NCBI GenBank assembly: GCA_963779415.1
Contig: CAVZYA010000001.1
Coordinates: forward strand, 864,001 to 928,000
DNA: 64,000 bases
Source of the DNA: an uncultured Acidobacteriota bacterium
GTDB taxonomy: Bacteria; Acidobacteriota; Thermoanaerobaculia; UBA5066
Reading direction: 5' to 3'
Under the pieces are notes generated by a model. That model was given only the letters and a program-made list of their open reading frames with translations. It had not been told where the DNA came from and made no database searches. The translations under genes were made by a program, and so were the position numbers. This document shows positions 1 through 64,000 of this stretch, in pieces. How positions within the stretch are numbered: position 1 is the first letter of the stretch; each line of letters starts with the position of its first letter.

Positions 1-899
1 ACGGGTGGTTGCAGTACGGATCGGCCCAGATCCTGGACGTAAACGGAATCGCGAAGGGATGGGTCACCATCGAGCGGACCTCCACGACCGGCTCCTTCAG
101 CGCCTACGCCGTCATCAACGACTTCGCGACGAACGACGGGTCCTTCGTCCTGCCGGTGGGAGACGCCGTCACCGGCTCGACGCTGACCGTGCCCGTTCTC
201 TCAGAGACGCCGCAGTTCCGGAGCGAGCTGATCCTCGCCAACAGGAGCGCCTCGGCGGCCACGCTGACGCTGGACTATGTCGAGGCCTTGACGCCCGGCT
301 CCGGCGTCGGCGGTTCGATACCCGTCACGCTGGCCCCGTTCGACGAACAGATCATCCCCGAAGCGGTCGACTACCTCCGGACGAACGGCGTCAACATCGG
401 AGCCAAGGACGCGGCCCCTTATGTCGGTGCGCTTCGAGTCACGGTTTCCGGAAGCTCGGCCCAGAACGTCTTCGCCGGTGCACGGACGGCTTCGCAGTCA
501 CTGGCCGGCGGGCAGTTCGGCCTCTTCACACCCTGCGTCTACGGGGGCCAGGAGGCATCGGCCGAGGCGTATCTCTACGGCCTGAGAGCGGATTCCGAGA
601 ACCGGACCAACGTGGCCGTGGTGAACGCCGGGAGCGACTCGGCCGGCCCGATCCTCCTCCAGCTCCAGGCCTACGACGGCGACGCCGGCGGCGTGCCGAA
701 GGGAGATCCCGTTTCCGTCCCCCTCGCCCCCGGCCAATGGGCGCAGCCGGCCAACTTCTTCAAGAACTCCGGCGTCGCCAACGGCTGGGTGAAGGTGACG
801 CGGATGTCCGGCACCGCCCCCTGGATCGCCTACGCCGTCGTCAACGACGGAGGCAAGGCCGGCGAGCGGACCGGCGACGGGGCCTACGTGCCGATGTAG
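1..899 (+). CDS. C-terminal part of a large, probably secreted protein with tandem beta-sandwich-like repeat domains (5' end outside window)
   Basis: Open frame from window edge to TAG 899. Motifs FRSELILAN, RTNVAVVN, YAVINDFATNDG and YAVVNDG..TGDG resemble the C-terminal repeats of 45440..47893. Confidence 0.7.
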   Translation, partial: GWLQYGSAQILDVNGIAKGWVTIERTSTTGSFSAYAVINDFATNDGSFVLPVGDAVTGSTLTVPVLSETPQFRSELILANRSASAATLTLDYVEALTPGSGVGGSIPVTLAPFDEQIIPEAVDYLRTNGVNIGAKDAAPYVGALRVTVSGSSAQNVFAGARTASQSLAGGQFGLFTPCVYGGQEASAEAYLYGLRADSENRTNVAVVNAGSDSAGPILLQLQAYDGDAGGVPKGDPVSVPLAPGQWAQPANFFKNSGVANGWVKVTRMSGTAPWIAYAVVNDGGKAGERTGDGAYVPM

Positions 900-918
900 C
901 AGAGAAGGAGGCAAGCGC

Positions 919-3880
919 ATGGGCCTCTCCACCGGGACAAAGCTCGGCCCTTACGAGATCCTCTCTCCCCTCGGCGCGGGTGGGATGGGCGAGGTCTGGA
1001 AGGCGCGGGATACGCGGCTGGGGCGGTACGTCGCGATCAAAGTCCTTCCCGATGACGTCGCAGCCGATCCTCGCACCCTGGGGCGTTTCGAGTCCGAGGC
1101 GCGAGCCGTCGCCGCCCTCTCGCATCCGAATATCCTCGCCCTCTTCGACGTCGGCGAGGCGCTCGGCGTCCACTTCGCCGTCACCGAGCTACTCGAAGGC
1201 GAGACGCTGCGAGAAGTGATCCGGGAGGGGCCACTCCCTCCCCGAAAGGCCATCGAGTACGGCGTCGAGATCGCCGATGGCCTCGCCTCCGCCCACGAGA
1301 AGGGGATTGTCCACAGGGATCTCAAGCCCGAGAACCTGTTCCTCACGAGAGACGGTCGGGTCAAGATCCTCGACTTCGGCCTCGCGCGGCATCTGGCCTT
1401 CCCCTCCAGGGTCGACCCGGACTCGCCGACCGAGGCGAGGGCCACGACGCCCGGCGAGGTCCTCGGGACGGTCGGGTACCTCTCTCCCGAGCAGATCCGG
1501 GGTCTTCCGGCCGACGCGCGAAGCGACATCTTCGCGTTCGGATGCGTTCTCTACGAGATGCTTTCGGGCGTCCGCGCCTTCCGCAGGGAAACGTCGGCCG
1601 AGACGATGACCGCCATCCTGCGCGAAGACCCTCCTCCGATTTCAGGCGCGGGGCGGGCGATCCCCCCGGCGCTTCTCTCCATCGTTCGGCGCTGCATGGA
1701 AAAGCGTCCGGAGGACAGGTTCTCGTCGGCGCACGATCTCCGCTTCGCCCTCATGGCCCTTTCGGGATCGGAAGAGAGTGTGTCGGGCCAGATCGCCCCG
1801 ACTGTAGCGGCCACGCAAACGACGTTCGTGCCGAAGACCCGGACGGACGATCCTTCGCCCGGCCGTTTTGGTTCCCGTTGCCCTCGTTCTCGCGCTCGCA
1901 GGGGTCTTCGGCAGCCGCTTGATCCAGCGCCGTCAGAAGGCGGAGTGGGCGACGAAGCAGGCGATCCCCGAGATCATGCGTCTCGCCGACCGGCAGGATT
2001 ACTGGGCGGCGTTCCTCCTCGCGCAGAAAGTGGAGGCCGCATTTCCCGGCGAACCGACCCTCTCCAAGCTCTGGCCGCAGTTCGCCGCCGAGATCCTCTG
2101 GCAGGTGAGGCCGGCTGGCGCCGACGTCTTCGTGAGAAGCCAGAAGGGGCCGAGCCGCGACTGGGTGCGCCTCGGCCGGGCCGACGAGAAACCGCTCTGG
2201 ACGCCGATCGGGTGCATGGAGTTTCAGGTCGCGAAGAAGGGCTACGAGACGCATACGTTCGCGATGTCGCTCGTTTACGGAAAAGGAACCATGCCTCTCT
2301 CGCTCGCGGCGACGGGCGAGCTGCCGCCGGGAATGGTCCGCGTCGACCCACCCGACACCTCCGCGGCCGTCTATCTGAACTTTCTGCGCTACGAAGGAGG
2401 CCCGCTTTCGGAACAGGTCGGCAGCTTCCTGATCGACACGCACGAGGTGACCAACCGGCAGTTCAAGGAGTTCGTGGACGGGGGCGGGTACCGCCGTCGC
2501 GAGCTCTGGAAGCACGAGTTCGTCCGGAACGGGAAGGTGATCCCGTGGGAGCAAGGCATCTCCTCATTCGTGGATGCCACAGGGCGGCCGGGGCCGGCGA
2601 CCTGGGAGTTGGGAACGTATCCCGAAGGGAAGGGAGACTTCCCGGTGACCGGGGTGAGCTGGTACGAGGCGACGGCGTTCTCGGAATCGGCCGGGAAGAG
2701 GCTTCCGACCTCGTACCACTGGTCAGCCGCGAGCGGTGCCGCGAACAGCGGATGCATCATCGGCGGCAGCAACTTCTCCGGGAAGCTGGCCGCCGTGGGG
2801 AGCTTCGAGGGGAGCCTGAACCTTCGTGGCCTCTACGACATGCCGGGCAACGCCCGGGAGTGGTGCTCCAACGCCTCCGACGGGGAACGGATCATTCGTG
2901 GCGGTTCCTTCGACAGTCCGGGATACCGGTTCCACGAAACCGAGTACCAGCCCCCGATCGAGCGGAATCCTGCGACCGGATTCCGGAGCATCAAGCTGCT
3001 GGACTCGAAACCTCTCTCCGCGGAGCTGGAGGCCCCCGTCGCACGCTCCATACCGGACTGGAGCCGCGAGGAGCCGTTCCCTGATTCCGTCTGGAAGACC
3101 TGGCTCTCCTTCCTCTCCTACACAAGGTCGCCGCTCAACGCGAAGGTCGAGCTGACGAACGACACGGCGCCGTACTGGCGAATGGAGAAGGTCTCGTTCG
3201 ACGCCGCCTACGCTGGAGAGCGAATGGTGGGCTACCTCTATCTCCCCAGGTCTGCGCCCCCGCCGTATCAGGTCGTGGTCTTCGGGCCGGGAGCGCTCGC
3301 GGTGCGCTCGACCTCGACGGAGAACGGACAGAACGTGAGCGACTCGAGGGTCTGGGGCTACCTCGTAAAGGACGGCCGCGCCGTTTTCTATCCCGTCGTG
3401 AAAGGCACCTACGAGCGGGGCGGTGCCCAGGGCCTCGGGCGGGCATCCACGATGGACGTCTGGGTCCTGCGGGCGAAGGACATCTTTCGTTCGCTCGACT
3501 ACCTCGAGAGCCGCCCCGACATCGCGAAGGAACGCGTCGCATATCTCGGGTTCAGCTTCGGCACCTATCTGGGCGCTCTACCCTGCGCGGCGGACAGACG
3601 TTTCAAGGTCGTCATCTTTCAGGCCGGCGGCGTCGCATTCCGCGAAGAGCTCGGCTGGGCTCGCCGGATCACGATTCCCGTCCAGATGATCAACGGGCGT
3701 TACGACACCATTTTCCCGCCTCAGACGAGTCAGCTCCCCCTCTTCCATGCCCTCGGAACTCCCGAGAAGGACAAACGTCACATTCTCCTGGAGACGGACC
3801 ACGACCTGAGCGGCTGCCAGAAGGACGTCGTGAAGGCGAACCTGGAGTGGCTCGACAGGTATCTCGGGCCGGTGAGATGA
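919..3880 (+). CDS. Ser/Thr protein kinase - TM - FGE/SUMF1 domain - alpha/beta hydrolase fusion, split by a frameshift near 1840-1850
   Basis: RBS AAGGAGG. Kinase motifs LGAGGMGEV, VAIK, HRDLKPEN, DFG in the 919 frame. TM helix, FGE motifs (YDMPGNAREWC, RGGSF, GFR) and GFSFG nucleophile elbow in the 1868..3880 frame. Confidence 0.8.
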
Positions 3881-4016
3881 GGTGGTCATCAAGGTCCTGC
3901 CCGGGAGGTTCTTTGATGAGAGATGCCCGCACGGCGTGTTCCGGCATCCTTCCGCGATCTCGCTGGGATATCTGCATCATTCCCCTCGCCGGCAGCTGTT
4001 TCTACGGTGACACCGG

Positions 4017-4250
4017 GTGCAGAAAACAAGGGAGGTCCATGAGGCGTTTCTGCTCTGGCGGAAGCGCGCCTCGGTGAAGGGCGTCGTCCGGGAGGAGAGG
4101 TGCTCCGTCGACCACCTCGGCGAGGACTTCTACGAGCTGCGCATCCTGCGCGGGCAGGAGCTGCTCCTGAACGAGTCCTTCCGGGACCTGGACAAGCTCA
4201 TGGTCCGCGCCGAGGAGCTGCGTACGAAAAAGAGGGTCCGTCGGGCCTGA
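4017..4250 (+). CDS. Small hypothetical protein (77 aa)
   Basis: Fills the intergenic space with GC3-rich codons and a globular composition. No family recognised. Confidence 0.5.
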   Translation: MQKTREVHEAFLLWRKRASVKGVVREERCSVDHLGEDFYELRILRGQELLLNESFRDLDKLMVRAEELRTKKRVRRA

Positions 4251-4305
4251 CGACGATTTCACGCCCCGCGGCACGCGATCGCACGGCATACGAAGGAGGA
4301 AAGGA

Positions 4306-5706
4306 ATGATCACGTTCGCCCCCGGGAATCTCAGAGTCCCGAAGTGGACGCGGCCTGTCTACATGGTGGCGGCCGGCACGACCGACTTCCGGAAGCGCTA
4401 TCCCGAGAAGAAGCTCGACGAGCTCTGCATGATGGCGTTCCGGATGCTCCTCGAGGAGAACGACCTCAAGATGGACCCGCTCGAGGTGAAGGGGCTCGTC
4501 AACTTCGCCTCCTACGGGGAGTTCGCCGACCACTTCCAGGACCAGCTCCTCTGCGAGGCGAAGGTCCACGACTACCTCGGCCTCGACCCGCTCCCCAACG
4601 TCGGCGTCAAGACCGGCGGCGCCACCGGCGGCTCCACGATGCTCGTCGGCGCCACCACCATCGCGAGCGGCCTCTCCGACTGCACGCTCGTTCTGGGCTG
4701 GGAGCGGATGGACGAGGTGAAGACCTGGACCGGCAACTTCTACATCGCCTCGGCGGCCTGCAAGGACTTCGAGACCCGGCTGGCCCGCAACTACGCGAGC
4801 TACTACGCGCCGATGGCCCGCCGCTTCCAGGAGATGTACCACGTCGACGAGAGGGTGCGCGCCGAGATCGCCGTGAAGAACCGGCGGTACGCCTGCTCGT
4901 CGCCTTACGCCCAGCAGCCGGGGAAGCACACGATCGAAGAGGTGCTGAAGGGCGAGATCGTCTCCGACCCGCTCCGGTTCCTCGAGTGCTGCGCGATGAG
5001 CGTCGGCTCGGCAGCCGCGCTCCTCTGCTCCGAGGAGCTGGCGTACAAGCTGACGGACAAGCCCGTCCGCCTCTACATCGCGGGGGGCTCCCACACGCTC
5101 CGGACCGGCGACCGCCGGCCGATGCGGATTCCCCTCCTGCCGCACGAGACGGAGGAGGGGTACAAGTGGCTCTACGACGAGATGGCGAAGCACGACGGGC
5201 GCTGGCCGGGGTTCGAGAGCTTCGGCGCGACGCGCTTTGCGGCGTACATGGTCTACCGGATGGCCGGCATCAAGGTCCCCATCGAAGACCTCGATCTCGT
5301 CGAGACGCACGACGCATTCACCATCTCCGACCTCCAGACGTACGGCGACGTCGGCCTGACCCTCTACGGCAAGGAGCAGGACTACGTCACCTCCGGCGAC
5401 TGCTACCTGAAGAACCCGCGGACCGGAAAGCCCGGAAAGTGTCCCGCCAACCTCTCGGGGGGCCTCCTCGGGACGATGCACGCCGTGGGGGCGACGGGAA
5501 TCTTCCAGATCGACGAGGTCTTCTGGCAGCTCCAGGGAAAGTACGACAAGTTCCACGGCGACCCGAAGATCTGGGAGCGGTACGGAAAGAAGAAGCCGGC
5601 CGACTGGGAGAGCCTCCAGGCCGCCAGTCCGCGCCGGGGCCTCTCGATCTCGCACGCGGGCGTGGGAAGCCACGTGACCTGCGCCGTACTCGAGAAGGGC
5701 TGGTAG
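4306..5706 (+). CDS. Thiolase-family (SCP-x/Ltp2-like) protein
   Basis: RBS AGGAGG. Motifs ETHDAF and HAVGATG. KTGGATGG occupies the position of the usual Cys motif. Confidence 0.85.
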   Translation: MITFAPGNLRVPKWTRPVYMVAAGTTDFRKRYPEKKLDELCMMAFRMLLEENDLKMDPLEVKGLVNFASYGEFADHFQDQLLCEAKVHDYLGLDPLPNVGVKTGGATGGSTMLVGATTIASGLSDCTLVLGWERMDEVKTWTGNFYIASAACKDFETRLARNYASYYAPMARRFQEMYHVDERVRAEIAVKNRRYACSSPYAQQPGKHTIEEVLKGEIVSDPLRFLECCAMSVGSAAALLCSEELAYKLTDKPVRLYIAGGSHTLRTGDRRPMRIPLLPHETEEGYKWLYDEMAKHDGRWPGFESFGATRFAAYMVYRMAGIKVPIEDLDLVETHDAFTISDLQTYGDVGLTLYGKEQDYVTSGDCYLKNPRTGKPGKCPANLSGGLLGTMHAVGATGIFQIDEVFWQLQGKYDKFHGDPKIWERYGKKKPADWESLQAASPRRGLSISHAGVGSHVTCAVLEKGW

Positions 5707-5716
5707 GAGGCATCCG

Positions 5717-6229
5717 ATGAGCGAGACCGCCGTTCCGAAGATCGCGCCTTCGAAGATCGACGTTAAGGGCGACGCCTGGATCCTCCACTTCCCCCGCTTC
5801 GGCGAGGAGGGGACTCACTTCCACACCTACGGGCTCCTCACCCCCTACTTCAAGGGGCTGACGGAAGGGAAGCTGATGGGGACCCGCTGCGTCAACCCCA
5901 AGTGCCCCGTCAGCAAAGGCGACGGAGAACTCTGGCTTCCTCCGCGGGCCGACTGCCCCGATTGCCACCGGCCGATGGTCTGGAAAGCGGTCGCGAAGCC
6001 AAGGGGCTACGTCTATGCCTACACCCACGTCGTGCGCGGGGGAACCGGCCTCGAGATTCCCTGCCCCTACTACCAGATCGACGTGAAGATCAAAGGGGTC
6101 TGCACGATCGTGAAGAGCTATCTACTCGGGGCCGGGCCCGTGAAGATCGGCGACAAGGTGAAGGCCCGCTTCCGGACGGGCACCAAGGCGACGCACACCT
6201 GTCTCGACCTCTTCTGGGAGCCGGAGTAG
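5717..6229 (+). CDS. DUF35 Zn-ribbon/OB-fold protein (thiolase partner)
   Basis: CVNPKC and PPRADCPDC Zn ribbon, GYVYAYT OB-fold. Directly follows the thiolase with RBS AGGAGG. Confidence 0.85.
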   Translation: MSETAVPKIAPSKIDVKGDAWILHFPRFGEEGTHFHTYGLLTPYFKGLTEGKLMGTRCVNPKCPVSKGDGELWLPPRADCPDCHRPMVWKAVAKPRGYVYAYTHVVRGGTGLEIPCPYYQIDVKIKGVCTIVKSYLLGAGPVKIGDKVKARFRTGTKATHTCLDLFWEPE

Positions 6230-6238
6230 GTCGAGCCG

Positions 6239-6865
6239 TCACTTCGTCGTTGGGGGCGTGGGCCGGGTCGCCTCGAGCCGGATCGAGAGGGTGACGTCGT
6301 CGGACATGACGTAGCCCCCCTGGTCGAAGAGGCGGCTCCAGTTGAGGCCGTAGTCTTTCCGGTTGAGGGTGAGCGGGGCTTCGAAGACGGCCCGCTCCCG
6401 CTCCCAGCTGTCCCGAGTGATTCCTTTGAAGGTCACAGGAAGCGTGACCTCTTTAGTCACGCCGCGGATCGTCAGGTCGCCGACGACGTCGTAGGTCGCG
6501 TCGCTCTTCGGGATGACCTTCCTGCTGACGAACCGGATCTCGGGAAACTGCTCGGCGTCGAAGAAGTCCGGCTCTTTGAGGTGGGCGTCGCGATTCGGCT
6601 CGTTCGTGTCGACGCTCGCGACCTTCACCGTGAGTTCCACGGACGACTTCTCGGGCTTTGCCGAGTCGAGCCGGACGACGCCGGAGAAGTCGGTGAACCG
6701 GCCGCGGATGTCCGCCACGAAGTGGTGGATCTGGAAGCCGACATTCGAGTGCGCCTTGTCGACGCTCCACGTGCCGGTCGCGCCGGCGGGAAGTCCGGCC
6801 GCGCGGGAAACCGCGCCTGCGGCAAGGACGACGAGGGCGAAGGCGGGGACGGCGAAACGCCTCAT
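6239..6865 (-). CDS. YceI family periplasmic lipid/polyisoprenoid-binding protein
   Basis: Signal peptide. Motifs WSVDKAHS, RDAHLK..DFFD, GDLTIRGVTK, NRKDYG. Confidence 0.9.
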   Translation of the reverse strand: MRRFAVPAFALVVLAAGAVSRAAGLPAGATGTWSVDKAHSNVGFQIHHFVADIRGRFTDFSGVVRLDSAKPEKSSVELTVKVASVDTNEPNRDAHLKEPDFFDAEQFPEIRFVSRKVIPKSDATYDVVGDLTIRGVTKEVTLPVTFKGITRDSWERERAVFEAPLTLNRKDYGLNWSRLFDQGGYVMSDDVTLSIRLEATRPTPPTTK

Positions 6866-6970
6866 ACGACCTCCCCGCCTACGTGATAACCCCCTCGAGC
6901 ATGCCTGTCGTTAATGCGCCCGCATCAGACGGCGGGCGGCGAGGGAGAATGAGGCCGAGGGAGGTCCGCC

Positions 6971-7555
6971 ATGTCGAAGAAGATCCTGATGCTCGTGGGC
7001 GACTTCGTCGAGGACTACGAGGTGATGGTGCCGTTCCAGGCGCTCCAGATGGTCGGGCACACCGTCCACGCCGTCTGCCCGGGGAAGAAGGCGGGCGAGA
7101 AGGTGCGGACGGCCATCCACGACTTCGAGGGAGATCAGACCTACAGCGAGAAGCCGGGGCACAACTTCGCCCTGAACCTCTCCTTCGACGACGTGAAGGA
7201 GGCCGGGTACGACGCGCTCGTCATCCCCGGAGGGCGCGCGCCGGAGTACCTGCGGCTGAATCCCCGGATCCTCGAGATCGTCCGGCACTTCATGGCGAGC
7301 GGAAAGCCGGTGGCGGCGATCTGTCACGGCGCGCAGATCCTCGCGGCCGCTGGAGTGCTCGAAGGGAGAAAGTGCTCGGCCTACCCGGCGGTCGGCCCGG
7401 AGGTGACCCGGGCCGGAGGCCGCTACGTCGAGATCGCCGTCGATCAGGCCGTCACGGACGGGAATCTCGTCACGGCGCCCGCGTGGCCGGCGCATCCCGT
7501 CTGGCTGTCGCAGTTCACGAAGCTCCTCGAGTCGCGCGTCCCGGCCCATTCGTGA
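6971..7555 (+). CDS. DJ-1/PfpI family protein (protease/glyoxalase III-like)
   Basis: [34 protein letters not shown]. Confidence 0.9.
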
Positions 7556-7606
7556 ACCGTCCCGAAAGGGTCGGGTAAGATTCCCCTCAGCAGAGGACCG
7601 TCACCG

Positions 7607-8068
7607 ATGGCGATTTTCGGCGGGAAGAAGGAAGAGCGGGGCCTCCGGGCCGGCTTCCGCGACATGAAGTGGGGAGAACCCCCGCGCCCGGGGATGGACC
7701 TCCTCGAGGAGACCCTCGAGGACCGGTTCTACACGATCACCGGAGACGACCTCGAATTCGGCGGCGCCCCTCTGAACCGGATCGTCTACAAGTACTACCA
7801 GAAGAGGCTCGCGGAGGTGCAGATCGAGGTCCCTCCCGCGTCCGTCGACCCCGTCTTCCGGCACCTCACGAGCGAATGGGGAAAGCCCGTGCAGCCGAAC
7901 CGTTTCATCGAGGATTACTCCTGGCAGAACGACAAGCAGGGAGTCGAGGGAACGAACGCCTCGTTCAACAAGAATCCGAACACGCGGGCGGCGATCCTTC
8001 TGATCCAGAGCCGGTACATCCAGACGAAGCGGACGCTCGTCCCTCCCGACGCCCCCGCGAAACGCTGA
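7607..8068 (+). CDS. Hypothetical protein (153 aa)
   Basis: Clean ORF with typical codon bias. GFRDMKWG N-terminal motif. Confidence 0.65.
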   Translation: MAIFGGKKEERGLRAGFRDMKWGEPPRPGMDLLEETLEDRFYTITGDDLEFGGAPLNRIVYKYYQKRLAEVQIEVPPASVDPVFRHLTSEWGKPVQPNRFIEDYSWQNDKQGVEGTNASFNKNPNTRAAILLIQSRYIQTKRTLVPPDAPAKR

Positions 8069-8071
8069 AGC

Positions 8072-8752
8072 TCAGCTTTCGGGCTTCTCTCCGGGACAGC
8101 TCTCCCCGACCGACTCGATCTCCGCTTCCGGGCGCCCGAGCGTCCGCCAGTTCCCCTCCAGCGAGACGCTTCCGCTCACCGGGCCGTTCCCGGGCGCCTT
8201 CGGGCTGAACGATCCGACGACTCCGGGAGGAACCTGAACCGATATGGCGAAGCTGGAGCTCTTTCCGGGCTGCAGGATCGGCTCGTCAGCCTTCACGACG
8301 GCAGAGACGAGGTAGTTGCCGTGGTCGTCGTAGAGCCGGACGGCCACCGCGACGTCGCAGGCCGGAACGGTTCCCACGTTCCTCACGGACCCTTCCACCC
8401 GCACCTGTCCGTTCGCGTCGACGGAGCGGTTGTGCTGGACGGCGTCGACGACGACCGTCGGAGGGACTCGCTCCGCCCCGGGAGTCACCGTCCCCGTCGG
8501 CGTCGGGCTCGCCGAGGCGCCGGCTCCCCCGCTCCCGGACGCGACGCTGACGCTCCCCTTCTTCGGCGACTTCTCCCCCGCCGCCGCTTTCAGCTTCCGT
8601 TCGCGGGCGACGTCGGAGAGCGTCCGGGTTCCCCCGTAGGCTGCCGCGCCGGCCGTCGTCGCCGTCGGACGGGGGGTTGGCGTCGGCGCGGGTGTCGGCG
8701 TCGGAGCGGCCGCGGCCGTCTGGAAGAGGAGGAGGGCGACGACGAGGAACAT
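8072..8752 (-). CDS. Secreted protein with Pro/Thr linker and FxLYD-type domain
   Basis: Signal peptide, PTPTP repeat, VEGSVRN...VAVRLYDDHG. Confidence 0.7.
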   Translation of the reverse strand: MFLVVALLLFQTAAAAPTPTPAPTPTPRPTATTAGAAAYGGTRTLSDVARERKLKAAAGEKSPKKGSVSVASGSGGAGASASPTPTGTVTPGAERVPPTVVVDAVQHNRSVDANGQVRVEGSVRNVGTVPACDVAVAVRLYDDHGNYLVSAVVKADEPILQPGKSSSFAISVQVPPGVVGSFSPKAPGNGPVSGSVSLEGNWRTLGRPEAEIESVGESCPGEKPES

Positions 8753-8776
8753 TCCGGGAATTATGACAGCCGGGCG

Positions 8777-10369
8777 TCAGGAGACGAGGCGGAGCCGCGG
8801 CACTTCCCGCGGAACGGCGGGGGGGCGCGCGCGGAACCGCCCGAGTCGCAGGACGACCCTCTTGCCGAATACCCTTTCGAAAAGGTCGGCCTTCTCCCGG
8901 GCGGACCAGATCTCGAGATCGGCGGGGCCCCGAGCCGCCACCGTGACGACGACCTTCTTCCGCCGGATCTCGAGGCGGACGTCCATGACATGGCCGCGGT
9001 GCGTCCGGTCGAGTCCGTCAGCGAGCCGGAGGAGAGCCGAGAGCTTCTCGACGACCGGCTTCTTCCACGGATCGAGCCGCCGGAACGGCTGGTGCCTCTC
9101 CGAGGGGAGCGCTTTGCGGTGATAGCGGGCCACCTGCGCGATCACCTCCACCTCGTCGCGGGAGAACCCCTTCAGCCCGCCGTGGGCGATGAGGTAGTAC
9201 GAATGATGGTGGTGCCGCTGGTAGGCGATCGAGAGGCCGACGTCGTGGAGGAGCGCCGCGTGCTCCAGCCACTCGCGTTCGAGCGGCGTGAGCTGGTGGA
9301 GGCTGTGCGTCACGTCGAAGAGGCGGAGGGCGAGGTCGCGAACCCGCGCCGCGTGGCCGTTCACCCCTCCCGAGCGCTTCGCGAGCCTCTCGACGGAGGC
9401 GTGCCGGGCGTCCCGTTCGTCTCCCGGCCGCGAAGCCGAAGGCGACTCGAGGACGAGGCTGTCGCGCAGCGACCTCTCGGAGACCAGCAGGGTCCCGATT
9501 CCGAACGTCTCCATGATCTCGAGCAGAAGGATGCCCCCCGCGGTGATGATGTCGCGCCGCTCGGGCTCCAGCTCCTGGATCTTCGCTTTCTCCTTGAGCG
9601 TCGTCTTCCGGAGGAGCTTCACCGCCCTCGCGAGCTCCTCGCGGGTCACCGAGAGATGCCCGGCACCGTCCCGGACCCGTCCCCGGAGCGCGCGGGCGAT
9701 CCCGCCGAGCGCGAGGATCGTCCCGGAGGTGCCGACTGCCGTCCGGAACCGCGTCTTCCGGACCCGCTTCTTCAGCTTCCCGAGCCGGCTCCGGATCGTC
9801 CGGACGAGCTTCTCTTCGTCATTCTTCGAGAGAGGCGCGCTCCGGACGAAGCGCTCGGTCAGCCGGACGGCGCCGAGGTCGAGGCTCTCGGCCAGCTCGA
9901 GGGCGTCTCCGCTCGCAACCGCCACCTCCGTCGACCCGCCTCCGATGTCCACGACGAGAAGCGGATCGCACGAGGCCGGAAGGTCCAGCCGGACGGCGCG
10001 CATCGTCAGCCGCGCCTCCTCCTCCCCCGAGATGGCGACCGCCCGGATCCCCGTCTCCTTCCGGATCCGCCTCAGGAACTCGGGGCCGTTCTCCGCCTCG
10101 CGGACGGCGCAGGTGGCCACGGCCGTGATCCGTCCCGCCCCGGACGCGCGGGCCAGCGCCGCAAAGCGCTCCACGCAGTCGACCCCGTCGGCCATCGCCT
10201 CCTCCGAGAGGAGGCCGGTCGTCAACGTCTCCTGCGCCAGCCGGATCATCTCCTTCTCGCGCAGAATCTCGTCGTAATGATCGGGGTCTTCCGGGTCGAG
10301 GCGCGCCACGAGCAGCTTGATCGAGTTCGATCCGATGTCGATCGTGGCGACGGTGCGTGGGTCGGTCAT
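8777..10369 (-). CDS. ppx: Ppx/GppA exopolyphosphatase with HD domain
   Basis: IDIGSNS, ISGEEEA, DIGGGSTE, AALLHDVG, RLADGLD. Confidence 0.92.
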   Translation of the reverse strand: MTDPRTVATIDIGSNSIKLLVARLDPEDPDHYDEILREKEMIRLAQETLTTGLLSEEAMADGVDCVERFAALARASGAGRITAVATCAVREAENGPEFLRRIRKETGIRAVAISGEEEARLTMRAVRLDLPASCDPLLVVDIGGGSTEVAVASGDALELAESLDLGAVRLTERFVRSAPLSKNDEEKLVRTIRSRLGKLKKRVRKTRFRTAVGTSGTILALGGIARALRGRVRDGAGHLSVTREELARAVKLLRKTTLKEKAKIQELEPERRDIITAGGILLLEIMETFGIGTLLVSERSLRDSLVLESPSASRPGDERDARHASVERLAKRSGGVNGHAARVRDLALRLFDVTHSLHQLTPLEREWLEHAALLHDVGLSIAYQRHHHHSYYLIAHGGLKGFSRDEVEVIAQVARYHRKALPSERHQPFRRLDPWKKPVVEKLSALLRLADGLDRTHRGHVMDVRLEIRRKKVVVTVAARGPADLEIWSAREKADLFERVFGKRVVLRLGRFRARPPAVPREVPRLRLVS

Positions 10370-10404
10370 CGAAGCGGCTTTTATCGTACCGTCGTTCAGA
10401 CCGG

Positions 10405-11719
10405 ATGAAGATTTCTCCCTTCCCGTTTCCGGACCGCCCGCGCCTCTTCGGCGTCGCCGTCTCGCACTACCAGGTCGAGGGGAACGACCGCTGCGACTGG
10501 ACCGAGTGGGAGGCGGCCGGACGGACGCGAGGCGGCCCCTGCGGCCGTGCGGCCGGCTCGTGGGATCGATACGAGGAGGACGCGGTCCTGGCGGCCTCCC
10601 TCGGCGCGAATGCGTTTCGCTTCTCGGTCTCGTGGAGCCGTGTGGAGCCTCTCCGGGGAGCGTTCGACGTCCACGCGCTCGGCCGGTACCGCCGCTTCGT
10701 CGAGCGGCTCACCGCGCTCGGGATCGAGCCGGTCGTCACCCTCCTTCATTACACCCACCCGGCGTGGTTCCATCGTGAGACCCCCTGGACGTCGCCCGCT
10801 TCCGTCGGCGCGTTCGCCCGGTTCGCGCGAACCGTGGCCGACGCCCTCTCGCCGCACGTGAGGCTCTGGGCGGTCCTCAACGAGCCGCTCGTCCTCGTTC
10901 TCGGAGGCTTCCTGGACGGGCAGATCCCGCCGGGCATCGCCGACACGGGGTCCGCCCGCCGCGCGCTGGACCATCTCTTCGCCGCTCACGCCGAGGCGGC
11001 CGCCGCCATCCGCGAGGAGGCCCCCGGCTCCGCGATCGGAGTCGCTCACAACATGATGGGATTCGCGCCGGAGCGGAAAGGTCATCCGCTGGACCGGGTC
11101 GTCTCCCGTGCGGCGCACGACTTCTACAACCGGGGACTCCTCGAGGCCTTCGCGACGGGCCGGTGGAACCTCTGGCTTCCCCCCTTCAGCCGCCTCTCGG
11201 GACGGCGGGACGATCTCCCTTCCTCCCTCGACGTCATGGGGGTGAACTTCTATTCGCGGCTCCACCTCCGCGCTTCCGGACGGGGTCGCACGGGGGCCGA
11301 CTTCGCTTATCGGGACCGGACCGGGCGAGGGCTGACGGACAACGGGTGGGAGATCGTTCCGGAAGCAATCGGGCCTCTCCTCTCCGAGGCCGCGGCGCTC
11401 GGCAAGCCCCTCCTCGTCACCGAAAGCGGCCTCGCCGACGAGACCGACGCGAGGCGCGGCCTGTTTCTTCGCGAACACGTCGGGGCCGTCGTCGAGGCGG
11501 TCGCGCAAAGGGCTCCCCGTTCACGGCTTCTTCTACTGGTCTCTCGTCGACAACTACGAGTGGCTCGACGGCTTCGGCCCCAAGTTCGGCCTCTTTTCCG
11601 TCGACCCCCGGACGCTCGCGAGGCGGCCGAGGCCGTCGGCGGAGGTCTTCCGGCAGCTCAGCCGCGAGTTCCTGGCCTCCCCGTCCCCGGCCGATGCACA
11701 GAAATCTGTGCAGATTTAA
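10405..11719 (+). CDS. Glycoside hydrolase family 1 (beta-glucosidase-like), frameshift near 11505-11510
   Basis: FRFSVSWSR, LLHYTHP, NEP acid/base and VTESG nucleophile. The shifted frame gives GFFYWSLVDNYEWLDGFGPKFGL and ends at TAA 11717-11719. Confidence 0.85.
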
Positions 11720-11744
11720 CGGAATCCGAACAGCCCGTTCACGG
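11716..11744 (+). promoter_or_regulatory. Candidate Pho box (11-nt-periodic direct repeats) upstream of PHP-GT21
   Basis: TTAACGG at 11716, CGAACAG at 11727, TTCACGG at 11738. Same period and core as the repeats upstream of pstS. Confidence 0.45.
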
Positions 11745-11790
11745 CGTTCTGTCGCCCGGAGCCCATCTTCCCGGGGCAGGAGGCGACACG

Positions 11791-12582
11791 ATGCTCCTGG
11801 CCGACTTCCACGTCCACTCCACCTGGTCCGACGGATCGCTTTCGATCCCCGAGGTGGTCGACCTGTTCGGGAAGTCCGGGCACGACGTCATCGCGATCAC
11901 GGATCACATCGTGAATTCCGACTCGTTCCTCGGCAAGGCCGCGCACCGCCTGAAGCTGAGCGTCACGCGCGAGAATTTCGACGCCTACCGTGCCGAGATC
12001 GACCGGGAGGCGCGGCGTGCCTGGGACCGCTACCGGATGATCGTCCTCGCCGGGTGCGAGCTGACCCGGAACGCGGCCACGGGCTCCCGCTCGGCGCACG
12101 CCCTCGCGATCGGGCTCGACCGGTTCGTCTCCGCGGACGGCCCGATGGAGGAAGTCCTCGTACGGGCCCGGGACGCCGGAGCCGTCACGGTCGCCTGTCA
12201 TCCTAACGAGCAGTCCGACTGGTTCGGGAACACTTTCTATCTCTGGAAGCGGCGCCGCGAGATCGGGGCCCTCGTCGACCGTTGGGAGCTGGCCTGCCGC
12301 TGGGACCTCTTCCCCCCCGTCGCGCGCGCCCGGCTCCCGTACGTCGCCAGCAGCGACTTTCACAAGCCGGCCCACCTCTGGGCCTGGAAGACGCTCCTCG
12401 CGTGCGACCGAAAGCCCGAAGCCGTCTTCGCCGCGCTTCGCTCCAACGCGGAGCTGGGCGCCACGAGGCTCCCGGCGCCACTCCGGCACGAGGTCCCTTC
12501 CGACGAGACGCCACACCGGCGGCTGCGATCTCTTTCCCGGCCTCACGGCGCCACAGCCCGCATGACGGGAGATGACAGATGA
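11791..12582 (+). CDS. PHP-domain phosphoesterase
   Basis: RBS AGGAGG then ATG 11791. DFHVHSTWSDG, AITDH, ACHP, SSDFH metal-binding motifs. Confidence 0.85.
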   Translation: MLLADFHVHSTWSDGSLSIPEVVDLFGKSGHDVIAITDHIVNSDSFLGKAAHRLKLSVTRENFDAYRAEIDREARRAWDRYRMIVLAGCELTRNAATGSRSAHALAIGLDRFVSADGPMEEVLVRARDAGAVTVACHPNEQSDWFGNTFYLWKRRREIGALVDRWELACRWDLFPPVARARLPYVASSDFHKPAHLWAWKTLLACDRKPEAVFAALRSNAELGATRLPAPLRHEVPSDETPHRRLRSLSRPHGATARMTGDDR

Positions 12583-13795
12583 TCGTCTCCTCCTGCTCGT
12601 CTTCGCCAGCATCGGAGCCGTTCTGACCACCGTCCAGGTGCTCCTCGTCGCCCGTCTCCGGAGGCGCCGCCCCCTTTCGCGCCGGGCGGCCCCGGAGGAA
12701 GGGCCGCTTTCCGGCCGGCCGGTTCTTCGGCGGTCCCCCGCCTCTCCATCCTCAAGCCCCTCTCGGGTCTCGATGACGGGCTCGAGGAGAACCTCGGTTC
12801 GTTCGCGAACCTTCGGGGCATCCACTACGAAGTGATTTTCTCGGCCGCCCGGCCGGACGACCCGGCGGTGGAGGTCGCCCGGAGCGTGATGAGGCGCTTC
12901 CCCGCCGCGCCCCTGCGCCTCGTCGTCGGTGGGCCGGCGTTCGCCGGCGCCGTGAACCGGAAGGTGGAGCGGCTCGTCGCGGCCGCGCGCGAGGCTTCCG
13001 GCGAGATCCTCCTCGTCTCCGACTCGAACGTCCGGGTCTCCCCCGACGATGTCGCCGGGACACTCGCCCTCGTTCGACGACCGGCGTGTCGGCTGCGTCT
13101 CGAACCTCTTCGTCGGCGAGGGAGCGCGCTCCTTCGGTTCCGCCGTGGAATCGCTGCATCTCCTCACCTTCGTCGCCACGGGAACGGCCTTCGGCGAGGC
13201 CTCCGGAGTCCCCTGCGTCGTGGGAAAGTCGATGGCGATCTCCCGCGCCGCGCTCGAAGCGATCGGGGGCTTCCCGGCGTTTCTCGGACGTCCTCGCGCG
13301 AGGATCAGGCGATCGGCGTCGCCGTCCGGAAGGCAGGCTTCTTCGTCGTCGTCTCTCCCGTAGTCGTCCGGAACGTCACGATCAAGCGCTCTCTCGGAGC
13401 CGCTCTCGCCCGGCAGGTTCGCTGGAACAAGATCCGCTGGTCCTTCTCGAGATCCCTCTACACGGGCGAACTCCTCCTCAATCCCTTCCCCGTTTCCCTC
13501 CTCGCCTGCGGAGCGTCGGCGTTTTCCTCGCCCGCCATCCTTCCCGCCGCCGCCGTCTCCGCAGGCCTTCTTCTCCTTCTCCGAGTGGCGCAGGCAGCCG
13601 CCCTCGCGAAGCTCCTCGGCGCCGCCGTTCCGCTCGCGGCAGCTCGCGCTGATGCCCGTAAAGGACCTCCTCCAGTTCGGGGCCCAGTTCGTCCCGCTTC
13701 TCTCGCGCGAGGTCACGTGGCACGGGCACCGGGCACGGCTCGGGCCCGGGACGGTCCTCCTGCCGTCGCGCCGGAGCGCCGCGATCGCGGCCTGA
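12572..13795 (+). CDS. GT21-type (ceramide glucosyltransferase/HpnI-like) membrane glycosyltransferase with about five frameshifts (sequencing error or pseudogene)
   Basis: Pieced across frames: N-terminal TM, SILKPLSGLD, NRKV, SDSNV, GKSMA, EDQ, RQVRW (QxxRW), C-terminal VTWHG. Stop TGA 13793-13795. Confidence 0.75.
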
Positions 13796-13899
13796 AGCCG
13801 ATCCGGGCGTGACCCGCCGGGCGGGGAGAAGGCGCGCCCGCGCGATCCGGAAGGGGTGAGATATCCTCCCGACGGACTTCAAACAGAGAGGTTCATGTA

Positions 13900-14520
13900 G
13901 TGAAGCTTCTGCCCCGCGAAGAGAACTTCCTTCCCCAGTTCAACCGGACGGCCGAGATCATCCTGGAGGCCGCGAAAGCCCTCGACGACATCGCGAACGA
14001 CTTCTCGGACGTCGAGGTGAAGGTCGCGAAGATCAAGCACCTCGAGCACGAGGGGGACCAGGTCACCCACCAGAGCTTCGCCCTGCTGTCGCGGACCTGG
14101 ATCACGCCGATCGACCGCGAGGACATTCACGACCTGACGAAGCAGCTGGACGACGTCCTCGACCTGCTCGACGCGGCCGCCGCACGACTCGTCCTGTTCA
14201 AGATCCCCGCCCCGACGCCCGAGCTGAAGGCCTTCACGAAGCTGCTCGTCCAGTCGGCCCAGGCCATCCAGCGGGCCATGGGTCTCTTGAGCGACCTGAA
14301 GAACTCGAGGGCGATCCTCGACGCCTGTATCGAGATCAACCGGCTGGAAAACGAGGGGGACACACTGAACCGGATGGCGATCAGCCGGCTCTTCGAGAAT
14401 GCGAAGGATCCCTTCACCCTCCTGAAGTGGAAGGAGATCTACGAGGTGCTCGAAACGGCGACCGACGCCTGCGAGGACGTGGCGAACGTCCTCGAGCAGA
14501 TCGTCCTCAAGTCGTCCTAG
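13900..14520 (+). CDS. DUF47 phosphate transport regulator (PhoU-like)
   Basis: LEHEGD, ITPIDREDI, LENEGD, DACEDVA. Upstream of a PiT gene. Confidence 0.9.
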   Translation: MKLLPREENFLPQFNRTAEIILEAAKALDDIANDFSDVEVKVAKIKHLEHEGDQVTHQSFALLSRTWITPIDREDIHDLTKQLDDVLDLLDAAAARLVLFKIPAPTPELKAFTKLLVQSAQAIQRAMGLLSDLKNSRAILDACIEINRLENEGDTLNRMAISRLFENAKDPFTLLKWKEIYEVLETATDACEDVANVLEQIVLKSS

Positions 14521-14526
14521 AGCGCC

Positions 14527-15540
14527 ATGGTCTTCGTCCTCCTCGTCGTCGTCATGGCCCTGGCCTTCGACTTCGTGAACGGTTTTCACGACGCCGCGAA
14601 CTCGATCGCCACCGTCGTCGGCACGCGCGTCCTCACGCCGCGGATCGCGGTGATCTGGGCCGCGTTCTTCAACTTCGTCGCCGCCTTCGCTTTCGAGACC
14701 CGCGTCGCCAACACGATCGGAAAGGACATCGTCGACCCGTCCATCGTCGACCCGGTGCTGATCCTCGCAGGCCTCCTCGGCGCCATCGTCTGGAATCTCC
14801 TGACGTGGTGGTGGGGCCTCCCGTCCTCGTCGTCGCACGCTCTCATCGGGGGCTTCGCCGGCGCGGCGGTGATGAAAGCGGGCGTCGGAGTGCTCATCCC
14901 GAGGGGCCTGGAGAAGACGGTCGTCTTCATCGTTCTTTCGCCGCTCCTCGGCATGGTCCTCGGCTTTCTCTTCTTCCTCTCCGTCATCTGGATCTTCCGG
15001 AGGACGCGGCCGGAGCCCGTGGACCGCCTCTTCCGAAAGGTCCAGCTCTTCTCCGCGGCCTCCTTCTCGTTCGGCCACGGCCTGAACGACGCGCAGAAGA
15101 CGATGGGGATCATCGCCGTGCTGCTCTTCTCGGCCGGTTATCTGCCACGCGTCATGATCCCCTTCTGGATCATCCTTCTCTGCCACGCCGCTATCGCACT
15201 CGGAACGCTGGCGGGCGGCTGGCGGATCGTCCGGACGATGGGAATGCGGATCACTCACCTGAAGCCCGTGGGGGGCTCGTGCGCCGAGTTTGCCGGCGCC
15301 TGCACCCTCTTCGGAGCTTCGTGGGCGGGGATCCCGGTCTCCACGACGCACACGATCACCGGGGCCATCATGGGCGTCGGGTCGGTCCAGCGCTTCTCGG
15401 CCGTCCGCTGGGGGATCGCACGGAACATCGTCGTCGCATGGATCCTGACGATTCCGGCGGCCGCCGCCGTGGGCGCTATTTCGTGGAAGGCTCTCGCCGC
15501 TCTGAACGGCCTCGTCGGTTTCTATCTCGTTCGCCCTTAG
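14527..15540 (+). CDS. PiT family inorganic phosphate transporter
   Basis: NGFHDAANS, GLPSSSSHAL, HGLNDAQKTMG, PVSTTH. Confidence 0.93.
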   Translation: MVFVLLVVVMALAFDFVNGFHDAANSIATVVGTRVLTPRIAVIWAAFFNFVAAFAFETRVANTIGKDIVDPSIVDPVLILAGLLGAIVWNLLTWWWGLPSSSSHALIGGFAGAAVMKAGVGVLIPRGLEKTVVFIVLSPLLGMVLGFLFFLSVIWIFRRTRPEPVDRLFRKVQLFSAASFSFGHGLNDAQKTMGIIAVLLFSAGYLPRVMIPFWIILLCHAAIALGTLAGGWRIVRTMGMRITHLKPVGGSCAEFAGACTLFGASWAGIPVSTTHTITGAIMGVGSVQRFSAVRWGIARNIVVAWILTIPAAAAVGAISWKALAALNGLVGFYLVRP

Positions 15541-15552
15541 CGGATTCTCCTC

Positions 15553-15581
15553 TTTACACCGTCTTCACACGGGTCTCACGG
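15553..15581 (+). promoter_or_regulatory. Pho box-like direct repeats upstream of pstS
   Basis: TTTACAC at 15553, TTCACAC at 15564, CTCACGG at 15575 (11-nt period), in the position expected for PhoB sites. Confidence 0.65.
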
Positions 15582-15646
15582 AAACAACGCGACCGGCCCG
15601 GAGACTCGGCGCCGAAGCGATGAAACTTCAAGAGCAAGGAGGATTC

Positions 15647-16675
15647 ATGAGCAGCATGTGGAAAACGGCCCTGGCCGCGGCGGCGGCAGGGGTGCTTCTG
15701 GCCGGAAGCGCCTCGGCCCAGGTCAACCAGATCAACGGCGCCGGCGCCACCTTTCCCTTCCCGATCTACTCGAAGTGGTTCGACGTCTACGGCCATCTCC
15801 ATCCGGGCGTCCAGATCAACTACCAGTCGATCGGCTCCGGCGGCGGAATCCGCCAGCTCACGAACGAGACCGTCTTCTTCGGAGCGTCCGACGGCCCGAT
15901 GACGGACGAACAGCTCAAGTCCGCGCCCGGCCCCGTTCTTCACTTCCCGACCGTCCTCGGCGGCGTCGTCCCGGTCTACAACATTCCCGGGGTGACGGCC
16001 GACCTGAAATTCAACGGGAAAGTACTGGCGGACGTCTACCTCGGAAAGATCACGAAATGGAACGACCCGGCCATCACGGGCCTTAACCCCGGCGTCACGC
16101 TTCCGGGGACGGACATCGCGGTCGTCCACCGGTCGGACGGCTCCGGCACGACCTACATCTGGGTCGACTACCTCTCGAAGGTCTCCCCGGAGTTCAAGAA
16201 CAAGGTCGGCGTGTCGACTTCGGTCAACTGGCCGACCGGCGTCGGCGGCAAGGGAAACGAGGGAGTCGCCGGCCTCGTCAAGCAGACGCCCGGAGCGATC
16301 GGCTACGTCGAGCTGATCTACGCCATCCAGAACAAGATCAGCTACGGTGACGTGCAGAACCACGACGGGAAGTTCCTGCGCGCTACGCTTGCGACCGTCA
16401 CGGAGGCCGCCGCCGGAGCCGCCCGGGCCATGCCCGCCGATTTTCGCGTCTCGATCACGAATGCGCCGGGTGCCAACGCCTACCCGATCTCGTCCTTCAC
16501 CTGGATGCTCTTCTACGAGAACCCGAAGGACAAGGCGCGCGCCCGGATCATGGTCGACTTCTTCCGGTGGGCGCTCACGGACGGTCAGAAGTACTGCGCC
16601 GAGCTGGGCTATGCTCCGCTCCCCAAGGAGGTCGTGGCTCTGGAGATGGAGGCGCTGAAGAGGATCAAGCTCTGA
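15647..16675 (+). CDS. pstS: Phosphate ABC transporter substrate-binding protein
   Basis: RBS AGGAGG, signal peptide, GAGATFP, YQSIGSGGG, RSDGSGTT. Confidence 0.96.
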   Translation: MSSMWKTALAAAAAGVLLAGSASAQVNQINGAGATFPFPIYSKWFDVYGHLHPGVQINYQSIGSGGGIRQLTNETVFFGASDGPMTDEQLKSAPGPVLHFPTVLGGVVPVYNIPGVTADLKFNGKVLADVYLGKITKWNDPAITGLNPGVTLPGTDIAVVHRSDGSGTTYIWVDYLSKVSPEFKNKVGVSTSVNWPTGVGGKGNEGVAGLVKQTPGAIGYVELIYAIQNKISYGDVQNHDGKFLRATLATVTEAAAGAARAMPADFRVSITNAPGANAYPISSFTWMLFYENPKDKARARIMVDFFRWALTDGQKYCAELGYAPLPKEVVALEMEALKRIKL

Positions 16676-16699
16676 GGACCTCCTCCGGGTAGCCTCTCG

Positions 16700-17671
16700 A
16701 TGACTGCCAGCCCGTCCCCTCGTCGGGGCGGCGAAGACCGCCTGTTCCGGCTGGGGACGGGTTTTTTCGCCTTCCTCGTCGCCCTCCTCGTGGCTGGAAT
16801 CGCTTTCGAGTTGTGGCGGGAGTCCCGCCTGTCGATCGAGAAGTTCGGCCTCGGCTTCTGGAAAACGAGCATCTGGGACCCGGTGGCCGGGAACTTTGGC
16901 GCTCTCCCGTTCATCTGGGGGACGCTCTACTCGTCGTTCCTGGCGCTCCTGATCGCAACGCCGGTGGCCCTCGGCATCGCCGTCTTTCTCTCCGAGCTGT
17001 CGCCCAGGTCCCTTCGGACTCCCCTGGCGTTCCTGACCGAGCTTCTCGCCGCGATCCCTTCGATCGTCTATGGCCTCTGGGGCGTCTTCGTTCTGGTGCC
17101 TCTGGTGAGGAAGCTGGAAGTCCTGACGCCCAACTGGATGCGAAAGCTCCCGCTCTTCTCGGGGCCGCCGCTCGGCGTCGGCATGCTCGCGGCGGCGCTC
17201 ATTCTCGCCGTCATGGTCATCCCCTTCACCTCGTCGGTGGCGCGCGAGGTTCTGAAGGCCGTTCCGGCCACGCAGCGCGAGGCGGCCTATGCCCTCGGGG
17301 CCACCCGCTGGGAGGCGATCCGCGTCGCGATGCGTTACGGGCGGACGGGGATCCTCGGGGCCGTCATCCTGGGTCTCGGGCGCGCCATCGGCGAGACGAT
17401 GGCCGTCACGATGGTGATCGGGAACAGCCCGACCGTTACCCCGTCGCTCTTCGCCCCCCAGTACACGATGGCCGCCGTCATCGCCAACGAGTTCACCGAG
17501 GCCGCGGACGACCTCTATCTCTCGGCTCTCGTCGAGATCGGCCTCGTCCTCTTCGCGATCACTCTGATCATCAACATCCTCTCCCGCCTTCTGATCTGGA
17601 GCGTGAACCGGGAGGTCCGGGTCGAGGAGCCGAAAGGCGCGGTCCGGGCGCCCGAGAGGGCCGCGGCATGA
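16700..17671 (+). CDS. pstC: Phosphate ABC transporter permease
   Basis: [24 protein letters not shown]. Operon position. Confidence 0.95.
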
Positions 17672-18516
17672 ACCGGAACTCCCGCCGGAAGCTCCTCTCG
17701 AACTTCGTCGTCTTTCTCTGCGGAGCGTCCGTCGTCGTGGCGCTCGTTCCGCTCTGCTTCATCTTCCTCTACGTCATCCAGCAGGGGTTTTCGTCGCTGA
17801 GCTGGGATTTCTTCACGAAGATGCCGAAGCCGGTCGGCGAATCCGGCGGCGGCATGGCCAACGCCATCGTCGGGACGCTGATCCTGATCGGCCTCGCGTC
17901 ACTCCTCGCTGTCCCGGTCGGCCTGATCTCAGGCATCTACCTCTCGGAGTACCCGAAGTCGGGTCTGGCCTCCGCGGTCCGTTTCACGGCCGACGTCCTG
18001 AACGGCATCCCCTCGATCGTCATCGGTATCTTCGCCTACGGCCTCGCGGTCCTCCCGGTGAAGCACTTCAGCGCGCTGGCCGGCGGAATGGCGCTCGGAT
18101 TCATGATGGTCCCGATCATCACCCGGACGACCGAGGAGCTTCTGAACCTCGTGCCGCCCACCCTCCGCGAAGGGGCCCTCGCGCTCGGTGCGACCCGCGC
18201 CCGGGCCGCCTTCACGGTGATGCTCCCCGCGGCTTTGCCCGGCATCATGACCGGAATCCTCGTCTCGCTGGCCCGCATCGCCGGAGAGACCGCCCCGCTC
18301 CTCTTCACGGCGTTCTCGAACCGGTTCTGGTCCACGTCGCTGACGCAGCCGATTGCGTCGTTGACCGTTCAGATCTACACGTACGCCATCTCGCCCTACG
18401 ACGACTGGCACCGGCAGGCCTGGGCGGGGGCGTTCGTCCTCGTCGCCGTGGTCTTCATCTTCTCGGTTCTCTCCCGAGTCGTCACGAGACGGCTGGAAAG
18501 GATGCACCGGACATGA
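17668..18516 (+). CDS. pstA: Phosphate ABC transporter permease
   Basis: ATGA overlap with pst[19 protein letters not shown]. Confidence 0.95.
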
Positions 18517-19373
18517 CGGAGACGGTCCTGACCCCCGGCGAGCCCAGTCCGGGAGGGCTCGCCGTGCCGGCGCCGGTGCCCGCGGAGCCGAGGCCCTCGC
18601 GGGGGCTGGAGTTCGGCACCCCGGTCCGGATGGAGGCCGGGCACATCGACTTCTGGTACGGGCGAAGCCAGGCTCTCTTCGACATCTCGATCCGGATTCC
18701 CGAGAGGTCCGTGACCGCGCTCATCGGACCGTCGGGCTGCGGAAAGTCGACGTTCCTCCGCTGCCTGAACCGGATGAACGACATCATCCCCGACACGCGG
18801 GTCGAGGGGAGCCTTTTGCTGGACGACAAGGACATCTACGGGGCCGGCATCGACATCGTCGACCTCAGGCGCCGGGTCGGCATGGTCTTCCAGAAATCGA
18901 ACCCCTTCCCGAAGTCGATCTTCGACAACGTCGCCTACGGCCTCCGGATCAACGGCTCGCCGAGCGCCTCGGAGCTGGCGGAGAGGGTCGAGCTGGCGCT
19001 CCAGCAGGCCGCTCTCTGGGACGAGGTGAAGGATCGACTCAAGACCTCCGCGCTCGGCCTCTCCGGGGGGCAGCAGCAGCGGCTCTGCATCGCGCGGGCC
19101 CTCGCTGTGGAGCCCGAGGTCCTTCTGATGGACGAGCCCTGCTCGGCTCTCGATCCGATCGCCACCTCCAAGGTGGAGGAGCTGATCTTCGACCTGAAGG
19201 AACGCTACACGATCGTCATCGTGACGCACAACATGCAGCAGGCGGCGCGGGTTTCGGACCAGACCGCCTTCTTCATGCTGGGAAAAATGATCGAGTACGA
19301 CAGGACGGATACCATCTTCACCAAGCCGACCATGAAGACGACCGAGGATTACATTACCGGGAGGTTTGGTTGA
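18513..19373 (+). CDS. pstB: Phosphate ABC transporter ATP-binding protein
   Basis: [33 protein letters not shown]. Confidence 0.96.
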
Positions 19374-20068
19374 CCGGAAAGAGCGCCGCTCCGCGCACCC
19401 GGATCGCCATCGTCGAGGACGACGACGATCTCGCCTTCACTCTCTCCTACAACCTGAAGAAGGACGGGAGGTACGAGGTGGAGCGGTTCGCCGGAGGCCT
19501 CGTCGCGCTCGACGCCCTGCTCGCGCACCCCCCCGACCTCGTCCTCCTCGACCTGAACCTCCCGGACGTGGACGGACTCACGATCTGCCGCGAGCTTCGA
19601 AAGGGGGAGGAGACGCGGAAGATTCCGATCCTGATGCTGACGGCACGCGTCGAGGAGCGGGACAAGCTTCTCGGCTTCGAGCTGGGGGCCGACGACTACG
19701 TCACGAAACCCTTCTCGATGAAGGAGCTGATGGCCCGGATCACGGCGCACCTCCGCCGCGCAAGTGCGACGGAGGCGGGCGAGGATCTCTGGGAGAACGG
19801 CCGGCTCCGGATCGACCGCGGCCGTCATCTCGTCCTCCGGGACGGCAGGCCCGTCCACCTGACAAAGAAGGAGTTCGATCTCCTCTGGCTTCTCATTCGG
19901 AGCGGGGGGCGTGTCGTGAGCCGCGAGACGATCCTTTCCCGGCTCTGGGACTACGCCGCCGACATCGAGACCCGCACGGTCGACGTCCACATCCGTTCGC
20001 TCCGGAAGAAGGTGGGCGAGGAGATGATCGAGACCGTCGTCGGGGTGGGCTACAGGTTCGCGAAATGA
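19370..20068 (+). CDS. phoB: OmpR-family response regulator (PhoB-like)
   Basis: [28 protein letters not shown]. Lies in the pst operon. Confidence 0.85.
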
Positions 20069-21885
20069 GCCGGCCCCTGAAACGATCGATCCTGCCGGTT
20101 CTCGCCGGGCTCGCCGTCGGAGGCGTCTTCGCGGTCCTTCTCGGCCGGGTCCTCGACGGCGCCGTCGCCGAGCGGACTCACCGCGACCTCGAGGGGCGGC
20201 TCGCCAACCTCTCCGAGGAGTTCGTGACCGATTTCCTCCCGGGGGCCCGTCCCGACGAGAAGGTCCGACTCTTCGCACGCGAGGCCGGGGCCCGGATCAC
20301 CCTCATCGCGCCAGACGGCCTCGTCCTCGCGGACAGCGAGGTGCCCCCGGAGAAGGTGCCGTCGATGGAGAATCACGGCGCCCGTCCCGAGATCGTCGAG
20401 GCGCGGCGCTCCGGACTGGGGTTCGACCAGCGCAGCTCGGCCACCGTCGGCATTCCGTTCGTCTACGTCGCGAGGCGCGTGGGAACCGAAGGCGCCCCCG
20501 TTGGCTTCGTCCGGCTCGCGATCAGCCGGCGGGTGCTCGATGCGCAGGAGGCGCCGTTCCGGGGGACGATCGAGAAGATCTCGCTGGGGGCGGGCGTCCT
20601 GGTGGCCCTCCTCTTCCTCGCCGTCCGCCAGCGTCATCGCCGCGAGCTCTCCCGCGTCATGTTGGGAATCGCGGATGCCGCCGAGGGGCGTTCGCCGCAT
20701 CTCCCTCAGGGAGCCTCCGAGGAGACGGAGGAGGTGATCCGGGCGCTCTCGAGGTTCGCCCGCCTCGTCGCCTCCCAGCGCGAGGGGAGCGAGAGGGCCC
20801 GCCTCCTTTCGCGGACCGTCTTCGAGCAGGTTCCCGTCGGCCTCATCGTCGTGGACGAGGCGCTCGACCTCCTCGACGCGAACCCGGCCGCCCTCGCGCT
20901 CTTCCGGGCGCCCGCCGGCATTCCGCGCCGGGCTCTCGTCGATCTCGTCCGGGAGACGGCCATCCTGAGGCTATTCGAAGCCGGAAGCGCAGCGGTGAAG
21001 GGGACGGCCCATGCGAGCGAGATCCTCCGCGTCGCCTCCGACGCGGTCCCCGAGCGGGTCCTCGAGGTGACCGTGCGGGCCCTCCCCCACGCCGAGAGGA
21101 GCGGCGAGCCGGCCGCGATCGGAGTCGTCCGGGACGTGACCGAGCACGAAAAGACCGAGGCGATGCGCCGCCGGTTCGTCTCGGACGTCTCCCACGAGCT
21201 GCGGACCCCGGTGGCCGCCATCCGGGCGGCGACCGAGACCCTGGCCGTCGAGGAGTCGCTCCCGCCCGACCTCGCCCGGCTTCTCGACATTCTCAAGCGG
21301 CAGTCGGCGCAGCTTCAGGACCTCGTCTCGGACCTGACCGATCTGTCGCAGATCGAGTCGGGGGCGGTGACGCTCGCCACGGAGGAGATTCCGGTGAGGA
21401 CGCTCCTCTCCGGGGTCGTCAACGACCTCGCGGCCTTCGCGGCCGCGCGGGGGGTCACGGTGGCGATCGAGGCCCCCGAGGAGCTTCTCGCCGCGGGGGA
21501 CCGGCGCCGGCTGGCCCAGGTCTTCCGGAACCTGATCGACAACGCCGTCAAGTTCTCCCCGGCCGGGAGCCGCGTGGACGTCCTCGCGGAACCGCTCGCC
21601 GCTGCCGCGGGAGGGCTGCGCCGCGTCGTCGTCCACGTCATCGACCGTGGCATCGGAATCCCGCGGGCCGAGCTCGACAACATCTTCCAGCGCTTCTACC
21701 GGGTCGACCCCTCGCGGGCGAAGTCCGTTCCCGGAACGGGGCTCGGGCTCGCCATCGTCAAGCACCTTCTCATCCTTCACCGCGGGTCGATCGCGGTCGA
21801 TTCGGAGCTTGGCAAGGGGAGCCGTTTCAGCGTGACCCTTCCTGCCGCGGCGCCTTCTAAGGCGGCCGCCCTGGAGACGAAATGA
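20065..21885 (+). CDS. phoR: Sensor histidine kinase (PhoR-like)
   Basis: Two TM segments, MENH..RPEI periplasmic motif, PAS-like region, FVSDVSHELRTP, NLIDNAVKF, GTGLGLAIVKH. Confidence 0.88.
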   Translation: MSRPLKRSILPVLAGLAVGGVFAVLLGRVLDGAVAERTHRDLEGRLANLSEEFVTDFLPGARPDEKVRLFAREAGARITLIAPDGLVLADSEVPPEKVPSMENHGARPEIVEARRSGLGFDQRSSATVGIPFVYVARRVGTEGAPVGFVRLAISRRVLDAQEAPFRGTIEKISLGAGVLVALLFLAVRQRHRRELSRVMLGIADAAEGRSPHLPQGASEETEEVIRALSRFARLVASQREGSERARLLSRTVFEQVPVGLIVVDEALDLLDANPAALALFRAPAGIPRRALVDLVRETAILRLFEAGSAAVKGTAHASEILRVASDAVPERVLEVTVRALPHAERSGEPAAIGVVRDVTEHEKTEAMRRRFVSDVSHELRTPVAAIRAATETLAVEESLPPDLARLLDILKRQSAQLQDLVSDLTDLSQIESGAVTLATEEIPVRTLLSGVVNDLAAFAAARGVTVAIEAPEELLAAGDRRRLAQVFRNLIDNAVKFSPAGSRVDVLAEPLAAAAGGLRRVVVHVIDRGIGIPRAELDNIFQRFYRVDPSRAKSVPGTGLGLAIVKHLLILHRGSIAVDSELGKGSRFSVTLPAAAPSKAAALETK

Positions 21886-22565
21886 AAGAGCACTTCTCCG
21901 AACTCCTCGAGAACCTCCGCCGCCAGCTGATCGGGATGGGCGCCGAGGTCGAGAACCAGATCCGCCTCGCCATGGACGCCCTCGTGGAGGCCGACGCCGT
22001 GAAGGCCCGCCGGGTCATCGAGCACGACCGGACGATCGACGAGCTGGAAGTGAAGAACGAGGACGACACGATCCACCTCCTCGCCACGCAGCAGCCCGTC
22101 GCGAGCGACCTGCGGCTTCTCGTCGCCGGCCTGAAGATCAACTCCGATCTCGAGCGGATCGGCGACCACGCCGTCAACATCGCGGAGGCCGCCGAGCGGA
22201 TGTCCCACGTCCGGCCGTTCAAGCCCTGGATCGACATCCCCTACATGGCCGAGATCGCCCGCGGGATGTTGCGCGACTCGCTCGACGCCTTCGTGAGGCG
22301 TGACTCGGGCCTCGCCCTCGAGGTCTGCCGGCGGGACGACCTCCTCGACGAGAAGAACAAGTCTCTCATCCGGGAGCTCCTGACCTACATGGCCGAGAAC
22401 CCCGCCCTCATCTCGGCGTCGATCGAGATCATGGGGATCTCGAAGAACCTCGAGCGCGTCGGCGACCTCTCGACGAACATCGCCGAGGAGACGATCTTCA
22501 TCGCCGAGGGCCAGAACATCAAGCACGTCTTCAAGACCCAGCCGCCGGGCTCCAATCCCGCCTGA
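21882..22565 (+). CDS. phoU: Phosphate signalling protein PhoU
   Basis: QPVASDLR, LERIGDHAVNIAE, LERVGDLSTNIAE. Confidence 0.95.
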   Translation: MKEHFSELLENLRRQLIGMGAEVENQIRLAMDALVEADAVKARRVIEHDRTIDELEVKNEDDTIHLLATQQPVASDLRLLVAGLKINSDLERIGDHAVNIAEAAERMSHVRPFKPWIDIPYMAEIARGMLRDSLDAFVRRDSGLALEVCRRDDLLDEKNKSLIRELLTYMAENPALISASIEIMGISKNLERVGDLSTNIAEETIFIAEGQNIKHVFKTQPPGSNPA

Positions 22566-22602
22566 TCGCTTCCCGCCGCCCGGCGTGCTACAACCGTCTT
22601 CC

Positions 22603-23829
22603 ATGTCCTCCCTCGCCGGGAAGCGGATTCTCCTCGGCGTGACCGGCTCCATCGCCGCATACAAGGCGGCGGACCTCGCGAGCCGCCTGACGCAGGAGGG
22701 AGCGCTCGTCGACGCCGTCCTGACGGCGGCGGCCGTCCGGTTCGTCTCGCCCCTGACCTTCCGCTCCGTCACCGGCCGGAAGGCCCTGACCGACCTCTGG
22801 AGCGACGAAGCTCACGTCGCCCACGTCGCGGTCGGTCGGGAGGCGGACCTGCTCCTCGTCGCCCCCGCGACGGCCGACATCCTCGCGAAGCTGGCCCACG
22901 GCCTCGCGGACGACCTCCTCTCGGTAGCCGCCCTCGCTTCCCGCGCGCCGCTCGTCCTCTGTCCCGCCATGGACGCGGGGATGTGGGAGCACCCGGCCAC
23001 CCGGGCGAACGTCGAGACGCTGAAGGGGCGCGGCGCCCTCTTCTTCGGGCCGGCGGAAGGGCGGATGGCGAGCGGCCTCATCGGGACCGGCCGCCTCGTC
23101 GAGCCCGAGGAGATCGTCGGCCGCCTCCGGACGCTTCTCGGGGCGAAGGGACCCCTCGCGGGCCGGACGGTCGTCGTCTCGGCCGGCCCGACGTACGAGC
23201 CGATCGACCCCGTCCGGTTCGTCGGGAACCGCTCCTCGGGGAGACAGGGCTTCGCCCTCGCCCGGGCGGCGCTCGACCGCGGGGCGCGGGTGGTCCTCGT
23301 CGCCGGCCCCTCGCCGCTCCCGACGCCGGCAGGCGCCGAGCGTGTCGACGTCGGGACCGCCGCCGAGATGCGCGAAGCGGTCCTCGCGGCCTCCGCGAAG
23401 GCGGACGCCCTCGTCATGGCCGCCGCCGTCGCCGACTACAGGCCCGAGAAGGCGGCCGGCACCAAGCTGAAGAAGGGATCGAAGGATCGCCTCCCGTTCC
23501 GACTCGTCGCGACCGCGGACATCCTCGCGGAAATCGGCGCGCGCCGGCGGAAGACTAAGCGCCCGCGCGTTCTCGTCGGCTTCGCGGCCGAGACGGGAGA
23601 TCCGTCCGCCGAGGCGAAGCGGAAGCTCGTCGCCAAGGGGCTCGACCTCGTCGTCGCGAACGACGTGACCTCCCCCGGCGCCGCTTTCGGCGGACCGACG
23701 AACCACGTCGTCCTCGTCGACGCCTCGGCGGTGGAACGCCTGCCTCTGATGTCGAAGGACGACGTCGCCGGAGCGGTGATGGACCGGATCGTCCGGCTCC
23801 TCCCGAACAGGAGTCGACACGTCGAGTGA
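22603..23829 (+). CDS. coaBC: Phosphopantothenoylcysteine decarboxylase/synthetase
   Basis: GVTGSIAAYK, APATAD, PAM, IDPVRFVGNRSSG, AAVADY, VGFAAET. Confidence 0.95.
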   Translation: MSSLAGKRILLGVTGSIAAYKAADLASRLTQEGALVDAVLTAAAVRFVSPLTFRSVTGRKALTDLWSDEAHVAHVAVGREADLLLVAPATADILAKLAHGLADDLLSVAALASRAPLVLCPAMDAGMWEHPATRANVETLKGRGALFFGPAEGRMASGLIGTGRLVEPEEIVGRLRTLLGAKGPLAGRTVVVSAGPTYEPIDPVRFVGNRSSGRQGFALARAALDRGARVVLVAGPSPLPTPAGAERVDVGTAAEMREAVLAASAKADALVMAAAVADYRPEKAAGTKLKKGSKDRLPFRLVATADILAEIGARRRKTKRPRVLVGFAAETGDPSAEAKRKLVAKGLDLVVANDVTSPGAAFGGPTNHVVLVDASAVERLPLMSKDDVAGAVMDRIVRLLPNRSRHVE

Positions 23830-23848
23830 ACGTTCCTGTCGTGCGGCC

Positions 23849-24481
23849 GTGACGGAGAAGAAAGGCTCCTCCGAGAGTCTCGCCCCGGCGACCCGCCCCC
23901 ACGTCTGCCCCGCCTGGGCGGGGCCGCTCCTCTGCTGCCCTCTACGTCGTCTGTTTGAACGGCAGGAAAAGCTCCTCGGCAACTACGTAACGGCGGGAAT
24001 GACCGCTCTCGAGCCGGGCTGTGGCATGGGGTACTTCACCCTGCCGATCGCCCGAATGACGGGTCCGGCCGGCAAGGTGGTCGCCGCCGATCTCCAGCCG
24101 AAGATGATCGAAGGCCTGAAGCGACGCGCTCGTCGCGCCGGCCTCCTCGAACGGATCGAGGCCATTGCCTGCGACGACGACGACCTCCGCCTCGAAGGCT
24201 GGTCGGGGCTCATCGACGTGGCGATCGCGATCCACGTCCTCCACGAAGTCCGCGACCGCCGGCGGTTCCTCGAGCAGATGTTGGAAGCCCTGCGGCCGGG
24301 AGGCCGGTTGCTCCTCCTCGAGCCGAAGGGACACGTCTCCCGCGAGGCGCTCGAGGGCGAACTGGCTCTCGCGGAGCTGGTCGGGTTCCGCCGGGTCGAG
24401 GCCCCGCTCCACCGGAGGAGCCACGGGGCGCTGCTGGAGAAGGCGGCGAGGGAAGGGAGTAGTCGTTCCTACGTGGCGTAA
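23849..24481 (+). CDS. Class I SAM-dependent methyltransferase
   Basis: [22 protein letters not shown]. Confidence 0.85.
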
Positions 24482-24614
24482 GGCCGCGCATGAAGAGCGA
24501 GCCAGCTGTCGCGAATCCGTTTCCGACCGGGCAGGCACCCGGTGGCTTCGTCCCTTGACCCGATTCGCTCTCGCCCGGGTTCCGATGCCCGCCATCGCCA
24601 CGGAGGAGACACGC

Positions 24615-25082
24615 ATGACCGATCTCGCCCTCGAAAGCGGCCCCCGCAAGCGGATCGCCCTCGTCGCTCACGACAACAAGAAGAAGGACCTCCTGGAGTG
24701 GGCCACGTTCAATCGCGACCTTCTCGTGAAGCACGATCTCTTCGCCACCGGCACGACGGGCGCGATGATCGAGAAGGCGCTCGGCACGACCGTCGTCAAG
24801 CTTCAGAGCGGCCCGCTCGGGGGAGACCAGCAGATCGGCGCCAAGATCGCGGAGGGGACGGTGGACTTCGTCATCTTCTTCTGGGACCCGCTGGAGCCGC
24901 AGCCCCATGACCCGGACGTCAAGGCGCTCCTCCGGATCGCGGTCGTCTGGAACGTCCCGGTCGCCTGCAACCGGGCCAGCGCGGACTTCATGATCTCTTC
25001 CCCGCTGATGGACTCCCCTTACGAGAGGATCCTTCCGGACTACGAGGGCTACCGCGACCGGCTCAAAGCCACGGACCTCTGA
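24615..25082 (+). CDS. mgsA: Methylglyoxal synthase
   Basis: [49 protein letters not shown]. Confidence 0.96.
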
Positions 25083-25246
25083 TCGAATCGGACTCCCCCG
25101 AGCGCACCGCGGGACGCGTATCGTCGGACGGGCTTCCCGGAGCGAGGTGAATATGAATGCCGAAACGAAGCGGGAGTCGGGTTGGCCCTGACGTGGGGCC
25201 TCGCGCACTTCGCCATCGTCGGCCGGCGAGCCGGGACGATCCCCGG

Positions 25247-25567
25247 CTACGACCGCGCAACTTTCTCGATCTCTTTCCAGGCAGCCGCGATCGGTCTTCG
25301 CTGAAGGTCGTACTTCGGAGCAAGGTGGTCGAGCGAGAAGAGCAGCGACGAGACGAGCTCCGGCACCGCCTCGAGGAGATGCGGGGATCGCGTGACCTCC
25401 GGCAGGAGGCGCCGGAAGACGCTCCTCGCGTCCCGGCTTATCGCGGGCTCGTCGGCGTGGAAGAGAGGCTCCACGGCTCGGCCAAGATCCTTCAGCATCG
25501 CCTCCGTGGCGGGATTCAGCGGAAGCGGGACCGTCGATACCGGGCCATTACGAAGCAGCTTTTCCAC
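25247..25567 (-). CDS. Hypothetical helical protein (106 aa)
   Basis: Only plausible ORF in the gap, co-oriented downstream of coaX. Confidence 0.45.
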   Translation of the reverse strand: MEKLLRNGPVSTVPLPLNPATEAMLKDLGRAVEPLFHADEPAISRDARSVFRRLLPEVTRSPHLLEAVPELVSSLLFSLDHLAPKYDLQRRPIAAAWKEIEKVARS

Positions 25568-25644
25568 GTTCGTCGGCGCCGCTCTCTGTCTATTCCAGTC
25601 CTGTTAAGACGAAATGAAGACGATGCCGGACGCGGCGCCCGGCG

Positions 25645-26409
25645 TCAGACGTTCAGAGCGTGGATGACGCGGAGGCCGTCGAGCGTCAGCCACGGCGCGA
25701 CGTTCTCCAGAACCGCCGTCTCCCGGGCGATCAGCTCGCTGTAGCCCCCCGTCGCGATCACCTTCGTCTCCGGGCCGAGTTCGGCGCGGAACCGCGCGAC
25801 CATCCCCTCCACGAGGCCGACGTAGCCGAAGACGAGCCCCGACTGCAGCGCGTGCTCGGTGTTCCGCCCGATGGCGAAAGGAGGCCGGACGAGATCGACC
25901 CGCGGGAGCTTGGCGGCCCGCACGTGGAGGGCTTCCGCGGCGATGCCGATCCCCGGCGCGATCGCCCCTCCGAGATACTCGCCCCGCGAGGAGAGCGCGT
26001 CGAACGTCGTCCCGGTCCCGAAATCGACGATGCAGGCCGGGCCGCCCCAGAGCGCCTTGACGGCGGCGGCATTCACGATCCGGTCGGCGCCCACCTGCTT
26101 CGGGTCGTCGTAGAGGACCCGGATTCCCGTCTTCACGCCCGCCTCGACCACGAGCGGATCGACGCCGAGCGACCGGCGGCAGACCTCCACCCACGTTCCC
26201 GTCAGCGGCGGCACGACGGACGAGAGAGCCGCGGTCGAGATCTCTCTCTTCGAGAGGCCCTCGTTCGCGAGGAGCGCGAGGAGCATCAGGCCGTACTCGT
26301 CGGCGAGACGGGTCCGGACCGTTTCGAGGCGCCAGCGCGGGCCGGGCTTCTCCCCGTCCCAGAGGCCGATCGTGATCGTCGTGTTTCCGATGTCGAGGGC
26401 CAGAAGCAT
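25645..26409 (-). CDS. coaX: Type III pantothenate kinase
   Basis: LDIGNT, SSVVP, VGADR, VDFGTGTTFD, GGAIAPG, IATGG. Confidence 0.95.
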   Translation of the reverse strand: MLLALDIGNTTITIGLWDGEKPGPRWRLETVRTRLADEYGLMLLALLANEGLSKREISTAALSSVVPPLTGTWVEVCRRSLGVDPLVVEAGVKTGIRVLYDDPKQVGADRIVNAAAVKALWGGPACIVDFGTGTTFDALSSRGEYLGGAIAPGIGIAAEALHVRAAKLPRVDLVRPPFAIGRNTEHALQSGLVFGYVGLVEGMVARFRAELGPETKVIATGGYSELIARETAVLENVAPWLTLDGLRVIHALNV

Positions 26410-26426
26410 CGAGGCCTCCCCTTTCG

Positions 26427-27275
26427 TCAGAGCGCGGAGCCTTCCGGCAGGACGAGATTGTCCAGAAGCCGGGTCGATCCGAACCGGACGGCCATCGAGA
26501 CGAGCACCCGGCCGGCCGCCGTCTCGATCTCGACGAGCGTCTCCGGATCGGCCGCCGAGACGTAGTCCACGGACGCGAGCGGCTCGGCGGCGAGAATCGC
26601 GAGCGCGGGCTCGCGGAGCCGCGGGCCGCGGCGTTCGCCCGCGAGCCACGCCGCCGAGACGGCCCGAAGGGAGCGGTAGAGGACCGGCGCCGCCCGCCGC
26701 TCTTCCGGGGTGAGATAGGCGTTCCGGCTGCTCATCGCGAGGCCGTCCGGCTCGCGGACGATCGGGCAGACGACGATCTCGACGGGGAGGTCGAGGTCGG
26801 CGGCCATTCTCCGGATGATCACCGCCTGCTGGGCGTCCTTCTGGCCGAAGTAGGCCCGGTCCGGCTCGATCACGTGCAGGAGCTTCGACACGACGGTCAG
26901 GACGCCGCGAAAGTGTCCCGGACGGCGCTCCCCTTCGAGCGTCCCGGCAAGCGCGCCCGGAACGACCCATGTCTGAAAGCCCGGCGGAAAGACGGACGCC
27001 GCCTCCGGCGCGAAGACGAGGTCGACCCCTTCCGCCTCGAGAAGCGCGAGATCTCCCTCGAGGTTCCGCGGGTACTTCGCGAGATCCTCCTGCGGGCCGA
27101 ACTGCGTCGGGTTGACGAAGATGCTCGCGAGGGCGGCGTCGCTCTCGGCGCGCGAGCGCCGGACGAGCGACAGGTGCCCGTCGTGCAGCGCTCCCATCGT
27201 CGGGACGAATCCGACCCGGCCCCGAAGTCCGCGCCGGAGGCGCCGCGCCTCGCGGGAGTCCGTGACGACCTTCAT
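26427..27275 (-). CDS. panC: Pantoate-beta-alanine ligase
   Basis: FVPTMGALHDGH, FVNPTQF, RPGHFRGV, FGQKD, GLAMSSRN, RLLDN. Confidence 0.96.
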   Translation of the reverse strand: MKVVTDSREARRLRRGLRGRVGFVPTMGALHDGHLSLVRRSRAESDAALASIFVNPTQFGPQEDLAKYPRNLEGDLALLEAEGVDLVFAPEAASVFPPGFQTWVVPGALAGTLEGERRPGHFRGVLTVVSKLLHVIEPDRAYFGQKDAQQAVIIRRMAADLDLPVEIVVCPIVREPDGLAMSSRNAYLTPEERRAAPVLYRSLRAVSAAWLAGERRGPRLREPALAILAAEPLASVDYVSAADPETLVEIETAAGRVLVSMAVRFGSTRLLDNLVLPEGSAL

Positions 27276-28170
27276 GCCGCACCCTTCTCGTCCAGCGCGC
27301 GGACCGCGAGCCAGAGGCTCTCGTTCACCGGCGCCGGGACACCGAGCCGCCGGGCCTTCGCGACGACCGCGCCGTTGATCGCGTCCACTTCCGTCGGGGC
27401 TCCACGCCGGACGTCCTGGAGCATCGACGAGACGTTTCCGGCCGTCGCGAGGGCCACGCGCCGTGCCGCCTCCCCGGGATCGCCAGCCGGAAGCTCGATC
27501 CCGGCCGCCGCCGCCGTCGCGACGACCTCCCGGGCCGCGGAATCGAGAAGGGCCACGGCGGACGGGCGGCGCAGGATCTCGCCGTTGGCGACGTCGAGCA
27601 GCGCCGTCAGCGGAAGAAGAGGCGCCGTGACCGAGAGCTTCTCCCAGACGAGGCGATTCGCATCCGGAACGATCGAGACCTCGAAGCCCGCCCGCGAGAG
27701 AAGCTCCTCGACGCGCGCGGCCTTCGGATGGGCGGCGAGAGAGATCCGCCTCCCTCCGCCGGAGCGGGCGTGCCCGGGCGACACGAGCGTCGCGCCGACC
27801 TCGGCCGCTCCCGTCACGACACGCTCCGGACCGAGCGCGGCGCCGAGCGTCTCGGAATTTCCCGAGGCCGTTCTGAAGGGTCACGGCGACGCCGTCCTTC
27901 TCGAGAAACGACCGGATCGCTTCGGCGGCCCGCCCCGTCGCCCCCGCCTTCACGAGGACGAAGGCGATCCGCGCGCCACGGCATTCCTCCGGAGAGACGG
28001 TGGCCGCCACTGATGCGGAGAACGTCCCGTCTTCGGAGTCGAGGGTCGCGCCGTGGAGACGAAAGCTCCGGATCGCCTCGGCCCACGTCCCGAGAAGGGT
28101 GACGGGGACGAGCGCCGCCGAGCCGGGCGGCGAAGAGCGTCGCCAGAGCGCCGGTCCCGACGACCGTCAC
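27272..28170 (-). CDS. panE: 2-dehydropantoate 2-reductase, two frameshifts (near 28105 and 27855)
   Basis: [39 protein letters not shown] across three frames. Sits between panB and panC. Confidence 0.82.
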
Positions 28171-29076
28171 CAAGCAACCGGCTCCTTCCGCTTCGCCGTG
28201 CGAAGAGGGTTCTCCTCGAGGTCGCGCCGGAGCTTCTCCCACTCCTCGTCCGGAATCGGGTAGGTGTGCTCTGGCCCCGGAAATCGCCGATCGAGGACCT
28301 CTCGCCGGTAGGTCTCGAGAGCTTTCTGCGCCTCCTCCAAGAGGCTCGCGTAGCGCTTCACGAAGCGCGGCGCGAGGCTGTCCTGGAGCCCGAGGAGATC
28401 GTGGAAGACGAGCACCTGTCCGTCGCATGCCGACCCCGAGCCGATGCCGATCGTCGGAATCCGGAGGTTCCTCGAGAGGAGCGCCGCCACGCGGTCCGGG
28501 ACCGCCTCCAGAACGAGGGAGAAACAGCCGGCCTCTTCGAGAAGCAACGCGTCCTCGAGGAGCTTCCGGGCCGCCGGAGCCGTCCCCCCCTGCGCGCGGT
28601 ACCCGCCGAGGGCGCGGATCGACTGAGGCTGAAGGCCGATGTGCCCCATGACGGGAATCCCGGCCTCCACGAGGGCCCGGACGGTCGCCGAGCGCTCGCG
28701 TCCCCCCCTCCAGCTTCACGGCGTCCATTCCGCCTTCGGCCAGGAAACGCCCCGCGTTGCGGATCGCCTCTTCGACCGAGACCTGATAGGTAAGAAACGG
28801 CAGGTCGCCCACCCGGAGCGCCCGGCTCTTCGCGCGCGCCACGGCCCGGGCGTGGTGGAGCATTTCGTCCAACGTCACCGAGAGCGTGTCCTCGTAGCCG
28901 AGGACGACCATGCCGAGCGAATCGCCCACGAGAAGGACGTCGATCCCGGCCCGGTCCCCGGCGAGGGCGGACGGGTAATCGTAGGCCGTGACCATCGTGA
29001 CCGGCTCGCCGCGCGCCTTTCGTGCGAGGAGGCTCTGCGGCGTGACGCGGGAGCGGGCGGGAGAAGGGGTACTCAT
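28167..29076 (-). CDS. panB: 3-methyl-2-oxobutanoate hydroxymethyltransferase, frameshift at a G homopolymer near 28702-28708
   Basis: TAYD, LVGDSLG, VKLEGG, then [23 protein letters not shown] in the next frame. Confidence 0.9.
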
Positions 29077-29210
29077 GCGCTGTCTCCTTCTTCGAGAAGT
29101 GAGAGGCGTCGGAATCGGACCCTGGGATCGAACCGGTCTCCCCCGGAATCTCCGGTGGAAGCGAAAGAGACGTTAACACGGGAGGCGGGGGCTCCTGCGA
29201 GAATCGGCCC

Positions 29211-29819
29211 GTGCCCGGGATTCCGCTGCTTTCGGCCGCTCCGCTCCTTCTTGCCGCGGCCCTCTCGGTACGCGTCCTCCTTCCCTTCGCCCTCGACGCA
29301 TTCGCGAGCGACCCCGAGACGCGGATCGAGGACGCCTACAAGTGGCTTTTCCAGGCCGCGAACGGTGGCGAGCATGCCATCCCGGACGAGGAGTCGGCGC
29401 GGGAGTGGCTCGGGAAGGAGTGGGGTTCGCTCGGCGAGGCCCTTCCGGGCGAGCCCCTCCTCGTCCCGCTCCGGCCGGACGGCGCCCTCGTCCGACTGAA
29501 TCTCCGCCCCTACCGCGACCGCGGCGGAAAGCCCGAGGATCTCCTCGCGGCCTTCCTCGCGGGAGCCCGGGCGTTCCGCCCGGACCCCTCCCTCTTCCGG
29601 GAGTCGTGGATCGCCCTCGGCGAGCGGCTCGCCGCTCGGCCGCTTGGGCCGCTGAATCGGGCGGAATGGAATCGTCTCGACGCCGCCATGCGGCCGAAAG
29701 GCTATCCGGCCGCTCGTCACAGCGACGGCTTCACCCGTGCGCGCCGCCCCGCCTATCGCGTCCTGACCGGAGACGAGGCCGGCCTTCTCGTTCGGGCGCT
29801 CGAGAAGAATCCGCGGTGA
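29211..29819 (+). CDS. Conserved hypothetical protein with possible signal peptide
   Basis: Motif series EDAYKWLFQ..GGEH, VRLNLRP, RHS...RPAYRV. Hydrophobic N-terminus. Confidence 0.7.
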   Translation: MPGIPLLSAAPLLLAAALSVRVLLPFALDAFASDPETRIEDAYKWLFQAANGGEHAIPDEESAREWLGKEWGSLGEALPGEPLLVPLRPDGALVRLNLRPYRDRGGKPEDLLAAFLAGARAFRPDPSLFRESWIALGERLAARPLGPLNRAEWNRLDAAMRPKGYPAARHSDGFTRARRPAYRVLTGDEAGLLVRALEKNPR

Positions 29820-29894
29820 GGAGCCGCTTCGGTACGATACTCGCGCTCCGGACCGCACCCCCCGCACGAACGACGAAACAGGAGATTGCCCACC

Positions 29895-30809
29895 ATGATC
29901 TTCCTCACAGGTGTCACCGGCTACATCGGCCAGCGGATCGCCCGCCGCCTCACGCGGGCCGGACACTCCATCCGCGGCCTCGTTCCGCCGGACGAGCCCC
30001 TTCCTGCCGGCCTTCCGGGCGTCGAATTCGTCCGGGGCGACCTCCTCGCGCCCGACAGCCTCACGTCGCTGGGCGCGGACGTCACGGCGATCGTCCATTC
30101 CGCCGCCGCCATGCTGCCGAATCCGGCCGAGAAGATACGGACGGTCAACATCGAGGGGACGAGAAACCTCCTCGCGGCCGCCCGCGGCTGGGGAGGCGTT
30201 TCGCGCTTCGTCTATCTCTCGGCGGTCTCGGCCGCTTACGCCGTGAAGAACTGTTATGGCGAGTCGAAGATGGAAGCCGAGCGCCTCATCGCGGCCTCGG
30301 GGCTCCCCTGGGTCGTTCTCCGGCCGACGATGGTCTACGGAGAAGGAGGCGGCCTCCATTTCGCCCGGCTCGTGGACCTGGTCCGGAAAGCTCCGGGCTT
30401 TTTTCCCGTCTTCGGTCCCGGGACGGCGAAGCTGCAGCCGGTGCACGTCCAGGACGTCGCCGACGGCGTCGAGCTCGCCCTCTCCCACCCGGCGGCGCTC
30501 GGGAAGATCTGGGGGGTCGCCGGCGCCACGGTCGTCACGTTCGACGAGCTGGTCCGCCGGATCGGCGCGGGGCTCGGAATCAGCCGTCGCCTCGTCCACG
30601 TGCCTCTCCCGCTCGCGATGGGGGTGGCCCGGACCGCGGTCAGGATCTCTCCCACGTTCTTCCTCACCCCCGAAGCCCTCACCGGCCTGAATCAGGACGC
30701 CGACCTCGACTACCGTCCGTTCGAGGCCGCCTGCGGCTTCAAACCCCGACCGCTGGACGAGGGGCTTTCGGCCGAGTTCGGCCGGCCCGTCACGTTGCCG
30801 GCTTCGTAG
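29895..30809 (+). CDS. NAD-dependent epimerase/dehydratase (atypical SDR)
   Basis: LTGVTGYIG, YGESK, LRPTMVYG, QPVHVQDVA. Confidence 0.88.
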   Translation: MIFLTGVTGYIGQRIARRLTRAGHSIRGLVPPDEPLPAGLPGVEFVRGDLLAPDSLTSLGADVTAIVHSAAAMLPNPAEKIRTVNIEGTRNLLAAARGWGGVSRFVYLSAVSAAYAVKNCYGESKMEAERLIAASGLPWVVLRPTMVYGEGGGLHFARLVDLVRKAPGFFPVFGPGTAKLQPVHVQDVADGVELALSHPAALGKIWGVAGATVVTFDELVRRIGAGLGISRRLVHVPLPLAMGVARTAVRISPTFFLTPEALTGLNQDADLDYRPFEAACGFKPRPLDEGLSAEFGRPVTLPAS

Positions 30810-30895
30810 CCGCCACCCGCCGGACGATCCGCAGCAGACCGGCCGGCTACCCGTCTCCCCTGCGTCCTGAGCGAAAGGAAAATAGACTCCTGTCG

Positions 30896-32794
30896 ATGAG
30901 AAGAGCTTTCGAACTGGCCCTCGCCACCTCCTTTCTCGCCGCGCTTCCGCTCGCGGCCCAGACGCCCGCCCCGGCACCCGACCCTCTCGAAGCCTCCGTG
31001 GCGGCGCTGACGAAGGTCGCCTCGGCCACCTCGCCGAGCCTTTCGCCGGATGGAAAGAGGATCGTCTTCGTCTCGAACGAGAGCGGCCTCCCGCAGGCGT
31101 GGATCGTCCCGGCCTCCGGCGGGAAGCCGGTGCGCCTGACGAAGAGCGAGGATCCGGTGGGCGGCGTGGAGTGGTCGCCGGACGGCTCCCGGATCGCTTA
31201 CACGATCGCGCCGGGAGGCGGGATGAACACGCAGATCTGGCTCGTGGCGCCGGACGGGGCGGATCCGAAGAGGATCACCGACGGAAAGGACGAGACGAAC
31301 CGTCTCGGCCCCTTCCGCCGGGACGGGAAGACGCTGGCGCTCGCGTCGAACCGGCGCTACCGGGCCCGGATCGAGGGATGGATCTACGACCTCGCGACGG
31401 GCTCGTTCACTCTCGCCGCTGAGAACAAGGGCTCCGGCGCCATTCTCGACATGACGCCGGACGGCCGGAAGCTCCTCGTCCTCCGGACGCCGCAGCGGGG
31501 CTTCTCCGATCTCTATCTGGTCGACGCCGTGTCGAAGGCCGAGACGCTCCTGACGCCTCACGAAGGGACCGCGTCGTTCGACGGCCGCCTCTCGCGCGAC
31601 GGGAAGAGCGTTCTCGTCTCGACGAACGCGGGACGGGAGAGGACCGCTTTCGGCCGGGTCGATCTCTCGGGGGAGAAGCCCGGGCCGGTCGAGATCCTCG
31701 ATTCACGCGAGGACGCCGATCTCCTCTCCTTCGTCGTGAACGAGGCGGGAACGCGCGCCGTGCTCCTCTGGAACGTCGCCGGGCGAAGCGACCTCTCCTT
31801 CTACGACCTGAAGGAGGGAAAGCCGACCGCCGGGCCGAAGCTCCCCGGTGAGATCGCCTCCGGCCTCTCCCTCTCGAAGGACGGAAGGACGCTGGCGCTC
31901 GCCGTGACGGGCGCGGCGCTCCCGAGCGACATCTGGGCCCTGCACCTCGCGAGCGGGCGCTTCACGCAGGTCACGTTCAGCCCGCACGACGGCGTCGACC
32001 TCGCGTCCCTCGTCGAGCCCGAGCTCGTGAACATCCCCGGCTACGACGGTCGCCCGATCTGGAGCTGGCTCTACCGGCCGAAGGGGGCCACGGGGCCGGG
32101 CCCGCTCGTCTTCTCCTACCACGGCGGCCCGGAATCGCAGGAGCGCCCCACATTCCGGGCCGACTACCAGGCCCTCCTCGCGAGCGGCATCTCGGTCCTC
32201 GCGCCGAACGTCCGCGGCTCGTCCGGCTTCGGACGGACCTTCCTCGGCCTCGACAACCAGCTGAAGCGGGTCAACGTCCTGCGCGACGTCAAGGCCTGCC
32301 GCGACTGGGCGGTCGAGCGGAAGATCGCCGATCCCGCACGCCTCGGCATCATGGGGGGCTCGTACGGAGGCTGGGTGACGATGGCCGCGCTCACGGCCTA
32401 TCCGGACGACTATGCGGCCGGCGCCGATCTCTTCGGCATCGTCAACTTCCTCAGCTTCTTCCGCGAGACCGAGCCGTGGATGGCCGAGATCTCGAAGGCG
32501 GAGTACGGAGACCCGGACCAGCAGACCGAGCTCCTGAAGAGCCTCTCGCCGCTCTTCAAGCTCGACCTCGTCAAGGCCCCCGTCCTCGTCCTGCACGGGA
32601 AGAACGACACGAACGTCCCGCTCGTGGAGGCCACTCAGCTCGTCGACGTCCTCCGGATGCGGGGGATCCCGGTCGAGTTCGTCCTCTTCCCCGACGAGGG
32701 CCACGGCTTCCGCAGGCTCCCGAACCGGATCCGGGCGACCACCGCGGTCGTCCGCTGGTTCGACAGGTACCTCAAGGCGGCCCGGACCAAGTAA
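30896..32794 (+). CDS. Secreted S9 family (prolyl oligopeptidase/acylaminoacyl-peptidase-like) peptidase
   Basis: Signal peptide, SPDG beta-propeller repeats, HGGPE, GGSYGG, NDTNV, DEGHG triad. Confidence 0.92.
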   Translation: MRRAFELALATSFLAALPLAAQTPAPAPDPLEASVAALTKVASATSPSLSPDGKRIVFVSNESGLPQAWIVPASGGKPVRLTKSEDPVGGVEWSPDGSRIAYTIAPGGGMNTQIWLVAPDGADPKRITDGKDETNRLGPFRRDGKTLALASNRRYRARIEGWIYDLATGSFTLAAENKGSGAILDMTPDGRKLLVLRTPQRGFSDLYLVDAVSKAETLLTPHEGTASFDGRLSRDGKSVLVSTNAGRERTAFGRVDLSGEKPGPVEILDSREDADLLSFVVNEAGTRAVLLWNVAGRSDLSFYDLKEGKPTAGPKLPGEIASGLSLSKDGRTLALAVTGAALPSDIWALHLASGRFTQVTFSPHDGVDLASLVEPELVNIPGYDGRPIWSWLYRPKGATGPGPLVFSYHGGPESQERPTFRADYQALLASGISVLAPNVRGSSGFGRTFLGLDNQLKRVNVLRDVKACRDWAVERKIADPARLGIMGGSYGGWVTMAALTAYPDDYAAGADLFGIVNFLSFFRETEPWMAEISKAEYGDPDQQTELLKSLSPLFKLDLVKAPVLVLHGKNDTNVPLVEATQLVDVLRMRGIPVEFVLFPDEGHGFRRLPNRIRATTAVVRWFDRYLKAARTK

Positions 32795-32806
32795 GCTCCG
32801 CTCTTC

Positions 32807-34105
32807 ATGCAACCGACGGCCGTTCCCGCCGACCGCCCCGAGCCGACGCGCGCCTGGCGCTGGCTCGTCCTCGTCTTCATCAGTGTCGGGATGTTCGGAA
32901 ACTACTATGTCTACGACTGCATCAGCCCGATGGCGGACATCCTGAAGGAGCAGCTCCGCTTCTCGGACGCGAACATCGGGCTGCTCCAGGCCATCTACTC
33001 CATTCCGAACATCTTCATGGTGCTGCTCGGCGGCGTCCTGATCGACCGGATCGGGTCCCGCAAGGCCATGCTCCTCTTCGGCGCCCTCTGCTTCGTCGGC
33101 GCCGGCATCACCGCCGCCTCGAGCACGCTGCCGCTGATGGCCGCGGGCCGGCTCGTCTTCGGCCTCGGGGCCGAGTCGATGATCGTCTCGACGAACACCG
33201 GAATCGCCCGCTGGTTCAAGGGGAAGGAGCTGAGCTTCGCCTTCGGGGTCAATCTGACGATCGCTCGCCTCGGCTCGTTCGCCGCGCTCAACTCGCCGAG
33301 CTGGGCGAAGGCCGCGTTCGCGAGCTGGAAGATGCCGCTCCTGATCTCGGTCGGCTTCGCGACCTTCTGCGTCCTCGGTCCGGCCATCTACTACGCCCTC
33401 GAGGCCGGTGCCGAGAAGCGGTTCGCGCTCGGCAAGGAAGGCTCGACCGACAAGGTCGTCTGGAGGGACGTCTTCAACTTCAGCGCCTCGTACTGGTTCA
33501 TCGTCGCGCTCTGCATCACCTTCTACTCGGGCATCTTCCCGTTCCAGACGTTCGCCGTGAAGTTCTTCATGGAGGCGCACGGCGTCAGCCGCGAGTTCGG
33601 CGGTTTTCTGTCGAGCCTGCTGACCCTCTTCGCCATGATCGGGACGCCGCTCTTCGGCCTTTTCGCGGACCGGATCGGCAAGCGGGCCCTTCTCATGATG
33701 TACGGCTCGCTTCTCCTGATCCCCGTCTACCTCCTGATGGGCTACACGCACGTCTCGCTCTACGTTCCGATGGCGATCATGGGGATCGCCTTCTCCCTCA
33801 TCCCCGCCGTCATGTGGCCGTCGGTCGCCTACGTCGTCCCGGAGCAGAAGCTCGGCACGGCCTACGGGCTCATGACCCTCATTCAGAACGTCGGGCTCGC
33901 CGGCTTCAACCTCCTGATCGGCTGGGCGAACGACGTCTCGAACGCGAGCGCGACGAACCCGACCGGCTACCGGCTGGGAATGTGGCTCTTCTCCAGCCTC
34001 GGCTTCTTCGGCCTCCTCTTCGCGTGGCTCCTCCATCGCCGCGAAACCGGCCCGCACGGGCACGGCCTCGAGACGATCACGACGGCCGGCGAAACGAAGA
34101 AGTGA
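32807..34105 (+). CDS. MFS transporter resembling eukaryotic MFSD1
   Basis: About 12 TM segments. FGNYYVYD, YSIPN, GRLVFGLGAES, WFKGKEL..FG..L..ARLGS. Confidence 0.85.
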   Translation: MQPTAVPADRPEPTRAWRWLVLVFISVGMFGNYYVYDCISPMADILKEQLRFSDANIGLLQAIYSIPNIFMVLLGGVLIDRIGSRKAMLLFGALCFVGAGITAASSTLPLMAAGRLVFGLGAESMIVSTNTGIARWFKGKELSFAFGVNLTIARLGSFAALNSPSWAKAAFASWKMPLLISVGFATFCVLGPAIYYALEAGAEKRFALGKEGSTDKVVWRDVFNFSASYWFIVALCITFYSGIFPFQTFAVKFFMEAHGVSREFGGFLSSLLTLFAMIGTPLFGLFADRIGKRALLMMYGSLLLIPVYLLMGYTHVSLYVPMAIMGIAFSLIPAVMWPSVAYVVPEQKLGTAYGLMTLIQNVGLAGFNLLIGWANDVSNASATNPTGYRLGMWLFSSLGFFGLLFAWLLHRRETGPHGHGLETITTAGETKK

Positions 34106-34808
34106 CCCGGCCCCTCGCGCTCTCGCGTCCGCGGGCGAACCGGCAATCCTCCCGGAGCGGGCACCTTTCGCACCCCGGTCCGGAGCGCGTGCAGAGCTCC
34201 AGTCCGTGGCGGCGCAGGAGGCGATGGGTCGTCATCAGGACGTCCAGATCGTCTCCCAGCTCCCGGGCCGCCAGGTCGCAGGCCGCGGAATAGGACGCCG
34301 CGTAGCTCGTCTCCTCGCCGAGAAGGCCCAGCCGCGTCAGGACGCGCAGGCCGTTCGACTCCGGCGCGAGGGTGGGATGGCGCCGCAGGAAGAGGAGGAT
34401 CTTCTCGGCTCCGGGATTGCCGATCCCGGGGAACTTCCGGAGCGCCTTCCGGGCCGCCGGGACCGGCCCGGCCACGACCCGGTCGAGGTTTCCGCCGTAT
34501 TCGTCGACGGCGATCCGGGCCGCTTCACGCAGCTTCCCGGCGAACCGTTCCGCCAGGATGCCGTGTTCGGTCACGGCGCGGAGAGCCGAGACCCGCGCCT
34601 TGAGGATCGCCGCCGGCGTCGTCCCGACGGTGGACTTCAGAAGGGCAAGGGCCTTCGAGCGCCGCTCGTCATCGGCGAGATACGCCACGCTTTCCCAGAG
34701 GACCATCTCGAAAGCCCCGCTCGTCGGAGGCGCCGCCGGAGGACCGTAATGCGAGGCGAGCTTCCGGACGATCGTCTCCAGGGGAGGAGCTTCGGCGTTC
34801 ACCGGCAT
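34077..34808 (-). CDS. HhH-GPD/endonuclease III-like protein with C-terminal 4Fe-4S motif
   Basis: LRKFPGIG helix-hairpin-helix, C-x6-C-x2-C-x5-C (CTRSGPGCERCPLREDC). Confidence 0.75.
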   Translation of the reverse strand: MPVNAEAPPLETIVRKLASHYGPPAAPPTSGAFEMVLWESVAYLADDERRSKALALLKSTVGTTPAAILKARVSALRAVTEHGILAERFAGKLREAARIAVDEYGGNLDRVVAGPVPAARKALRKFPGIGNPGAEKILLFLRRHPTLAPESNGLRVLTRLGLLGEETSYAASYSAACDLAARELGDDLDVLMTTHRLLRRHGLELCTRSGPGCERCPLREDCRFARGRESARGRVTSSFRRPS

Positions 34809-34876
34809 CCCCCCATTCTGAACCTGTCCGGCCCGGAGGAGGACCCGGGGAAGCTTTCGGGGGCGAGTCGGGGGTC

Positions 34877-35611
34877 TCACTCCTCCCGCGCCGTCGCCGG
34901 ATCGAGCCAGCGGTCGGGAACCGGGCGCTTCCTCCAGTCGAGATACTCGACCACGGTCGTTCCGGGCCGGAGGGTGTCGACGATCGTCATCCTCCTGAGA
35001 ACGAGGGCTCCCCGTTCCGTCCCGTAGGCATCGAACGTCGCCTCCTTCGCCGTCCGGCCGGACGCGAGGAGAAAGACGGCCTTCCGGTAGAGCCCTTGCT
35101 TCTCGTCGATCCAGACCCGGACGACGGGATAGGAGATGGAGACCCCCTTGCGCGCCATCAGGCGGAGGACCGCGCATTTCATTCCCGCGAGTTCGTCCTC
35201 GCGCTCGAAGAAGGCGTCGTAGTCCTCGGAAAAGCCGGCCTCGGCCACCTCCGCCGCCGAAAGCCCGCCGCGGAGGCGCTGGCTCGCCGGCACCCGGATC
35301 GGGTTCTTCGCCGTCGGCAGGAGAAGCCACGTTTCCCGGCCGCTCATGACGACGAATTTCCCCTCGTCGGAGGGCTCGAGGAACTTCAGGCGCGATCTCC
35401 GCCCCTTCACGGCCACTTCGAACCGCGCCGGGGCCGGTTCCGGCGCTCCGGGCTTCGCGCCGGAGACCGTGACACGGATCGTGACGACCCCTTCCCCGAA
35501 CTCCCTCCGGACCCGCTCGGCACGCGTGAGGAGCGCGGCCGGATCGGGGGGCGCCGCGAGGCCCGCCGCCGCGACGAAGAGCGCGAGCGCCGTCCCGCGG
35601 AGGTCAGACAT
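34877..35611 (-). CDS. Outer-membrane lipoprotein-sorting (LolA-like) protein
   Basis: Signal peptide, KFLEP..EG, QRLRG, PDRWLDP. Last gene of an ABC operon. Confidence 0.75.
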   Translation of the reverse strand: MSDLRGTALALFVAAAGLAAPPDPAALLTRAERVRREFGEGVVTIRVTVSGAKPGAPEPAPARFEVAVKGRRSRLKFLEPSDEGKFVVMSGRETWLLLPTAKNPIRVPASQRLRGGLSAAEVAEAGFSEDYDAFFEREDELAGMKCAVLRLMARKGVSISYPVVRVWIDEKQGLYRKAVFLLASGRTAKEATFDAYGTERGALVLRRMTIVDTLRPGTTVVEYLDWRKRPVPDRWLDPATAREE

Positions 35612-36836
35612 GCGCCAGCGCCTCGACCGGGTTCAGGCGAGAGGCCCGCCGCGCCGGCCACCAGGAGGCGACGAGGAGCGTCGCCGTCATCAGGAGGAAG
35701 CCCGCGGCGTAAGCGATCGGGAAGAAGCGGATGAAGAGGAGCGTGCCGCGGGTTCCCCCCGGCGGCGGCGGCATCTGGATCGAGAGAGCGTTCAGTCCGG
35801 CGCGGAGGACGAGCGAGAGGAGAGCGCCGACGAGCGTTCCCGCCGCGGCGAGAAGGAGGCCTTCGAGGAGGAAGAGCTTCTTCACCTGCCCGCGCTCCAT
35901 CCCGATCGCGAGGAGCGTCCCCATCTCTCGCGTCCGCTCGAAGACCGACATCGTCATCGTGTTGGCGACCGCGAGGATGACGACGACGGCGAGAACGATC
36001 CCGGTGAAGAAGAAGATCCCGATGTAGAGGAGGCGGACCTGCTTGTAGAAGGCGGCCGTCTCGAGCCACGTCTTGACCGCGACCGGCCGCCCGGCGGCGC
36101 GCGCGACCTCGGCCAGCGAACGGGCGACGGCGTCGGTCTCCTCGTCGTGCGAGAGCCGGACGGCGAGGACGTTGACCTTCCCCTCCGCCTTCAGGAGCCG
36201 CGCGGCGGCCCGGTAAGGAAGGAAGAGGACCCGGTCGTCCATCTCCTTGACGGGATACTGGAGGATCCCGACCACGGTCGCGTCCACCGCGTTCAGCGAC
36301 CCGTCGGTCGCGGTCGTCATCACCGTGATGAGATCGCCGGGCCTGGCGCCGAGCGAGCGCGCGAGCCCGGCTCCGAGCATCACGTCGTCGGCGTCGGGGT
36401 TCGAGAAGAAGCGCCCCGCGATGACCAGGTCGGGGGCGAAGCCGGAGGCGCGCTCCAGCTCCGGCTCGGTCCCGGTGCCGAGGTAGCCAACGCTCCGATC
36501 GCCCTTCGCCGCGAGACCGAAGAAGGAGAGCTTCGGCATCACCCGGACGACGCGGGGGTCCTTCCGGACGAGGCGCGCGAGCCCTTCCCAGTCGTCGAGG
36601 AGGTAGCTCTGCGCCTCCTCGTCCGTCTTTCCCTCGGCCCGCGGGTCGAAGAGCCGGACGTGCCCGCCGAGGGCGTCGATCGTCGCGAACCGGAGCGCCT
36701 CGAAGGTCTGGACGATGAAGCCGGCCGTCATCGTCACGGCGACGAATCCGACGACGACGATGGAGCCCGTCAGGAGCGTCCGGCGGCGGTGGCGGAGGAG
36801 GTTCCGCCCCGCGAATCGCCACCAGCGGAGGCTCAC
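35604..36836 (-). CDS. FtsX/LolE/MacB-like ABC permease
   Basis: RNLLRHRRRT, NTMTMSVFERTREMGTL, PARRASRLNPVEAL. Confidence 0.88.
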   Translation of the reverse strand: MSLRWWRFAGRNLLRHRRRTLLTGSIVVVGFVAVTMTAGFIVQTFEALRFATIDALGGHVRLFDPRAEGKTDEEAQSYLLDDWEGLARLVRKDPRVVRVMPKLSFFGLAAKGDRSVGYLGTGTEPELERASGFAPDLVIAGRFFSNPDADDVMLGAGLARSLGARPGDLITVMTTATDGSLNAVDATVVGILQYPVKEMDDRVLFLPYRAAARLLKAEGKVNVLAVRLSHDEETDAVARSLAEVARAAGRPVAVKTWLETAAFYKQVRLLYIGIFFFTGIVLAVVVILAVANTMTMSVFERTREMGTLLAIGMERGQVKKLFLLEGLLLAAAGTLVGALLSLVLRAGLNALSIQMPPPPGGTRGTLLFIRFFPIAYAAGFLLMTATLLVASWWPARRASRLNPVEALAHV

Positions 36837-37537
36837 GCGAACTCTCCCCCGGGGGTCGCCGCCGAATCCGATTCGATCCGCCCGTCGCGGAGCTTCAGCC
36901 GGCGGCGCGCCCGGGAGACGATGGCCGGGTCGTGGCTCGAAAAGACGAACGCCACGCCCCGGTCGCGATGAAGCGCATCGAAGAGGTCGAGGAGCTTCAG
37001 GGCCGTCTCGGAGTCGAGGGAGGCCGTCGGCTCGTCGGCGAGGATGACCGCCGGTTTCCCGACGAGAGCCCGCGCGACGGCCACGCGCTGGCGCTCCCCT
37101 CCCGAAAGGGCGTCGGGGCGGCGGTCGGCGAGGCGGGAGAGACCGACGGCGTCGAGCGCTTCGAGGGCCCGCCGGCGGCACTCGGCTTCCGGGACGTTCC
37201 GGATCCAGAGCGCGACGGCCACGTTCTCGGCCGCCGAGAGAACCGGAACGAGCTGGTGGGCCTGGAAGACGAACCCGATCCGCTCACGTCGGAGACGGGA
37301 CCGTTCCCGGTCGCCCTGTGCCGAGACGTCACGCCCTTCGAAAAGAAGCGTTCCCTCGTCGGGGCGGTCGAGCAGTCCGAGAAGGTTGAGGAGCGTCGTC
37401 TTCCCGCTTCCGGAGGGCCCGGCGAGAACCGCGAACTCGGCCGCCCCGACGGAGAGCGTCGCGTCCCGTATCCCCGCCACCCTCTCCTCGCCGAGGCGGT
37501 AGATGCGGGTCAGGCCGCGCGCCTCGACGATCTCCAC
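36833..37537 (-). CDS. LolD-like ABC ATP-binding protein
   Basis: GPSGSGKTT, IGFVFQ, LSGGERQR, ADEPTASLD. Confidence 0.92.
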   Translation of the reverse strand: MEIVEARGLTRIYRLGEERVAGIRDATLSVGAAEFAVLAGPSGSGKTTLLNLLGLLDRPDEGTLLFEGRDVSAQGDRERSRLRRERIGFVFQAHQLVPVLSAAENVAVALWIRNVPEAECRRRALEALDAVGLSRLADRRPDALSGGERQRVAVARALVGKPAVILADEPTASLDSETALKLLDLFDALHRDRGVAFVFSSHDPAIVSRARRRLKLRDGRIESDSAATPGGEFA

Positions 37538-37573
37538 ATGACGAGTATAGGGAAGGCGCGCGGCCCGCCCTCG

Positions 37574-38512
37574 TCAGAACGAGAACGTCAGCCCCGCGCT
37601 GACGACGGCGTACTCGGTCTGGAATCCGTTCAGGTTCCTGAAGGTCGGGATCAGAACGGCCGCGCGCGCCACGACGTCCTCTCCGAGACTCACGAGAACC
37701 CGCGGAGTGACGTAGAGCAGCGCGCCGCCAGTGTCCGGATCCTGACTTCCCGCGGCGTCCACCGTGTCCTTCCCCGCCCATCTGTAGTTCAGTTCGAGAA
37801 CCGCGTCCACGACCCGGCCGAGCTTTCTCTCGTAGCCGAGATTGGCGAGGAAGATCCGGCCGTACTGATAGGCGTAGGGATTCGTCCCCGTCCATCGGAA
37901 TTGAACGGAACCGAAGACCGACGATCCGGCGTCGATCAGGTAGAACCCCCCGATTCCGCCGAAGACGTCCGTGGAGCCCGTTCCCGGCTGCACGTGCTCG
38001 TCCAGCCGGACGCCGTCGGGGCCGGTGAGGTCGTTCCGTCCCCAGGGCGTCTTCACTCCGACCTGCGCGGAGACCCAGGCGCGGCGGCCGACGCCGCGGA
38101 CCATGTCCGACGCCCAGAGACGGACCCAGGCGAAGAACTCCGGATCCGAGAGACCGTTCGTCCGGGTGACGTCCGACAGCTCGTCGCCCGTCGTCGTCAT
38201 CGTCTTGAAGCTGTACGGGACCCGGGCCACGAGATTGATCCGTTCCCCGAGCGAATACGACATCGTCGCGGTGATGCCGTTCTGGACCTCGGATTCCGCG
38301 TCCCCGGGAGGACCCTGGGATTTCTCCATCCTGTCCCAGTCGACGGCGACACGGAAGGCACCTGCCTGGAAGACGTCCGTCCCGAGGGCGTTGAAGGTGG
38401 CATCGCCGCAGCGGCACATGGAGCACGAGAGTCCCGTCGACGGTGCCGCGAGGATCAGGAGGATCGGAACAACCGGAGAGAGGCGCCCGTTTCCGAAGAG
38501 AAGCCTTCTCAT
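37574..38512 (-). CDS. Putative outer-membrane beta-barrel transporter with N-terminal CxxCxC motif
   Basis: Signal peptide then CSMCRCG. GLSD, VKTPWG, QPGTGS motifs, alternating beta strands, terminal Phe. Confidence 0.75.
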   Translation of the reverse strand: MRRLLFGNGRLSPVVPILLILAAPSTGLSCSMCRCGDATFNALGTDVFQAGAFRVAVDWDRMEKSQGPPGDAESEVQNGITATMSYSLGERINLVARVPYSFKTMTTTGDELSDVTRTNGLSDPEFFAWVRLWASDMVRGVGRRAWVSAQVGVKTPWGRNDLTGPDGVRLDEHVQPGTGSTDVFGGIGGFYLIDAGSSVFGSVQFRWTGTNPYAYQYGRIFLANLGYERKLGRVVDAVLELNYRWAGKDTVDAAGSQDPDTGGALLYVTPRVLVSLGEDVVARAAVLIPTFRNLNGFQTEYAVVSAGLTFSF

Positions 38513-38565
38513 CCTGAGACTCCTTCCGAGGCGCCCTGGCCGGAAGGCTGATAATCTCCTTTCCC

Positions 38566-38862
38566 GTGAAGACGAAGGCCCTGCGCCGGACCCTCGCCGT
38601 GGCGGCGATTCTCGTCATCGTAATCGTATTCGCGCTCGAGGGGTTCCCGCACAACCACGTCGGCAGCGTGGACGGCCGTGACTGCCCCGCCTGCCAGGCG
38701 GCCCGGCAGCACGTCGGCGACGCCCCGCAATCCTCCCGCGCCCTTCTCCTCTTCACGAGGGTCGGGTCGCCGCTACCGGGCGAGCCCGCGATCGAGCGGG
38801 TCTCCGCCCCGTCCTTTGTCTCCAGCTCCTCCCCCCGAAGCCCTCCCTCCGTCTCCGTCTGA
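38566..38862 (+). CDS. Leader peptide, DUF2946/CruR-like (TM-HxH-CxxC-RSPP)
   Basis: Hydrophobic segment, HNH, CPAC, PRSPP near the C-terminus. Ends 46 nt before the outer-membrane gene. Confidence 0.75.
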   Translation: MKTKALRRTLAVAAILVIVIVFALEGFPHNHVGSVDGRDCPACQAARQHVGDAPQSSRALLLFTRVGSPLPGEPAIERVSAPSFVSSSSPRSPPSVSV

Positions 38863-38908
38863 CGCGCGTTTCCCTCCACCGACCAGACGCCGCAGCAAGG
38901 AGAATCCC

Positions 38909-39967
38909 ATGCACTTACGAACGGCCGCCCTCGCCGCCCTGCTTGGCGCGAGCCTGCCGTCCCTGGCCCAGACGCCCCAGACCGGAAACGTCTTCAACCC
39001 GAACATCTCCGCGATCGGGGATTTCCTCGCCTCGACCGGGCACAACGAAGTCGACCCGATGCCGAGCCTCGCCCTCCACGAGGCGGAGCTCGGACTCCAG
39101 GCGATCGTCGACCCGTACGCCCGGGCCGACTTCTTCCTGACCTACGGGACTGATACCGGGGACGTCGCGGTCGAGGAGGGGTACGTCACCTTCCTGAACC
39201 TCCCCGGCGACATCCTCCTGAAGGCCGGCAAGCTGAAGGGAGCCTTCGGGAAGCTGAACACCGAGCATCTGCACGTCCGCCTCTTCGCCGACGTGCCGCT
39301 GCCGATGCAGAACCTCCTCGGAAGCGAGGACGGGATCGAAGACGCGGGAATCTCGATCTCGCGAATCATCCCGGCGCCGGCGGGGATCTTCCTCGAGGCG
39401 ACGGCGCAGCTCTTTCGCGGCACGACCGAGAATCTCTTCTACGCGTACACGCGAAGCGACGTCGAGCCCCTCTTCCACCTGAAGGGCTACGGAGACCTTT
39501 CCGAGTCGGCGAATCTCGAGATCGGCGGATCGTGGACGCAGGGGAGCAACCTCCAGGGGCCCGGCTACCGGACCAGCCTCACGGGGGTCGACGCGACGTA
39601 CCGCTGGAGGCCGCTCCAGCAGGGCCTCTACCACTCCCTCATCGTCCAGGCCGAGCTCTACCTCTCGGACCGGGAGGCGCCCGGGGGAACGGTCCACGCG
39701 GCCGGGTTCTACGCGCTCGCGCAATACCAGCTCGGGCGCCGCTGGTTCGCCGGCTACCGGCACGACGAGTCGGACCACGCGGACGACGCCTCGCTCCACG
39801 ACCGGGGCAACTCGCTGATGCTCACCTTCTGGCCCTCGGAGTTTTCCCAGATCCGGGCGCAGTTGCGCCAGAACCGGTACGAACTCGTCACCGGAATCTC
39901 CCAGGCGACCGAACTGATCCTCCAACTGCAGTTCTCGATCGGCGCCCACGGCGCCCACACCTTCTGA
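38909..39967 (+). CDS. Outer-membrane protein associated with Zn/Mn ABC uptake
   Basis: RBS AAGGAG, signal peptide, NPNIS, VDPYARAD, FGKLNTEHLH, PSEFS, C-terminal IGAHGAHTF. Confidence 0.8.
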   Translation: MHLRTAALAALLGASLPSLAQTPQTGNVFNPNISAIGDFLASTGHNEVDPMPSLALHEAELGLQAIVDPYARADFFLTYGTDTGDVAVEEGYVTFLNLPGDILLKAGKLKGAFGKLNTEHLHVRLFADVPLPMQNLLGSEDGIEDAGISISRIIPAPAGIFLEATAQLFRGTTENLFYAYTRSDVEPLFHLKGYGDLSESANLEIGGSWTQGSNLQGPGYRTSLTGVDATYRWRPLQQGLYHSLIVQAELYLSDREAPGGTVHAAGFYALAQYQLGRRWFAGYRHDESDHADDASLHDRGNSLMLTFWPSEFSQIRAQLRQNRYELVTGISQATELILQLQFSIGAHGAHTF

Positions 39968-39968
39968 C

Positions 39969-40892
39969 ATGAAAAAGAAGCTTCTTCTCGCCGCCGCCCT
40001 CCTCCTCGCGTTCCTCGCCCCCGCTCCGGCCCGGGCCGCCCGAAAGCTCCGGGTCGTCACGACGCTCTCGGACTTCGCCTCGCTCGCCCAGACGGTCGGC
40101 GGAGACCGCGTCGACGCGTCCTCGCTCGCGAAGGGGTACCAGGACCCCCACTTCGTCGAGCCGAAGCCGTCGTTCATCCTGAGGCTCCACGACGCCGACC
40201 TCTTGATCGTGGCCGGACTGGAGCTCGAGATCGGCTACCTTCCACCCCTCCTCGACCAGGCGCGCAACGACGCGATCCGCCCGTCGGGCAAGGGATATCT
40301 CGACGCCTCCATCGGCTGCGAGATCCTCGACAAGCCGACGACCCAGGTCACACGGGCGATGGGCGACGTCCATCCGTACGGCAACCCGCACTTCTGGCTC
40401 GCCCCGGCGAACGGGCGCGTCATCGCCGAGGCGATCGCCGCGAAACTCTCCGAGCTCGACCCGGACGGGGCGGCCGTCTACCGGAAGAACCTCGCCGACT
40501 TCGAAGCCCGCCTCGCGGAGGCGGAGGCGCGCTGGACGAAGATGATGGCGCCGTACGCCGGGACGAAGGTCGTCACCTATCACAGCTCCTGGCCCAACTT
40601 CGCGAAGTACTTCAATCTCGACGTGGTCGGCTTTCTCGAGCCGAAGCCCGGCGTCCCGCCGACGCCGCAGCACAAGCTCGAGATCATCAACCTGATGCTC
40701 GAGAAGAAAGTTCCGCTCATCCTGATGGAGGTCTACTTCGACCGGAAGGACCCGGACTTCGTCGCGCAGAAGACCGGCGCGAAGGTCGTGATGCTCACGC
40801 CGTCGGTCGGCGGGCTGCCGGAGGCCAGGGACTACATCGCCCTCTTCGACGTCGACATCGGCTTGATCGTCCGGGCGCTCGGAGGGAAGTAG
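39969..40892 (+). CDS. Metal (Zn/Mn) ABC substrate-binding protein, cluster A-I
   Basis: QDPHFVEPKP, GDVHPYGNPHFWL, TYHSSW, EPKPGVPP. Confidence 0.9.
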   Translation: MKKKLLLAAALLLAFLAPAPARAARKLRVVTTLSDFASLAQTVGGDRVDASSLAKGYQDPHFVEPKPSFILRLHDADLLIVAGLELEIGYLPPLLDQARNDAIRPSGKGYLDASIGCEILDKPTTQVTRAMGDVHPYGNPHFWLAPANGRVIAEAIAAKLSELDPDGAAVYRKNLADFEARLAEAEARWTKMMAPYAGTKVVTYHSSWPNFAKYFNLDVVGFLEPKPGVPPTPQHKLEIINLMLEKKVPLILMEVYFDRKDPDFVAQKTGAKVVMLTPSVGGLPEARDYIALFDVDIGLIVRALGGK

Positions 40893-40893
40893 C

Positions 40894-41727
40894 GTGTCGA
40901 TCTTCCAGATCCTCCTTCCGGCCTTCGTGGCGGCCGTCATCCTGACCGGGATCCACGCCTACCTCGGCGTCCACGTGGTGGAGCGCGGCGTCATCTTCGT
41001 GGACCTCTCCCTGGCGCAGATCGCCGCGTTCGGCGGCACCGTCGGCTACCTCGCCGGCTACGACATCCACTCGCCAATGGCGTATGTCTTCTCGCTCGGC
41101 TTCACCGTCCTCGGAGCCGCCATCTTCGCGTTCACCCGCGTTCACCGCCGGACCCGGATCCCGCAGGAGGCGATCATCGGGATCGTCTACGCCGTGGCCG
41201 CGGCCGCCTCGGTCCTCGTGATGTCCAAGGCGACCCGCGAGACGGAGCACCTGAAAGAGATGCTCGTCGGGAACATCCTCTCGGTCTCCTGGGAGGAGCT
41301 CGGGAAGACCGCCGTTCTCTACGCGCTCGTCGGCCTCTTCCACTTCGTCTTCCGCAAGAGGTTCCTTCTCATCTCCCGGGACGAGCCCGAAGCCGAGCGG
41401 CAGGGCATCAACATCCGCTTCTGGGACTTCCTCTTCTACGTCTCGTTCGGGTTCGTCGTGACGAGCTCCGTGGCGATCGCGGGCGTTCTCCTCGTCTTTT
41501 CGTTCCTCATCGTGCCGTCGGTCGCCGCGATGCTCTTTTCCGAGCGGCTCGGAATCCGGCTCTTGATCGGCTGGACGATGGGGGTCGGCGTCTCGGCGGC
41601 CGGCGTCGCCCTCTCGTTCTTCCTCGACCTGCCGACGGGCACCGCGATCGTCGTCACCTTCGGAATCACCCTCGTTCTCCTGGCCGGGATCCGGTGGGCG
41701 TTCGGGCTCCGCTCCGCCCGGGCCTGA
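40894..41727 (+). CDS. Metal ABC permease (ABC-3)
   Basis: HVVERGVIFVDL, EAIIG, GNILSV, GVLLVFSFLIVP. Confidence 0.9.
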   Translation: MSIFQILLPAFVAAVILTGIHAYLGVHVVERGVIFVDLSLAQIAAFGGTVGYLAGYDIHSPMAYVFSLGFTVLGAAIFAFTRVHRRTRIPQEAIIGIVYAVAAAASVLVMSKATRETEHLKEMLVGNILSVSWEELGKTAVLYALVGLFHFVFRKRFLLISRDEPEAERQGINIRFWDFLFYVSFGFVVTSSVAIAGVLLVFSFLIVPSVAAMLFSERLGIRLLIGWTMGVGVSAAGVALSFFLDLPTGTAIVVTFGITLVLLAGIRWAFGLRSARA

Positions 41728-41736
41728 AACCGGAAC

Positions 41737-41760
41737 AGGGCCGGCGCGAAGCCGGCCCTT
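41737..41760. terminator. Hairpin between convergent genes, candidate terminator
   Basis: AGGGCCGGC-GCGAA-GCCGGCCCT 9-bp perfect stem with only short U tails. Confidence 0.5.
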
Positions 41761-41784
41761 CCTGATTCGGTGATCCGAACGCCG

Positions 41785-42495
41785 TCAGCCGGCTTTCGCG
41801 AGGTTTTCCGCGGCGAACTCCCAGTTGACCAGCTTCTCGAGATACGCGGTGATGTAGTCGGGGCGCCTGTTCTGCCAGTCCAGGTAGTAGGCATGCTCCC
41901 AGACGTCCATCGTCAGGAGCGGCGTGGCGGCGGTCGTGAGCGGCGTTTCGGCGTTCGGAGTCTTTGCGCACTTCAACTTTCCGCCGTCGAGAACGAGCCA
42001 GGCCCAGCCGCTGCCGAACTGGGTCACCCCGGTCGTCGCGAACTCCTTCTTGAAGTTCTCGAGCCCGCCGAAGTCCTTCTCGATCATCTCCTTCAGCTTC
42101 CCCGACGGAGAGCCGCCCCCCTTGGGCCTCATGCTCTTCCAGTAGAAGGTGTGGTTCCAGACCTGCGCCGCGTTGTTGAAGATCCCGGCCTTGTCGGGCT
42201 TCCCCGCGACGGCCCTGACGATCTTCTCGAGGGGCAGGTCGGCCAGCTCGGTCCCGGCGATCAGCTTGTTCGTGTTGTCCACGTATGCCTTGTGGTGCTT
42301 GCCGTAGTGGAAGGAGATCGTGTTCGCAGAGATCTCCGGGGCGAGGGCGTTGTCGGAGTACGGGAGAGGCGGAAGTTCGATCATCGAGGCTCCTTTCAGG
42401 ATTGCCGGCGAGCCGAGAACCACCGCCGCGGCGCCGGTCGCCACGACGAGGTCGCGTCGTGTGAGCATAGAGGATTCGCTCCGGCCGTTGGTCAT
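41785..42495 (-). CDS. sodB: Fe superoxide dismutase with twin-arginine signal
   Basis: TRRDLV Tat motif. HYGKHH, FNNAAQVWNH (Fe-type), FGSGWAW, DVWEHAYY. Confidence 0.9.
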   Translation of the reverse strand: MTNGRSESSMLTRRDLVVATGAAAVVLGSPAILKGASMIELPPLPYSDNALAPEISANTISFHYGKHHKAYVDNTNKLIAGTELADLPLEKIVRAVAGKPDKAGIFNNAAQVWNHTFYWKSMRPKGGGSPSGKLKEMIEKDFGGLENFKKEFATTGVTQFGSGWAWLVLDGGKLKCAKTPNAETPLTTAATPLLTMDVWEHAYYLDWQNRRPDYITAYLEKLVNWEFAAENLAKAG

Positions 42496-42573
42496 GGCTC
42501 CCCTTTTCGCATCCGCATCCCATTATCCGACGGAAAAAGCCGAGCGGATGCCCGCCGGCGCGGCTCGGAGGCC

Positions 42574-45012
42574 TCAGAAGAGAAACGTGAGCTTCCCGGC
42601 GACCGTCCGGGGCGGGATGACGTGGGTTCCGCCGAAGACGGACTGGAAATTATAGAGACCCTGAACGTCGAAGGCGTTGAGGAGGTCGACCTGAAGCTCG
42701 AGCGGAAGGCCATACTTCTGGAGGCCCGCGCCGATGGAAAAGTTCCAGATCGTCCGCGACTTCACGCGCTGAGGGTCCTCGTTGAAGTTGATGTAGGGAG
42801 CGGCATAGGCCGTGTCGGGGCTCGAGAGAACGTCCTGGATCGTCCCGGCGTCCGTGACGAGGCCCGAATCGTACCGCTGCGTCATGCCGACCCAGACCCC
42901 CGTGCTCCCGAAGTTGTAGAAGAGGCCCACCTGCTCCTGGATGTCCTGGTCGTGGTCGATGACGAAGCAACCGCCTTCGAGAGACGACAGAAAGTCGGCC
43001 GTCAGGAAGAGGCCGCCGACGTTCGGATTGCAATACACCGCGTGCACGTGTCCGATCGACGCGTACCCGTAAAGGCCGCCGAGGACGGGGGCCAGGTCGA
43101 GCCGGACGTTCCAGCCGTTCAGCTTCCCGCTCGCGAAGTTGAGAGGGAAGACGATGCCCGTATTGAAGAACTGGTCCTGATCGGCGGCGTTCGTCACGTT
43201 CCGGTACCAGTACGAGACGTCCAGCCGCAGCTTCGTCCCGATCCCCTGCTGGACCCCGACGTTGTAGACGTCGTGCCGCTCCGAGACGTTGTAGAGGTCG
43301 CCCCCCCCTAGCTGCGGCGCCTCCTGGATCTGGGGCGGGGCGATCGACGCCGCCTGGGGTGACGAGGAGAGAAGGATGTTCTCGTACTCCGGCGTAATGA
43401 ACATCCGGTCGTAGGAAGCCCGGAAGACGGTGTTCGTGGCCCCCAGGAAATAGGCGACGCCGACGCGAGGCTGGAGCTGGTGCTCGGATTCGAAGAGATA
43501 GTTGTGGTCGAACCGGATGCCGACATTCGCGGTCAGGTCGTTCCACCGGATGCTGTCCTGGAGAAATCCGGCGACGTAAGCGCCCGTCCTCGATCCCGTG
43601 AAGTAGAAGGGGGAGCCTCCCCGCGTTCCGTCGTACGGGGCGAGGTTCGGGTTGTAGCTCTCCGACGCCGGGTCGTTGTAGGCCGGGTCGGTCACGAGGA
43701 AGGAAAACTGCTCCGAGATCGGAAAGCGCTTCGCCTGGATGCCGGCCTTGAATTCGTTGATCCCGATCGTCTTCGACAGGGCGACGTTGAATCCCTGGTT
43801 CTCGAGCGACCGGTTCTGGTCCGCCTGGACAGGGGTGTCGAAGGACGACCCGTAGAGGATCAGGCGGTTGTCCCGCGCGTAGAGCTGTCCCTCCAGCACC
43901 CAGGCGTCCCCGAAGACGTGCTGGTAGCCGAGGTTGAGGTTCCAGTCGTTCGAGACCACCTGGTCGCTCTGCCCGGCCAGCTCCTGGGACGGGAGGTTCG
44001 TGACGTCGCGCTCCGTCCGCCCGAGGTTGGCGCTGAGCCTCCAGCTGTCCGATGCGCTCGCCGAGACCGAATCGAGGCGCACGAAGCCGCGTACCGCGCT
44101 TCCCGTGTTGTGGGAGTTGTCGAACGAGACTGGATCGAGAAACCGGTCGGAGCGCGAAGCGTCCGCGTCGGCGAACCAGCCGAACCGGCTGTCGCCCCCT
44201 CCGGCCGAGACCGAGCCGACTCCCGTCCCGAACGAGGCGCCTCCCAGGGAAACCTCGCCCCTGACTCCGTTGGTCCCGAGGCCCGACCGGGTCGTCAGGT
44301 TGATGACGCCATTCGCCTTCTCTCCGTATTCCGCCGGGATCCCCCCCGTGATGACCTCGACGCCCTCGGCGACTCCGGGATTGAGGGAGTTCGAGAACGT
44401 GATGCCGATCTGGTCTCCGATCGGCTGGCCGTCGACGACGAGGAGCTGCTGCGAGTGTCCTCCCTGGAAGTGGTACCGCCCGTTCTCGTCCTGCGAGAAG
44501 CCGGGGGTCGACGTCACGAGCGACTCGAAGGCCCGGCTCGGCATTCCGCCCGGGGACCGCCGGATGAGCGACTTGTCGATGTCCACGTGCGTGGACGGGT
44601 CGTCGGTCTCCAGCGCGACCGGCTCCTTCTCGGCCTCGACCGTGGTCGATGCCGTGGCCGAGAGGCTCAGGACGATGTCCCGGACCACCGGTGCGGAGCC
44701 TCTCACGTCCAGATCGGTGTGATAGGGAGCGAAGCCGTCCAGAGAGGCGGTGAGGTGATAGGGGTTGGCGGGGACGTTGTAGAGGAGGTAGGCACCGTCC
44801 AGCCCGGACGTCGCCTGCTGGCGATACCCGGTGATGTCATTCGTCAGGGCGATGCTCACGCCGGGGAGCGGCATGCCGTCGGGGCCGATGACGTGCCCCC
44901 GGACCCGGCCGGCAACGGCGGTCATTGCAGAGACGGGACGGGAGACGACGACGGCAACCAAGAGAAAGACGAGCGCAAACGCGACGCGGCGAGCGATGTC
45001 TCTGGGCCTCAT
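42574..45012 (-). CDS. TonB-dependent receptor with N-terminal carboxypeptidase-regulatory-like domain
   Basis: RBS AAGGAGG, signal peptide, plug motifs VDGQPI and ITGGIPAEYG..GVINL, PRVG, NAFD, terminal Phe. Confidence 0.92.
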   Translation of the reverse strand: MRPRDIARRVAFALVFLLVAVVVSRPVSAMTAVAGRVRGHVIGPDGMPLPGVSIALTNDITGYRQQATSGLDGAYLLYNVPANPYHLTASLDGFAPYHTDLDVRGSAPVVRDIVLSLSATASTTVEAEKEPVALETDDPSTHVDIDKSLIRRSPGGMPSRAFESLVTSTPGFSQDENGRYHFQGGHSQQLLVVDGQPIGDQIGITFSNSLNPGVAEGVEVITGGIPAEYGEKANGVINLTTRSGLGTNGVRGEVSLGGASFGTGVGSVSAGGGDSRFGWFADADASRSDRFLDPVSFDNSHNTGSAVRGFVRLDSVSASASDSWRLSANLGRTERDVTNLPSQELAGQSDQVVSNDWNLNLGYQHVFGDAWVLEGQLYARDNRLILYGSSFDTPVQADQNRSLENQGFNVALSKTIGINEFKAGIQAKRFPISEQFSFLVTDPAYNDPASESYNPNLAPYDGTRGGSPFYFTGSRTGAYVAGFLQDSIRWNDLTANVGIRFDHNYLFESEHQLQPRVGVAYFLGATNTVFRASYDRMFITPEYENILLSSSPQAASIAPPQIQEAPQLGGGDLYNVSERHDVYNVGVQQGIGTKLRLDVSYWYRNVTNAADQDQFFNTGIVFPLNFASGKLNGWNVRLDLAPVLGGLYGYASIGHVHAVYCNPNVGGLFLTADFLSSLEGGCFVIDHDQDIQEQVGLFYNFGSTGVWVGMTQRYDSGLVTDAGTIQDVLSSPDTAYAAPYINFNEDPQRVKSRTIWNFSIGAGLQKYGLPLELQVDLLNAFDVQGLYNFQSVFGGTHVIPPRTVAGKLTFLF

Positions 45013-45019
45013 GGGGATT

Positions 45020-45385
45020 CGAGCCTCCTTCTGATGAATCAGGCAGGAAAGGAGACCGCGGCAGGCGGCCTCCCGGACCACGGACGACGGGCGTCTCTAC
45101 GCGGCCGGGAGACGGGGCGGGGAACGCCCCGTGAGATCCGGAAGGGACGGCCGGGCGACAGGGGTCTCTGCAGACGGCACGACCCCGGGCACCGAGCCCG
45201 GCTGAGCGACGATTGTCGGACCGGCGGCACCTTCGTGGGCGCTCGCGAGAGCGCACGCGAGGCACGCTCCGTCCTGCGTTCCCGTCGCCGCAGCGTGGGC
45301 GTGAAGCCCTGCAAGCGCTGCCAGGAAGAGCGCGAGAAGCCCCGCGGAGAGGAGGCGACGCGCGAGTCCCCTCATGGGTTCGGGA
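45020..45385 (-). repeat. Copy A of a duplicated leader-ORF plus UTR module
   Basis: Near-identical to 48390..48758 over the uORF and the downstream UTR through the AAGGAGG SD. Confidence 0.85.
45097..45375 (-). CDS. Leader peptide, DUF2946/CruR-like (TM-HxH-CxxC-RSPP)
   Basis: LHAH, CLAC, GRSPP. Upstream of the TonB receptor and paralogous to 48470..48748. Confidence 0.8.
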   Translation of the reverse strand: MRGLARRLLSAGLLALFLAALAGLHAHAAATGTQDGACLACALASAHEGAAGPTIVAQPGSVPGVVPSAETPVARPSLPDLTGRSPPRLPAA

Positions 45386-45439
45386 ATTCTGGCAAGTGCG
45401 TCCTAGTCATCCGTCTCGTGCCCCGACAATTCGGTTTCC

Positions 45440-47893
45440 CTACTGCGGGAGGAGCGTCGCCGGGTCGTTCGTCCCGTTGTTGACGAGCGAGGCGAATCCC
45501 GTGAAGGTCGCTCCCGGAGTCGTCGTCCAGACGACGAGGGTCCCCGCCGATCCTTTTGGCGCCCCGACGCCCGTCGTGACGACCCGGTTGATCTGCGTCA
45601 TCCCGAGCTGCGCGAGTGTCACGCTCTGCGTCGTTCCGAGCTGCGTCCCGTCGTCGGCGTACAGGGCGTAACCGACGGTGATCGGGTAGGGGGTGACCCC
45701 TCCGTCCGGCGGCCCGTTCACGAGGACGAGGTTGGTCCTCACCTTGTCATCCTCGCGGACTCCCACGATCGCCACATTCGTCCCGGGCCGGAACCACGAC
45801 GCACTCGGGATCCCCGGCACGCTCTGGCCGAAGCGCCCCGGCCCGGATGGCGCCGGGGTCGTCGTCACGCTGTCGATGGCGAGACCCGGCGAGCTGCTCG
45901 TGACGAGGATGGCGCCGAAGTCCCGGTTCGACGAAAGGCCGAAGACAGAGCCGAGGACGTCGCGGAACGTGTAAGCCGTCTGCGGGTTCAGCGAGTAGCT
46001 CTTCGTCGGTCCCGTGCTTCCGTCGGGCGTCCCGAACGCGAGATAGCGCAGCGTCACGTTCGCCGACGTGGAGCCGACGTTCGCGAGGAAGAAGTCGGTG
46101 GTGTACATGGCCGGGGCTGCCACCGTGCCGCCGGCGGACCGGGCGACCGAGGGGACGATGAAGCTGGCGGCGCCGCTTCCGCCGAACCCGGTCGAGGCGA
46201 AGAGAGTCGCCGGGTCGTTCGTCCCGAGATTGTCGAGGAGGGAGGCGAAGGCCGTGAAGGCGCCCCCCGAGGTCGTCGTCGAGAGCGTGATCGTCGCGTT
46301 GGACGTGCTGCGGGTCCCCGTGATCGTCTGGATGACTCGGGGGAGCTGGGTCATCTCCAGCGGCTGCAGCGTCGGCGGCGTCAGCGTCCCGAGGTTCGCG
46401 CCGTTGTCGTCCCGGAGGCCGATCAGAACGTCGAGCGGCTGGTCGGTGGTGTTGACGAGGACGAGGTTCGTCCGGGCGGTGGAATCCTCACGGACTCCGG
46501 CGATCGCTCCCGGGGAGCCGGGCGAGATGAGCTGGGACGCCATCACCGCCGGAACGCTCTGGCCGAAGGCTCCCGTGCCGTCGGGCGTCGGGGTCGTCGT
46601 GACGCTCGAGACCTTCAGCGACGCCGAATTCGCGCTGACCCGGATCGCGCCGTAGTTGTTCCCCGTGAGGCCGAAAAGAGACGAGAGGACGTCCGCGTAG
46701 GTGAGGGCGTCCCCCGGGGCCACCGTCGCCGTCAGCTCGGGGCCCGAGGTCCCGTCCCCGTCGTGGCCGAGAAACTTGAATATCATGGTCGCGTCCGAGG
46801 ACCCTTCGTTCGCGACGAAGAGGTCCGTCGTGAAAAACGCCGGGGCGGCCGGCGTGCCGCCGGCCGTATGGGCGACCGATGCGACGTAGTAGTACGTCGG
46901 ACCGATCGGCGACGAGCCCCACCAGCCGATGTCCCGGAGGGCGTTCGGCGTGATGTCGACCCCGATCGGGAGATCGTCGTTGATGACCGGCTCCATCAGG
47001 ATGTCCGGGACGCACGACGTGTCCCAGTGCGACACGTTCGAGCCCGCCTGCACCGGGTTCGGCGCGTAGAGGAGCATCTGCCCGGCCGTGTTCATCCCCT
47101 TTCGCTGGACGAGGTACGCCGCCCCCGCCGCGTTCGCGGACGGGCCGGTCCAGACGAGGTTCCCCGTGTTGATCGCCGAAGCTTGCCGCTCGGCATCCGT
47201 CGCCATGTCGTTCCAGCTCTTCTTCGCCGTCGTGTCGTAGACGAAGGCGTCGAAAATGTCGGGCTGCGGCTGGTCTTGACAGCAGAACGTACCGGTCGTC
47301 TCGTCCGCGAGAGAGAGGAAGCCGAGGCCGTGGGCCGTCTCGTGAAGAGCGACCGTCAGGAGGTTGATGTCGCCGGAAGGGGTGTTCGTGTCGAAGCCGT
47401 AATAAAAATTGGTTCCGCTCAGGCAGCCGGACTGCCCCAGCATGCTGTTGAACTGCGTCGTCATGTATCCGACGTACCCTGCTTCGTAGGGGGGCTCGAG
47501 GTCGTAGCCCGCGAGCTGGCTCGCCTCGGCCACGACGTACCAGACGCCCGGGAGGACTCCGTCGGCGAAATCGGACTCGACGTAGTTCGGCGACGTCCCT
47601 CCGAGGACAGCCGTCGTCGATGAGCACGAGAGGGACTCGAAAGAGGCCCAAACGGTGATGTTGACGTTCCCGGGAAGGATGCCGCCCCAGATATCGGCGG
47701 CCTTTTGCAGCACGTTCATCCGCTGCTGGCCGATCGTCGTCCCGGGGTTTCCGCCGACGGGCGTGGCCGGTGTCGGGTCGTTCAGTCCCTGACCGGCGGC
47801 GTCCTTGTTGACGATCGTGATCGTCACGGCATGGGCGGGGAGGACGGCGAGAAAGACGAGAAGGACCGCGAGAAGAAGCGTCGTCCGGCGCAT
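45440..47893 (-). CDS. Secreted zinc metallopeptidase-like protein with C-terminal tandem repeat domains
   Basis: Signal peptide, NDPTP..PVGGNPGTT, HETAHGLGF (HEXXH), SHWD..LMEP. Two C-terminal repeats (TTDxFxAN / RTNLVLVN / FASL..N.GTNDP). Confidence 0.82.
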   Translation of the reverse strand: MRRTTLLLAVLLVFLAVLPAHAVTITIVNKDAAGQGLNDPTPATPVGGNPGTTIGQQRMNVLQKAADIWGGILPGNVNITVWASFESLSCSSTTAVLGGTSPNYVESDFADGVLPGVWYVVAEASQLAGYDLEPPYEAGYVGYMTTQFNSMLGQSGCLSGTNFYYGFDTNTPSGDINLLTVALHETAHGLGFLSLADETTGTFCCQDQPQPDIFDAFVYDTTAKKSWNDMATDAERQASAINTGNLVWTGPSANAAGAAYLVQRKGMNTAGQMLLYAPNPVQAGSNVSHWDTSCVPDILMEPVINDDLPIGVDITPNALRDIGWWGSSPIGPTYYYVASVAHTAGGTPAAPAFFTTDLFVANEGSSDATMIFKFLGHDGDGTSGPELTATVAPGDALTYADVLSSLFGLTGNNYGAIRVSANSASLKVSSVTTTPTPDGTGAFGQSVPAVMASQLISPGSPGAIAGVREDSTARTNLVLVNTTDQPLDVLIGLRDDNGANLGTLTPPTLQPLEMTQLPRVIQTITGTRSTSNATITLSTTTSGGAFTAFASLLDNLGTNDPATLFASTGFGGSGAASFIVPSVARSAGGTVAAPAMYTTDFFLANVGSTSANVTLRYLAFGTPDGSTGPTKSYSLNPQTAYTFRDVLGSVFGLSSNRDFGAILVTSSSPGLAIDSVTTTPAPSGPGRFGQSVPGIPSASWFRPGTNVAIVGVREDDKVRTNLVLVNGPPDGGVTPYPITVGYALYADDGTQLGTTQSVTLAQLGMTQINRVVTTGVGAPKGSAGTLVVWTTTPGATFTGFASLVNNGTNDPATLLPQ

Positions 47894-47897
47894 CTCG

Positions 47898-48383
47898 TCA
47901 CTTCTCCTCGGCGGCGGGCTTGGCCGCGGGGGCGGGGGCTTTCAGGGCTTCGCCGACCTTCGAAGCCGGCACGCACTCCTCGGAGAGCGTTCCGTCCGCG
48001 TTCTTCCGGACGACGGAATAACGGAAGTACTCGGGGCCTAGCTGCGCCCGCCTCCGCCCCGACGGGAGAGTTTCGACGGTCGTCGTCCGGACCCCCTTCG
48101 AGAAGGCCGGCTTGATCGCCGCCCCCGCGGCGCGAAGAGCCTCGATCTCCTTCGCCGTCGGCGCGCGAAGCTTCCCGGTGTCCGGATCCCTCACCACGAT
48201 CATCCGCGGTGCGGTCTTGCCGGCAGGCTCGGCGGCCGCCGGGGACTTCGGCGCGTCGCAGGCTGGCACAGTTTCCTTCGTGTCTCCTGCGAGAGCGCCA
48301 GTCGAGGCGAATAGAGCCCCCGCGAGAACCACCAATCCCGTCGGAGAAATCTTCATGCGGCAGGTACTGTTCCGGAGTGTCAT
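47898..48383 (-). CDS. Small secreted protein (RDPDTGKLRAPT motif, post-PEP-CTERM-1-like)
   Basis: SD AAGGAGG 10 nt upstream, signal peptide, VVRDPDTGKLRAPT, YSVVRKNADGTL..EC. Alternative start at 48356. Confidence 0.75.
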   Translation of the reverse strand: MTLRNSTCRMKISPTGLVVLAGALFASTGALAGDTKETVPACDAPKSPAAAEPAGKTAPRMIVVRDPDTGKLRAPTAKEIEALRAAGAAIKPAFSKGVRTTTVETLPSGRRRAQLGPEYFRYSVVRKNADGTLSEECVPASKVGEALKAPAPAAKPAAEEK

Positions 48384-48389
48384 GACCTT

Positions 48390-48758
48390 CGGGCCTCCTT
48401 CCGAATGACGAATCAGGGAGGGAGACCGCAGCAGGCGGCCTCCCGGACCACGGACGACGACGACCGTCTCTACGCGGCCGGGAGGAAAGGCGGGGAACGC
48501 CCCGTCAGATCCGGGAGGGAGGGCCGGGCGGGAGGAAGATCGGCGGAAGGTACGACCCCGGGCACCGAGTCCGGTTGGGGGACGATTGTCGGGCCGGTGG
48601 CACCCTCGTGGGCGCTCGCGAGAGCACACGCGAGGCAAGATCCGTCCTCCCCTCCCACCGTCGCCGCATGGACATGAAGCCCAGCAAGCGCCGTCAGGAA
48701 GAGCGCGAGAAGCCCCGCGGTGAGTAAGCGGCGCCCGAATCCCCTCATGGGTGACAGA
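48390..48758 (-). repeat. Copy B of the duplicated leader-ORF plus UTR module
   Basis: Near-identical to 45020..45385. Confidence 0.85.
48470..48748 (-). CDS. Leader peptide, DUF2946/CruR-like (TM-HxH-CxxC-RSPP)
   Basis: LHVH, CLAC, GRSPP. Same 92-aa length as 45097..45375 with the frame preserved. Confidence 0.8.
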   Translation of the reverse strand: MRGFGRRLLTAGLLALFLTALAGLHVHAATVGGEDGSCLACALASAHEGATGPTIVPQPDSVPGVVPSADLPPARPSLPDLTGRSPPFLPAA

Positions 48759-48775
48759 AGTCTAGCAAACGGGTC

Positions 48776-49582
48776 TCAGTCCCCCCTCTGGCGACGCGAG
48801 AGAAGAAAGGCCGCGACGAAGAGAACGGCCCCGAGGAGGATGATGGCCGCCCCCGACGCGACGTTCAGGGCGACGGAGAGGAAGAGGCCCCCGAGGACCA
48901 TGACGAGGGCCGCGCCGATGGAGCCCGAGAGGAGCCCGGGCCACCGGTCGAAGAGGGTCCGTGCGGTGGCCCCCGGAAGGACGAGGAGGGCCGCGACGAG
49001 GAGGATGCCGACGACCTTCAGCGCGACGACGACCGCGAGCGAGATCAGGACGAGGACGAGGAGGCGCATCGCCCCGACGTTCACGCCGGCGGCCCGGGCG
49101 CCGTCCTCGTCCACGGAGGCGAGGAGAAGCGGCCGGAACCAGGCCGCGAAGACCACGAGGACGGCGAGCGCGGTGCCGACGAGGATCGCGAGGTCGGCGG
49201 GGCTGACCGTCAGGATGTTCCCGAACATCAGGCCGAAAAGGTCGACGTTCGTCTTCACGAAGCCGAGGGCCACGACGCCGACAGCCATCGCCGCCACCGT
49301 GGACACGCCGATGGCGGCGTCCTCCGAGACTCCCGAAGCTTCCGACGCGTGGGCCGTCGCCAGCGCCACGACGAGCGCGGCGACGAGCGCTCCGGGGCCG
49401 GGCGGGAGGCCCGCCAGCGTCGCCACGGCCACGCCTCCGAAGGCCGCATGCGCCACCCCCGATCCCGCGAAGGCGAGCCGCCGGAGGACGACGAAGAAGG
49501 AAAGCGCCCCGCAGAGGACCGCCGCCACGACGCCCGCGACGAGCGCCCGCTGGAAGAACGGGTAGGCGAGGAACTCGATCAC
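48776..49582 (-). CDS. znuB: Zn/Mn ABC permease
   Basis: FFQRAL, VAHAAFGG, DAAIG, FGNIL, VVGILLV. Confidence 0.85.
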   Translation of the reverse strand: MIEFLAYPFFQRALVAGVVAAVLCGALSFFVVLRRLAFAGSGVAHAAFGGVAVATLAGLPPGPGALVAALVVALATAHASEASGVSEDAAIGVSTVAAMAVGVVALGFVKTNVDLFGLMFGNILTVSPADLAILVGTALAVLVVFAAWFRPLLLASVDEDGARAAGVNVGAMRLLVLVLISLAVVVALKVVGILLVAALLVLPGATARTLFDRWPGLLSGSIGAALVMVLGGLFLSVALNVASGAAIILLGAVLFVAAFLLSRRQRGD

Positions 49583-50247
49583 CGCGGTGCCTCCACCGGC
49601 TCCTCCGTGACGACCCCGTCCACACGGAAGAGGGCGTCCGCCCCCCCCATCGAATCCGTGTCGTGGGAGACGAAGAGAATGGTCCGCCCAGCCGCCGTCT
49701 CCTCGGCGATGACGCGGCGAAGGGTCATGAGCCCGTTCGAGTCGAGGGCCGTGTCGGGCTCGTCGAGGACGAGCATCGCGGGGCTTCCCGCGAGCGCCCT
49801 CGCGAGCAGAACCCTCTGGCGCTGCCCGCCGGAGAGCTTCCCCACCGGGCGGTCGAGCGTCTCCGCAGGAAGACCAGCCCGGAGGAGGGCGGCGCGGGCT
49901 TCGCCCCGCGCCTCGTCGCGGCGCCCGAACCCCGGGCGCGGGTCGAGCGAGAGGGCCACGAGATCGACGCCGGAGACGGGAGCCAGCGCCGAGAGGGTCG
50001 AGCGCTGCGAGAGATATCCGACGCGGGGACGAGGGACCTCGCGTCCCGATTCGTCCACGAAAACGACCCGGCCCGAATCGGCCGCGATCGCACCGACGAG
50101 AACGCGAACGAGCGTCGTCTTCCCCCCGCCGTTCGGCCCGACGAGGGCGGTCCGGACGCCGGGAGGAACCGAGAAGGAGACGTCCCGGAGGACCGGACGC
50201 CCGCCGAGCGACGCCGTGATTCCCTCGAAACGGATGCCGACTCTCAA
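49579..50247 (-). CDS. znuC: Zn/Mn ABC ATP-binding protein
   Basis: TTG start overlapping the upstream stop. GPNGGGKTT, LSGGQRQR, LDEP, VSHD. Confidence 0.85.
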   Translation of the reverse strand: MRVGIRFEGITASLGGRPVLRDVSFSVPPGVRTALVGPNGGGKTTLVRVLVGAIAADSGRVVFVDESGREVPRPRVGYLSQRSTLSALAPVSGVDLVALSLDPRPGFGRRDEARGEARAALLRAGLPAETLDRPVGKLSGGQRQRVLLARALAGSPAMLVLDEPDTALDSNGLMTLRRVIAEETAAGRTILFVSHDTDSMGGADALFRVDGVVTEEPVEAPR

Positions 50248-51149
50248 CGGACCTCCAGCCCGTCCCGGAATGCCCGCGCGTTGAAGAGGAGAAGCTCCTC
50301 GTATCCGAGGCGCCCCGGCAGGCCGCCGACCGGGTCGACCATCTCGACCCTGAGCCCCGCCTCGTCCGCGACGACGCGGGCCGCCTCGAGCGGAAACTGC
50401 GGCTCCGTGAAGAGCGTCCGGAGCCCCTCTCGCCGTGCCGCCAGGACGAGCGACTGGATCTCCCGCGGCGACGGCTCGCGTCCCGGCACCGGCTCGATGG
50501 AGCCCGCCGGCTTCAGCCCATAGCGATCGGCGAAGTAGGCCCAGGCGTTGTGCGCCGTGACGATGGACGATCCCGCGACGGGGCGGAGTGTCCGCGAGAT
50601 CTCGGCGTCGAGGCGCGAAAGCTCCGCCGAGAAGGCTGCCGCGCGGCCGCGGTAGCCCGCGGCGCCCGCCGGGTCGATTGCCGACAGCTCCCCGGCCAGC
50701 GCGGGGAGGATCTTCGCGACGAGAGGGGGCGAGAGCCACCAGTGAGGATCGTGGCCGAGGACGCCGTCCTCGTCCTCGCCGTGCGCCTCGCCTTCGCCCA
50801 GGGCCACGATCCCGGCCGCTTTCCCGCCGTCGAACAGCTTCGCGTCCGAGGCGCACGCCGCCGCCAGCTTCGCAACCCATCCGTCGTACCCCGCCCCGAC
50901 GGTCACGACGAGCCGCGCCCGCGCCACGAGGCGCACCTCCTTCGGAGTCGGCTCGAAGACGTGCGGGGAGACTCCCGGCGGAACGATCGTCCGGACCTTC
51001 CACCCGGGCCCCGCCACGTGCGCCACGACATCCGCGAGCGGCGAGATCGTCGCCGCGGCGGCCAGTGCCTCCGGCGCGGGCGCCCGCCCGGCGCAGGCGG
51101 CGATCAGGAGGGCGCCGAGGGAGGAGGCGAGCCGGGGCATCCTCCGCAT
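50244..51149 (-). CDS. znuA: Zn/Mn ABC substrate-binding lipoprotein
   Basis: LIAAC lipobox-like, SPHVFEP, acidic/His loop EAHGEDED, DPHWWLSP, HNAWAY. Confidence 0.85.
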   Translation of the reverse strand: MRRMPRLASSLGALLIAACAGRAPAPEALAAAATISPLADVVAHVAGPGWKVRTIVPPGVSPHVFEPTPKEVRLVARARLVVTVGAGYDGWVAKLAAACASDAKLFDGGKAAGIVALGEGEAHGEDEDGVLGHDPHWWLSPPLVAKILPALAGELSAIDPAGAAGYRGRAAAFSAELSRLDAEISRTLRPVAGSSIVTAHNAWAYFADRYGLKPAGSIEPVPGREPSPREIQSLVLAARREGLRTLFTEPQFPLEAARVVADEAGLRVEMVDPVGGLPGRLGYEELLLFNARAFRDGLEVR

Positions 51150-51200
51150 TGTCGGGGGTCGGCCCCGATTTCCTCAAGCGCGATCGTCCCGCGCACGCCG

Positions 51201-51983
51201 TCAGAGGTAGCGGAGCGCTTCTTCCGCTTCGCGCCGTATGACGTAGGCCCGGTCCCAGTCGAACGCCTCGTCGTCGCCCACGATCCGATGGCACGCCTTC
51301 CCGAGCGCCTCCCGCTCCGCCGGCCGGAGGTGCCCCTTTTGCGCCATCTTCCCGACGGCCCGGATCGCCTTGGCGCGGACGCCGGTGTTCCGGTCCGCGA
51401 GGTTCGCTTCGAGACGCGCGAGGAACTCCACCCGGGTTTCCTCGGGCAGCTCCGCCGGAGGGATCGCCTCGGCAAACCGCCCGAGAGCCCGGGTCGCCGT
51501 GTCGCGCAGCTCGAGGTCCGGCGAGGCCGCCGCCTCGAGGGCCAGCCGCGCCGCCGCGATCACTCCCGGAGAGCGGATCTTCCCGAGCGCATAGAGGATG
51601 AACGCCCGGTGCGAGTCGTCCACCGCAACGGCGTACTCCTCGATCAGCGGTCGGATGGCGTCGGCTCCGATCCGGCCGAGGGCGTGCCCCGCGGCCATCT
51701 GCGCCTTCACGTCCCCGGCGTCGAGCTTCTCGACGAGCGCCGGGATGACCCGGTCTCCGAACCCGACGACGAGGTCCACCGCCTCGTCGAGGACCGGCAG
51801 GAGGTCGGGCCGGTCGAGCGGGTCGATGTAGAAGAGCATCGACACGAGCTCGAAAAGGGGAGGGGCCGCGCGGGAGCCGGCGCGAGCGATCTCCTTGCGG
51901 ACCAGGGCGAGCCCCTCGCGGAGCTTTTCGGGATCGTCGGTCGCGAGAAGAGCACGGATGGGGTCGTAGGCATCTCCGCTCAT
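51201..51983 (-). CDS. HEAT-repeat protein
   Basis: Repeated ALGRIG, ALGKI, RALGR, RAVGK helical units. Confidence 0.8.
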   Translation of the reverse strand: MSGDAYDPIRALLATDDPEKLREGLALVRKEIARAGSRAAPPLFELVSMLFYIDPLDRPDLLPVLDEAVDLVVGFGDRVIPALVEKLDAGDVKAQMAAGHALGRIGADAIRPLIEEYAVAVDDSHRAFILYALGKIRSPGVIAAARLALEAAASPDLELRDTATRALGRFAEAIPPAELPEETRVEFLARLEANLADRNTGVRAKAIRAVGKMAQKGHLRPAEREALGKACHRIVGDDEAFDWDRAYVIRREAEEALRYL

Positions 51984-52135
51984 GACGACACCCCCGAAGA
52001 TCATCTTATCGCCGCCGGCGGCAGGCATCGAACGCGCCGGTCTGGCCGGTACGACCGTTGCAAGAGACGGGGTGACGTGACGGCCCGGTGACGGACCGAG
52101 GGGGGTTCGGACGCCGGCCGCCCAAGGAGATCACG

Positions 52136-52633
52136 ATGTCGACCAGAGTTTTGTGGGGTGTCGTCGCGCTTCTGGGGGTCGCCTGCGTCGCCGAAGGGGC
52201 GTACATCGCATCGAATCGCGAGGCGGACCGGCCACCGGACGCCGCGAGCCCGGCCGTCGATCCGATCCGGGACGTCGACCGGTGGGAGCAGCGGCTCCAG
52301 AAGGAGCTGACCTCGGCCGGAAGGATCGAGGAGCGGATCGACCTGAGCGGTATCACGTCGAAGGTGGAGGACAAAGGGAAGAACGTCGCGGTCACCTTCG
52401 GCATTCCGGGCCTCGACACGGACTCCGTGAAGCTCGACGTCAACTCCGACAGGATCCGGCTCCGTTACGGCGCGCTTCAGACCGAGAAGAAGGGAAACAC
52501 CACCGCCGAGTCGGTCGAGAACTACGAGAAGATCATTCCGCTCCCGGACGGAGTCGATCCGGCGGGATTCACGGTCACGAAAGGGAAGGACAAGCTGACT
52601 CTCGTCTTCCGGAAGGCCGAACGCGCCTCCTGA
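52136..52633 (+). CDS. Hsp20/alpha-crystallin-like protein with N-terminal TM or signal segment
   Basis: RBS AAGGAG. IPGLDTDSVKLDV, YEKIIPLPDGVD, LTLVFRK. Hydrophobic N-terminus. Confidence 0.7.
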   Translation: MSTRVLWGVVALLGVACVAEGAYIASNREADRPPDAASPAVDPIRDVDRWEQRLQKELTSAGRIEERIDLSGITSKVEDKGKNVAVTFGIPGLDTDSVKLDVNSDRIRLRYGALQTEKKGNTTAESVENYEKIIPLPDGVDPAGFTVTKGKDKLTLVFRKAERAS

Positions 52634-52835
52634 CGGCGCGTGAGGATGAAGGGGTGAATGTCGAGCGCTTCGGCCACGTCCAGAACCCTCACGCCCAAAA
52701 GCTCGCTGAGCTTCACTGCCTTCAGCTTAAACTCCGCCCCGTAAGGACGGTCTTTCCTGGGACCTTTGATTCTGGCCATCCCCACCTCCTCGAGCGTCAG
52801 GCCGGAGTGTCCACTTCATAGGGTCAACTGCCTCA
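52634..52835 (-). mobile_element. IS3-family remnant (left end plus truncated OrfA HTH)
   Basis: RBS AGGAGG then ATG 52779: MARIKGPRKDRPYGAEFKLKAVKL..VAEALDIHP. IR-like end GTTGACCCTATGAAGTGGACAC on the minus strand near 52808-52832. No OrfB. Confidence 0.7.
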
Positions 52836-52858
52836 AGTTCCGGAGGAGTCCAGATAGG

Positions 52859-53525
52859 TGGTTAGGCTGCCAGCCGTGCTTCGAGGCCGGCGAGGCTACC
52901 GGCGACGACGGAGAGATGTTCGGGGATCTTCAGCGTGGCCTTCAGAGTGGCAGGCACGGTACGGACTGGGATCAGCTTTGACCCTGCAATAAGGAGAGGC
53001 ACTTCGACGAGCTCGCCAGACTCTGCGTGAATGTGGACGAGTGAGAAATCGGAGTTGGGAAAGCGAACCGATTCGTAGAAGCCCTGGCCAACCACGAACA
53101 GGACCCGCTCCGGTTCGACTTGAAAGGCGTAACAGGCGCCCTCATCCTCGATTTCTGCGAACGCCAGACACTGAGATGAGATGACCCGAACGACTTCGGC
53201 AGTATTCCCGCGAAGAGCGCTCTCCAGCCGACCGATAGACTTGCCGAAAGCTCGGCGACGCTCGAAGCTGACCCAGGCAATGAGGATAAGCGTAACTGCG
53301 AACCAGAAGCCGACAACGATGCGAGGATCGGTGGAAGAAGCGAGAAGAGTCAGGATGCACAAGGCGCCCGTCACGGGAGTGCCGGATGCGGCGACGCGAA
53401 AGACCGTGCGCCTGCGGGCCTTCTGAACCGAAGCGAGTCGCCTGGTCAGAAGACGAATCTCAGCCTTCAACAGAGGGCGTGTAGTGCGAGTGAGTGACAT
53501 CTTTCTGATCTTGGCAGCCTAACCA
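52859..53525 (-). mobile_element. Solitary integron-type gene cassette (core GTTAGGC and inverse core GCCTAAC)
   Basis: 14-bp perfect inverted repeat TGGTTAGGCTGCCA (52859-52872) / TGGCAGCCTAACCA (53512-53525) bracketing one gene, matching GTTRRRY/RYYYAAC. Confidence 0.6.
52862..53500 (-). CDS. Hypothetical two-TM membrane protein in an integron-cassette-like unit
   Basis: Lower GC and weaker codon bias than flanks. The stop TAA lies inside GCCTAAC. Confidence 0.75.
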   Translation of the reverse strand: MSLTRTTRPLLKAEIRLLTRRLASVQKARRRTVFRVAASGTPVTGALCILTLLASSTDPRIVVGFWFAVTLILIAWVSFERRRAFGKSIGRLESALRGNTAEVVRVISSQCLAFAEIEDEGACYAFQVEPERVLFVVGQGFYESVRFPNSDFSLVHIHAESGELVEVPLLIAGSKLIPVRTVPATLKATLKIPEHLSVVAGSLAGLEARLAA

Positions 53526-53558
53526 ACGCGGAGAATGGGGTCAGGTCTCATTTTTCTA

Positions 53559-54614
53559 TTATAACCCCGCGGCCGGACGGCTTCCACCCGCCTCATGCCG
53601 ACGCTCGTCCAACGCCCGGCCGAGATGGGCGCGGACGGGCATCTCGAAGGTCCAGGCCGACGTCCTCTGAAGGGAGTGTTCGTGATGGGCCGACTCGTCC
53701 CAGGCGTCGAGGGCGACGCGGCGCTCGCGCACCCACTCGTCGGTCACCTCGCCACGTTCGGCCATCCGGTCGAGCCTTTCGCGCTGGAGCCCCTTGTCGC
53801 CGATCTCGGGGTGACAGTTCACGCCCCAGACGCGAGGCAGGACGCCGTCCGCATGGCGGACGAATTCGCACATCGTGACGGCGTCGGAGATGCCCGTGGG
53901 GCCCGGCGCCTCGTACGCGAGAAACGGCACGCCGGCGCGCCCGGTCGGAAGGAGATCGTAGAGACGACTGTCGAGAACCTTGATCTCCGCGCCGCCACAG
54001 TCGTTCCAGAAGCCGGAGAAGAAGGGGTGGTGTCGCGCTTCGGCCGTCAGGACGTTCCCGACGACCCCCTGGCTCTTCCCCCCCTTCAGCTCGCTTCGGA
54101 GGACGGCTTCGGCGATACCCGCCCAGCGAACGAGGACGCCGAAGGAATGGCAGATCGCGAAGAGAGTCGTCGTCGGCGTCCGCGCCACGTCCTCGAAGAA
54201 ACGGAAGAGCGGCGCCTCCCACGAGGGGTCCTCGGCGATCCCCTGCGAGCCGGCCGACCGGCCGTCGTTTTCGCGCGGGTCGAGAGCGCCCGGGCCCCCG
54301 GTACCGACGACGAGCGCGAACCGGGATGCGGGAAGGGACGGAACCGCCCCGCGGCCGCGGACGTCGTAGCTGATCACGCGGACGGCGGGCGCGCCTTCGC
54401 GTCCCTGCCGCTCCTGATGGGCGACGTTCAGGACCGTCTCGACGATGGAGTGGTGCCCGAGATTGGGGTAGCCGTGATGCATGTCCAGAACGGCCACGTC
54501 GAGCGTCCCCGGTTCCGGCACCGGCTCGTCCCCGGGCGCGTCGACGCGGGCGTACGAGAGCGAAAGTCCCGGAGGGACCCAGATGCTCGCGACGCGTTGA
54601 TAGGGACGTTCCAT
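53559..54614 (-). CDS. Class I glutamine amidotransferase-like protein
   Basis: GTGGPG, AICHSFG nucleophile, NCHPE. Confidence 0.8.
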   Translation of the reverse strand: MERPYQRVASIWVPPGLSLSYARVDAPGDEPVPEPGTLDVAVLDMHHGYPNLGHHSIVETVLNVAHQERQGREGAPAVRVISYDVRGRGAVPSLPASRFALVVGTGGPGALDPRENDGRSAGSQGIAEDPSWEAPLFRFFEDVARTPTTTLFAICHSFGVLVRWAGIAEAVLRSELKGGKSQGVVGNVLTAEARHHPFFSGFWNDCGGAEIKVLDSRLYDLLPTGRAGVPFLAYEAPGPTGISDAVTMCEFVRHADGVLPRVWGVNCHPEIGDKGLQRERLDRMAERGEVTDEWVRERRVALDAWDESAHHEHSLQRTSAWTFEMPVRAHLGRALDERRHEAGGSRPAAGL

Positions 54615-54646
54615 GGAAGAGGGGGATTCTGCCAGAGCGGACGCCG

Positions 54647-55648
54647 TCAGACGTTCTCCTGCTTCAGGCGGCGCGTCATCAGGGCGCGGAGTGCGTCCTT
54701 CGGAGAGACCTGTCCCGAGAGGATCTCGCCGACGATCTCGGCGATCGGCATCTCGACGTTCACCGAGCGGGCCAGCTCCACGAGGACGGCCGTGGTGGCG
54801 ACCCCCTCGGCCACCTCGCCGCCGAGAGCCGAGACGGCTTCCGAGACGGACTTGCCGGCCGCGAGGGCGAGGCCGACACGCCGATTCCGCGACAGGTCCC
54901 CCGTCGCCGTCAGAACGAGGTCCCCCATCCCCGCGAGGCCGGCGAACGTGTCCGGATTCCCGCCGAGCGTCGTCCCGAGGCGCCGGATCTCGGCCAGCGC
55001 GCGGGTCAGGAGGGCCGCGCGCGTGTTGTGCCCGAGGGCGAGGCCGTCCAAGATCCCGGCGGCGATGGCGACGACGTTCTTCGCGGCGCCGGCGATCTCC
55101 ACGCCGACGACGTCGTCCGAGCGGTAGAGACGGAATGTCGGCGAGGAGAGAAGCCTTTGCACCGAGAGGCAGACGGCCGGATCGGCGCTCGCGACGACGG
55201 CCGCGGCCGGAAGGCCCCGCGCGACCTCGACGGCGAACGTCGGTCCCGAAAGGACGGCGAGGCCGGTAGCACGGGAGAGGACATCGCCGAGGATCTGCGT
55301 CGTCCGCCGCCTCGACCCGATCTCCAGTCCCTTAGACATCGCGACGAGCGGGACCAAAGCCGGGAGGAACTCGCGGAGGCGCCCGGCTTCGTCGGCAGTC
55401 CCCTGCACCGAGACGGCCCAGAGAACGGCGGAGGCGTTCTCGAAGGCTTCGCTCGCGTCCGCGGTGATCGAGACGCTCTCCGGGATCGGCGGAGCGCCCG
55501 CGAGCGCCGGATGGCGGCGCGTCGCGGCAAGCGGCCCGACGGCGTCGTGCCCGCTTCCGAGGAGCGCCACCTCGAGCCCCGCGCTCGCGGCGTGCATCGA
55601 GAAGGACGTCCCCCACGCCCCGGCGCCGACGATAGCGATCTTCGTCAT
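54647..55648 (-). CDS. gpsA: NAD(P)H-dependent glycerol-3-phosphate dehydrogenase
   Basis: GAGAWGT, SKGLE, LSGPTFA, AKNVVAI, GMGDL, SRN. Confidence 0.95.
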   Translation of the reverse strand: MTKIAIVGAGAWGTSFSMHAASAGLEVALLGSGHDAVGPLAATRRHPALAGAPPIPESVSITADASEAFENASAVLWAVSVQGTADEAGRLREFLPALVPLVAMSKGLEIGSRRRTTQILGDVLSRATGLAVLSGPTFAVEVARGLPAAAVVASADPAVCLSVQRLLSSPTFRLYRSDDVVGVEIAGAAKNVVAIAAGILDGLALGHNTRAALLTRALAEIRRLGTTLGGNPDTFAGLAGMGDLVLTATGDLSRNRRVGLALAAGKSVSEAVSALGGEVAEGVATTAVLVELARSVNVEMPIAEIVGEILSGQVSPKDALRALMTRRLKQENV

Positions 55649-56253
55649 TCGTCCTTCACACCCAGCCTCCGCTCCGTCCCCGAAAGGAGCCGGAGGATGT
55701 TCGCCCGGTGCGAGACGACGAGGAGGAGGGCCGCGGTCACCGCGGCCACGATCTCCCCCTCCGGCGCATGGAAGAGGAGACCCATGGTGAGCGGGAGGAG
55801 ACACGCCGCCGTGACGGATCCGAGCGAGACGTACCGCGTGAGGCCGACGACGAGGGCGAAGACCCCCACGATGACGAGAACCGACCATGGCGAGAGAACG
55901 GCGAAGGAGCCGACGGCCGTCGCGACTCCTTTCCCTCCGCGAAAGCCGAAGAAGAGCGGGAAGACGTGGCCGAGGATCGCCGCCACCGCCGCCGCGCCGA
56001 GCCATCGGGGGTCGTACGTGATCGTCTTCATCAGGAGAACGGCGACGACCCCCTTGAGGATGTCGAGGAGGGCCACGACGAGCGCGAGCCCTATCCCCGA
56101 GGTCCGGAGGACGTTCGTCCCGCCCGCGTTTCCGGAGCCGACCGTCCGGATGTCGATCCCCCGGGTCACCCGGACGAGAATCGTGGCGAACGAGAGCGAC
56201 CCGACCAGATACGCCACGACGAGCGCCGTCTCCTCGCGCCAGAGCCCGCTCAC
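55645..56253 (-). CDS. plsY: Glycerol-3-phosphate acyltransferase
   Basis: YLVGS, GSGNAGGTN, DILKG, GH.FP, FRGGKGVAT, HRANI.RL. Confidence 0.95.
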   Translation of the reverse strand: MSGLWREETALVVAYLVGSLSFATILVRVTRGIDIRTVGSGNAGGTNVLRTSGIGLALVVALLDILKGVVAVLLMKTITYDPRWLGAAAVAAILGHVFPLFFGFRGGKGVATAVGSFAVLSPWSVLVIVGVFALVVGLTRYVSLGSVTAACLLPLTMGLLFHAPEGEIVAAVTAALLLVVSHRANILRLLSGTERRLGVKDE

Positions 56254-57524
56254 GTCCCCCCTCCGTCGCGCATCTTCATGAGGTGCTGCCGGATCATGAC
56301 GAGGGCCGCCGAAACCGTCCAGCGACGGACGAGGGCGCGGTCCCCGGCGAAGAGGACGCTCCTGTGGAGGCGGGCGCCGTCCGCACCGTCGAGGGCCATG
56401 TGGACGGTCCCGACCGGCTTTTCGGCCGAGCCGCCCGTGGGGCCCGCGATGCCCGTCACCGAGAACCCGATCGTCGCGCCAAAACGGACCCGCGCCCCGG
56501 CCGCCATCTCGCGCGCCGTCTCCTCCGAGACCGCGCCGAACCGCTCCAGCGTCTCCGGCCGGACTCCGACGAGGCCCGCCTTCGCCGAGTTCGCGTAGGT
56601 CACGGCCGAACCGAGGAAATAGTCCGACGCGCCCGGCGCCTCGGTCAGCCGGCCGGCGATGAGGCCGCCCGTACACGACTCGGCGAGCGCGAGCGTCTGC
56701 CCGAGGCTCCGGAGCAGCGAGCCGACGTTTCCCTCCAGCGTCTCGGCGTCACGCCCGAAAATGCTGTCGCCGAGAGCCTTCCGGAAATCGGCCTCGATCC
56801 GATCGAGGATCGCCTCGGCTTCCTCCGCCGTTCCGCTCGCGGCGAAGTGGAGCTGGACCTCTCCGGCATTCGCGAGAATCGTGATCGGAGACCCCGCGTG
56901 GGCGGCGTAGACCGGCTGGATCCGCTCTTCGACGAAGCTCTCCGGAAGCCCTCCCACCTTGAGGATCCGCCGGTGAACGCCGGCCCTGCCGAAGAGCCGG
57001 GCAAGCCTCGGCGCCGCCTCGTCCGCCCACATCGTCTTCAGCTCGACCGGGACGCCCGGGAGCAGGACGACCGCCCGGCCTCCCTCTTCGACGAGGAATC
57101 CGGGGGCCGACCCGGGCCGGTTTTCGAGGACGACGGCGCCTTCGACGATGTCGGCCTGCTTCTCGTTCACGCTCGGCATCTCCCAGCCCCGCCGGCGGAA
57201 CCGTTCGCGGATGCGCCCGAGGATCTCCTCGTCGCGAACCAGCTTCCGGCCGAGGATCGCCGCGAGGACCTCCTTCGTCCGGTCGTCCGCCGTCGGGCCG
57301 AGCCCCCCCGAGACGACGAGCAGGGGCGCGCGCCCCATGGCGAGACGCATCTCCGCCTCGAGCTCCGGCCACTCGTCCCCCACGCACGCCTTCCGGACGA
57401 CCCGGAGCCCCATCGTCTCAAGCTCCCCCGTCAAAAAGAGCGAATTCGTGTCGAGCCGGGTCGTTCCCAGGAGCTCACTCCCGACGGCGAGGATCGAGGC
57501 GGTCGAAGAAACGGCATCGCTCAT
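56250..57524 (-). CDS. cinA: CinA family protein (molybdopterin-binding-like domain plus NMN deamidase)
   Basis: VGSELL, DTNS, SGGLGPTADD, LPGVP, AESCTGG, TGIAGP. Confidence 0.93.
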   Translation of the reverse strand: MSDAVSSTASILAVGSELLGTTRLDTNSLFLTGELETMGLRVVRKACVGDEWPELEAEMRLAMGRAPLLVVSGGLGPTADDRTKEVLAAILGRKLVRDEEILGRIRERFRRRGWEMPSVNEKQADIVEGAVVLENRPGSAPGFLVEEGGRAVVLLPGVPVELKTMWADEAAPRLARLFGRAGVHRRILKVGGLPESFVEERIQPVYAAHAGSPITILANAGEVQLHFAASGTAEEAEAILDRIEADFRKALGDSIFGRDAETLEGNVGSLLRSLGQTLALAESCTGGLIAGRLTEAPGASDYFLGSAVTYANSAKAGLVGVRPETLERFGAVSEETAREMAAGARVRFGATIGFSVTGIAGPTGGSAEKPVGTVHMALDGADGARLHRSVLFAGDRALVRRWTVSAALVMIRQHLMKMRDGGGT

Positions 57525-59557
57525 CGCACCGCGGGCTCCTCTTCCTGAAGCTTTCTCAGAAGCTCCTCCCACTCGGCCATCTTCTCCGAAACCGACTTCT
57601 TTCTGCTTTCGATCTCCGAGCGGACGGCGCGAACCCGGTCGCCGTCACGCGCGACCGAAGGATCTGCGAAAGATTCTTCAAAGGAAGAAATCTCCCGTTC
57701 GAGCCCCGTGATCTCCGATTCGAGGGCCTCGATGCGAGCCCGGTCCTTCTGGCGCCGCCTCTCGGCGGTGCGGTCGGGGCGACTTGCCCTCGGCTGGCCG
57801 GTGTCAAGGGTCTCCGACCGCCCCGCGGCGCGCGAAGCGCGCCCTTGACTCCGGCCAGCCGGGCGCACGTTTTCCTCTATCGGCGGCTGCGCCTGCAGCC
57901 GCCGCATATCAGAAGAACTCTTCTCCTTCTTTCTTCGAACCAGATCGCCGTAGTTGCCCTCGAAGTCTTCTATCGTCCGCGCTCCGGGTGGCCCCGAGAT
58001 CTCCAGCACCCGCGTCGCGATCCGGTCGACGAACCAGCGGTCGTGCGAGACGAAGATGATCGCGCCTTCGAACTCCAGGAGCGCCTCTTCGAGCCGCTCG
58101 CGGGCCTCGAGGTCGAGGTGGTTCGTCGGCTCGTCGAGAAGAAGGAGGTTCGCGCCGCCGAAGACGATCCGCGCGAGCGACAGCCTCCCCCGCTCGCCCC
58201 CGGAAAGCGTTCCGAGGCGCTGCTCCACCTCGTCCCCCCGGAAATCGAAGAGGGCGAGGAAGTCGCGCGCCTCCTGCACGGTGAGCGTCGGGTCGAGATC
58301 GGTCACGACGTCGAGGACCTTTGCCGACGGCGCAAGGTCGGCCATCTCCTGGTCGTAGTAACCCGCGAGGACTCCCGTGCCCCACTTCATCGATCCGGAG
58401 AGAGGCGGGATGACGCGCGCCAGAGTCTTCAAAAGCGTCGTCTTTCCGCAGCCGTTCGGCCCCCAGAGCGCGAGCCGCTCTCCCCGCCTGAGGAGGAAGG
58501 TGAGCGGGGGGAGGAGCGGCCCGGTCCCGGCCCACCCCGCCTCGATCCCGAAGGTCTCCAGGACCCGCCCGCCCGAGACGCGCGCCTCCTCGAAGCGGAA
58601 GACGACCTCATTCGTGTCTTCTCCAGGAGCCTCGACCCGCTCGAGGCGCGCCAGCATCTTCCTCCGCGCCTGCGCCTGCTTCGTCTTCTGGCCGGCGATG
58701 TTCCGGCGGATGAAATCCTCGGTCCGTTCGACCAGCTTCCTCTGCTCCTCGGCCGCCTTCGATCGAAGCCGCTCGCGCTCGGCTTTGAGCTTCCGGTAGG
58801 TGTCGTAGTCGCCGGGATAGTCCTCGAGCTCTCCGTGGGCGACCTCCACGATCCGGTCGCAGACGGCGTTCAGGAACCGGCGGTCATGCGAGACGACGAG
58901 CGCGGCCTGTCCGGCCGTCCGCTTCCGTTCCGAGAGCCATTCCTCGAGGAACTCCATCCCGGCGACGTCGAGATGGTTCGTCGGCTCGTCGAGGAGGAGG
59001 ACCCGGGCCGACGTCAGGAGGAGCCGCGCGATCTGCGCCCGGTGCTTCTGCCCGCCGGAAAGCTCGCCAACCGGGCGGTCCCACGTCCCGGCGTCGAGCC
59101 CGACGCCCGTCAGGACTCGCGCCACCCTCGCATCGGCCTCGTATCCGCCGTCCCGCGCGAACTGCTCGCGGAGATCGTCGTACTCGTGGAGAAGCGCTTC
59201 GAGCGCCGCCCGGTCGGCAGGCTCCCCCATCGCGGCGATCTCCTCCTCCAGCCGCTGCATCTCCCGCTCGTCGGCGGCGAAGTGCTCCTGCGCGCGCGCG
59301 ACGAAAGCGCGGAGCGCTTCCTCCCCTTCGGGCTCGACGGCCTGCTCCAGCGAGGCGAAGGTGGTCGTCCCCGCGAGCAGCCGGCGACCGGCGTCGGGCT
59401 CGAGGAGTCCCTGGACGATCTTCAGGACCGTCGTCTTCCCCGCGCCGTTCCGTCCCACGAGGCCGACGACCCGCCCCGGATCGTGCTGCCACGTCGCCCC
59501 CGCGAGGACATCCTTCGTACCGAAGCTCTTCGCGACGTTCTCCAGCCGGTAGAGCAC
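57521..59557 (-). CDS. ABC-F family ATPase
   Basis: Two ABC cassettes (GRNGAGKTT, GPNGCGKTT), LLDEPTNHLD twice, C-terminal coiled coil. Confidence 0.93.
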   Translation of the reverse strand: MLYRLENVAKSFGTKDVLAGATWQHDPGRVVGLVGRNGAGKTTVLKIVQGLLEPDAGRRLLAGTTTFASLEQAVEPEGEEALRAFVARAQEHFAADEREMQRLEEEIAAMGEPADRAALEALLHEYDDLREQFARDGGYEADARVARVLTGVGLDAGTWDRPVGELSGGQKHRAQIARLLLTSARVLLLDEPTNHLDVAGMEFLEEWLSERKRTAGQAALVVSHDRRFLNAVCDRIVEVAHGELEDYPGDYDTYRKLKAERERLRSKAAEEQRKLVERTEDFIRRNIAGQKTKQAQARRKMLARLERVEAPGEDTNEVVFRFEEARVSGGRVLETFGIEAGWAGTGPLLPPLTFLLRRGERLALWGPNGCGKTTLLKTLARVIPPLSGSMKWGTGVLAGYYDQEMADLAPSAKVLDVVTDLDPTLTVQEARDFLALFDFRGDEVEQRLGTLSGGERGRLSLARIVFGGANLLLLDEPTNHLDLEARERLEEALLEFEGAIIFVSHDRWFVDRIATRVLEISGPPGARTIEDFEGNYGDLVRRKKEKSSSDMRRLQAQPPIEENVRPAGRSQGRASRAAGRSETLDTGQPRASRPDRTAERRRQKDRARIEALESEITGLEREISSFEESFADPSVARDGDRVRAVRSEIESRKKSVSEKMAEWEELLRKLQEEEPAVR

Positions 59558-59593
59558 CGGGCGAGGATAAACGAAGGCCGTCGGGTCTCCCGG

Positions 59594-60904
59594 TCAGAGC
59601 CGCTCGACCGCGAGCGGAAGGGGCGATACGAGGGTCCCGGGGGGCGCGATCTCGAAGCAGGCGGCGAGGCGCCGGAAGTACGTGTCGTCGGGGTTCGCCG
59701 TCTTCCCCAGCTCGACGGTGACGAGCGGCTCTCCCTTTTCGACGACATCGCCCGGCTTCCTCCGGATCCGGAAGCCCGAGGCCGGGTCGATCCCGTCGTC
59801 CTTCGTCCGCCGCCCGCACCCGATCTCGATGGCGAGGAGGCCCAGCTCCCGCGTCGCGACGCGGGCCACGACACCCGACTCGCGGGCCGTGATGTCCCGC
59901 CGTCCGGCGGGCCGGGGGAGTCGAGTCGGGTCGTCACAGACCGAAGCGTCGCCCCCCTGCGCGTGGACCAGCCGGGCGAAGGTCTCGAGAGCGCGCCCGT
60001 CCGAGAGCGCCGCGTTGAGCCGCGTCCTCGCCGCCTTCTCGCTCCGCTCGATCCCGGCCGCCAACACGAGATCGATGCCGAGCAGGAGGACGTTCTCCCG
60101 GAGGTCGGCAGGGCCTTCGCCTCCGAGCATCCGGATCGACTCGGCCACCTCGTTCGCGTTCCCGACGGCCTCCCCGAGCGGACGGTCCATCGCGAGGATC
60201 CAGCCGGAGGCCCTCCCTCCGGCGGCGCGTGCCGTGTCGACGAGCGCCCGTCCGAGCGTCCACGCGTCGGCGGGGTCCGACATGAAGGCCCCGTTGCCGG
60301 TCTTCACGTCGAAGACGACGGCGTGAGCCCCCGTCGCGAGCTTCTTCGAGAGGATCGAGGCCGTGATGAGCGGGATCGATTCGACGGTCCCCGTCACGTC
60401 GCGAAGGGCGTAGAGCCGTCGGTCCGCGGGCGCGACGCTCTCCGTCTGCCCGATCAGCGCGCAACCGACGGTGTCGAGCAGCCGGTCGAACTCGGGCTTC
60501 GGGAGCGCCGTCCGGAATCCGGGGATCGCCTCCAGCTTGTCGAGCGTTCCCCCCGTGTGCCCGAGGCCGCGCCCCGACATCATCCCCGACTTGACGCCGA
60601 CCGCGGCGAGAAGCGGCGCGAGGACGAGCGTCACCTTGTCCCCGACCCCGCCCGTCGAGTGCTTGTCCGCGACGAACCCGTGGGGCGAGAGATCCCACGT
60701 CTCGCCCGAGCGCATCATGGCGAAGGTCAGCGCGGCCGTCTCGGCCGTCGTCATCCCGCGGCAGCAGACCGCCATCAGAAAGGCCGCCGCCTGCTCGTCG
60801 GGGATGGTCCGGTCCGTGACTCCGCGGACGAAGTCGGCGATCTCCCCTTCCGAGAGCTCCGCGCCCTCCCGCTTCCGGACGATCGTCCGGACGAAGAGGC
60901 TCAT
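59594..60904 (-). CDS. pdp: Pyrimidine-nucleoside/thymidine phosphorylase
   Basis: DKHSTGGVGDK, SGRGLGHTGGTLDKLE, ILSKK, DVKTGNGAFM. Confidence 0.93.
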   Translation of the reverse strand: MSLFVRTIVRKREGAELSEGEIADFVRGVTDRTIPDEQAAAFLMAVCCRGMTTAETAALTFAMMRSGETWDLSPHGFVADKHSTGGVGDKVTLVLAPLLAAVGVKSGMMSGRGLGHTGGTLDKLEAIPGFRTALPKPEFDRLLDTVGCALIGQTESVAPADRRLYALRDVTGTVESIPLITASILSKKLATGAHAVVFDVKTGNGAFMSDPADAWTLGRALVDTARAAGGRASGWILAMDRPLGEAVGNANEVAESIRMLGGEGPADLRENVLLLGIDLVLAAGIERSEKAARTRLNAALSDGRALETFARLVHAQGGDASVCDDPTRLPRPAGRRDITARESGVVARVATRELGLLAIEIGCGRRTKDDGIDPASGFRIRRKPGDVVEKGEPLVTVELGKTANPDDTYFRRLAACFEIAPPGTLVSPLPLAVERL

Positions 60905-62355
60905 TTCGCGGCGGTCTCCCCGAGCGACTTCCTGATCCTGTCGCGCCATTCGTCCGCCGTCTTCTCCGCAGCCGCGGCGTCGACGCTCCGGAACCTCGCG
61001 CCGTCCCAGAGGATCTTCCCGCCCACGACCGTGAGAGAAACGTCGCTCTCCTTCACGGAATAGACGAGCGCCGACGCCAGGTCGTAGACGGGATGCGTCC
61101 GCGGGACGGAGAGGTCGACGGCGATGAGATCGGCCGCCTTCCCGGCCTCCAGCGAGCCGGTCACCTTCTCGAGGCCGAGGGCCCTCGCCCCGTCGATCGT
61201 CGCCATCCGGAGGAGGTCGCGCGCCGGAAGGACGGTCGGGTCGAGCGCCGCCACCTTGGCGAGCTTCCCGGCGAAGTCCATCGCCTCCCACATGTCGAGG
61301 TCGTTGTTCGAGCCGGCGACACCATCGGTCCCGAGGGCCACCGTCACGCCCGCCTTTCGGGCGGCGACGATCGGCGCCACTCCCGAGCCGAGCTTCATGT
61401 TCGACTCGGGGTTGTGCGAGAGGGCGACGCCCTTCGCCGCGAAGAGGGCGAGGTCCCCGGCGTCCAGCCAGACGCCGTGCGCCGCGACGACGCGCGGGCC
61501 GAGAAAGCCGATCGAGCCGAGCCACTTCGCCGGCGTCGTCCCGTATTTTTCGAGTATCTGCCTCTGCTCGTCCTGTGTCTCCGAGACGTGGATGAGGAGC
61601 GGCGCCCCGTACTCGTCCGCGAGCGCCCGGGCGGCGACGAGAGTCTCCTTCGAGCAGGTGAACGGCGCGTGCGGCGCGACGGCGGCGACGATCCTCGGAT
61701 GCCCCTTCCACTTCTCGAGGAACGCCCGGGTGACCGTTCGGGTCTCCTCGAGGTCCTTGTGGTCCGGCACGGGGAAATCGAGCCAGGTCTCACCCAGGAC
61801 GGCCCTCATCCCGCACGCGTCGACGGCTGCCGCGACGTCCGACTCGTAGTAGTACATGTCGGCGAACGTCGTCGTCCCGCCCCGGACCATCTCGAGGCAG
61901 GCGAGCGTCGTCCCGGCCTTCACGAAGCCGGGCGAGACGTTCTTCGCCTCCGCCGGGAAGATCGTCTTTCCGAGCCATTCCATCAGCGGCTTGTCGTCCG
62001 CGATGCCGCGCATCAGGCTCATCGCGGCGTGCGTGTGCGTGTTGACCAGGCCCGGCATCACGACGGCCGAGGGGCGCGAGATCTTCTGCTTCGGCCGAAA
62101 ACGGGACGACAGGTCGTCGGGAGAGCCGATGGCGACGATCTTTCCATCCGAGATCGCGACCGCGCCGGGAGAGAGCACCCGGTCCGCTTCGTCCATCGTC
62201 ATGACGTACCTCGCCGTGACGAGGAGATCGACCGGAGAGAGAGTCTTCTTAGAGGAGACGCGGGACGGCTGATCAGCGGCGACCAGAGCCGCCGCGCCCG
62301 TAAACGCGGCGCACAACGTGACGAAAGCCCCGACGCGACCTAATCGAAGAGACAT
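60901..62355 (-). CDS. MtaD-like (MTA/SAH deaminase family) amidohydrolase with signal peptide
   Basis: PGLVNTHTH, GTTTFADMY, PHAP, HVSET, HNPESNMKL, GTDG..SNN. N-terminal h-region ending ALVAA. Confidence 0.85.
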   Translation of the reverse strand: MSLRLGRVGAFVTLCAAFTGAAALVAADQPSRVSSKKTLSPVDLLVTARYVMTMDEADRVLSPGAVAISDGKIVAIGSPDDLSSRFRPKQKISRPSAVVMPGLVNTHTHAAMSLMRGIADDKPLMEWLGKTIFPAEAKNVSPGFVKAGTTLACLEMVRGGTTTFADMYYYESDVAAAVDACGMRAVLGETWLDFPVPDHKDLEETRTVTRAFLEKWKGHPRIVAAVAPHAPFTCSKETLVAARALADEYGAPLLIHVSETQDEQRQILEKYGTTPAKWLGSIGFLGPRVVAAHGVWLDAGDLALFAAKGVALSHNPESNMKLGSGVAPIVAARKAGVTVALGTDGVAGSNNDLDMWEAMDFAGKLAKVAALDPTVLPARDLLRMATIDGARALGLEKVTGSLEAGKAADLIAVDLSVPRTHPVYDLASALVYSVKESDVSLTVVGGKILWDGARFRSVDAAAAEKTADEWRDRIRKSLGETAAK

Positions 62356-62435
62356 CGCAGACTCCCTATTGACCTTCTAAGAAAATCTCTCCTCGTCTCT
62401 CTTCGAACCTCACAACCCACTCCCGCGCCCGTCAC

Positions 62436-62861
62436 TCACGCCTTCGGCCCGAACTCGAAGGCGTACGGGAGGAGCGCCGCGAGGCGGATCTCCGCCCGCC
62501 GTCCGCCGGTCGTCTGCATGACGACGTCGATGTCGCGGCACTGGTCCCAGAGGACCTGGCGGCAGGCTCCGCAGGGGGCGGTCGGCTCGTCGGCCGCCGT
62601 CACGACGGCGACGGCCCGAAAACCCCGGACTCCCTCGGAGAGCGCCTTGAAGACCGCCGTCCGCTCGGCGCAGACGGTCAGCCCGAAGGAAGCGGATTCG
62701 ACGTTACAACCGGTGAAGAGACGTCCGTCCTCCGAGAGGAGCGCGGCGCCGACCCGGAACTTCGAGTAAGGGGCCGAGGCGTGGCGCCGCGCGTCTGCGG
62801 CGGCCGCCACGAGCGTCCTCTTCTCGGCATTCGTGAGAGGCCGGCAGGCCTTCGGCTTCAT
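62436..62861 (-). CDS. cdd: Cytidine deaminase
   Basis: APYSKF, GCNVE, CAER, PCGACRQ. Confidence 0.95.
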   Translation of the reverse strand: MKPKACRPLTNAEKRTLVAAAADARRHASAPYSKFRVGAALLSEDGRLFTGCNVESASFGLTVCAERTAVFKALSEGVRGFRAVAVVTAADEPTAPCGACRQVLWDQCRDIDVVMQTTGGRRAEIRLAALLPYAFEFGPKA

Positions 62862-63760
62862 CGCCGCCGCGCCCTCTTCTTCCGGCCGAAAGCCCGCAGC
62901 ACGCGGGCGACCGGCGTGTCGGGCGGCGCCTCGCCGGTCCGGCCCGATCCGATCGCCTCGACGAGGCCGCTCAGGAGCCGGACGAACCGGACCTTCACCC
63001 GCTCCGTCGTCTCGAGGACCTCGGTGTGGACGAGCGGCTTCTTCACGACCCCCGCGGCCATGTTCGTGACGCACGAGATTCCGACGACGCCGACTCCCAT
63101 CTGGGCCAGCGCGATCACCTCCGGCACTGTCGACATCCCGACGGCATCGGCGCCGAGCGTCCGGAAAGCGCGGATTTCGGCCGGCGTCTCGTACGACGGC
63201 CCGTGGAGACCGACGTAGACGCCGCGCTTCAGAGGGACGCGCTCCCGCCGGGCCACGCGGATCGCCACCTTGCGGAGGTCCGCCCGGTAGGCGTCCGACA
63301 TGTCCGGAAAACGCGGGCCCATGTCGTCTTCGTGCAGCCCGACGAGCGGGTTCGACCCGAAGAAGTTGAGATGGTCTTCGATCAGCATCAGGTCGCCCGG
63401 ACGCATCGAGCGCGCGATCCCCCCGGCCGCGTTCGTCACGATGACGTCGCGGCAGCCGATCAGCCCGAGGACGCGGGCCGGGAAGACGACGAGCGACATC
63501 GGGTGCCCTTCGTAGTAGTGGACGCGCCCTGACAGCACCACCGTCGGGACTCCGCGGACACGTCCGGCGACGAGCTTTCCGGCGTGGCCGACGACGGCCG
63601 AGGCCGGAAAGCCCGGGATCTTCCCGTACGGAATGGTCACGGCCCCCGTCATCCCTTCGGCGAACTCCCCGAGGCCCGAGCCGAGGATGACCCCGACGGC
63701 GGGAGGCTCCGGGAGCTTCTCGGTCAGCCAGTCGGCCGCGGCTTTCAGCTTCGCATCCAT
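62858..63760 (-). CDS. punA: Purine nucleoside phosphorylase (trimeric type)
   Basis: ILGSGLG, GRVHYYEG, TNAAGG, GPSYETPAE, VGMSTVPE. Confidence 0.93.
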   Translation of the reverse strand: MDAKLKAAADWLTEKLPEPPAVGVILGSGLGEFAEGMTGAVTIPYGKIPGFPASAVVGHAGKLVAGRVRGVPTVVLSGRVHYYEGHPMSLVVFPARVLGLIGCRDVIVTNAAGGIARSMRPGDLMLIEDHLNFFGSNPLVGLHEDDMGPRFPDMSDAYRADLRKVAIRVARRERVPLKRGVYVGLHGPSYETPAEIRAFRTLGADAVGMSTVPEVIALAQMGVGVVGISCVTNMAAGVVKKPLVHTEVLETTERVKVRFVRLLSGLVEAIGSGRTGEAPPDTPVARVLRAFGRKKRARRR

Positions 63761-63770
63761 GTCGTTCCTT

Positions 63771-64000
63771 TCACGAGAGGATTCCGGCGATCGTCGCGCT
63801 CATGAAGGTGGCGAGCGATCCCCCGAGAAGCGCCCAGAGCCCGAGCCGGGCGATGTCGCTCTTGCGGCTCGGGGCGAGCCCGCCGATGCCGCCGATCTGG
63901 ATGCCGATCGACGAGAAGTTCGCGAAGCCGCAAAGGGCGAACGAGGCGATGAGCCGTCCCTTCGCGCTCCACTCGCCGATCGGGATCTTCGTCATCTCGG
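63771..64000 (-). CDS. nupC: NupC/CNT nucleoside transporter, C-terminal part (5' end outside window)
   Basis: [32 protein letters not shown]. Confidence 0.9.

Follow-up and report, generated by a model that had tools for sequence, protein, structure and literature searches.

Among peptides that arrest their own ribosome, the closest characterised relative of those described here is CruR (Bp2923) of Bordetella pertussis, the prototype of the Pfam family DUF2946. This small upstream ORF combines an export signal or transmembrane segment, an invariant CxxC and, at a distance of 45 residues (PMC9426467), RAPP codons shortly before its stop, and it precedes copper-type uptake genes that include a TonB receptor. 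CruR arrest has been demonstrated in vitro (PMC12992588); lack of metal causes the stall that keeps the downstream genes on, and the coupling uses a 162-nt Rho-dependent terminator region (PMC9426467). For CutF of Rhodobacter capsulatus, a stalled ribosome is proposed to free a Shine-Dalgarno (SD) sequence masked by a stem-loop, with sensing perhaps in the periplasm. CutF has a CxxxC and an EF-P-dependent PPP-type motif, and copper strengthens its stall, thus inducing a detoxifying oxidase (PMC9973294; 10.1101/2025.02.05.636593). CutF-like proteins are reported not to be all copper-specific (PMC9973294); the main text of that paper contains none of the terms zinc, ZnuA, PF01297 or Acidobacteri.

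A C-terminal R-[A/G/S]-P-P core is also found in ApdA/ApdP and in SecM (RAGP), small exported or membrane proteins whose ORFs lie upstream of the genes they regulate, which monitor the activity of Sec/YidC and lack a metal site. Ser, Ala and Gly are reported as arrest-competent or arrest-permissive at motif position 2; in the reported data RSPP, which is underrepresented in proteomes, is 'partially permissive' for arrest in ApdA/ApdP mutants and was recovered in random-sequence screens, these being its only sources there, and it is not the natural predominant form (PMC12992588). In an artificial construct without a membrane anchor, the ADR1a Cys2His2 finger was fused to the SecM arrest peptide, and its zinc-dependent folding releases the arrest, with an optimal tether of 24-26 residues that corresponds to folding within the tunnel (PMC4571824).

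The window analysed here, a stretch of 64,000 nucleotides from an uncultured Acidobacteriota bacterium, contains three paralogous ORFs of this general type, all present where the initial annotation had placed them: ORF1 at 38566..38862 on the plus strand, and ORF2 (45097..45375) and ORF3 (48470..48748) on the minus strand. The features that were said to unite them are likewise present in each, namely a basic N-terminus, a hydrophobic segment, HxH, CxxC, a Pro/Ser-rich linker and RSPP four to five codons before the stop. ORF1, a type-A leader peptide of 98 aa with a GTG start, reads H29-x-H31, C40-x-x-C43, H49, a linker of 47 residues and R91-S-P-P94, with four codons left before the stop. The type-B peptides ORF2 and ORF3, both of 92 aa, share H25-x-H27, C38-x-x-C41 and R84-S-P-P87 (45115-45126 and 48488-48499, respectively) followed by five codons to the stop, ORF2 also having H47 and a 42-residue linker. 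HxH is HNH, HAH and HVH in ORF1, ORF2 and ORF3, and CxxC is CPAC, CLAC and CLAC. The two pairs lie 8-10 residues apart, forming a potential Cys2His2-type site straight after an N-in membrane helix. In the AF2 model of ORF1, the transmembrane helix spans residues 2-26 (pLDDT >90), a short helix (41-51) lies at the CxxC and the remainder is disordered. All three ORFs fall within the published CutF-like filter, which asks for fewer than 150 aa, a signal at the N-terminus, PP among the final 15 residues and, no more than 1000 nt downstream, a gene on the same strand (PMC9973294).

The genes that follow were correctly named in the initial annotation. ORF1 is separated by a 46-nt leader (38863..38908, plus strand; SD AAGGAGA at 38897-38903) from a gene for a 352-aa protein with a signal peptide (38909..39967, plus strand), modelled as a 16-strand beta-barrel (AF2, pTM 0.73). 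No Pfam family matches this porin; its Foldseek matches are OprP/OprO and general porins (E 5e-11), and its more than 6,452 homologues are every one named 'hypothetical'. It would be the first gene under ORF1 control. There follow a ZnuA-family solute-binding protein (39969..40892, plus strand; PF01297, 4e-51) and a ZnuB-like ABC-3 permease (40894..41727, plus strand). For both ZnuA proteins of the window the best match is the zinc-binding ZnuA of Synechocystis, with aligned His ligands; for the first one, whose best solved relative is 2ov1/1pq4, the histidines of DPH, PH-W and -H-SW are kept.

ORF2 and ORF3 are situated on the minus strand. The statement that each ORF lies directly upstream of an exported gene holds, but neither of these two heads an operon, both being located inside one long same-strand array. 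The array includes a second transporter set (48776..51149: znuA 50244-51149, znuC 49579 to about 50250, znuB 48776-49582), and ORF3 starts 27 nt past znuB. After ORF3 and its 86-nt leader (48384..48469) come an exported protein of 161 aa (47898..48383) that has a post-PEP-CTERM-1 domain (NF047450, 7e-25) and a secreted 817-aa HExxH protein (45440..47893) with an NF038122-like metalloprotease domain and two repeats of about 220 aa. ORF2 and its 84-nt leader (45013..45096; SD AAGGAGG at about 45024-45030, hairpin GGAGGCCGC/GCGGUCUCC at about 45051-45073) precede a TonB-dependent receptor (42574..45012) that carries a CarboxypepD_reg domain at its N-terminus, and the array, all on the minus strand, ends in an Fe/Mn superoxide dismutase (SOD) with an N-terminal twin-arginine-like signal (41785..42495). 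Homology between the two type-B copies begins about 30 nt ahead of the ATG, continues through the leader and SD and stops at the ATG of the following gene; ORF2 and ORF3 arose by duplication of a cassette of about 395 nt comprising ORF, leader and SD. A metagenome contig has type B in single copy, in the order znuC-znuB-[type B]-TonB receptor.

The relatives that were found all belong to one Thermoanaerobaculia family and sit nearly always before a porin/OMP-ZnuA-(ZnuC)-ZnuB operon. The order small ORF, OMP/porin, ZnuA, (ZnuC), ABC-3 permease recurs in 11 of 11 Acidobacteriota loci, while the upstream neighbours of the leader vary in distant genera. When loci were chosen by the porin homologue, a leader was present upstream in 9 of 13 and was not found in three (L040, L042 and L048); the gene after the porin encodes ZnuA in the first two of these and a ceramidase in the third. 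ZnuA follows the porin in seven of the eight such loci tested. It had also been noted that the island shows no Fur/Zur-type regulator; the genome does have two Fur-family genes, outside the island on contig C2.

Kinship with DUF2946 is visible at the profile-profile level only. The Pfam model gave no match at E <= 10, on the peptides or on the six-frame translated genome, whereas hhalign of the family profile against true Acidobacteriota DUF2946 proteins gave a probability of 79.8% (E = 1.5e-5). The architecture is the same in both groups, CxxC and RxPP being 43-44 residues apart in the DUF2946 proteins, and an ESM-Atlas feature search places the leader ORF next to Acidobacteriota clusters auto-named DUF2946 or bearing PF11162. 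The HxH was earlier regarded as an addition to the DUF2946 plan, but the His following the membrane helix does not set this family apart: it is invariant in four bona fide Acidobacteriota DUF2946 proteins. Compared with CruR, the leaders share the layout and the position before metal-uptake genes including a TonB receptor, but they have RSPP for RAPP, a far shorter helix-to-CxxC segment, a Cys2His2-like ligand set (H-x-H/C-x-x-C) and zinc-type partners (ZnuA with three His). Moreover, their leaders measure 46-86 nt with predicted SD masking, as proposed for CutF, and two copies lie within an operon-like array, not at its head. Like the ADR1a-SecM construct, they have a Cys2His2 mini-domain ahead of an arrest site of R-x-x-P type, here on a tether of 42-47 residues, and that construct offers a physical precedent for a zinc-driven release step (PMC4571824).

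Every comparative test agrees with the core of the initial reading, a CruR-like RSPP leader used three times to sense a metal, probably zinc. Judging from sequence comparison, we consider it fairly likely that the three ORFs are arrest leaders of the CruR/CutF type, probably zinc-sensing, with the stalled ribosome sitting over an anti-SD in type A and over arm 1 of an RNA relay in type B. As in RAPP peptides, arrest would occur when the first Pro codon of the motif occupies the P site and the second the A site; in ORF1, the presumed arrest site consists of the codons CGA AGC CCT CCC (38836..38847, plus strand), where, on the model of the CruR toeprint (PMC12992588), Pro93 would fill the P site and Pro94 the A site. 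The 42-47-residue spacer would then put the metal site either just beyond the tunnel exit or across the Sec channel, and arrest would last while this site is empty. In type A, the stalled ribosome would cover a UCUCC otherwise paired with the porin SD. In type B, the codons after RSPP would form arm 1 of a three-stem relay (1:2, 2:3, 3:4), so that its occupation moves the fold to 2:3 and frees the SD from masking stem 3:4. In either case the downstream uptake genes would therefore be on. Binding of metal, most likely Zn(II), would fold the His/Cys loop, pull on the chain and release the arrest, after which termination and refolding of the mRNA would turn the downstream gene off. Three units would be gated in this way: porin-znuA-znuB, the TonB receptor (with the Fe/Mn SOD following) and the pair of post-PEP-CTERM and HExxH-protease genes. 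The identity of the metal, the direction of the response and the sensing compartment we infer from the neighbouring genes. Since RSPP is only 'partially permissive' in the ApdA/ApdP mutants, arrest at the leaders may be weak.

For type A, the tail codons of ORF1 contain a predicted anti-SD, UCUCC (38852..38856, plus strand; +10..+14 nt from the P-site codon), which would pair with GGAGA (38899-38903) of the porin SD. Between the SD and the stall footprint of 24 nt, the predicted pairing probability is 0.76; control segments of the same ORF average 0.27, and 8 of 43 of them pair as well as the footprint. Across type A, the predicted probability is 0.33-1.0 in 11 of 12 loci, and in eight of the 12 at most 4 of 43 controls reach the score of the footprint; in two loci (L006 and L026) the footprint does not stand out from the controls, of which 29 of 43 score as high. 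The consensus helix is UCUCC/GGAGA in genus g1 and GUCUCUCC/GGAGAGAC in g5. Pro/Ser codons are anti-SD-like by nature. Compensatory covariation was found in 0 of 14 pairs of the g1 fold, where the anti-SD/SD pairs are invariant, and the g5 fold has two-sided changes in 5 of 35 pairs, all outside the anti-SD/SD helix.

Direct pairing between SD and footprint is absent in ORF2 and ORF3 (0.00 and 0.06). The type-B consensus fold consists of stem 1:2 and stem 3:4, the latter masking the SD, with compensatory covariation in 0 of 32 pairs. Masking of the footprint shifts the predicted SD accessibility modestly, the probability that the SD is unpaired rising from 0.06 to 0.31, 0.17 to 0.29 and 0.13 to 0.28. 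Leaders of trp-type attenuators form alternative stems 1:2, 2:3 and 3:4. Similarly, a ribosome on segment 1 of type B is predicted to move the fold from 1:2 plus 3:4 to 2:3; however, the output stem masks an SD and is not a terminator, and the ribosome would be held by nascent-peptide arrest, not by a shortage of charged tRNA.

The same sensing and arrest could instead act as in CruR, the stalled ribosome hiding a C-rich Rho-loading site or blocking Rho from reaching the polymerase, and metal-triggered release letting Rho end transcription before the next gene. This coupling, possible but on balance unlikely, has the precedent of the closest relative (PMC9426467); a rho gene is present in the genome, and no intrinsic terminator was found in the leaders. 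Over 684 windows from 13 neighbouring genes, the 99th percentile of the C/G ratio is 2.27; the 3' end of ORF1 exceeds it at 3.2-3.7, and ORF3 reaches 1.9-2.2, but ORF2 has only 1.6-1.7, below the 95th percentile, and C-richness near the ORF ends arises from the Pro/Ser codons. The leaders are also short compared with the 162 nt of CruR, and the anti-SD geometry is kept across genera. Note also that Rho and SD-masking couplings can coexist.

Of the 38 aligned family members, 37 retain HxH, CxxC and RxPP, and the position before porin/OMP-ZnuA operons is kept across genera. H29, C40, C43 and PP are invariant; the motif is RSPP in 28 members, RAPP in six, RGPP in three and GAPP in one (L009), position 2 being limited to Ser, Ala or Gly. 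Seven further members (type C), upstream of porin homologues, all have RSPP, and a remnant (L038) has R-L-P-P and no CxxC. Synonymous change is free (Arg CGA/CGT/CGC/CGG/AGA, Ser AGC/AGT/TCC, Pro all four CCN), and dN/dS in the annotated frame is 0.28-0.59 (ORF1 against its orthologues 0.55-0.59, ORF2 0.28-0.36), compared with 1.3-2.9 in the two other frames, the range found for ORF2. Purifying selection therefore operates in the annotated frame only, and on the peptide, not on the RNA.

This selection, the transmembrane helix with a membrane-adjacent Cys2His2 site and the co-localisation with uptake genes would also suit stable membrane-anchored periplasmic metal-binding proteins, for example chaperones passing zinc to ZnuA or the receptor, in which RxPP serves structure or interaction or causes only a brief pause; CutF was originally conjectured to be a chaperone (PMC9426467). 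We find this improbable. Over half of the peptide is predicted to be disordered and is unalignable, yet its length is fixed: the spacing of CxxC and RxPP is 46-47 residues in all 12 of the type-A and distant loci, and 42 residues in 3 of 3 type-B and 7 of 7 type-C loci, with linker sequences that cannot be aligned between genera. The restriction of motif position 2 and the copying of the noncoding leader along with the ORF as far as the next ATG also argue against it, and RAPP-like motifs are reported to be strongly avoided in ordinary proteins (PMC12992588).

If the arrest reading is retained, the polarity could be that of CutF, metal strengthening the stall and excess inducing the downstream genes, as was shown for CutF and copper (PMC9973294; 10.1101/2025.02.05.636593) with an architecture that is alike. 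We judge this highly improbable: the downstream genes, for a porin, ZnuA/B and a TonB receptor, serve import and neither efflux nor detoxification, and their induction by excess would be harmful. The opposite polarity is therefore expected, and the CruR logic suits importers. There is a slimmer chance still that the CxxC is a thiol-disulfide sensor tying envelope oxidation to Mn/Zn import and periplasmic SOD, and not a metal ligand. The array does end in an SOD gene, and RAPP/RGPP small proteins are also reported upstream of DsbA and thioredoxin genes (PMC12992588), but a conserved HxH goes with the CxxC, and the conserved partner is ZnuA, no redox gene.

The possibility that these are accidental reading frames in GC-rich DNA is ruled out by the conservation data, there being at least 38 homologues with conserved motifs, dN/dS below 1 in the annotated frame alone and conserved synteny. 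It is this conservation that sets the three ORFs above chance, as R[AGS]PP alone is not rare here: 105 of the 13,777 six-frame ORFs of 50-160 aa in this genome carry it in the last 14 residues, a frequency like that of four permuted control motifs (94-143 ORFs each). Adding an N-terminal hydrophobic segment leaves four ORFs, and adding CxxC or HxH leaves exactly ORF1, ORF2 and ORF3.

Three small open reading frames (ORFs) lie exactly where the initial annotation had placed them, namely ORF1 at 38566-38862 on the plus strand (98 aa), ORF2 at 45097-45375 on the minus strand (92 aa) and ORF3 at 48470-48748, also on the minus strand (92 aa). They have in common a basic N-terminus, a hydrophobic helix, an HxH motif, a CxxC motif, an extra histidine and a Pro/Ser/Ala-rich stretch, and each ends with RSPP, then 4 or 5 codons and the stop. 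These ORFs are a real, conserved feature and, judged from sequence, most likely represent a metal-sensing (probably zinc-sensing) arrest leader that is used three times. R[AGS]PP within the final 14 residues is found in 105 of the 13,777 six-frame ORFs of 50-160 aa in the organism's own genome, and four permuted control motifs occur there 94-143 times, so that the motif alone is unremarkable in this GC-rich DNA. When an N-terminal hydrophobic segment and either CxxC or HxH are demanded in addition, ORF1-3 alone remain in this survey, and a profile built from them finds just these three copies in the 4.36-Mb genome. Beyond them, the survey of RxPP leaders yielded one doubtful 62-aa ORF, on another contig (C2).

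A word-indexed search of 5.8 billion proteins returned 24 relatives of 84-122 aa, the few named ones being from Thermoanaerobaculia, and only 8 relatives came out of 1.84 billion cluster representatives searched exhaustively by HMM. Among 301 genomes of the class, matches were confined to the window's own family, where 6 of 26 other genomes hold a single copy each. Across a 38-sequence alignment of the leader-peptide family, H29, C40, C43, P93 and P94 are invariant and R91 occurs in 37 sequences, the motif reading RSPP in 28 cases, RAPP in 6, RGPP in 3 and GAPP in one. The tail after R[S/A/G]PP measures 2-8 residues, the flanks of the core are conserved within subtypes (SP-RSPP, TG-RSPP), and the RxPP codons show free synonymous variation. 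The dN/dS ratio is 0.28-0.36 among copies of type B, to which ORF2 and ORF3 belong, and 0.37-0.59 among orthologues of type A, to which ORF1 belongs; in the other two frames of the type-B copies, the type on which this control was run, it is 1.3-2.9. The single GAPP belongs to a locus (L009:6001-6291) that departs from RxPP by reading R-P-G-A-P-P, and an indel is possible there, since adjoining genes are fused into over-long ORFs in that assembly (L008-L010). A remnant upstream of a porin gene at a contig end (L038) terminates in G-R-L-P-P-GSVPIA and lacks CxxC. Both departures may be sequencing indels or decaying copies. A candidate locus in Gemmatimonadaceae (L012) was discarded as spurious, being a 22-residue match that adjoins a transaldolase gene.

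The kind of element to which these ORFs can be compared is already published, as CruR of Bordetella pertussis (DUF2946) and CutF of Rhodobacter capsulatus have been characterised. The domain model gave no backing to a kinship with DUF2946, against which the initial annotation had suggested an HMM search: PF11162 matched none of the three peptides at E <= 10 (gathering score 23.7 bits) and nothing in the six-frame translation of the genome, Pfam and NCBIfam returned nothing meaningful for the three peptides, and one relative, of the third subfamily (type C), reached 12.9 bits (E = 0.19), against the same gathering score. Profile-profile comparison of the 38-sequence alignment with four Acidobacteriota DUF2946 proteins (hhalign) gave a probability of 79.8% and E = 1.5e-5 over 43 columns that span the transmembrane (TM) helix, the histidine and CxxC. 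An ESM-Atlas feature search gave 0.95 to clusters auto-named DUF2946, one of which carries PF11162 on 54% of its members. The four bona fide Acidobacteriota DUF2946 proteins have the same overall plan, with an invariant histidine after the helix, R[AG]PP and a CxxC-RxPP spacing of 43-44.

The CXXC of the CruR/DUF2946 family is present in all members of the alignment (C40 and C43, 38/38), and its N-terminal signal peptide or Nin-Cout TM segment is matched here by a predicted TM helix. Where DUF2946/CruR proteins carry RAPP about 3 residues before the C-terminus, R[S/A/G]PP is found here (37/38), the window's own copies having RSPP and not RAPP. The family's place as the first gene of a metal-homeostasis operon may have its counterpart in type A, which precedes an outer membrane protein (OMP) and ZnuA in 11/11 loci, whereas type B sits after znuB within a same-strand array. 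The ORFs agree with the CutF-like rule as described in PMC9973294, with 92-98 aa, PP at -5 to -7 from the C-terminal end, a TM helix and gaps of 46, 84 and 86 nt. Arrest of the ApdA/ApdP class needs a RAPP-like core together with the adjacent N-terminal region, and it is the core that can be recognised here from sequence. Considering the lack of a PF11162 match, the tentative profile-profile kinship, the shared plan and the agreement with the CutF-like rule, we file the ORFs as a putative divergent, minimal branch of the CruR/CutF kind, outside PF11162 as now modelled.

The distance between the cysteines and the presumed arrest motif appears to act as a ruler. For CruR, 45 residues between CXXC and RAPP, conserved within one or two, are described, and an insertion of five residues impairs regulation (PMC9426467). 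In type-A and distant loci, this spacing is 46-47 residues (12/12), close to the CruR value, whereas it is 42, three residues short of CruR's 45, in type B (3/3) and in type C (7/7, all with RSPP); the linkers themselves are not alignable between genera. Type C was met by looking upstream of porin homologues in other genera, sequence searches with types A and B not having retrieved it. Its loci (L039, L041, L043-L047) come from other genera of the family and encode peptides of ~105-120 aa with a His-rich insert between the helix and CxxC and the motif context G/A-RSPP. The hydrophobic stretch that follows the basic N-terminus has Kyte-Doolittle values of 2.3-3.5. The AF2 model from the 38-sequence alignment contains a confident helix at residues 2-26 (pLDDT above 90) and a short helix at 41-51 that starts at CxxC, the rest being disordered and no folded domain being predicted. 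As modelled, the peptide has the build of a tethered sensor plus spacer and not that of a folded protein.

Acidobacteriota loci share one gene order (11/11): downstream of the small ORF, and in its orientation, come genes for a Pfam-less OMP and ZnuA, in most cases one for a short ZnuC, and one for an ABC-3 permease. Relatives retain both the RxPP motif (37/38) and the position before OMP/porin-ZnuA (11/11). In distant genera the upstream neighbours vary (saccharopine dehydrogenase, methyltransferase, MeaB), and the small ORF appears to head its unit there. The porin gene of the window (38909-39967, plus strand) encodes a predicted 16-strand protein (AF2 pTM 0.73) that Foldseek relates to OprP/OprO and to general porins (E ~5e-11). 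It belongs to a family of more than 6,452 proteins (E <= 1e-5), all of which are unnamed and without a Pfam or NCBIfam model. A genome of the same genus (G052) has a 482-aa OMP after the leader in place of the porin. When 13 loci of the family with porin homologues were inspected, a CxxC...RSPP ORF lay upstream of the porin in 9, the degenerate remnant of L038 (RLPP) in one and no leader in 3; ZnuA follows the porin in 7 of the 8 loci tested.

Both ZnuA proteins of the window find their best match in the zinc-binding ZnuA of Synechocystis. In the alignments the histidines of DPH, PH(I/F)W and (F/Y)H(P/S)SW are kept, which we take to be the metal ligands of a three-His site (the third being His, not Glu), and the assignment to zinc is based on this match, on the kept histidines and on that presumed site. 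The statement that the island has no Fur/Zur-type regulator gene holds for the window, which is without any Fur-family gene, but not for the genome, which has two on another contig.

On the minus strand, an uninterrupted array consists of a HEAT-repeat gene, znuA, znuC, znuB, ORF3, a post-PEP-CTERM-1 gene, a gene for an HExxH protein, ORF2, a TonB receptor gene and an Fe/Mn SOD gene, with 27 nt between znuB and the start of ORF3. A metagenome contig of a relative has the order znuC-znuB-[one type-B ORF]-TonB receptor, the metagenome scan having given at least one type-B locus among the matches listed. ORF2 and ORF3 are similar from ~30 nt ahead of their ATG, across the coding region and the leader (84/86 nt), as far as the ATG of the following gene, which is a different one in each copy. 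The copied unit was thus the ORF, its leader and the Shine-Dalgarno sequence (SD). The two copies differ by a dS of 0.36 with a dN/dS of 0.36, which indicates that both are maintained. We take this maintained duplicated cassette, as read from sequence comparison, as the strongest single argument for a probable cis-regulatory role.

Coupling to the downstream gene is predicted to differ between the types. The consensus folds of type A in two genera (g1 and g5) each close the entire leader within a helix that runs from the codons right after RxPP to the SD (g1: UCUCC/GGAGA; g5: GUCUCUCC/GGAGAGAC). The anti-SD nucleotides lie at +8 to +16 from the P-site codon, which in these models is within the reach of an arrested ribosome. 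Pairing between the SD and the 24-nt footprint of such a ribosome is predicted with a probability of 0.33-1.0 in 11 of 12 loci. When other 24-nt pieces of the same ORF were swapped in as controls (n = 43), at most 4 of the 43 equalled or beat the real footprint in 8 of the 12 loci, as did 8/43 for ORF1 of the window and 29/43 for each of L006 and L026. The predicted pairing thus has moderate support, Pro/Ser codons being anti-SD-like by nature. In three g5 loci (L022, L024 and L025), a GC-rich hairpin, CUCCGCCC...GGGCGGAG, is conserved 12 nt beyond the small ORF's stop codon; it has no U-tract and lies inside the long anti-SD/SD helix of the leader.

Direct anti-SD pairing is not predicted for ORF2 and ORF3, and a relay model was adopted instead. 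In the type-B consensus of three leaders, a first stem pairs the tail codons CCUCCCGGCCGCG with CGUGGUCCGGGAGG and a second stem masks the SD. Masking of the footprint is predicted to favour an alternative hairpin, GGAGGCCGC/GCGGUCUCC, and to leave the SD unpaired with a probability of 0.28-0.31, up from 0.06-0.17. In the within-type folds (g1 and g5 of type A; type B), the helices proposed for the anti-SD or the relay show no compensatory changes. A joint alignment of type-B and type-C leaders was poor and is not counted as covariation support, only stem 1:2 surviving, with 8 pairs of which 5 have some double changes and several are broken. It is also possible that coupling is Rho-dependent, as in CruR; the genome has Rho, and towards its 3' end ORF1 has an unusually high C and low G content. 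The three leaders contain no terminator-like site, Rfam gave 0 matches to a known riboswitch or leader RNA over 37000-52500 at E <= 1, and a scan for sigma-70 promoters gave 0 sites against 0.5 expected. Among indexed sequencing runs, none of RNA was listed as a match, and the best-matching DNA run contained 0.22 of the words.

Concerning the presumed arrest leader itself, the invariant H-x-H and C-x-x-C would provide a Cys2His2 ligand set directly after the membrane helix. Approximately 30 residues are reported to occupy the tunnel at arrest (PMC4571824), and with a spacer of 42-47 residues the metal site would thus be placed just outside the ribosome or, should the helix insert with its N-terminus inside, at the translocon's outer face. 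Release of the arrest by metal binding is physically plausible by analogy, since the zinc-dependent folding of a Cys2His2 finger is described to abolish the arrest of SecM both in vitro and in living cells (PMC4571824). As the controlled genes are importers, the polarity expected is that of CruR, in which the stall is relieved by metal and expression of the genes is shut off, and not that of CutF.

In its fullest form, our proposal is that these would be the first natural zinc-sensing arrest peptides, in which a nascent Cys2His2 knuckle, tethered to the membrane and exactly one 'tunnel plus translocon' length (42-47 residues) away from R-S-P-P, would report periplasmic or peri-ribosomal zinc and gate the translation of zinc importers, and that a portable cassette of ~395 nt (ORF, relay leader and SD), copied within the operon, would have extended this control by metal to a new gene pair, that of a secreted HExxH protein and the post-PEP-CTERM protein that is its partner. 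We advance it tentatively and give it appreciably less than an even chance. To our knowledge, post-transcriptional metal sensing via nascent peptides is known for copper only (CruR, CutF). If true, the proposal would fill a gap, since according to the CruR authors (PMC9426467) riboswitches for Cu or Zn are not known, and would be the natural equivalent of the force experiments on engineered zinc-finger/SecM constructs. The window also suggests that such switches can work inside operons and spread as small cassettes.

An arrest leader linked to zinc was described in none of the papers that our literature search brought up. Small RAPP/RGPP proteins upstream of TonB receptors and metal genes are reported across phyla in PMC12992588, in the main text of which 'ABC transporter' does not occur, and CutF-like proteins with His and/or Cys motifs are called 'not all Cu-specific' in PMC9973294, the main text of which is without the words zinc and ZnuA. 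A table of the Caulobacter Zur regulon places DUF2946 genes beside czrCBA and beside a sodA/TonB-receptor cluster, the mechanism being uncommented (PMC4176598). What the window adds is a lineage in which RSPP is the prevailing natural form, with three subtypes, in-operon use, a relay-type leader and a cassette duplication that recruited a protease locus. The ORFs are unannotated and invisible to Pfam, and are thus missed by genome annotation and by Zur-centred regulon prediction.

Several neighbouring genes deserve mention. A divergent trio (35604-38512, minus strand) encodes a 312-aa exported protein, an ABC ATPase and a MacB/FtsX permease; the exported protein belongs to no family, has CSMCRC near its N-terminus and ends in Phe. 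The same trio is found upstream of the type-A ORF in L006-L010 and is absent there in distant genera. The HEAT-repeat gene (51201-52028, minus strand) shares its strand with znuA, which it precedes by 51 nt, and is a possible first gene of the long array on that strand. The HExxH protein (45440-47893, minus strand) is secreted and has 817 aa, with a weak match to the metalloprotease model NF038122 and two internal repeats of ~220 aa; its gene starts 4 nt after that of the 161-aa post-PEP-CTERM-1 domain protein (47898-48383, minus strand). It is a speculation that an HExxH zinc enzyme behind a presumed zinc-starvation switch serves zinc scavenging. Finally, the Fe/Mn SOD (41785-42495, minus strand), which closes the array after the TonB receptor, has a twin-arginine-like signal (…TRRDLV…) and may, when metal is limiting, stand in for Cu,Zn-SOD in the periplasm without a need for Zn or Cu.

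What the first reader, a model, noticed from the sequence alone, without database searches (positions are those of the whole stretch)
45012..45126. Four-segment RNA switch linking RSPP stalling to SD exposure, conserved in both copies
Seen on the minus-strand mRNA of copy A: segment 1 CUCCCGGCCGC (45111-45101, codons just after RSPP) can pair with segment 2 GUGGUCCGGGAG (45081-45070). Segment 3 GUCUCCUU (45056-45049) can then pair with the SD AAGGAGGC (45030-45023), the OFF state. Alternatively GGAGGCCGC in segment 2 pairs with GCGGUCUCC in segment 3 as a 9-bp stem with a 5-nt loop, freeing the SD (ON). A ribosome stalled at the PP codons (45120-45115) would cover segment 1 and favour 2:3. Copy B keeps all four segments (48484-48474, 48451-48435, 48429-48417, 48400-48394) while the loops differ. 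Inference: translational attenuation in which stalling switches the downstream gene on and metal-triggered release switches it off.
Basis: partly seen in the sequence, partly recalled or inferred. Interest (0 to 1): 0.85.

Follow-up and report, generated by a model that had tools for sequence, protein, structure and literature searches.

The report
Arrest-peptide uORF with four-segment mRNA relay
Two small upstream genes that resemble known metal-sensing ribosome-stalling peptides are each followed by an mRNA spacer that can fold in two ways, hiding or exposing the start signal of the next gene; this extends a known kind of regulation to a new bacterial group.

Summary

**What the two 92-aa ORFs are.** They are divergent CruR/CutF-type upstream ORFs. 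Each has an export signal, a CxxC motif, then exactly 42 residues, then G-R-S-P-P. They lie in a Thermoanaerobaculia genome and head outer-membrane gene clusters. A profile found the family in 34 of 63 genomes of the taxonomic family.

**Support for the RNA relay.**
- Masking the footprint of a ribosome stalled at the Pro-Pro codons lowers the modelled cost of opening the SD (the ribosome-binding site). The drop is 3.5 kcal/mol on average in 42 family loci, against 0.2 in 149 control gene pairs.

**Against it.**
- Copy A, the reported locus, shows almost no modelled switch (6.9 to 6.7 kcal/mol).
- Its ortholog L032 carries uncompensated mismatches.
- The main helices show no double compensatory changes.
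- A rho gene and a stretch richer in C than G leave the Rho-termination mechanism shown for CruR open.
- The metal response is by analogy only.

**Verdict.** Observation confirmed, interpretation partly supported. This is a new variant of a known kind.

The parts
45386..45394 (-). TGCCAGAAT, an extended -10-like element 10 nt upstream of the uORF A start codon, with no SD between. It suggests a leaderless or near-leaderless uORF mRNA.
   Evidence: Read. A TAnnnT hexamer starts 11-16 nt before the start codon in 33 of 39 family loci, and an SD-like motif is absent in 33 of 39. The sigma-70 scan called no promoter. This is an inference.
45097..45375 (-). uORF A, 92 aa. It has a Sec-type signal (by inspection), H25/H27, C38xxC41, H47, 42 residues, G83-R-S-P-P87 and the tail RLPAA, then the stop codon.
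   Evidence: No Pfam or NCBIfam family matched.
45115..45126 (-). R84-S85-P86-P87 codons (CGU UCC CCG CCC), the putative arrest site. [quoted passage not shown]
   Evidence: Coordinates. The motif is invariant in alignment A1. The stall geometry is taken from passages of PMC10951233. RSPP is reported as arrest-competent in passages of PMC12992588.
45101..45114 (-). It lies in the last codons of uORF A and is complementary to segment 2.
45070..45081 (-). Segment 2 (GUGGUCCGGGAG). Its 3' part overlaps the 5' arm of the hairpin and resembles an SD.
   Evidence: It is homologous to CGGUCGGGAGG in the genus-g2 loci.
45051..45074 (-). The 2:3 hairpin, GGGAGGCCGC-CUGCC-GCGGUCUCC, 9-10 bp, -17.3 to -18.5 kcal/mol. 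This is the ON-state helix.
45049..45056 (-). Segment 3 (GUCUCCUU), the anti-SD, which pairs with segment 4 over 8 bp.
45023..45030 (-). Segment 4, the SD AAGGAGGC of the downstream gene. The start codon ATG is at 45012-45010.
42574..45012 (-). Downstream gene A, an 812-aa TonB-dependent-receptor-like outer-membrane protein (CarboxypepD_reg plus Plug domains).
   Evidence: Only weak TonB_dep hits in NCBIfam.
48470..48748 (-). uORF B, 92 aa, 82% identical to uORF A. R-S-P-P codons at 48499-48488, tail FLPAA.
48394..48484 (-). Copy B relay: segment 1 at 48484-48474, segment 2 plus 5' arm at 48451-48435, 3' arm/segment 3 at 48429-48417, SD at 48400-48394, ATG at 48383-48381.
47898..48383 (-). Downstream gene B1, a 161-aa post-PEP-CTERM-1 domain protein. 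It is followed by an 817-aa protein (45440-47893) with a weak metalloprotease-family match.
   Evidence: NF047450, 87.7 bits, cut-off 28; NF038122, 39.1 bits, below its cut-off of 80.

Best explanation
Each copy is a regulatory upstream ORF of the CruR/CutF kind: a small exported protein whose nascent chain carries a metal-binding CxxC motif. Exactly 42 residues later it carries a RAPP-type arrest motif, here R-S-P-P.

The 84-86-nt spacer behind it works as an ermC-style four-segment translational attenuator.
- On free mRNA, the last codons of the uORF (segment 1) pair with an SD look-alike (segment 2). This leaves the anti-SD (segment 3) free to pair with the true SD (segment 4), so the downstream outer-membrane gene is poorly initiated.
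[quoted passage not shown] Segment 2 then closes a 9-10-bp hairpin with segment 3, and the SD loses that partner.

What is shown and what is inferred:
- Shown here: the sequence features, their conservation and the modelled energetics.
- Inferred: that the ribosome really stalls, that a metal modulates the stall, in which direction, and that translation rather than transcription is the regulated step.
For: uORF identity:
- CxxC and R[SA]PP are separated by exactly 42 residues in all 43 parsed family members. Of these, 39 passed the filter, L044 was counted under the id L035, and three were counted by hand.
- H25, H27, C38, C41, G83, R84, P86 and P87 are invariant in 14 sequences.
- RAPP replaces RSPP in P0007 and in 4 loci.
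- P0007 touches Pfam DUF2946 weakly (E 0.03).
- The downstream genes are TonB-receptor-like and OEP efflux genes, as for CruR/CutF relatives (PMC9426467 results; PMC9973294 results).

Relay:
- 1:2 is far above chance in copies A and B.
- OFF is the MFE of copies A and B from the Arg codon to the AUG.
- Removing the stalled footprint shifts the balance to 2:3.
- RNAalifold gives 1:2 plus 3:4 as consensus in group I (A, B, L039, L032) and in group II (L055, L066, L070, L072, L073).
- In group I, 3:4 has 5 one-sided pair-keeping changes and no broken pair. One pair reads G-C in copy B and A-U in L039.
- Segments 1 and 2 are alignable between the two genera.
- In group III the innermost hairpin pair changes C-G to U-A (L065/L076 against L075).

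Family-wide modelling:
- The SD opening energy has a median of 9.0 kcal/mol free and 5.7 stalled. The mean drop is 3.5; it is at least 2 in 30 of 42 loci, at least 4 in 17 of 42, and at most -2 in 0 of 42.
- In 149 control gene pairs of the same genome the mean drop is 0.23; it is at least 4 in 8 pairs and at most -2 in 15.
- Mann-Whitney p is 9e-13, and 8e-11 on 28 crude group means. The loci are related, so these values overstate the case.

Codon use:
- The first Pro codon of the motif is CCU in 27 of 42 loci, against 7.4% of 852 background Pro codons.
- Ser is UCU in 18 of 38, against 6.7%.
- Together this spells UCUCCUCC, an anti-SD word.
Against: - Copy A shows no modelled switch: 6.9 kcal/mol free against 6.4-6.7 stalled, equal to the genome median of 6.5. 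A local hairpin (UUCCUGCC...AGGAGGCUCGAA) replaces 3:4.
- L032, the ortholog of copy A, has a G-to-C change that breaks one pair of 1:2 and the closing pair of 2:3, with no compensation. Its OFF state is 8.4 kcal/mol worse than the MFE, and its 1:2 is no better than 389 of 3000 random words.
- In group I, no pair of 1:2 or 2:3 has a change on both sides. The shuffle control is uninformative (500 of 500).
- The size of copy B's switch depends on the SD window chosen: 7.6 against 3.7 kcal/mol.
- With 87 nt of upstream context, copy B's SD is predicted to pair with a C/U tract further upstream, not with segment 3.
- In MFE structures of the stalled state, 4-8 of the 8 SD bases remain paired in 15 relay-type loci.
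- The 2:3 and 3:4 helices are individually common in this GC-rich genome.
- A test of tail against intergenic duplex rank is only mildly enriched: 7 of 42 loci at p<=0.05.
- The codon bias could equally reflect rare-codon slowing.
- The stalled footprint reaches only part of segment 1.
- A C>G stretch over the 3' half of the uORF (8 of 8 loci examined) and a rho gene fit the Rho mechanism shown for CruR.
Confidence: 0.5

Rival explanations
1. CruR-type transcriptional attenuation. The arrested ribosome shields a C-rich rut site in the 3' half of the uORF. When the stall is relieved, Rho loads and terminates in the spacer. The conserved hairpin serves as an RNA polymerase pause or structural element, and the SD pairings are secondary or incidental. 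This can also act together with the translational relay.
For: - It is the mechanism shown experimentally for the closest characterised relative, which also sits upstream of a TonB-dependent transporter (PMC9426467, results and discussion read).
- The 3' half of the uORF has C at 42-56% against G at 19-33% in all 8 loci examined.
- The genome encodes Rho (PF07497, 122.8 bits).
- Copy A shows no modelled SD switch.
Against: - The C excess is also what Pro/Ser/Ala-rich coding gives.
- The spacers are short (57-119 nt) compared with 162 nt in Bordetella.
- This model does not explain why the 5' arm of the hairpin copies the letters of the true SD in many loci.
- It does not explain the family-wide SD unmasking signal.
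- No tool here can test Rho dependence.
Confidence: 0.3
2. There is no dedicated relay. The uORF may still be an arrest peptide, but the complementarities are by-products of C/U-rich Pro/Ser/Leu codons meeting G-rich SD-like words in a 70% GC spacer. The conserved hairpin would then have another role, such as mRNA stability, a processing site, or a 3' end of the uORF transcript.
For: - Hairpins and anti-SD complements of this strength occur in 26 and 16 of 149 control intergenic regions.
- Several C/U tracts compete for the SD in the models.
- The main helices of group I lack double compensatory changes.
- L032 tolerates mismatches.
Against: - 1:2 in copies A and B is matched by only 0.4-0.8% of random genome words.
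- The same OFF consensus arises in two genera.
- The strong shift to CCU and UCU at the motif is hard to explain as a passive by-product.
- So is the absence of any locus with an SD-closing effect: 0 of 42, against 15 of 149 controls.
Confidence: 0.13
3. The 2:3 hairpin is an intrinsic terminator, and 1:2 is its anti-terminator. This would be classical transcription attenuation.
For: A stable GC hairpin lies downstream of a leader ORF, and an alternative pairing (1:2) competes with its base.
Against: - No U tract follows the stem: UUUCCUGCC in copy A, CUCCCUGAU in copy B, GUCCGUGCC in L032.
- The terminator scan does not call it.
- The logic would be inverted, since stalling would favour the hairpin and so termination.
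Confidence: 0.02

Closest known systems
CruR (Bordetella pertussis Bp2923, DUF2946), a copper-responsive upstream regulator of the TonB-dependent transporter gene bfrG (PMC9426467; abstract, results parts 2-3 and discussion read)
   Same: - A small ORF in first position, in front of a TonB-dependent transporter gene.
- An export signal and a CxxC motif.
- An R-x-P-P arrest motif a few residues before the C terminus.
- Rigid spacing between the two motifs: 45 +/- 1-2 residues there, exactly 42 here.
- A C-rich 3' half of the ORF and a structured spacer.
   Different: - No hit to the Pfam DUF2946 model.
- RSPP instead of RAPP in most members.
- 92 aa against 145 aa.
- Spacer of 84-86 nt against 162 nt.
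- A different phylum: that paper reports mostly Proteobacteria and a few Planctomycetes, Firmicutes and Deinococcus.
- CruR acts through Rho termination. No SD relay is described in the sections I read.
CutF of Rhodobacter capsulatus and 'CutF-like' proteins (PMC9973294: abstract, results part 3 and searched passages; bioRxiv 10.1101/2025.02.05.636593: abstract only)
   Same: - An exported nascent sensor with a Cys motif and a C-terminal proline-rich stalling motif.
- Stalling melts mRNA structure that shields the SD of the next gene.
- It meets that paper's filters: under 150 aa, PP within the last 15 residues, and a same-strand neighbour with a short spacer.
- OEP and TonB-type neighbours.
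   Different: - CxxC rather than CxxxC.
- CutF uses a single stem-loop holding the SD. Here the SD lies about 90 nt from the stall site and is reached through a relay of four segments, in 13 of 42 loci by the model. In 18 of 42 relatives the stall codons are predicted to pair with the SD directly.
- The direction of the metal effect is unknown here.
ermC-type (and cat-type) leader-peptide translational attenuation
   Same: Four segments with 1:2 plus 3:4 against 2:3. The SD lies in segment 4. A ribosome stalled on the leader ORF over segment 1 frees the SD.
   Different: The stall would be set by an intrinsic RAPP-type arrest peptide with a metal-binding motif, not by a drug bound in the exit tunnel. 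The leader is a 92-aa exported protein, not a peptide of about 19 aa. The regulated genes are outer-membrane transport genes.
SecM-secA and the RAPP-type arrest peptides ApdA and ApdP (PMC10951233 and PMC12992588, searched passages)
   Same: [quoted passage not shown] The protein is small and exported, with the motif near the C terminus. The stall unfolds structure in front of the downstream gene.
   Different: Those monitor the protein-export machinery. Here the Cys/His motifs and the neighbouring genes point to metal homeostasis. RSPP is described there only as a partly permissive variant and as a motif that proteomes avoid.

Membership tests
CruR / Pfam DUF2946 (PF11162) | Match to the Pfam DUF2946 profile above its gathering score (23.7 bits) | tested here: not met
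   No hit for copy A or B even at E<=10. No six-frame hit in the whole genome at E<=10. Only relative P0007 scores, at 15.5 bits and E 0.03.
CruR / Pfam DUF2946 (PF11162) | Invariant CXXC motif | tested here: met
   C38-L-A-C41 is invariant in A1 and A2. A C..C motif is present in all 43 parsed relatives.
CruR / Pfam DUF2946 (PF11162) | RAPP motif a few residues before the C terminus | tested here: inconclusive
   Copies A and B carry RSPP followed by 5 residues. RAPP itself occurs in P0007 and in L065, L069, L075 and L076. RSPP is reported as partly arrest-competent (PMC12992588 passages). Arrest was not measured here.
CruR / Pfam DUF2946 (PF11162) | Spacing between CXXC and the arrest motif conserved to within 1-2 residues | tested here: met
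   Exactly 42 residues in 43 of 43 members (and a hand count). The value is 45 in CruR.
CruR / Pfam DUF2946 (PF11162) | First gene of an operon with a metal-homeostasis or TonB-dependent transporter gene, followed by a long spacer | tested here: met
   A TonB-receptor-like gene follows copy A. TBDR-like and OEP genes follow relatives. A -10-like element sits directly upstream of the uORF in 33 of 39 loci. Spacers are 57-119 nt.
CruR / Pfam DUF2946 (PF11162) | Copper relieves the stall and triggers Rho-dependent termination | not testable with these tools
   Only permissive signs are available: a C>G stretch and a rho gene.
CutF-like proteins (filters of PMC9973294) | [quoted passage not shown] | tested here: met
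   92 aa, PP at 86-87 of 92, spacer of 84-86 nt. The signal peptide (MRGLARRLLSAGLLALFLAALAGLHAHA) was judged by inspection only, as no predictor was available.
CutF-like proteins (filters of PMC9973294) | Stem-loop that shields the SD of the downstream gene and is opened by the stalled ribosome | tested here: inconclusive
   In silico the family shows unmasking. Copy B does (3.7-7.6 kcal/mol). Copy A does not (0.3). There is no experiment.
ermC-type four-segment translational attenuator | Mutually exclusive helices 1:2 plus 3:4 against 2:3, with the SD in segment 4 | tested here: met
   and the consensus folds.
ermC-type four-segment translational attenuator | The stalled ribosome physically occupies segment 1 | tested here: inconclusive
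   With the first Pro codon (45120-45118) in the P site, a footprint reaching +12 to +15 nt ends at 45108-45105. That covers 4-7 of the 11 bases of segment 1. The footprint size is recalled, not measured.
Intrinsic (Rho-independent) terminator | GC-rich stem followed by a run of U | tested here: not met
   No U run follows the stem in A, B or L032. The scan does not call it.
Any Rfam family | Covariance-model match | tested here: not met
   In 42000-50000 at E<=1 there was only a sub-threshold Guanidine-III match at 47265-47328 (20.2 bits against 36), and nothing at the finding.

The most novel reading that the evidence does not exclude
A whole clade of Thermoanaerobaculia uses one leaderless, exported, metal-binding arrest peptide with a fixed 42-residue ruler as a universal front end for outer-membrane import and efflux genes. 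The mRNA itself converts ribosome dwell time into translation initiation. In some loci this is direct, because the UCU-CCU-CCU arrest codons are the anti-SD. In others, as in this window, it runs through an ermC-like relay in which a decoy SD and an anti-SD form the ON hairpin. This would be the first relay-type translational attenuator driven by a metal-sensing nascent chain, and the first such system outside the phyla reported so far.
Probability: 0.35. Interest if true: 0.7.

Novelty: new variant of a known kind. Interest (0 to 1): 0.55.

Why it matters
CruR and CutF established that a nascent exported peptide can sense a metal and set expression of the next gene. They gave two different read-outs: Rho termination and melting of a stem-loop.

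This locus family would extend that in several ways:
- It would take the principle into Acidobacteriota, with members that the Pfam model does not detect.
- It shows an exact 42-residue ruler between the sensor motif and the arrest motif.
- It offers natural 'direct' and 'relay' mRNA designs side by side in close relatives. That makes it directly testable how a stall is coupled to initiation over about 90 nt.
- The same uORF type precedes both TonB-receptor-like and OEP efflux genes. This sharpens the open question of how one sensor could serve both uptake and export.

If the relay proves not to work, the result is still an annotation gain: 43 unannotated regulatory uORFs in 34 of 63 genomes of the family.

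Tried and rejected
**Searches that found little or nothing**
- Rfam: nothing at the finding.
- Promoter and terminator scan: no promoter, and no terminator at the hairpin.
- Single-sequence searches were nearly blind to the family.
  - 6 hits among 45 candidates in the 5.8-billion-protein set.
  - 2 representatives.
  - In the phylum scan, 30 of 401 genomes matched at E<=0.01, and all foreign hits were weak (best 1.2e-4). I first took these for noise. Some, such as G154 and G246, proved real once the profile A2 was used.
- The search for related loci in genome contigs found nothing twice.
- DUF2946 gave no hit in the genome.

**Tests that were weak or uninformative**
- Duplex rank of tail against intergenic region: 7 of 42 loci at p<=0.05, median p 0.27. 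The test allows large loops, and I judge it to have little power.
- My first duplex test used only the 10-nt 5' arm and showed nothing special: 26 of 71 windows did as well in copy A. I replaced it with the test on the full segment 2.
- The count of structure pairs on the 2:3 hairpin of group I: 37 of 40 cells paired and no covariation.
- MAFFT alignments A3 and A4 put L055 and the GGUC(C)GGGAGG stretch one column out of register. I therefore built no covariance model and ran no cross-group pair count. The cross-genus comparison of helix 1:2 was done by eye.

**Sequencing runs**
- No RNA holder is listed. The 12 listed runs hold 5-10% of the words.
- Laying 4 runs at 80% likeness gave 16 contig pieces from relatives. 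The 40 rows of differences that were shown include none between 45049 and 45132, but 46 rows were hidden. I draw no conclusion from this.

**Loci left out of counts**
- Six loci had no complete motif under my regular expression and were dropped: L063, L077, L078, L079, L082, L083.
- L071 was dropped from the RNA counts because no downstream start was found.
- L044, L067 and L074 were dropped from the promoter count by the start-codon filter.
- In L039 the ATG homologous to copy B's start opens only 18 codons. I used it for the RNA analysis by homology.

**Tools and material not available**
- Supplements were closed. Table S1 and Fig. S3 of PMC9426467, and Figs S5-S7 and File S1 of PMC9973294, may list Acidobacteriota members or spacer RNA motifs that bear on novelty.
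- My literature searches used these terms: CutF with ribosome stalling and copper, RAPP motif with arrest peptide, and DUF2946. 'Acidobacteri' has 0 occurrences in the main text of PMC9973294. This does not show that the relay is unpublished.

Full report
**1. The observation.** On the minus strand, the ORF at 45375-45097 encodes 92 residues ending ...PSLPDLTGRSPPRLPAA. A paralog at 48748-48470 (82% identical) ends ...GRSPPFLPAA. The downstream start codons are ATG 45012-45010 and ATG 48383-48381. Each is preceded by AAGGAGG.

**2. What the ORFs are.** Neither ORF matches any Pfam or NCBIfam model.
- They are nearly orphan to single-sequence searches: 6 hits in 5.8 billion proteins and 2 cluster representatives.
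- One hit is named by its source as coming from a Thermoanaerobaculia bacterium.
- The alignment shows an N-terminal hydrophobic signal. Its Sec-type character with an AHA cleavage site is my reading by inspection.
- It also shows invariant H25 and H27, D-G-x-C-L-A-C, H47, and an invariant C-terminal block PS(L/I)PxLTGRSPP.
- Relative P0007 carries RAPP in place of RSPP and is the only member that touches Pfam DUF2946 (E 0.03, below threshold).
- A profile built from 14 members then found the family in 34 of 63 genomes of the same taxonomic family: 28 of 29 in genus g2 and 2 of 7 other genomes of the window's genus.
- From 49 loci I parsed 43 complete uORFs. All 43 have exactly 42 residues between CxxC and R[SA]PP (and a hand count of three), although their N-terminal lengths differ and identity to copy A falls to 33-35%.

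**3. Comparison with the literature.**
- CruR of Bordetella pertussis is a DUF2946 uORF in front of a TonB-dependent transporter gene. [quoted passage not shown] Copper relieves the arrest, and Rho then terminates in the 162-nt spacer (PMC9426467; abstract, results parts 2-3 and discussion read).
- CutF of Rhodobacter capsulatus is a related exported sensor. Copper prolongs its stall, and this melts a stem-loop that shields the SD of cutO. CutF-like genes most often precede OEP efflux genes and then TonB-type genes (PMC9973294; abstract, results part 3 and passages).
- RSPP is reported as a partly permissive variant, as an arrest sequence from random screens, and as a motif that proteomes avoid (PMC12992588 passages).
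- The genes here fit that picture. Copy A precedes a CarboxypepD_reg plus Plug TonB-receptor-like protein. Relatives precede the same kind of receptor, an unassigned outer-membrane protein family, or OEP efflux proteins (four loci, E down to 7.5e-60).
- I therefore read the ORFs as divergent CruR/CutF-type regulatory uORFs with high confidence.

**4. The RNA in copies A and B.** These figures come from folding the stretch from the Arg codon onward; fold to 12 nt past the AUG.

| Helix | Size | Energy alone (kcal/mol) |
|---|---|---|
| 1:2 | 11 bp | -19.4 |
| 2:3 | 9 bp | -17.3 |
| 3:4 core | 6 bp | -6.5 |

- In copy A the best OFF structure (-48.1) and the best structure with 2:3 (-49.7) are nearly isoenergetic. 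Without the downstream 12 nt, OFF is the MFE of both copies.
- After removing the 22 nt that a ribosome stalled at the Pro-Pro codons would hold, 2:3 is preferred over 3:4 by 6.7 kcal/mol in copy A and by 1.4 in copy B.
- The output does not, in copy A. The energy to open the 8-nt SD is 6.9 kcal/mol free and 6.4-6.7 stalled, because a local imperfect hairpin replaces 3:4.
- In copy B the energy drops from 8.7 to 0.6-1.1, or to 5.0 with an SD window shifted by one base.

**5. Controls from the same genome.** I took 149 same-strand gene pairs with spacers of 50-130 nt.
- Their SD opening energy has a median of 6.5 kcal/mol. Copy A's SD is therefore ordinary in both states.
- Masking the last part of the upstream gene changes the value by 0.23 on average. 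The change is at least 4 in 8 pairs and at most -2 in 15.
- Hairpins of -17 or better occur in 26 of 149 control spacers. Anti-SD complements of -13 or better occur in 16 of 149.
- Only 1:2 stands out. It is matched by 11 (copy A) and 24 (copy B) of 3000 random genome 21-mers.

**6. Relatives.** L032 is a metagenome ortholog of copy A.
- It keeps the hairpin (8 bp) but carries a G-to-C change in segment 2. This breaks a pair in 1:2 and the closing pair of 2:3.
- Its OFF state is 8.4 kcal/mol above the MFE, and it shows no modelled switch.

L039 comes from the same genus and is a homolog of copy B.
- It keeps segments 1 and 2 unchanged.
- Its 3' arm (GCAGCCUCCC) and its SD (GGGGGC) both differ from copy B, yet they still pair.

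Five loci of genus g2 (L055, L066, L070, L072, L073) have alignable homologs of segment 1 (..CCCGACCGCGUAG) and segment 2 (CGGUCGGGAGG). They also have a hairpin whose 5' arm, GGGAGGC, repeats the letters of their true SD, while the 3' arm is GCCUCCC.

RNAalifold was given only the sequences. It returns 1:2 plus 3:4 as the consensus for this group and for the group A/B/L039/L032.
- In group I, 3:4 has five pair-keeping one-sided changes, no broken pair, and one position that reads G-C in copy B and A-U in L039.
- 1:2 has one broken cell (L032).
- 2:3 has 37 of 40 cells paired and no covariation.
- A third group (L065, L075, L076) places segment 1 on the R-A-P-P codons themselves. It shows a C-G to U-A exchange at the innermost hairpin pair.

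**7. The family as a whole (42 loci with a downstream start).**
- The modelled SD opening energy has a median of 9.0 free and 5.7 with the stalled footprint masked.
- The drop averages 3.5 kcal/mol. It is at least 2 in 30 loci, at least 4 in 17, and never -2 or below.
- Against the controls, Mann-Whitney p is 9e-13, and 8e-11 on 28 crude group means. The loci are related, so these values overstate the evidence.
- A ribosome placed six codons upstream does not open the SD. The mean further drop on moving to the stall site is 3.0, against -0.22 in the controls.

By predicted partner of the SD in free mRNA, the loci fall into these classes:

| Main predicted partner of the SD (pair probability > 0.5) | Loci |
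|---|---|
| Region inside the stalled footprint ('direct') | 18 |
| Spacer ('relay'; includes copy A) | 13 |
| Sequence upstream of the footprint (includes copy B and L032 in this 87-nt context) | 5 |
| Sequence downstream | 2 |
| Mixed | 4 |

Consistent with an RNA-level role of the arrest codons, the first Pro codon is CCU in 27 of 42 loci, against 7.4% of 852 Pro codons in the downstream genes and 6.2% of 576 elsewhere in the uORFs. Ser is UCU in 18 of 38, against 6.7%. Selection for rare codons would give the same bias.

**8. The Rho alternative.**
- All 8 loci examined have a marked C>G stretch (C 42-56%, G 19-33% in 78-nt windows) over the 3' half of the uORF up to the stop codon.
- The genome encodes Rho.
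- This is what CruR uses, and I cannot test it. It may act alone or together with SD masking, since an untranslated downstream gene is itself prone to Rho polarity.
- The hairpin is not an intrinsic terminator. No U run follows it and the scan does not call it.

**9. Verdict.**
- The identity of the uORFs as RAPP-type arrest peptides with a Cys motif is well supported, and so is the alternative-pairing architecture.
- That the architecture transmits a stall to the SD is supported statistically for the family and in the model for copy B. It is not supported in the model for copy A or for L032.
- The metal, its direction of action, and the balance between translational and Rho-dependent control are inferred only.
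- I rate this a new variant of a known kind. It is a CruR/CutF-type system in Acidobacteriota that the Pfam model does not detect. It uses RSPP and a 42-residue ruler. In part of the family it has an ermC-like relay in place of a single stem-loop.
- I give about 0.5 to the relay being functional, 0.3 to a mainly Rho-based read-out, and the rest to no dedicated RNA switch.

Noticed in passing
window 45386-45394 (copy A), 48759-48767 region (copy B); family loci L039-L084: The uORFs seem to be leaderless or nearly so. A TAnnnT hexamer (TAGACT, TAAGAT, TAGAAT, TAAACT) starts 11-16 nt before the start codon in 33 of 39 loci, and no SD-like motif lies in between in 33 of 39. Most starts in genus g2 are GTG.
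   Followed up: partly
arrest-motif codons of 42 family loci (copy A 45126-45115): There is strong codon bias at S-P-P. The first Pro is CCU in 27 of 42 loci and the second Pro in 22 of 42. UCU Ser occurs in 18 of 38, against about 7% background. This spells UCUCCUCC. Copies A and B do not share the bias: they use UCC CCG CCC and UCC CCG CCU.
   Followed up: partly
loci L047, L057, L068, L080 versus window 42574-45012: The same uORF family precedes OEP (TolC/CusC-like) efflux genes as well as TonB-receptor-like genes. How one sensor type could serve both export and import is unexplained.
   Followed up: no
window 41785-42495 (-) and 42541-42556: An Fe/Mn superoxide dismutase gene with an N-terminal extension lies directly behind the TonB-receptor-like gene. 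A terminator-like hairpin with a T run sits between them. The metal sensed need not be copper.
   Followed up: no
window 45440-48383 (-): Copy B heads a post-PEP-CTERM-1 domain protein (161 aa, NF047450 at 87.7 bits). An 817-aa protein follows, with only a sub-threshold match to the NF038122 metalloprotease family and no similarity to the TonB-receptor-like protein.
   Followed up: partly
L032 1-1036 compared with window 48749-48900 and 45376-45525: L032 resembles copy B upstream of the uORF and copy A downstream of it. The window therefore looks like a tandem duplication of the uORF plus spacer, with a two-gene cassette between the copies.
   Followed up: partly
L039 (same genus), downstream of the uORF: The ATG homologous to copy B's start opens only 18 codons before a stop. 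A GTG in another frame opens the long ORF. This may be a frameshift in that assembly or a different start.
   Followed up: no
loci L040, L041, L044, L046 and others ('TGNVFNPN' neighbour group): In this group the spacer forms one long stem. Its base runs from just after the stop codon (ACGUCG) to CGUCACGUU just before the SD, and the SD is predicted to pair with the arrest codons directly. One A-U to G-C compensatory change is seen between L034 and L035 by eye.
   Followed up: partly
window 47265-47328 (-): A sub-threshold Guanidine-III riboswitch match (20.2 bits against a gathering score of 36, E 0.85) lies inside the 817-aa ORF. It is most likely chance.
   Followed up: no
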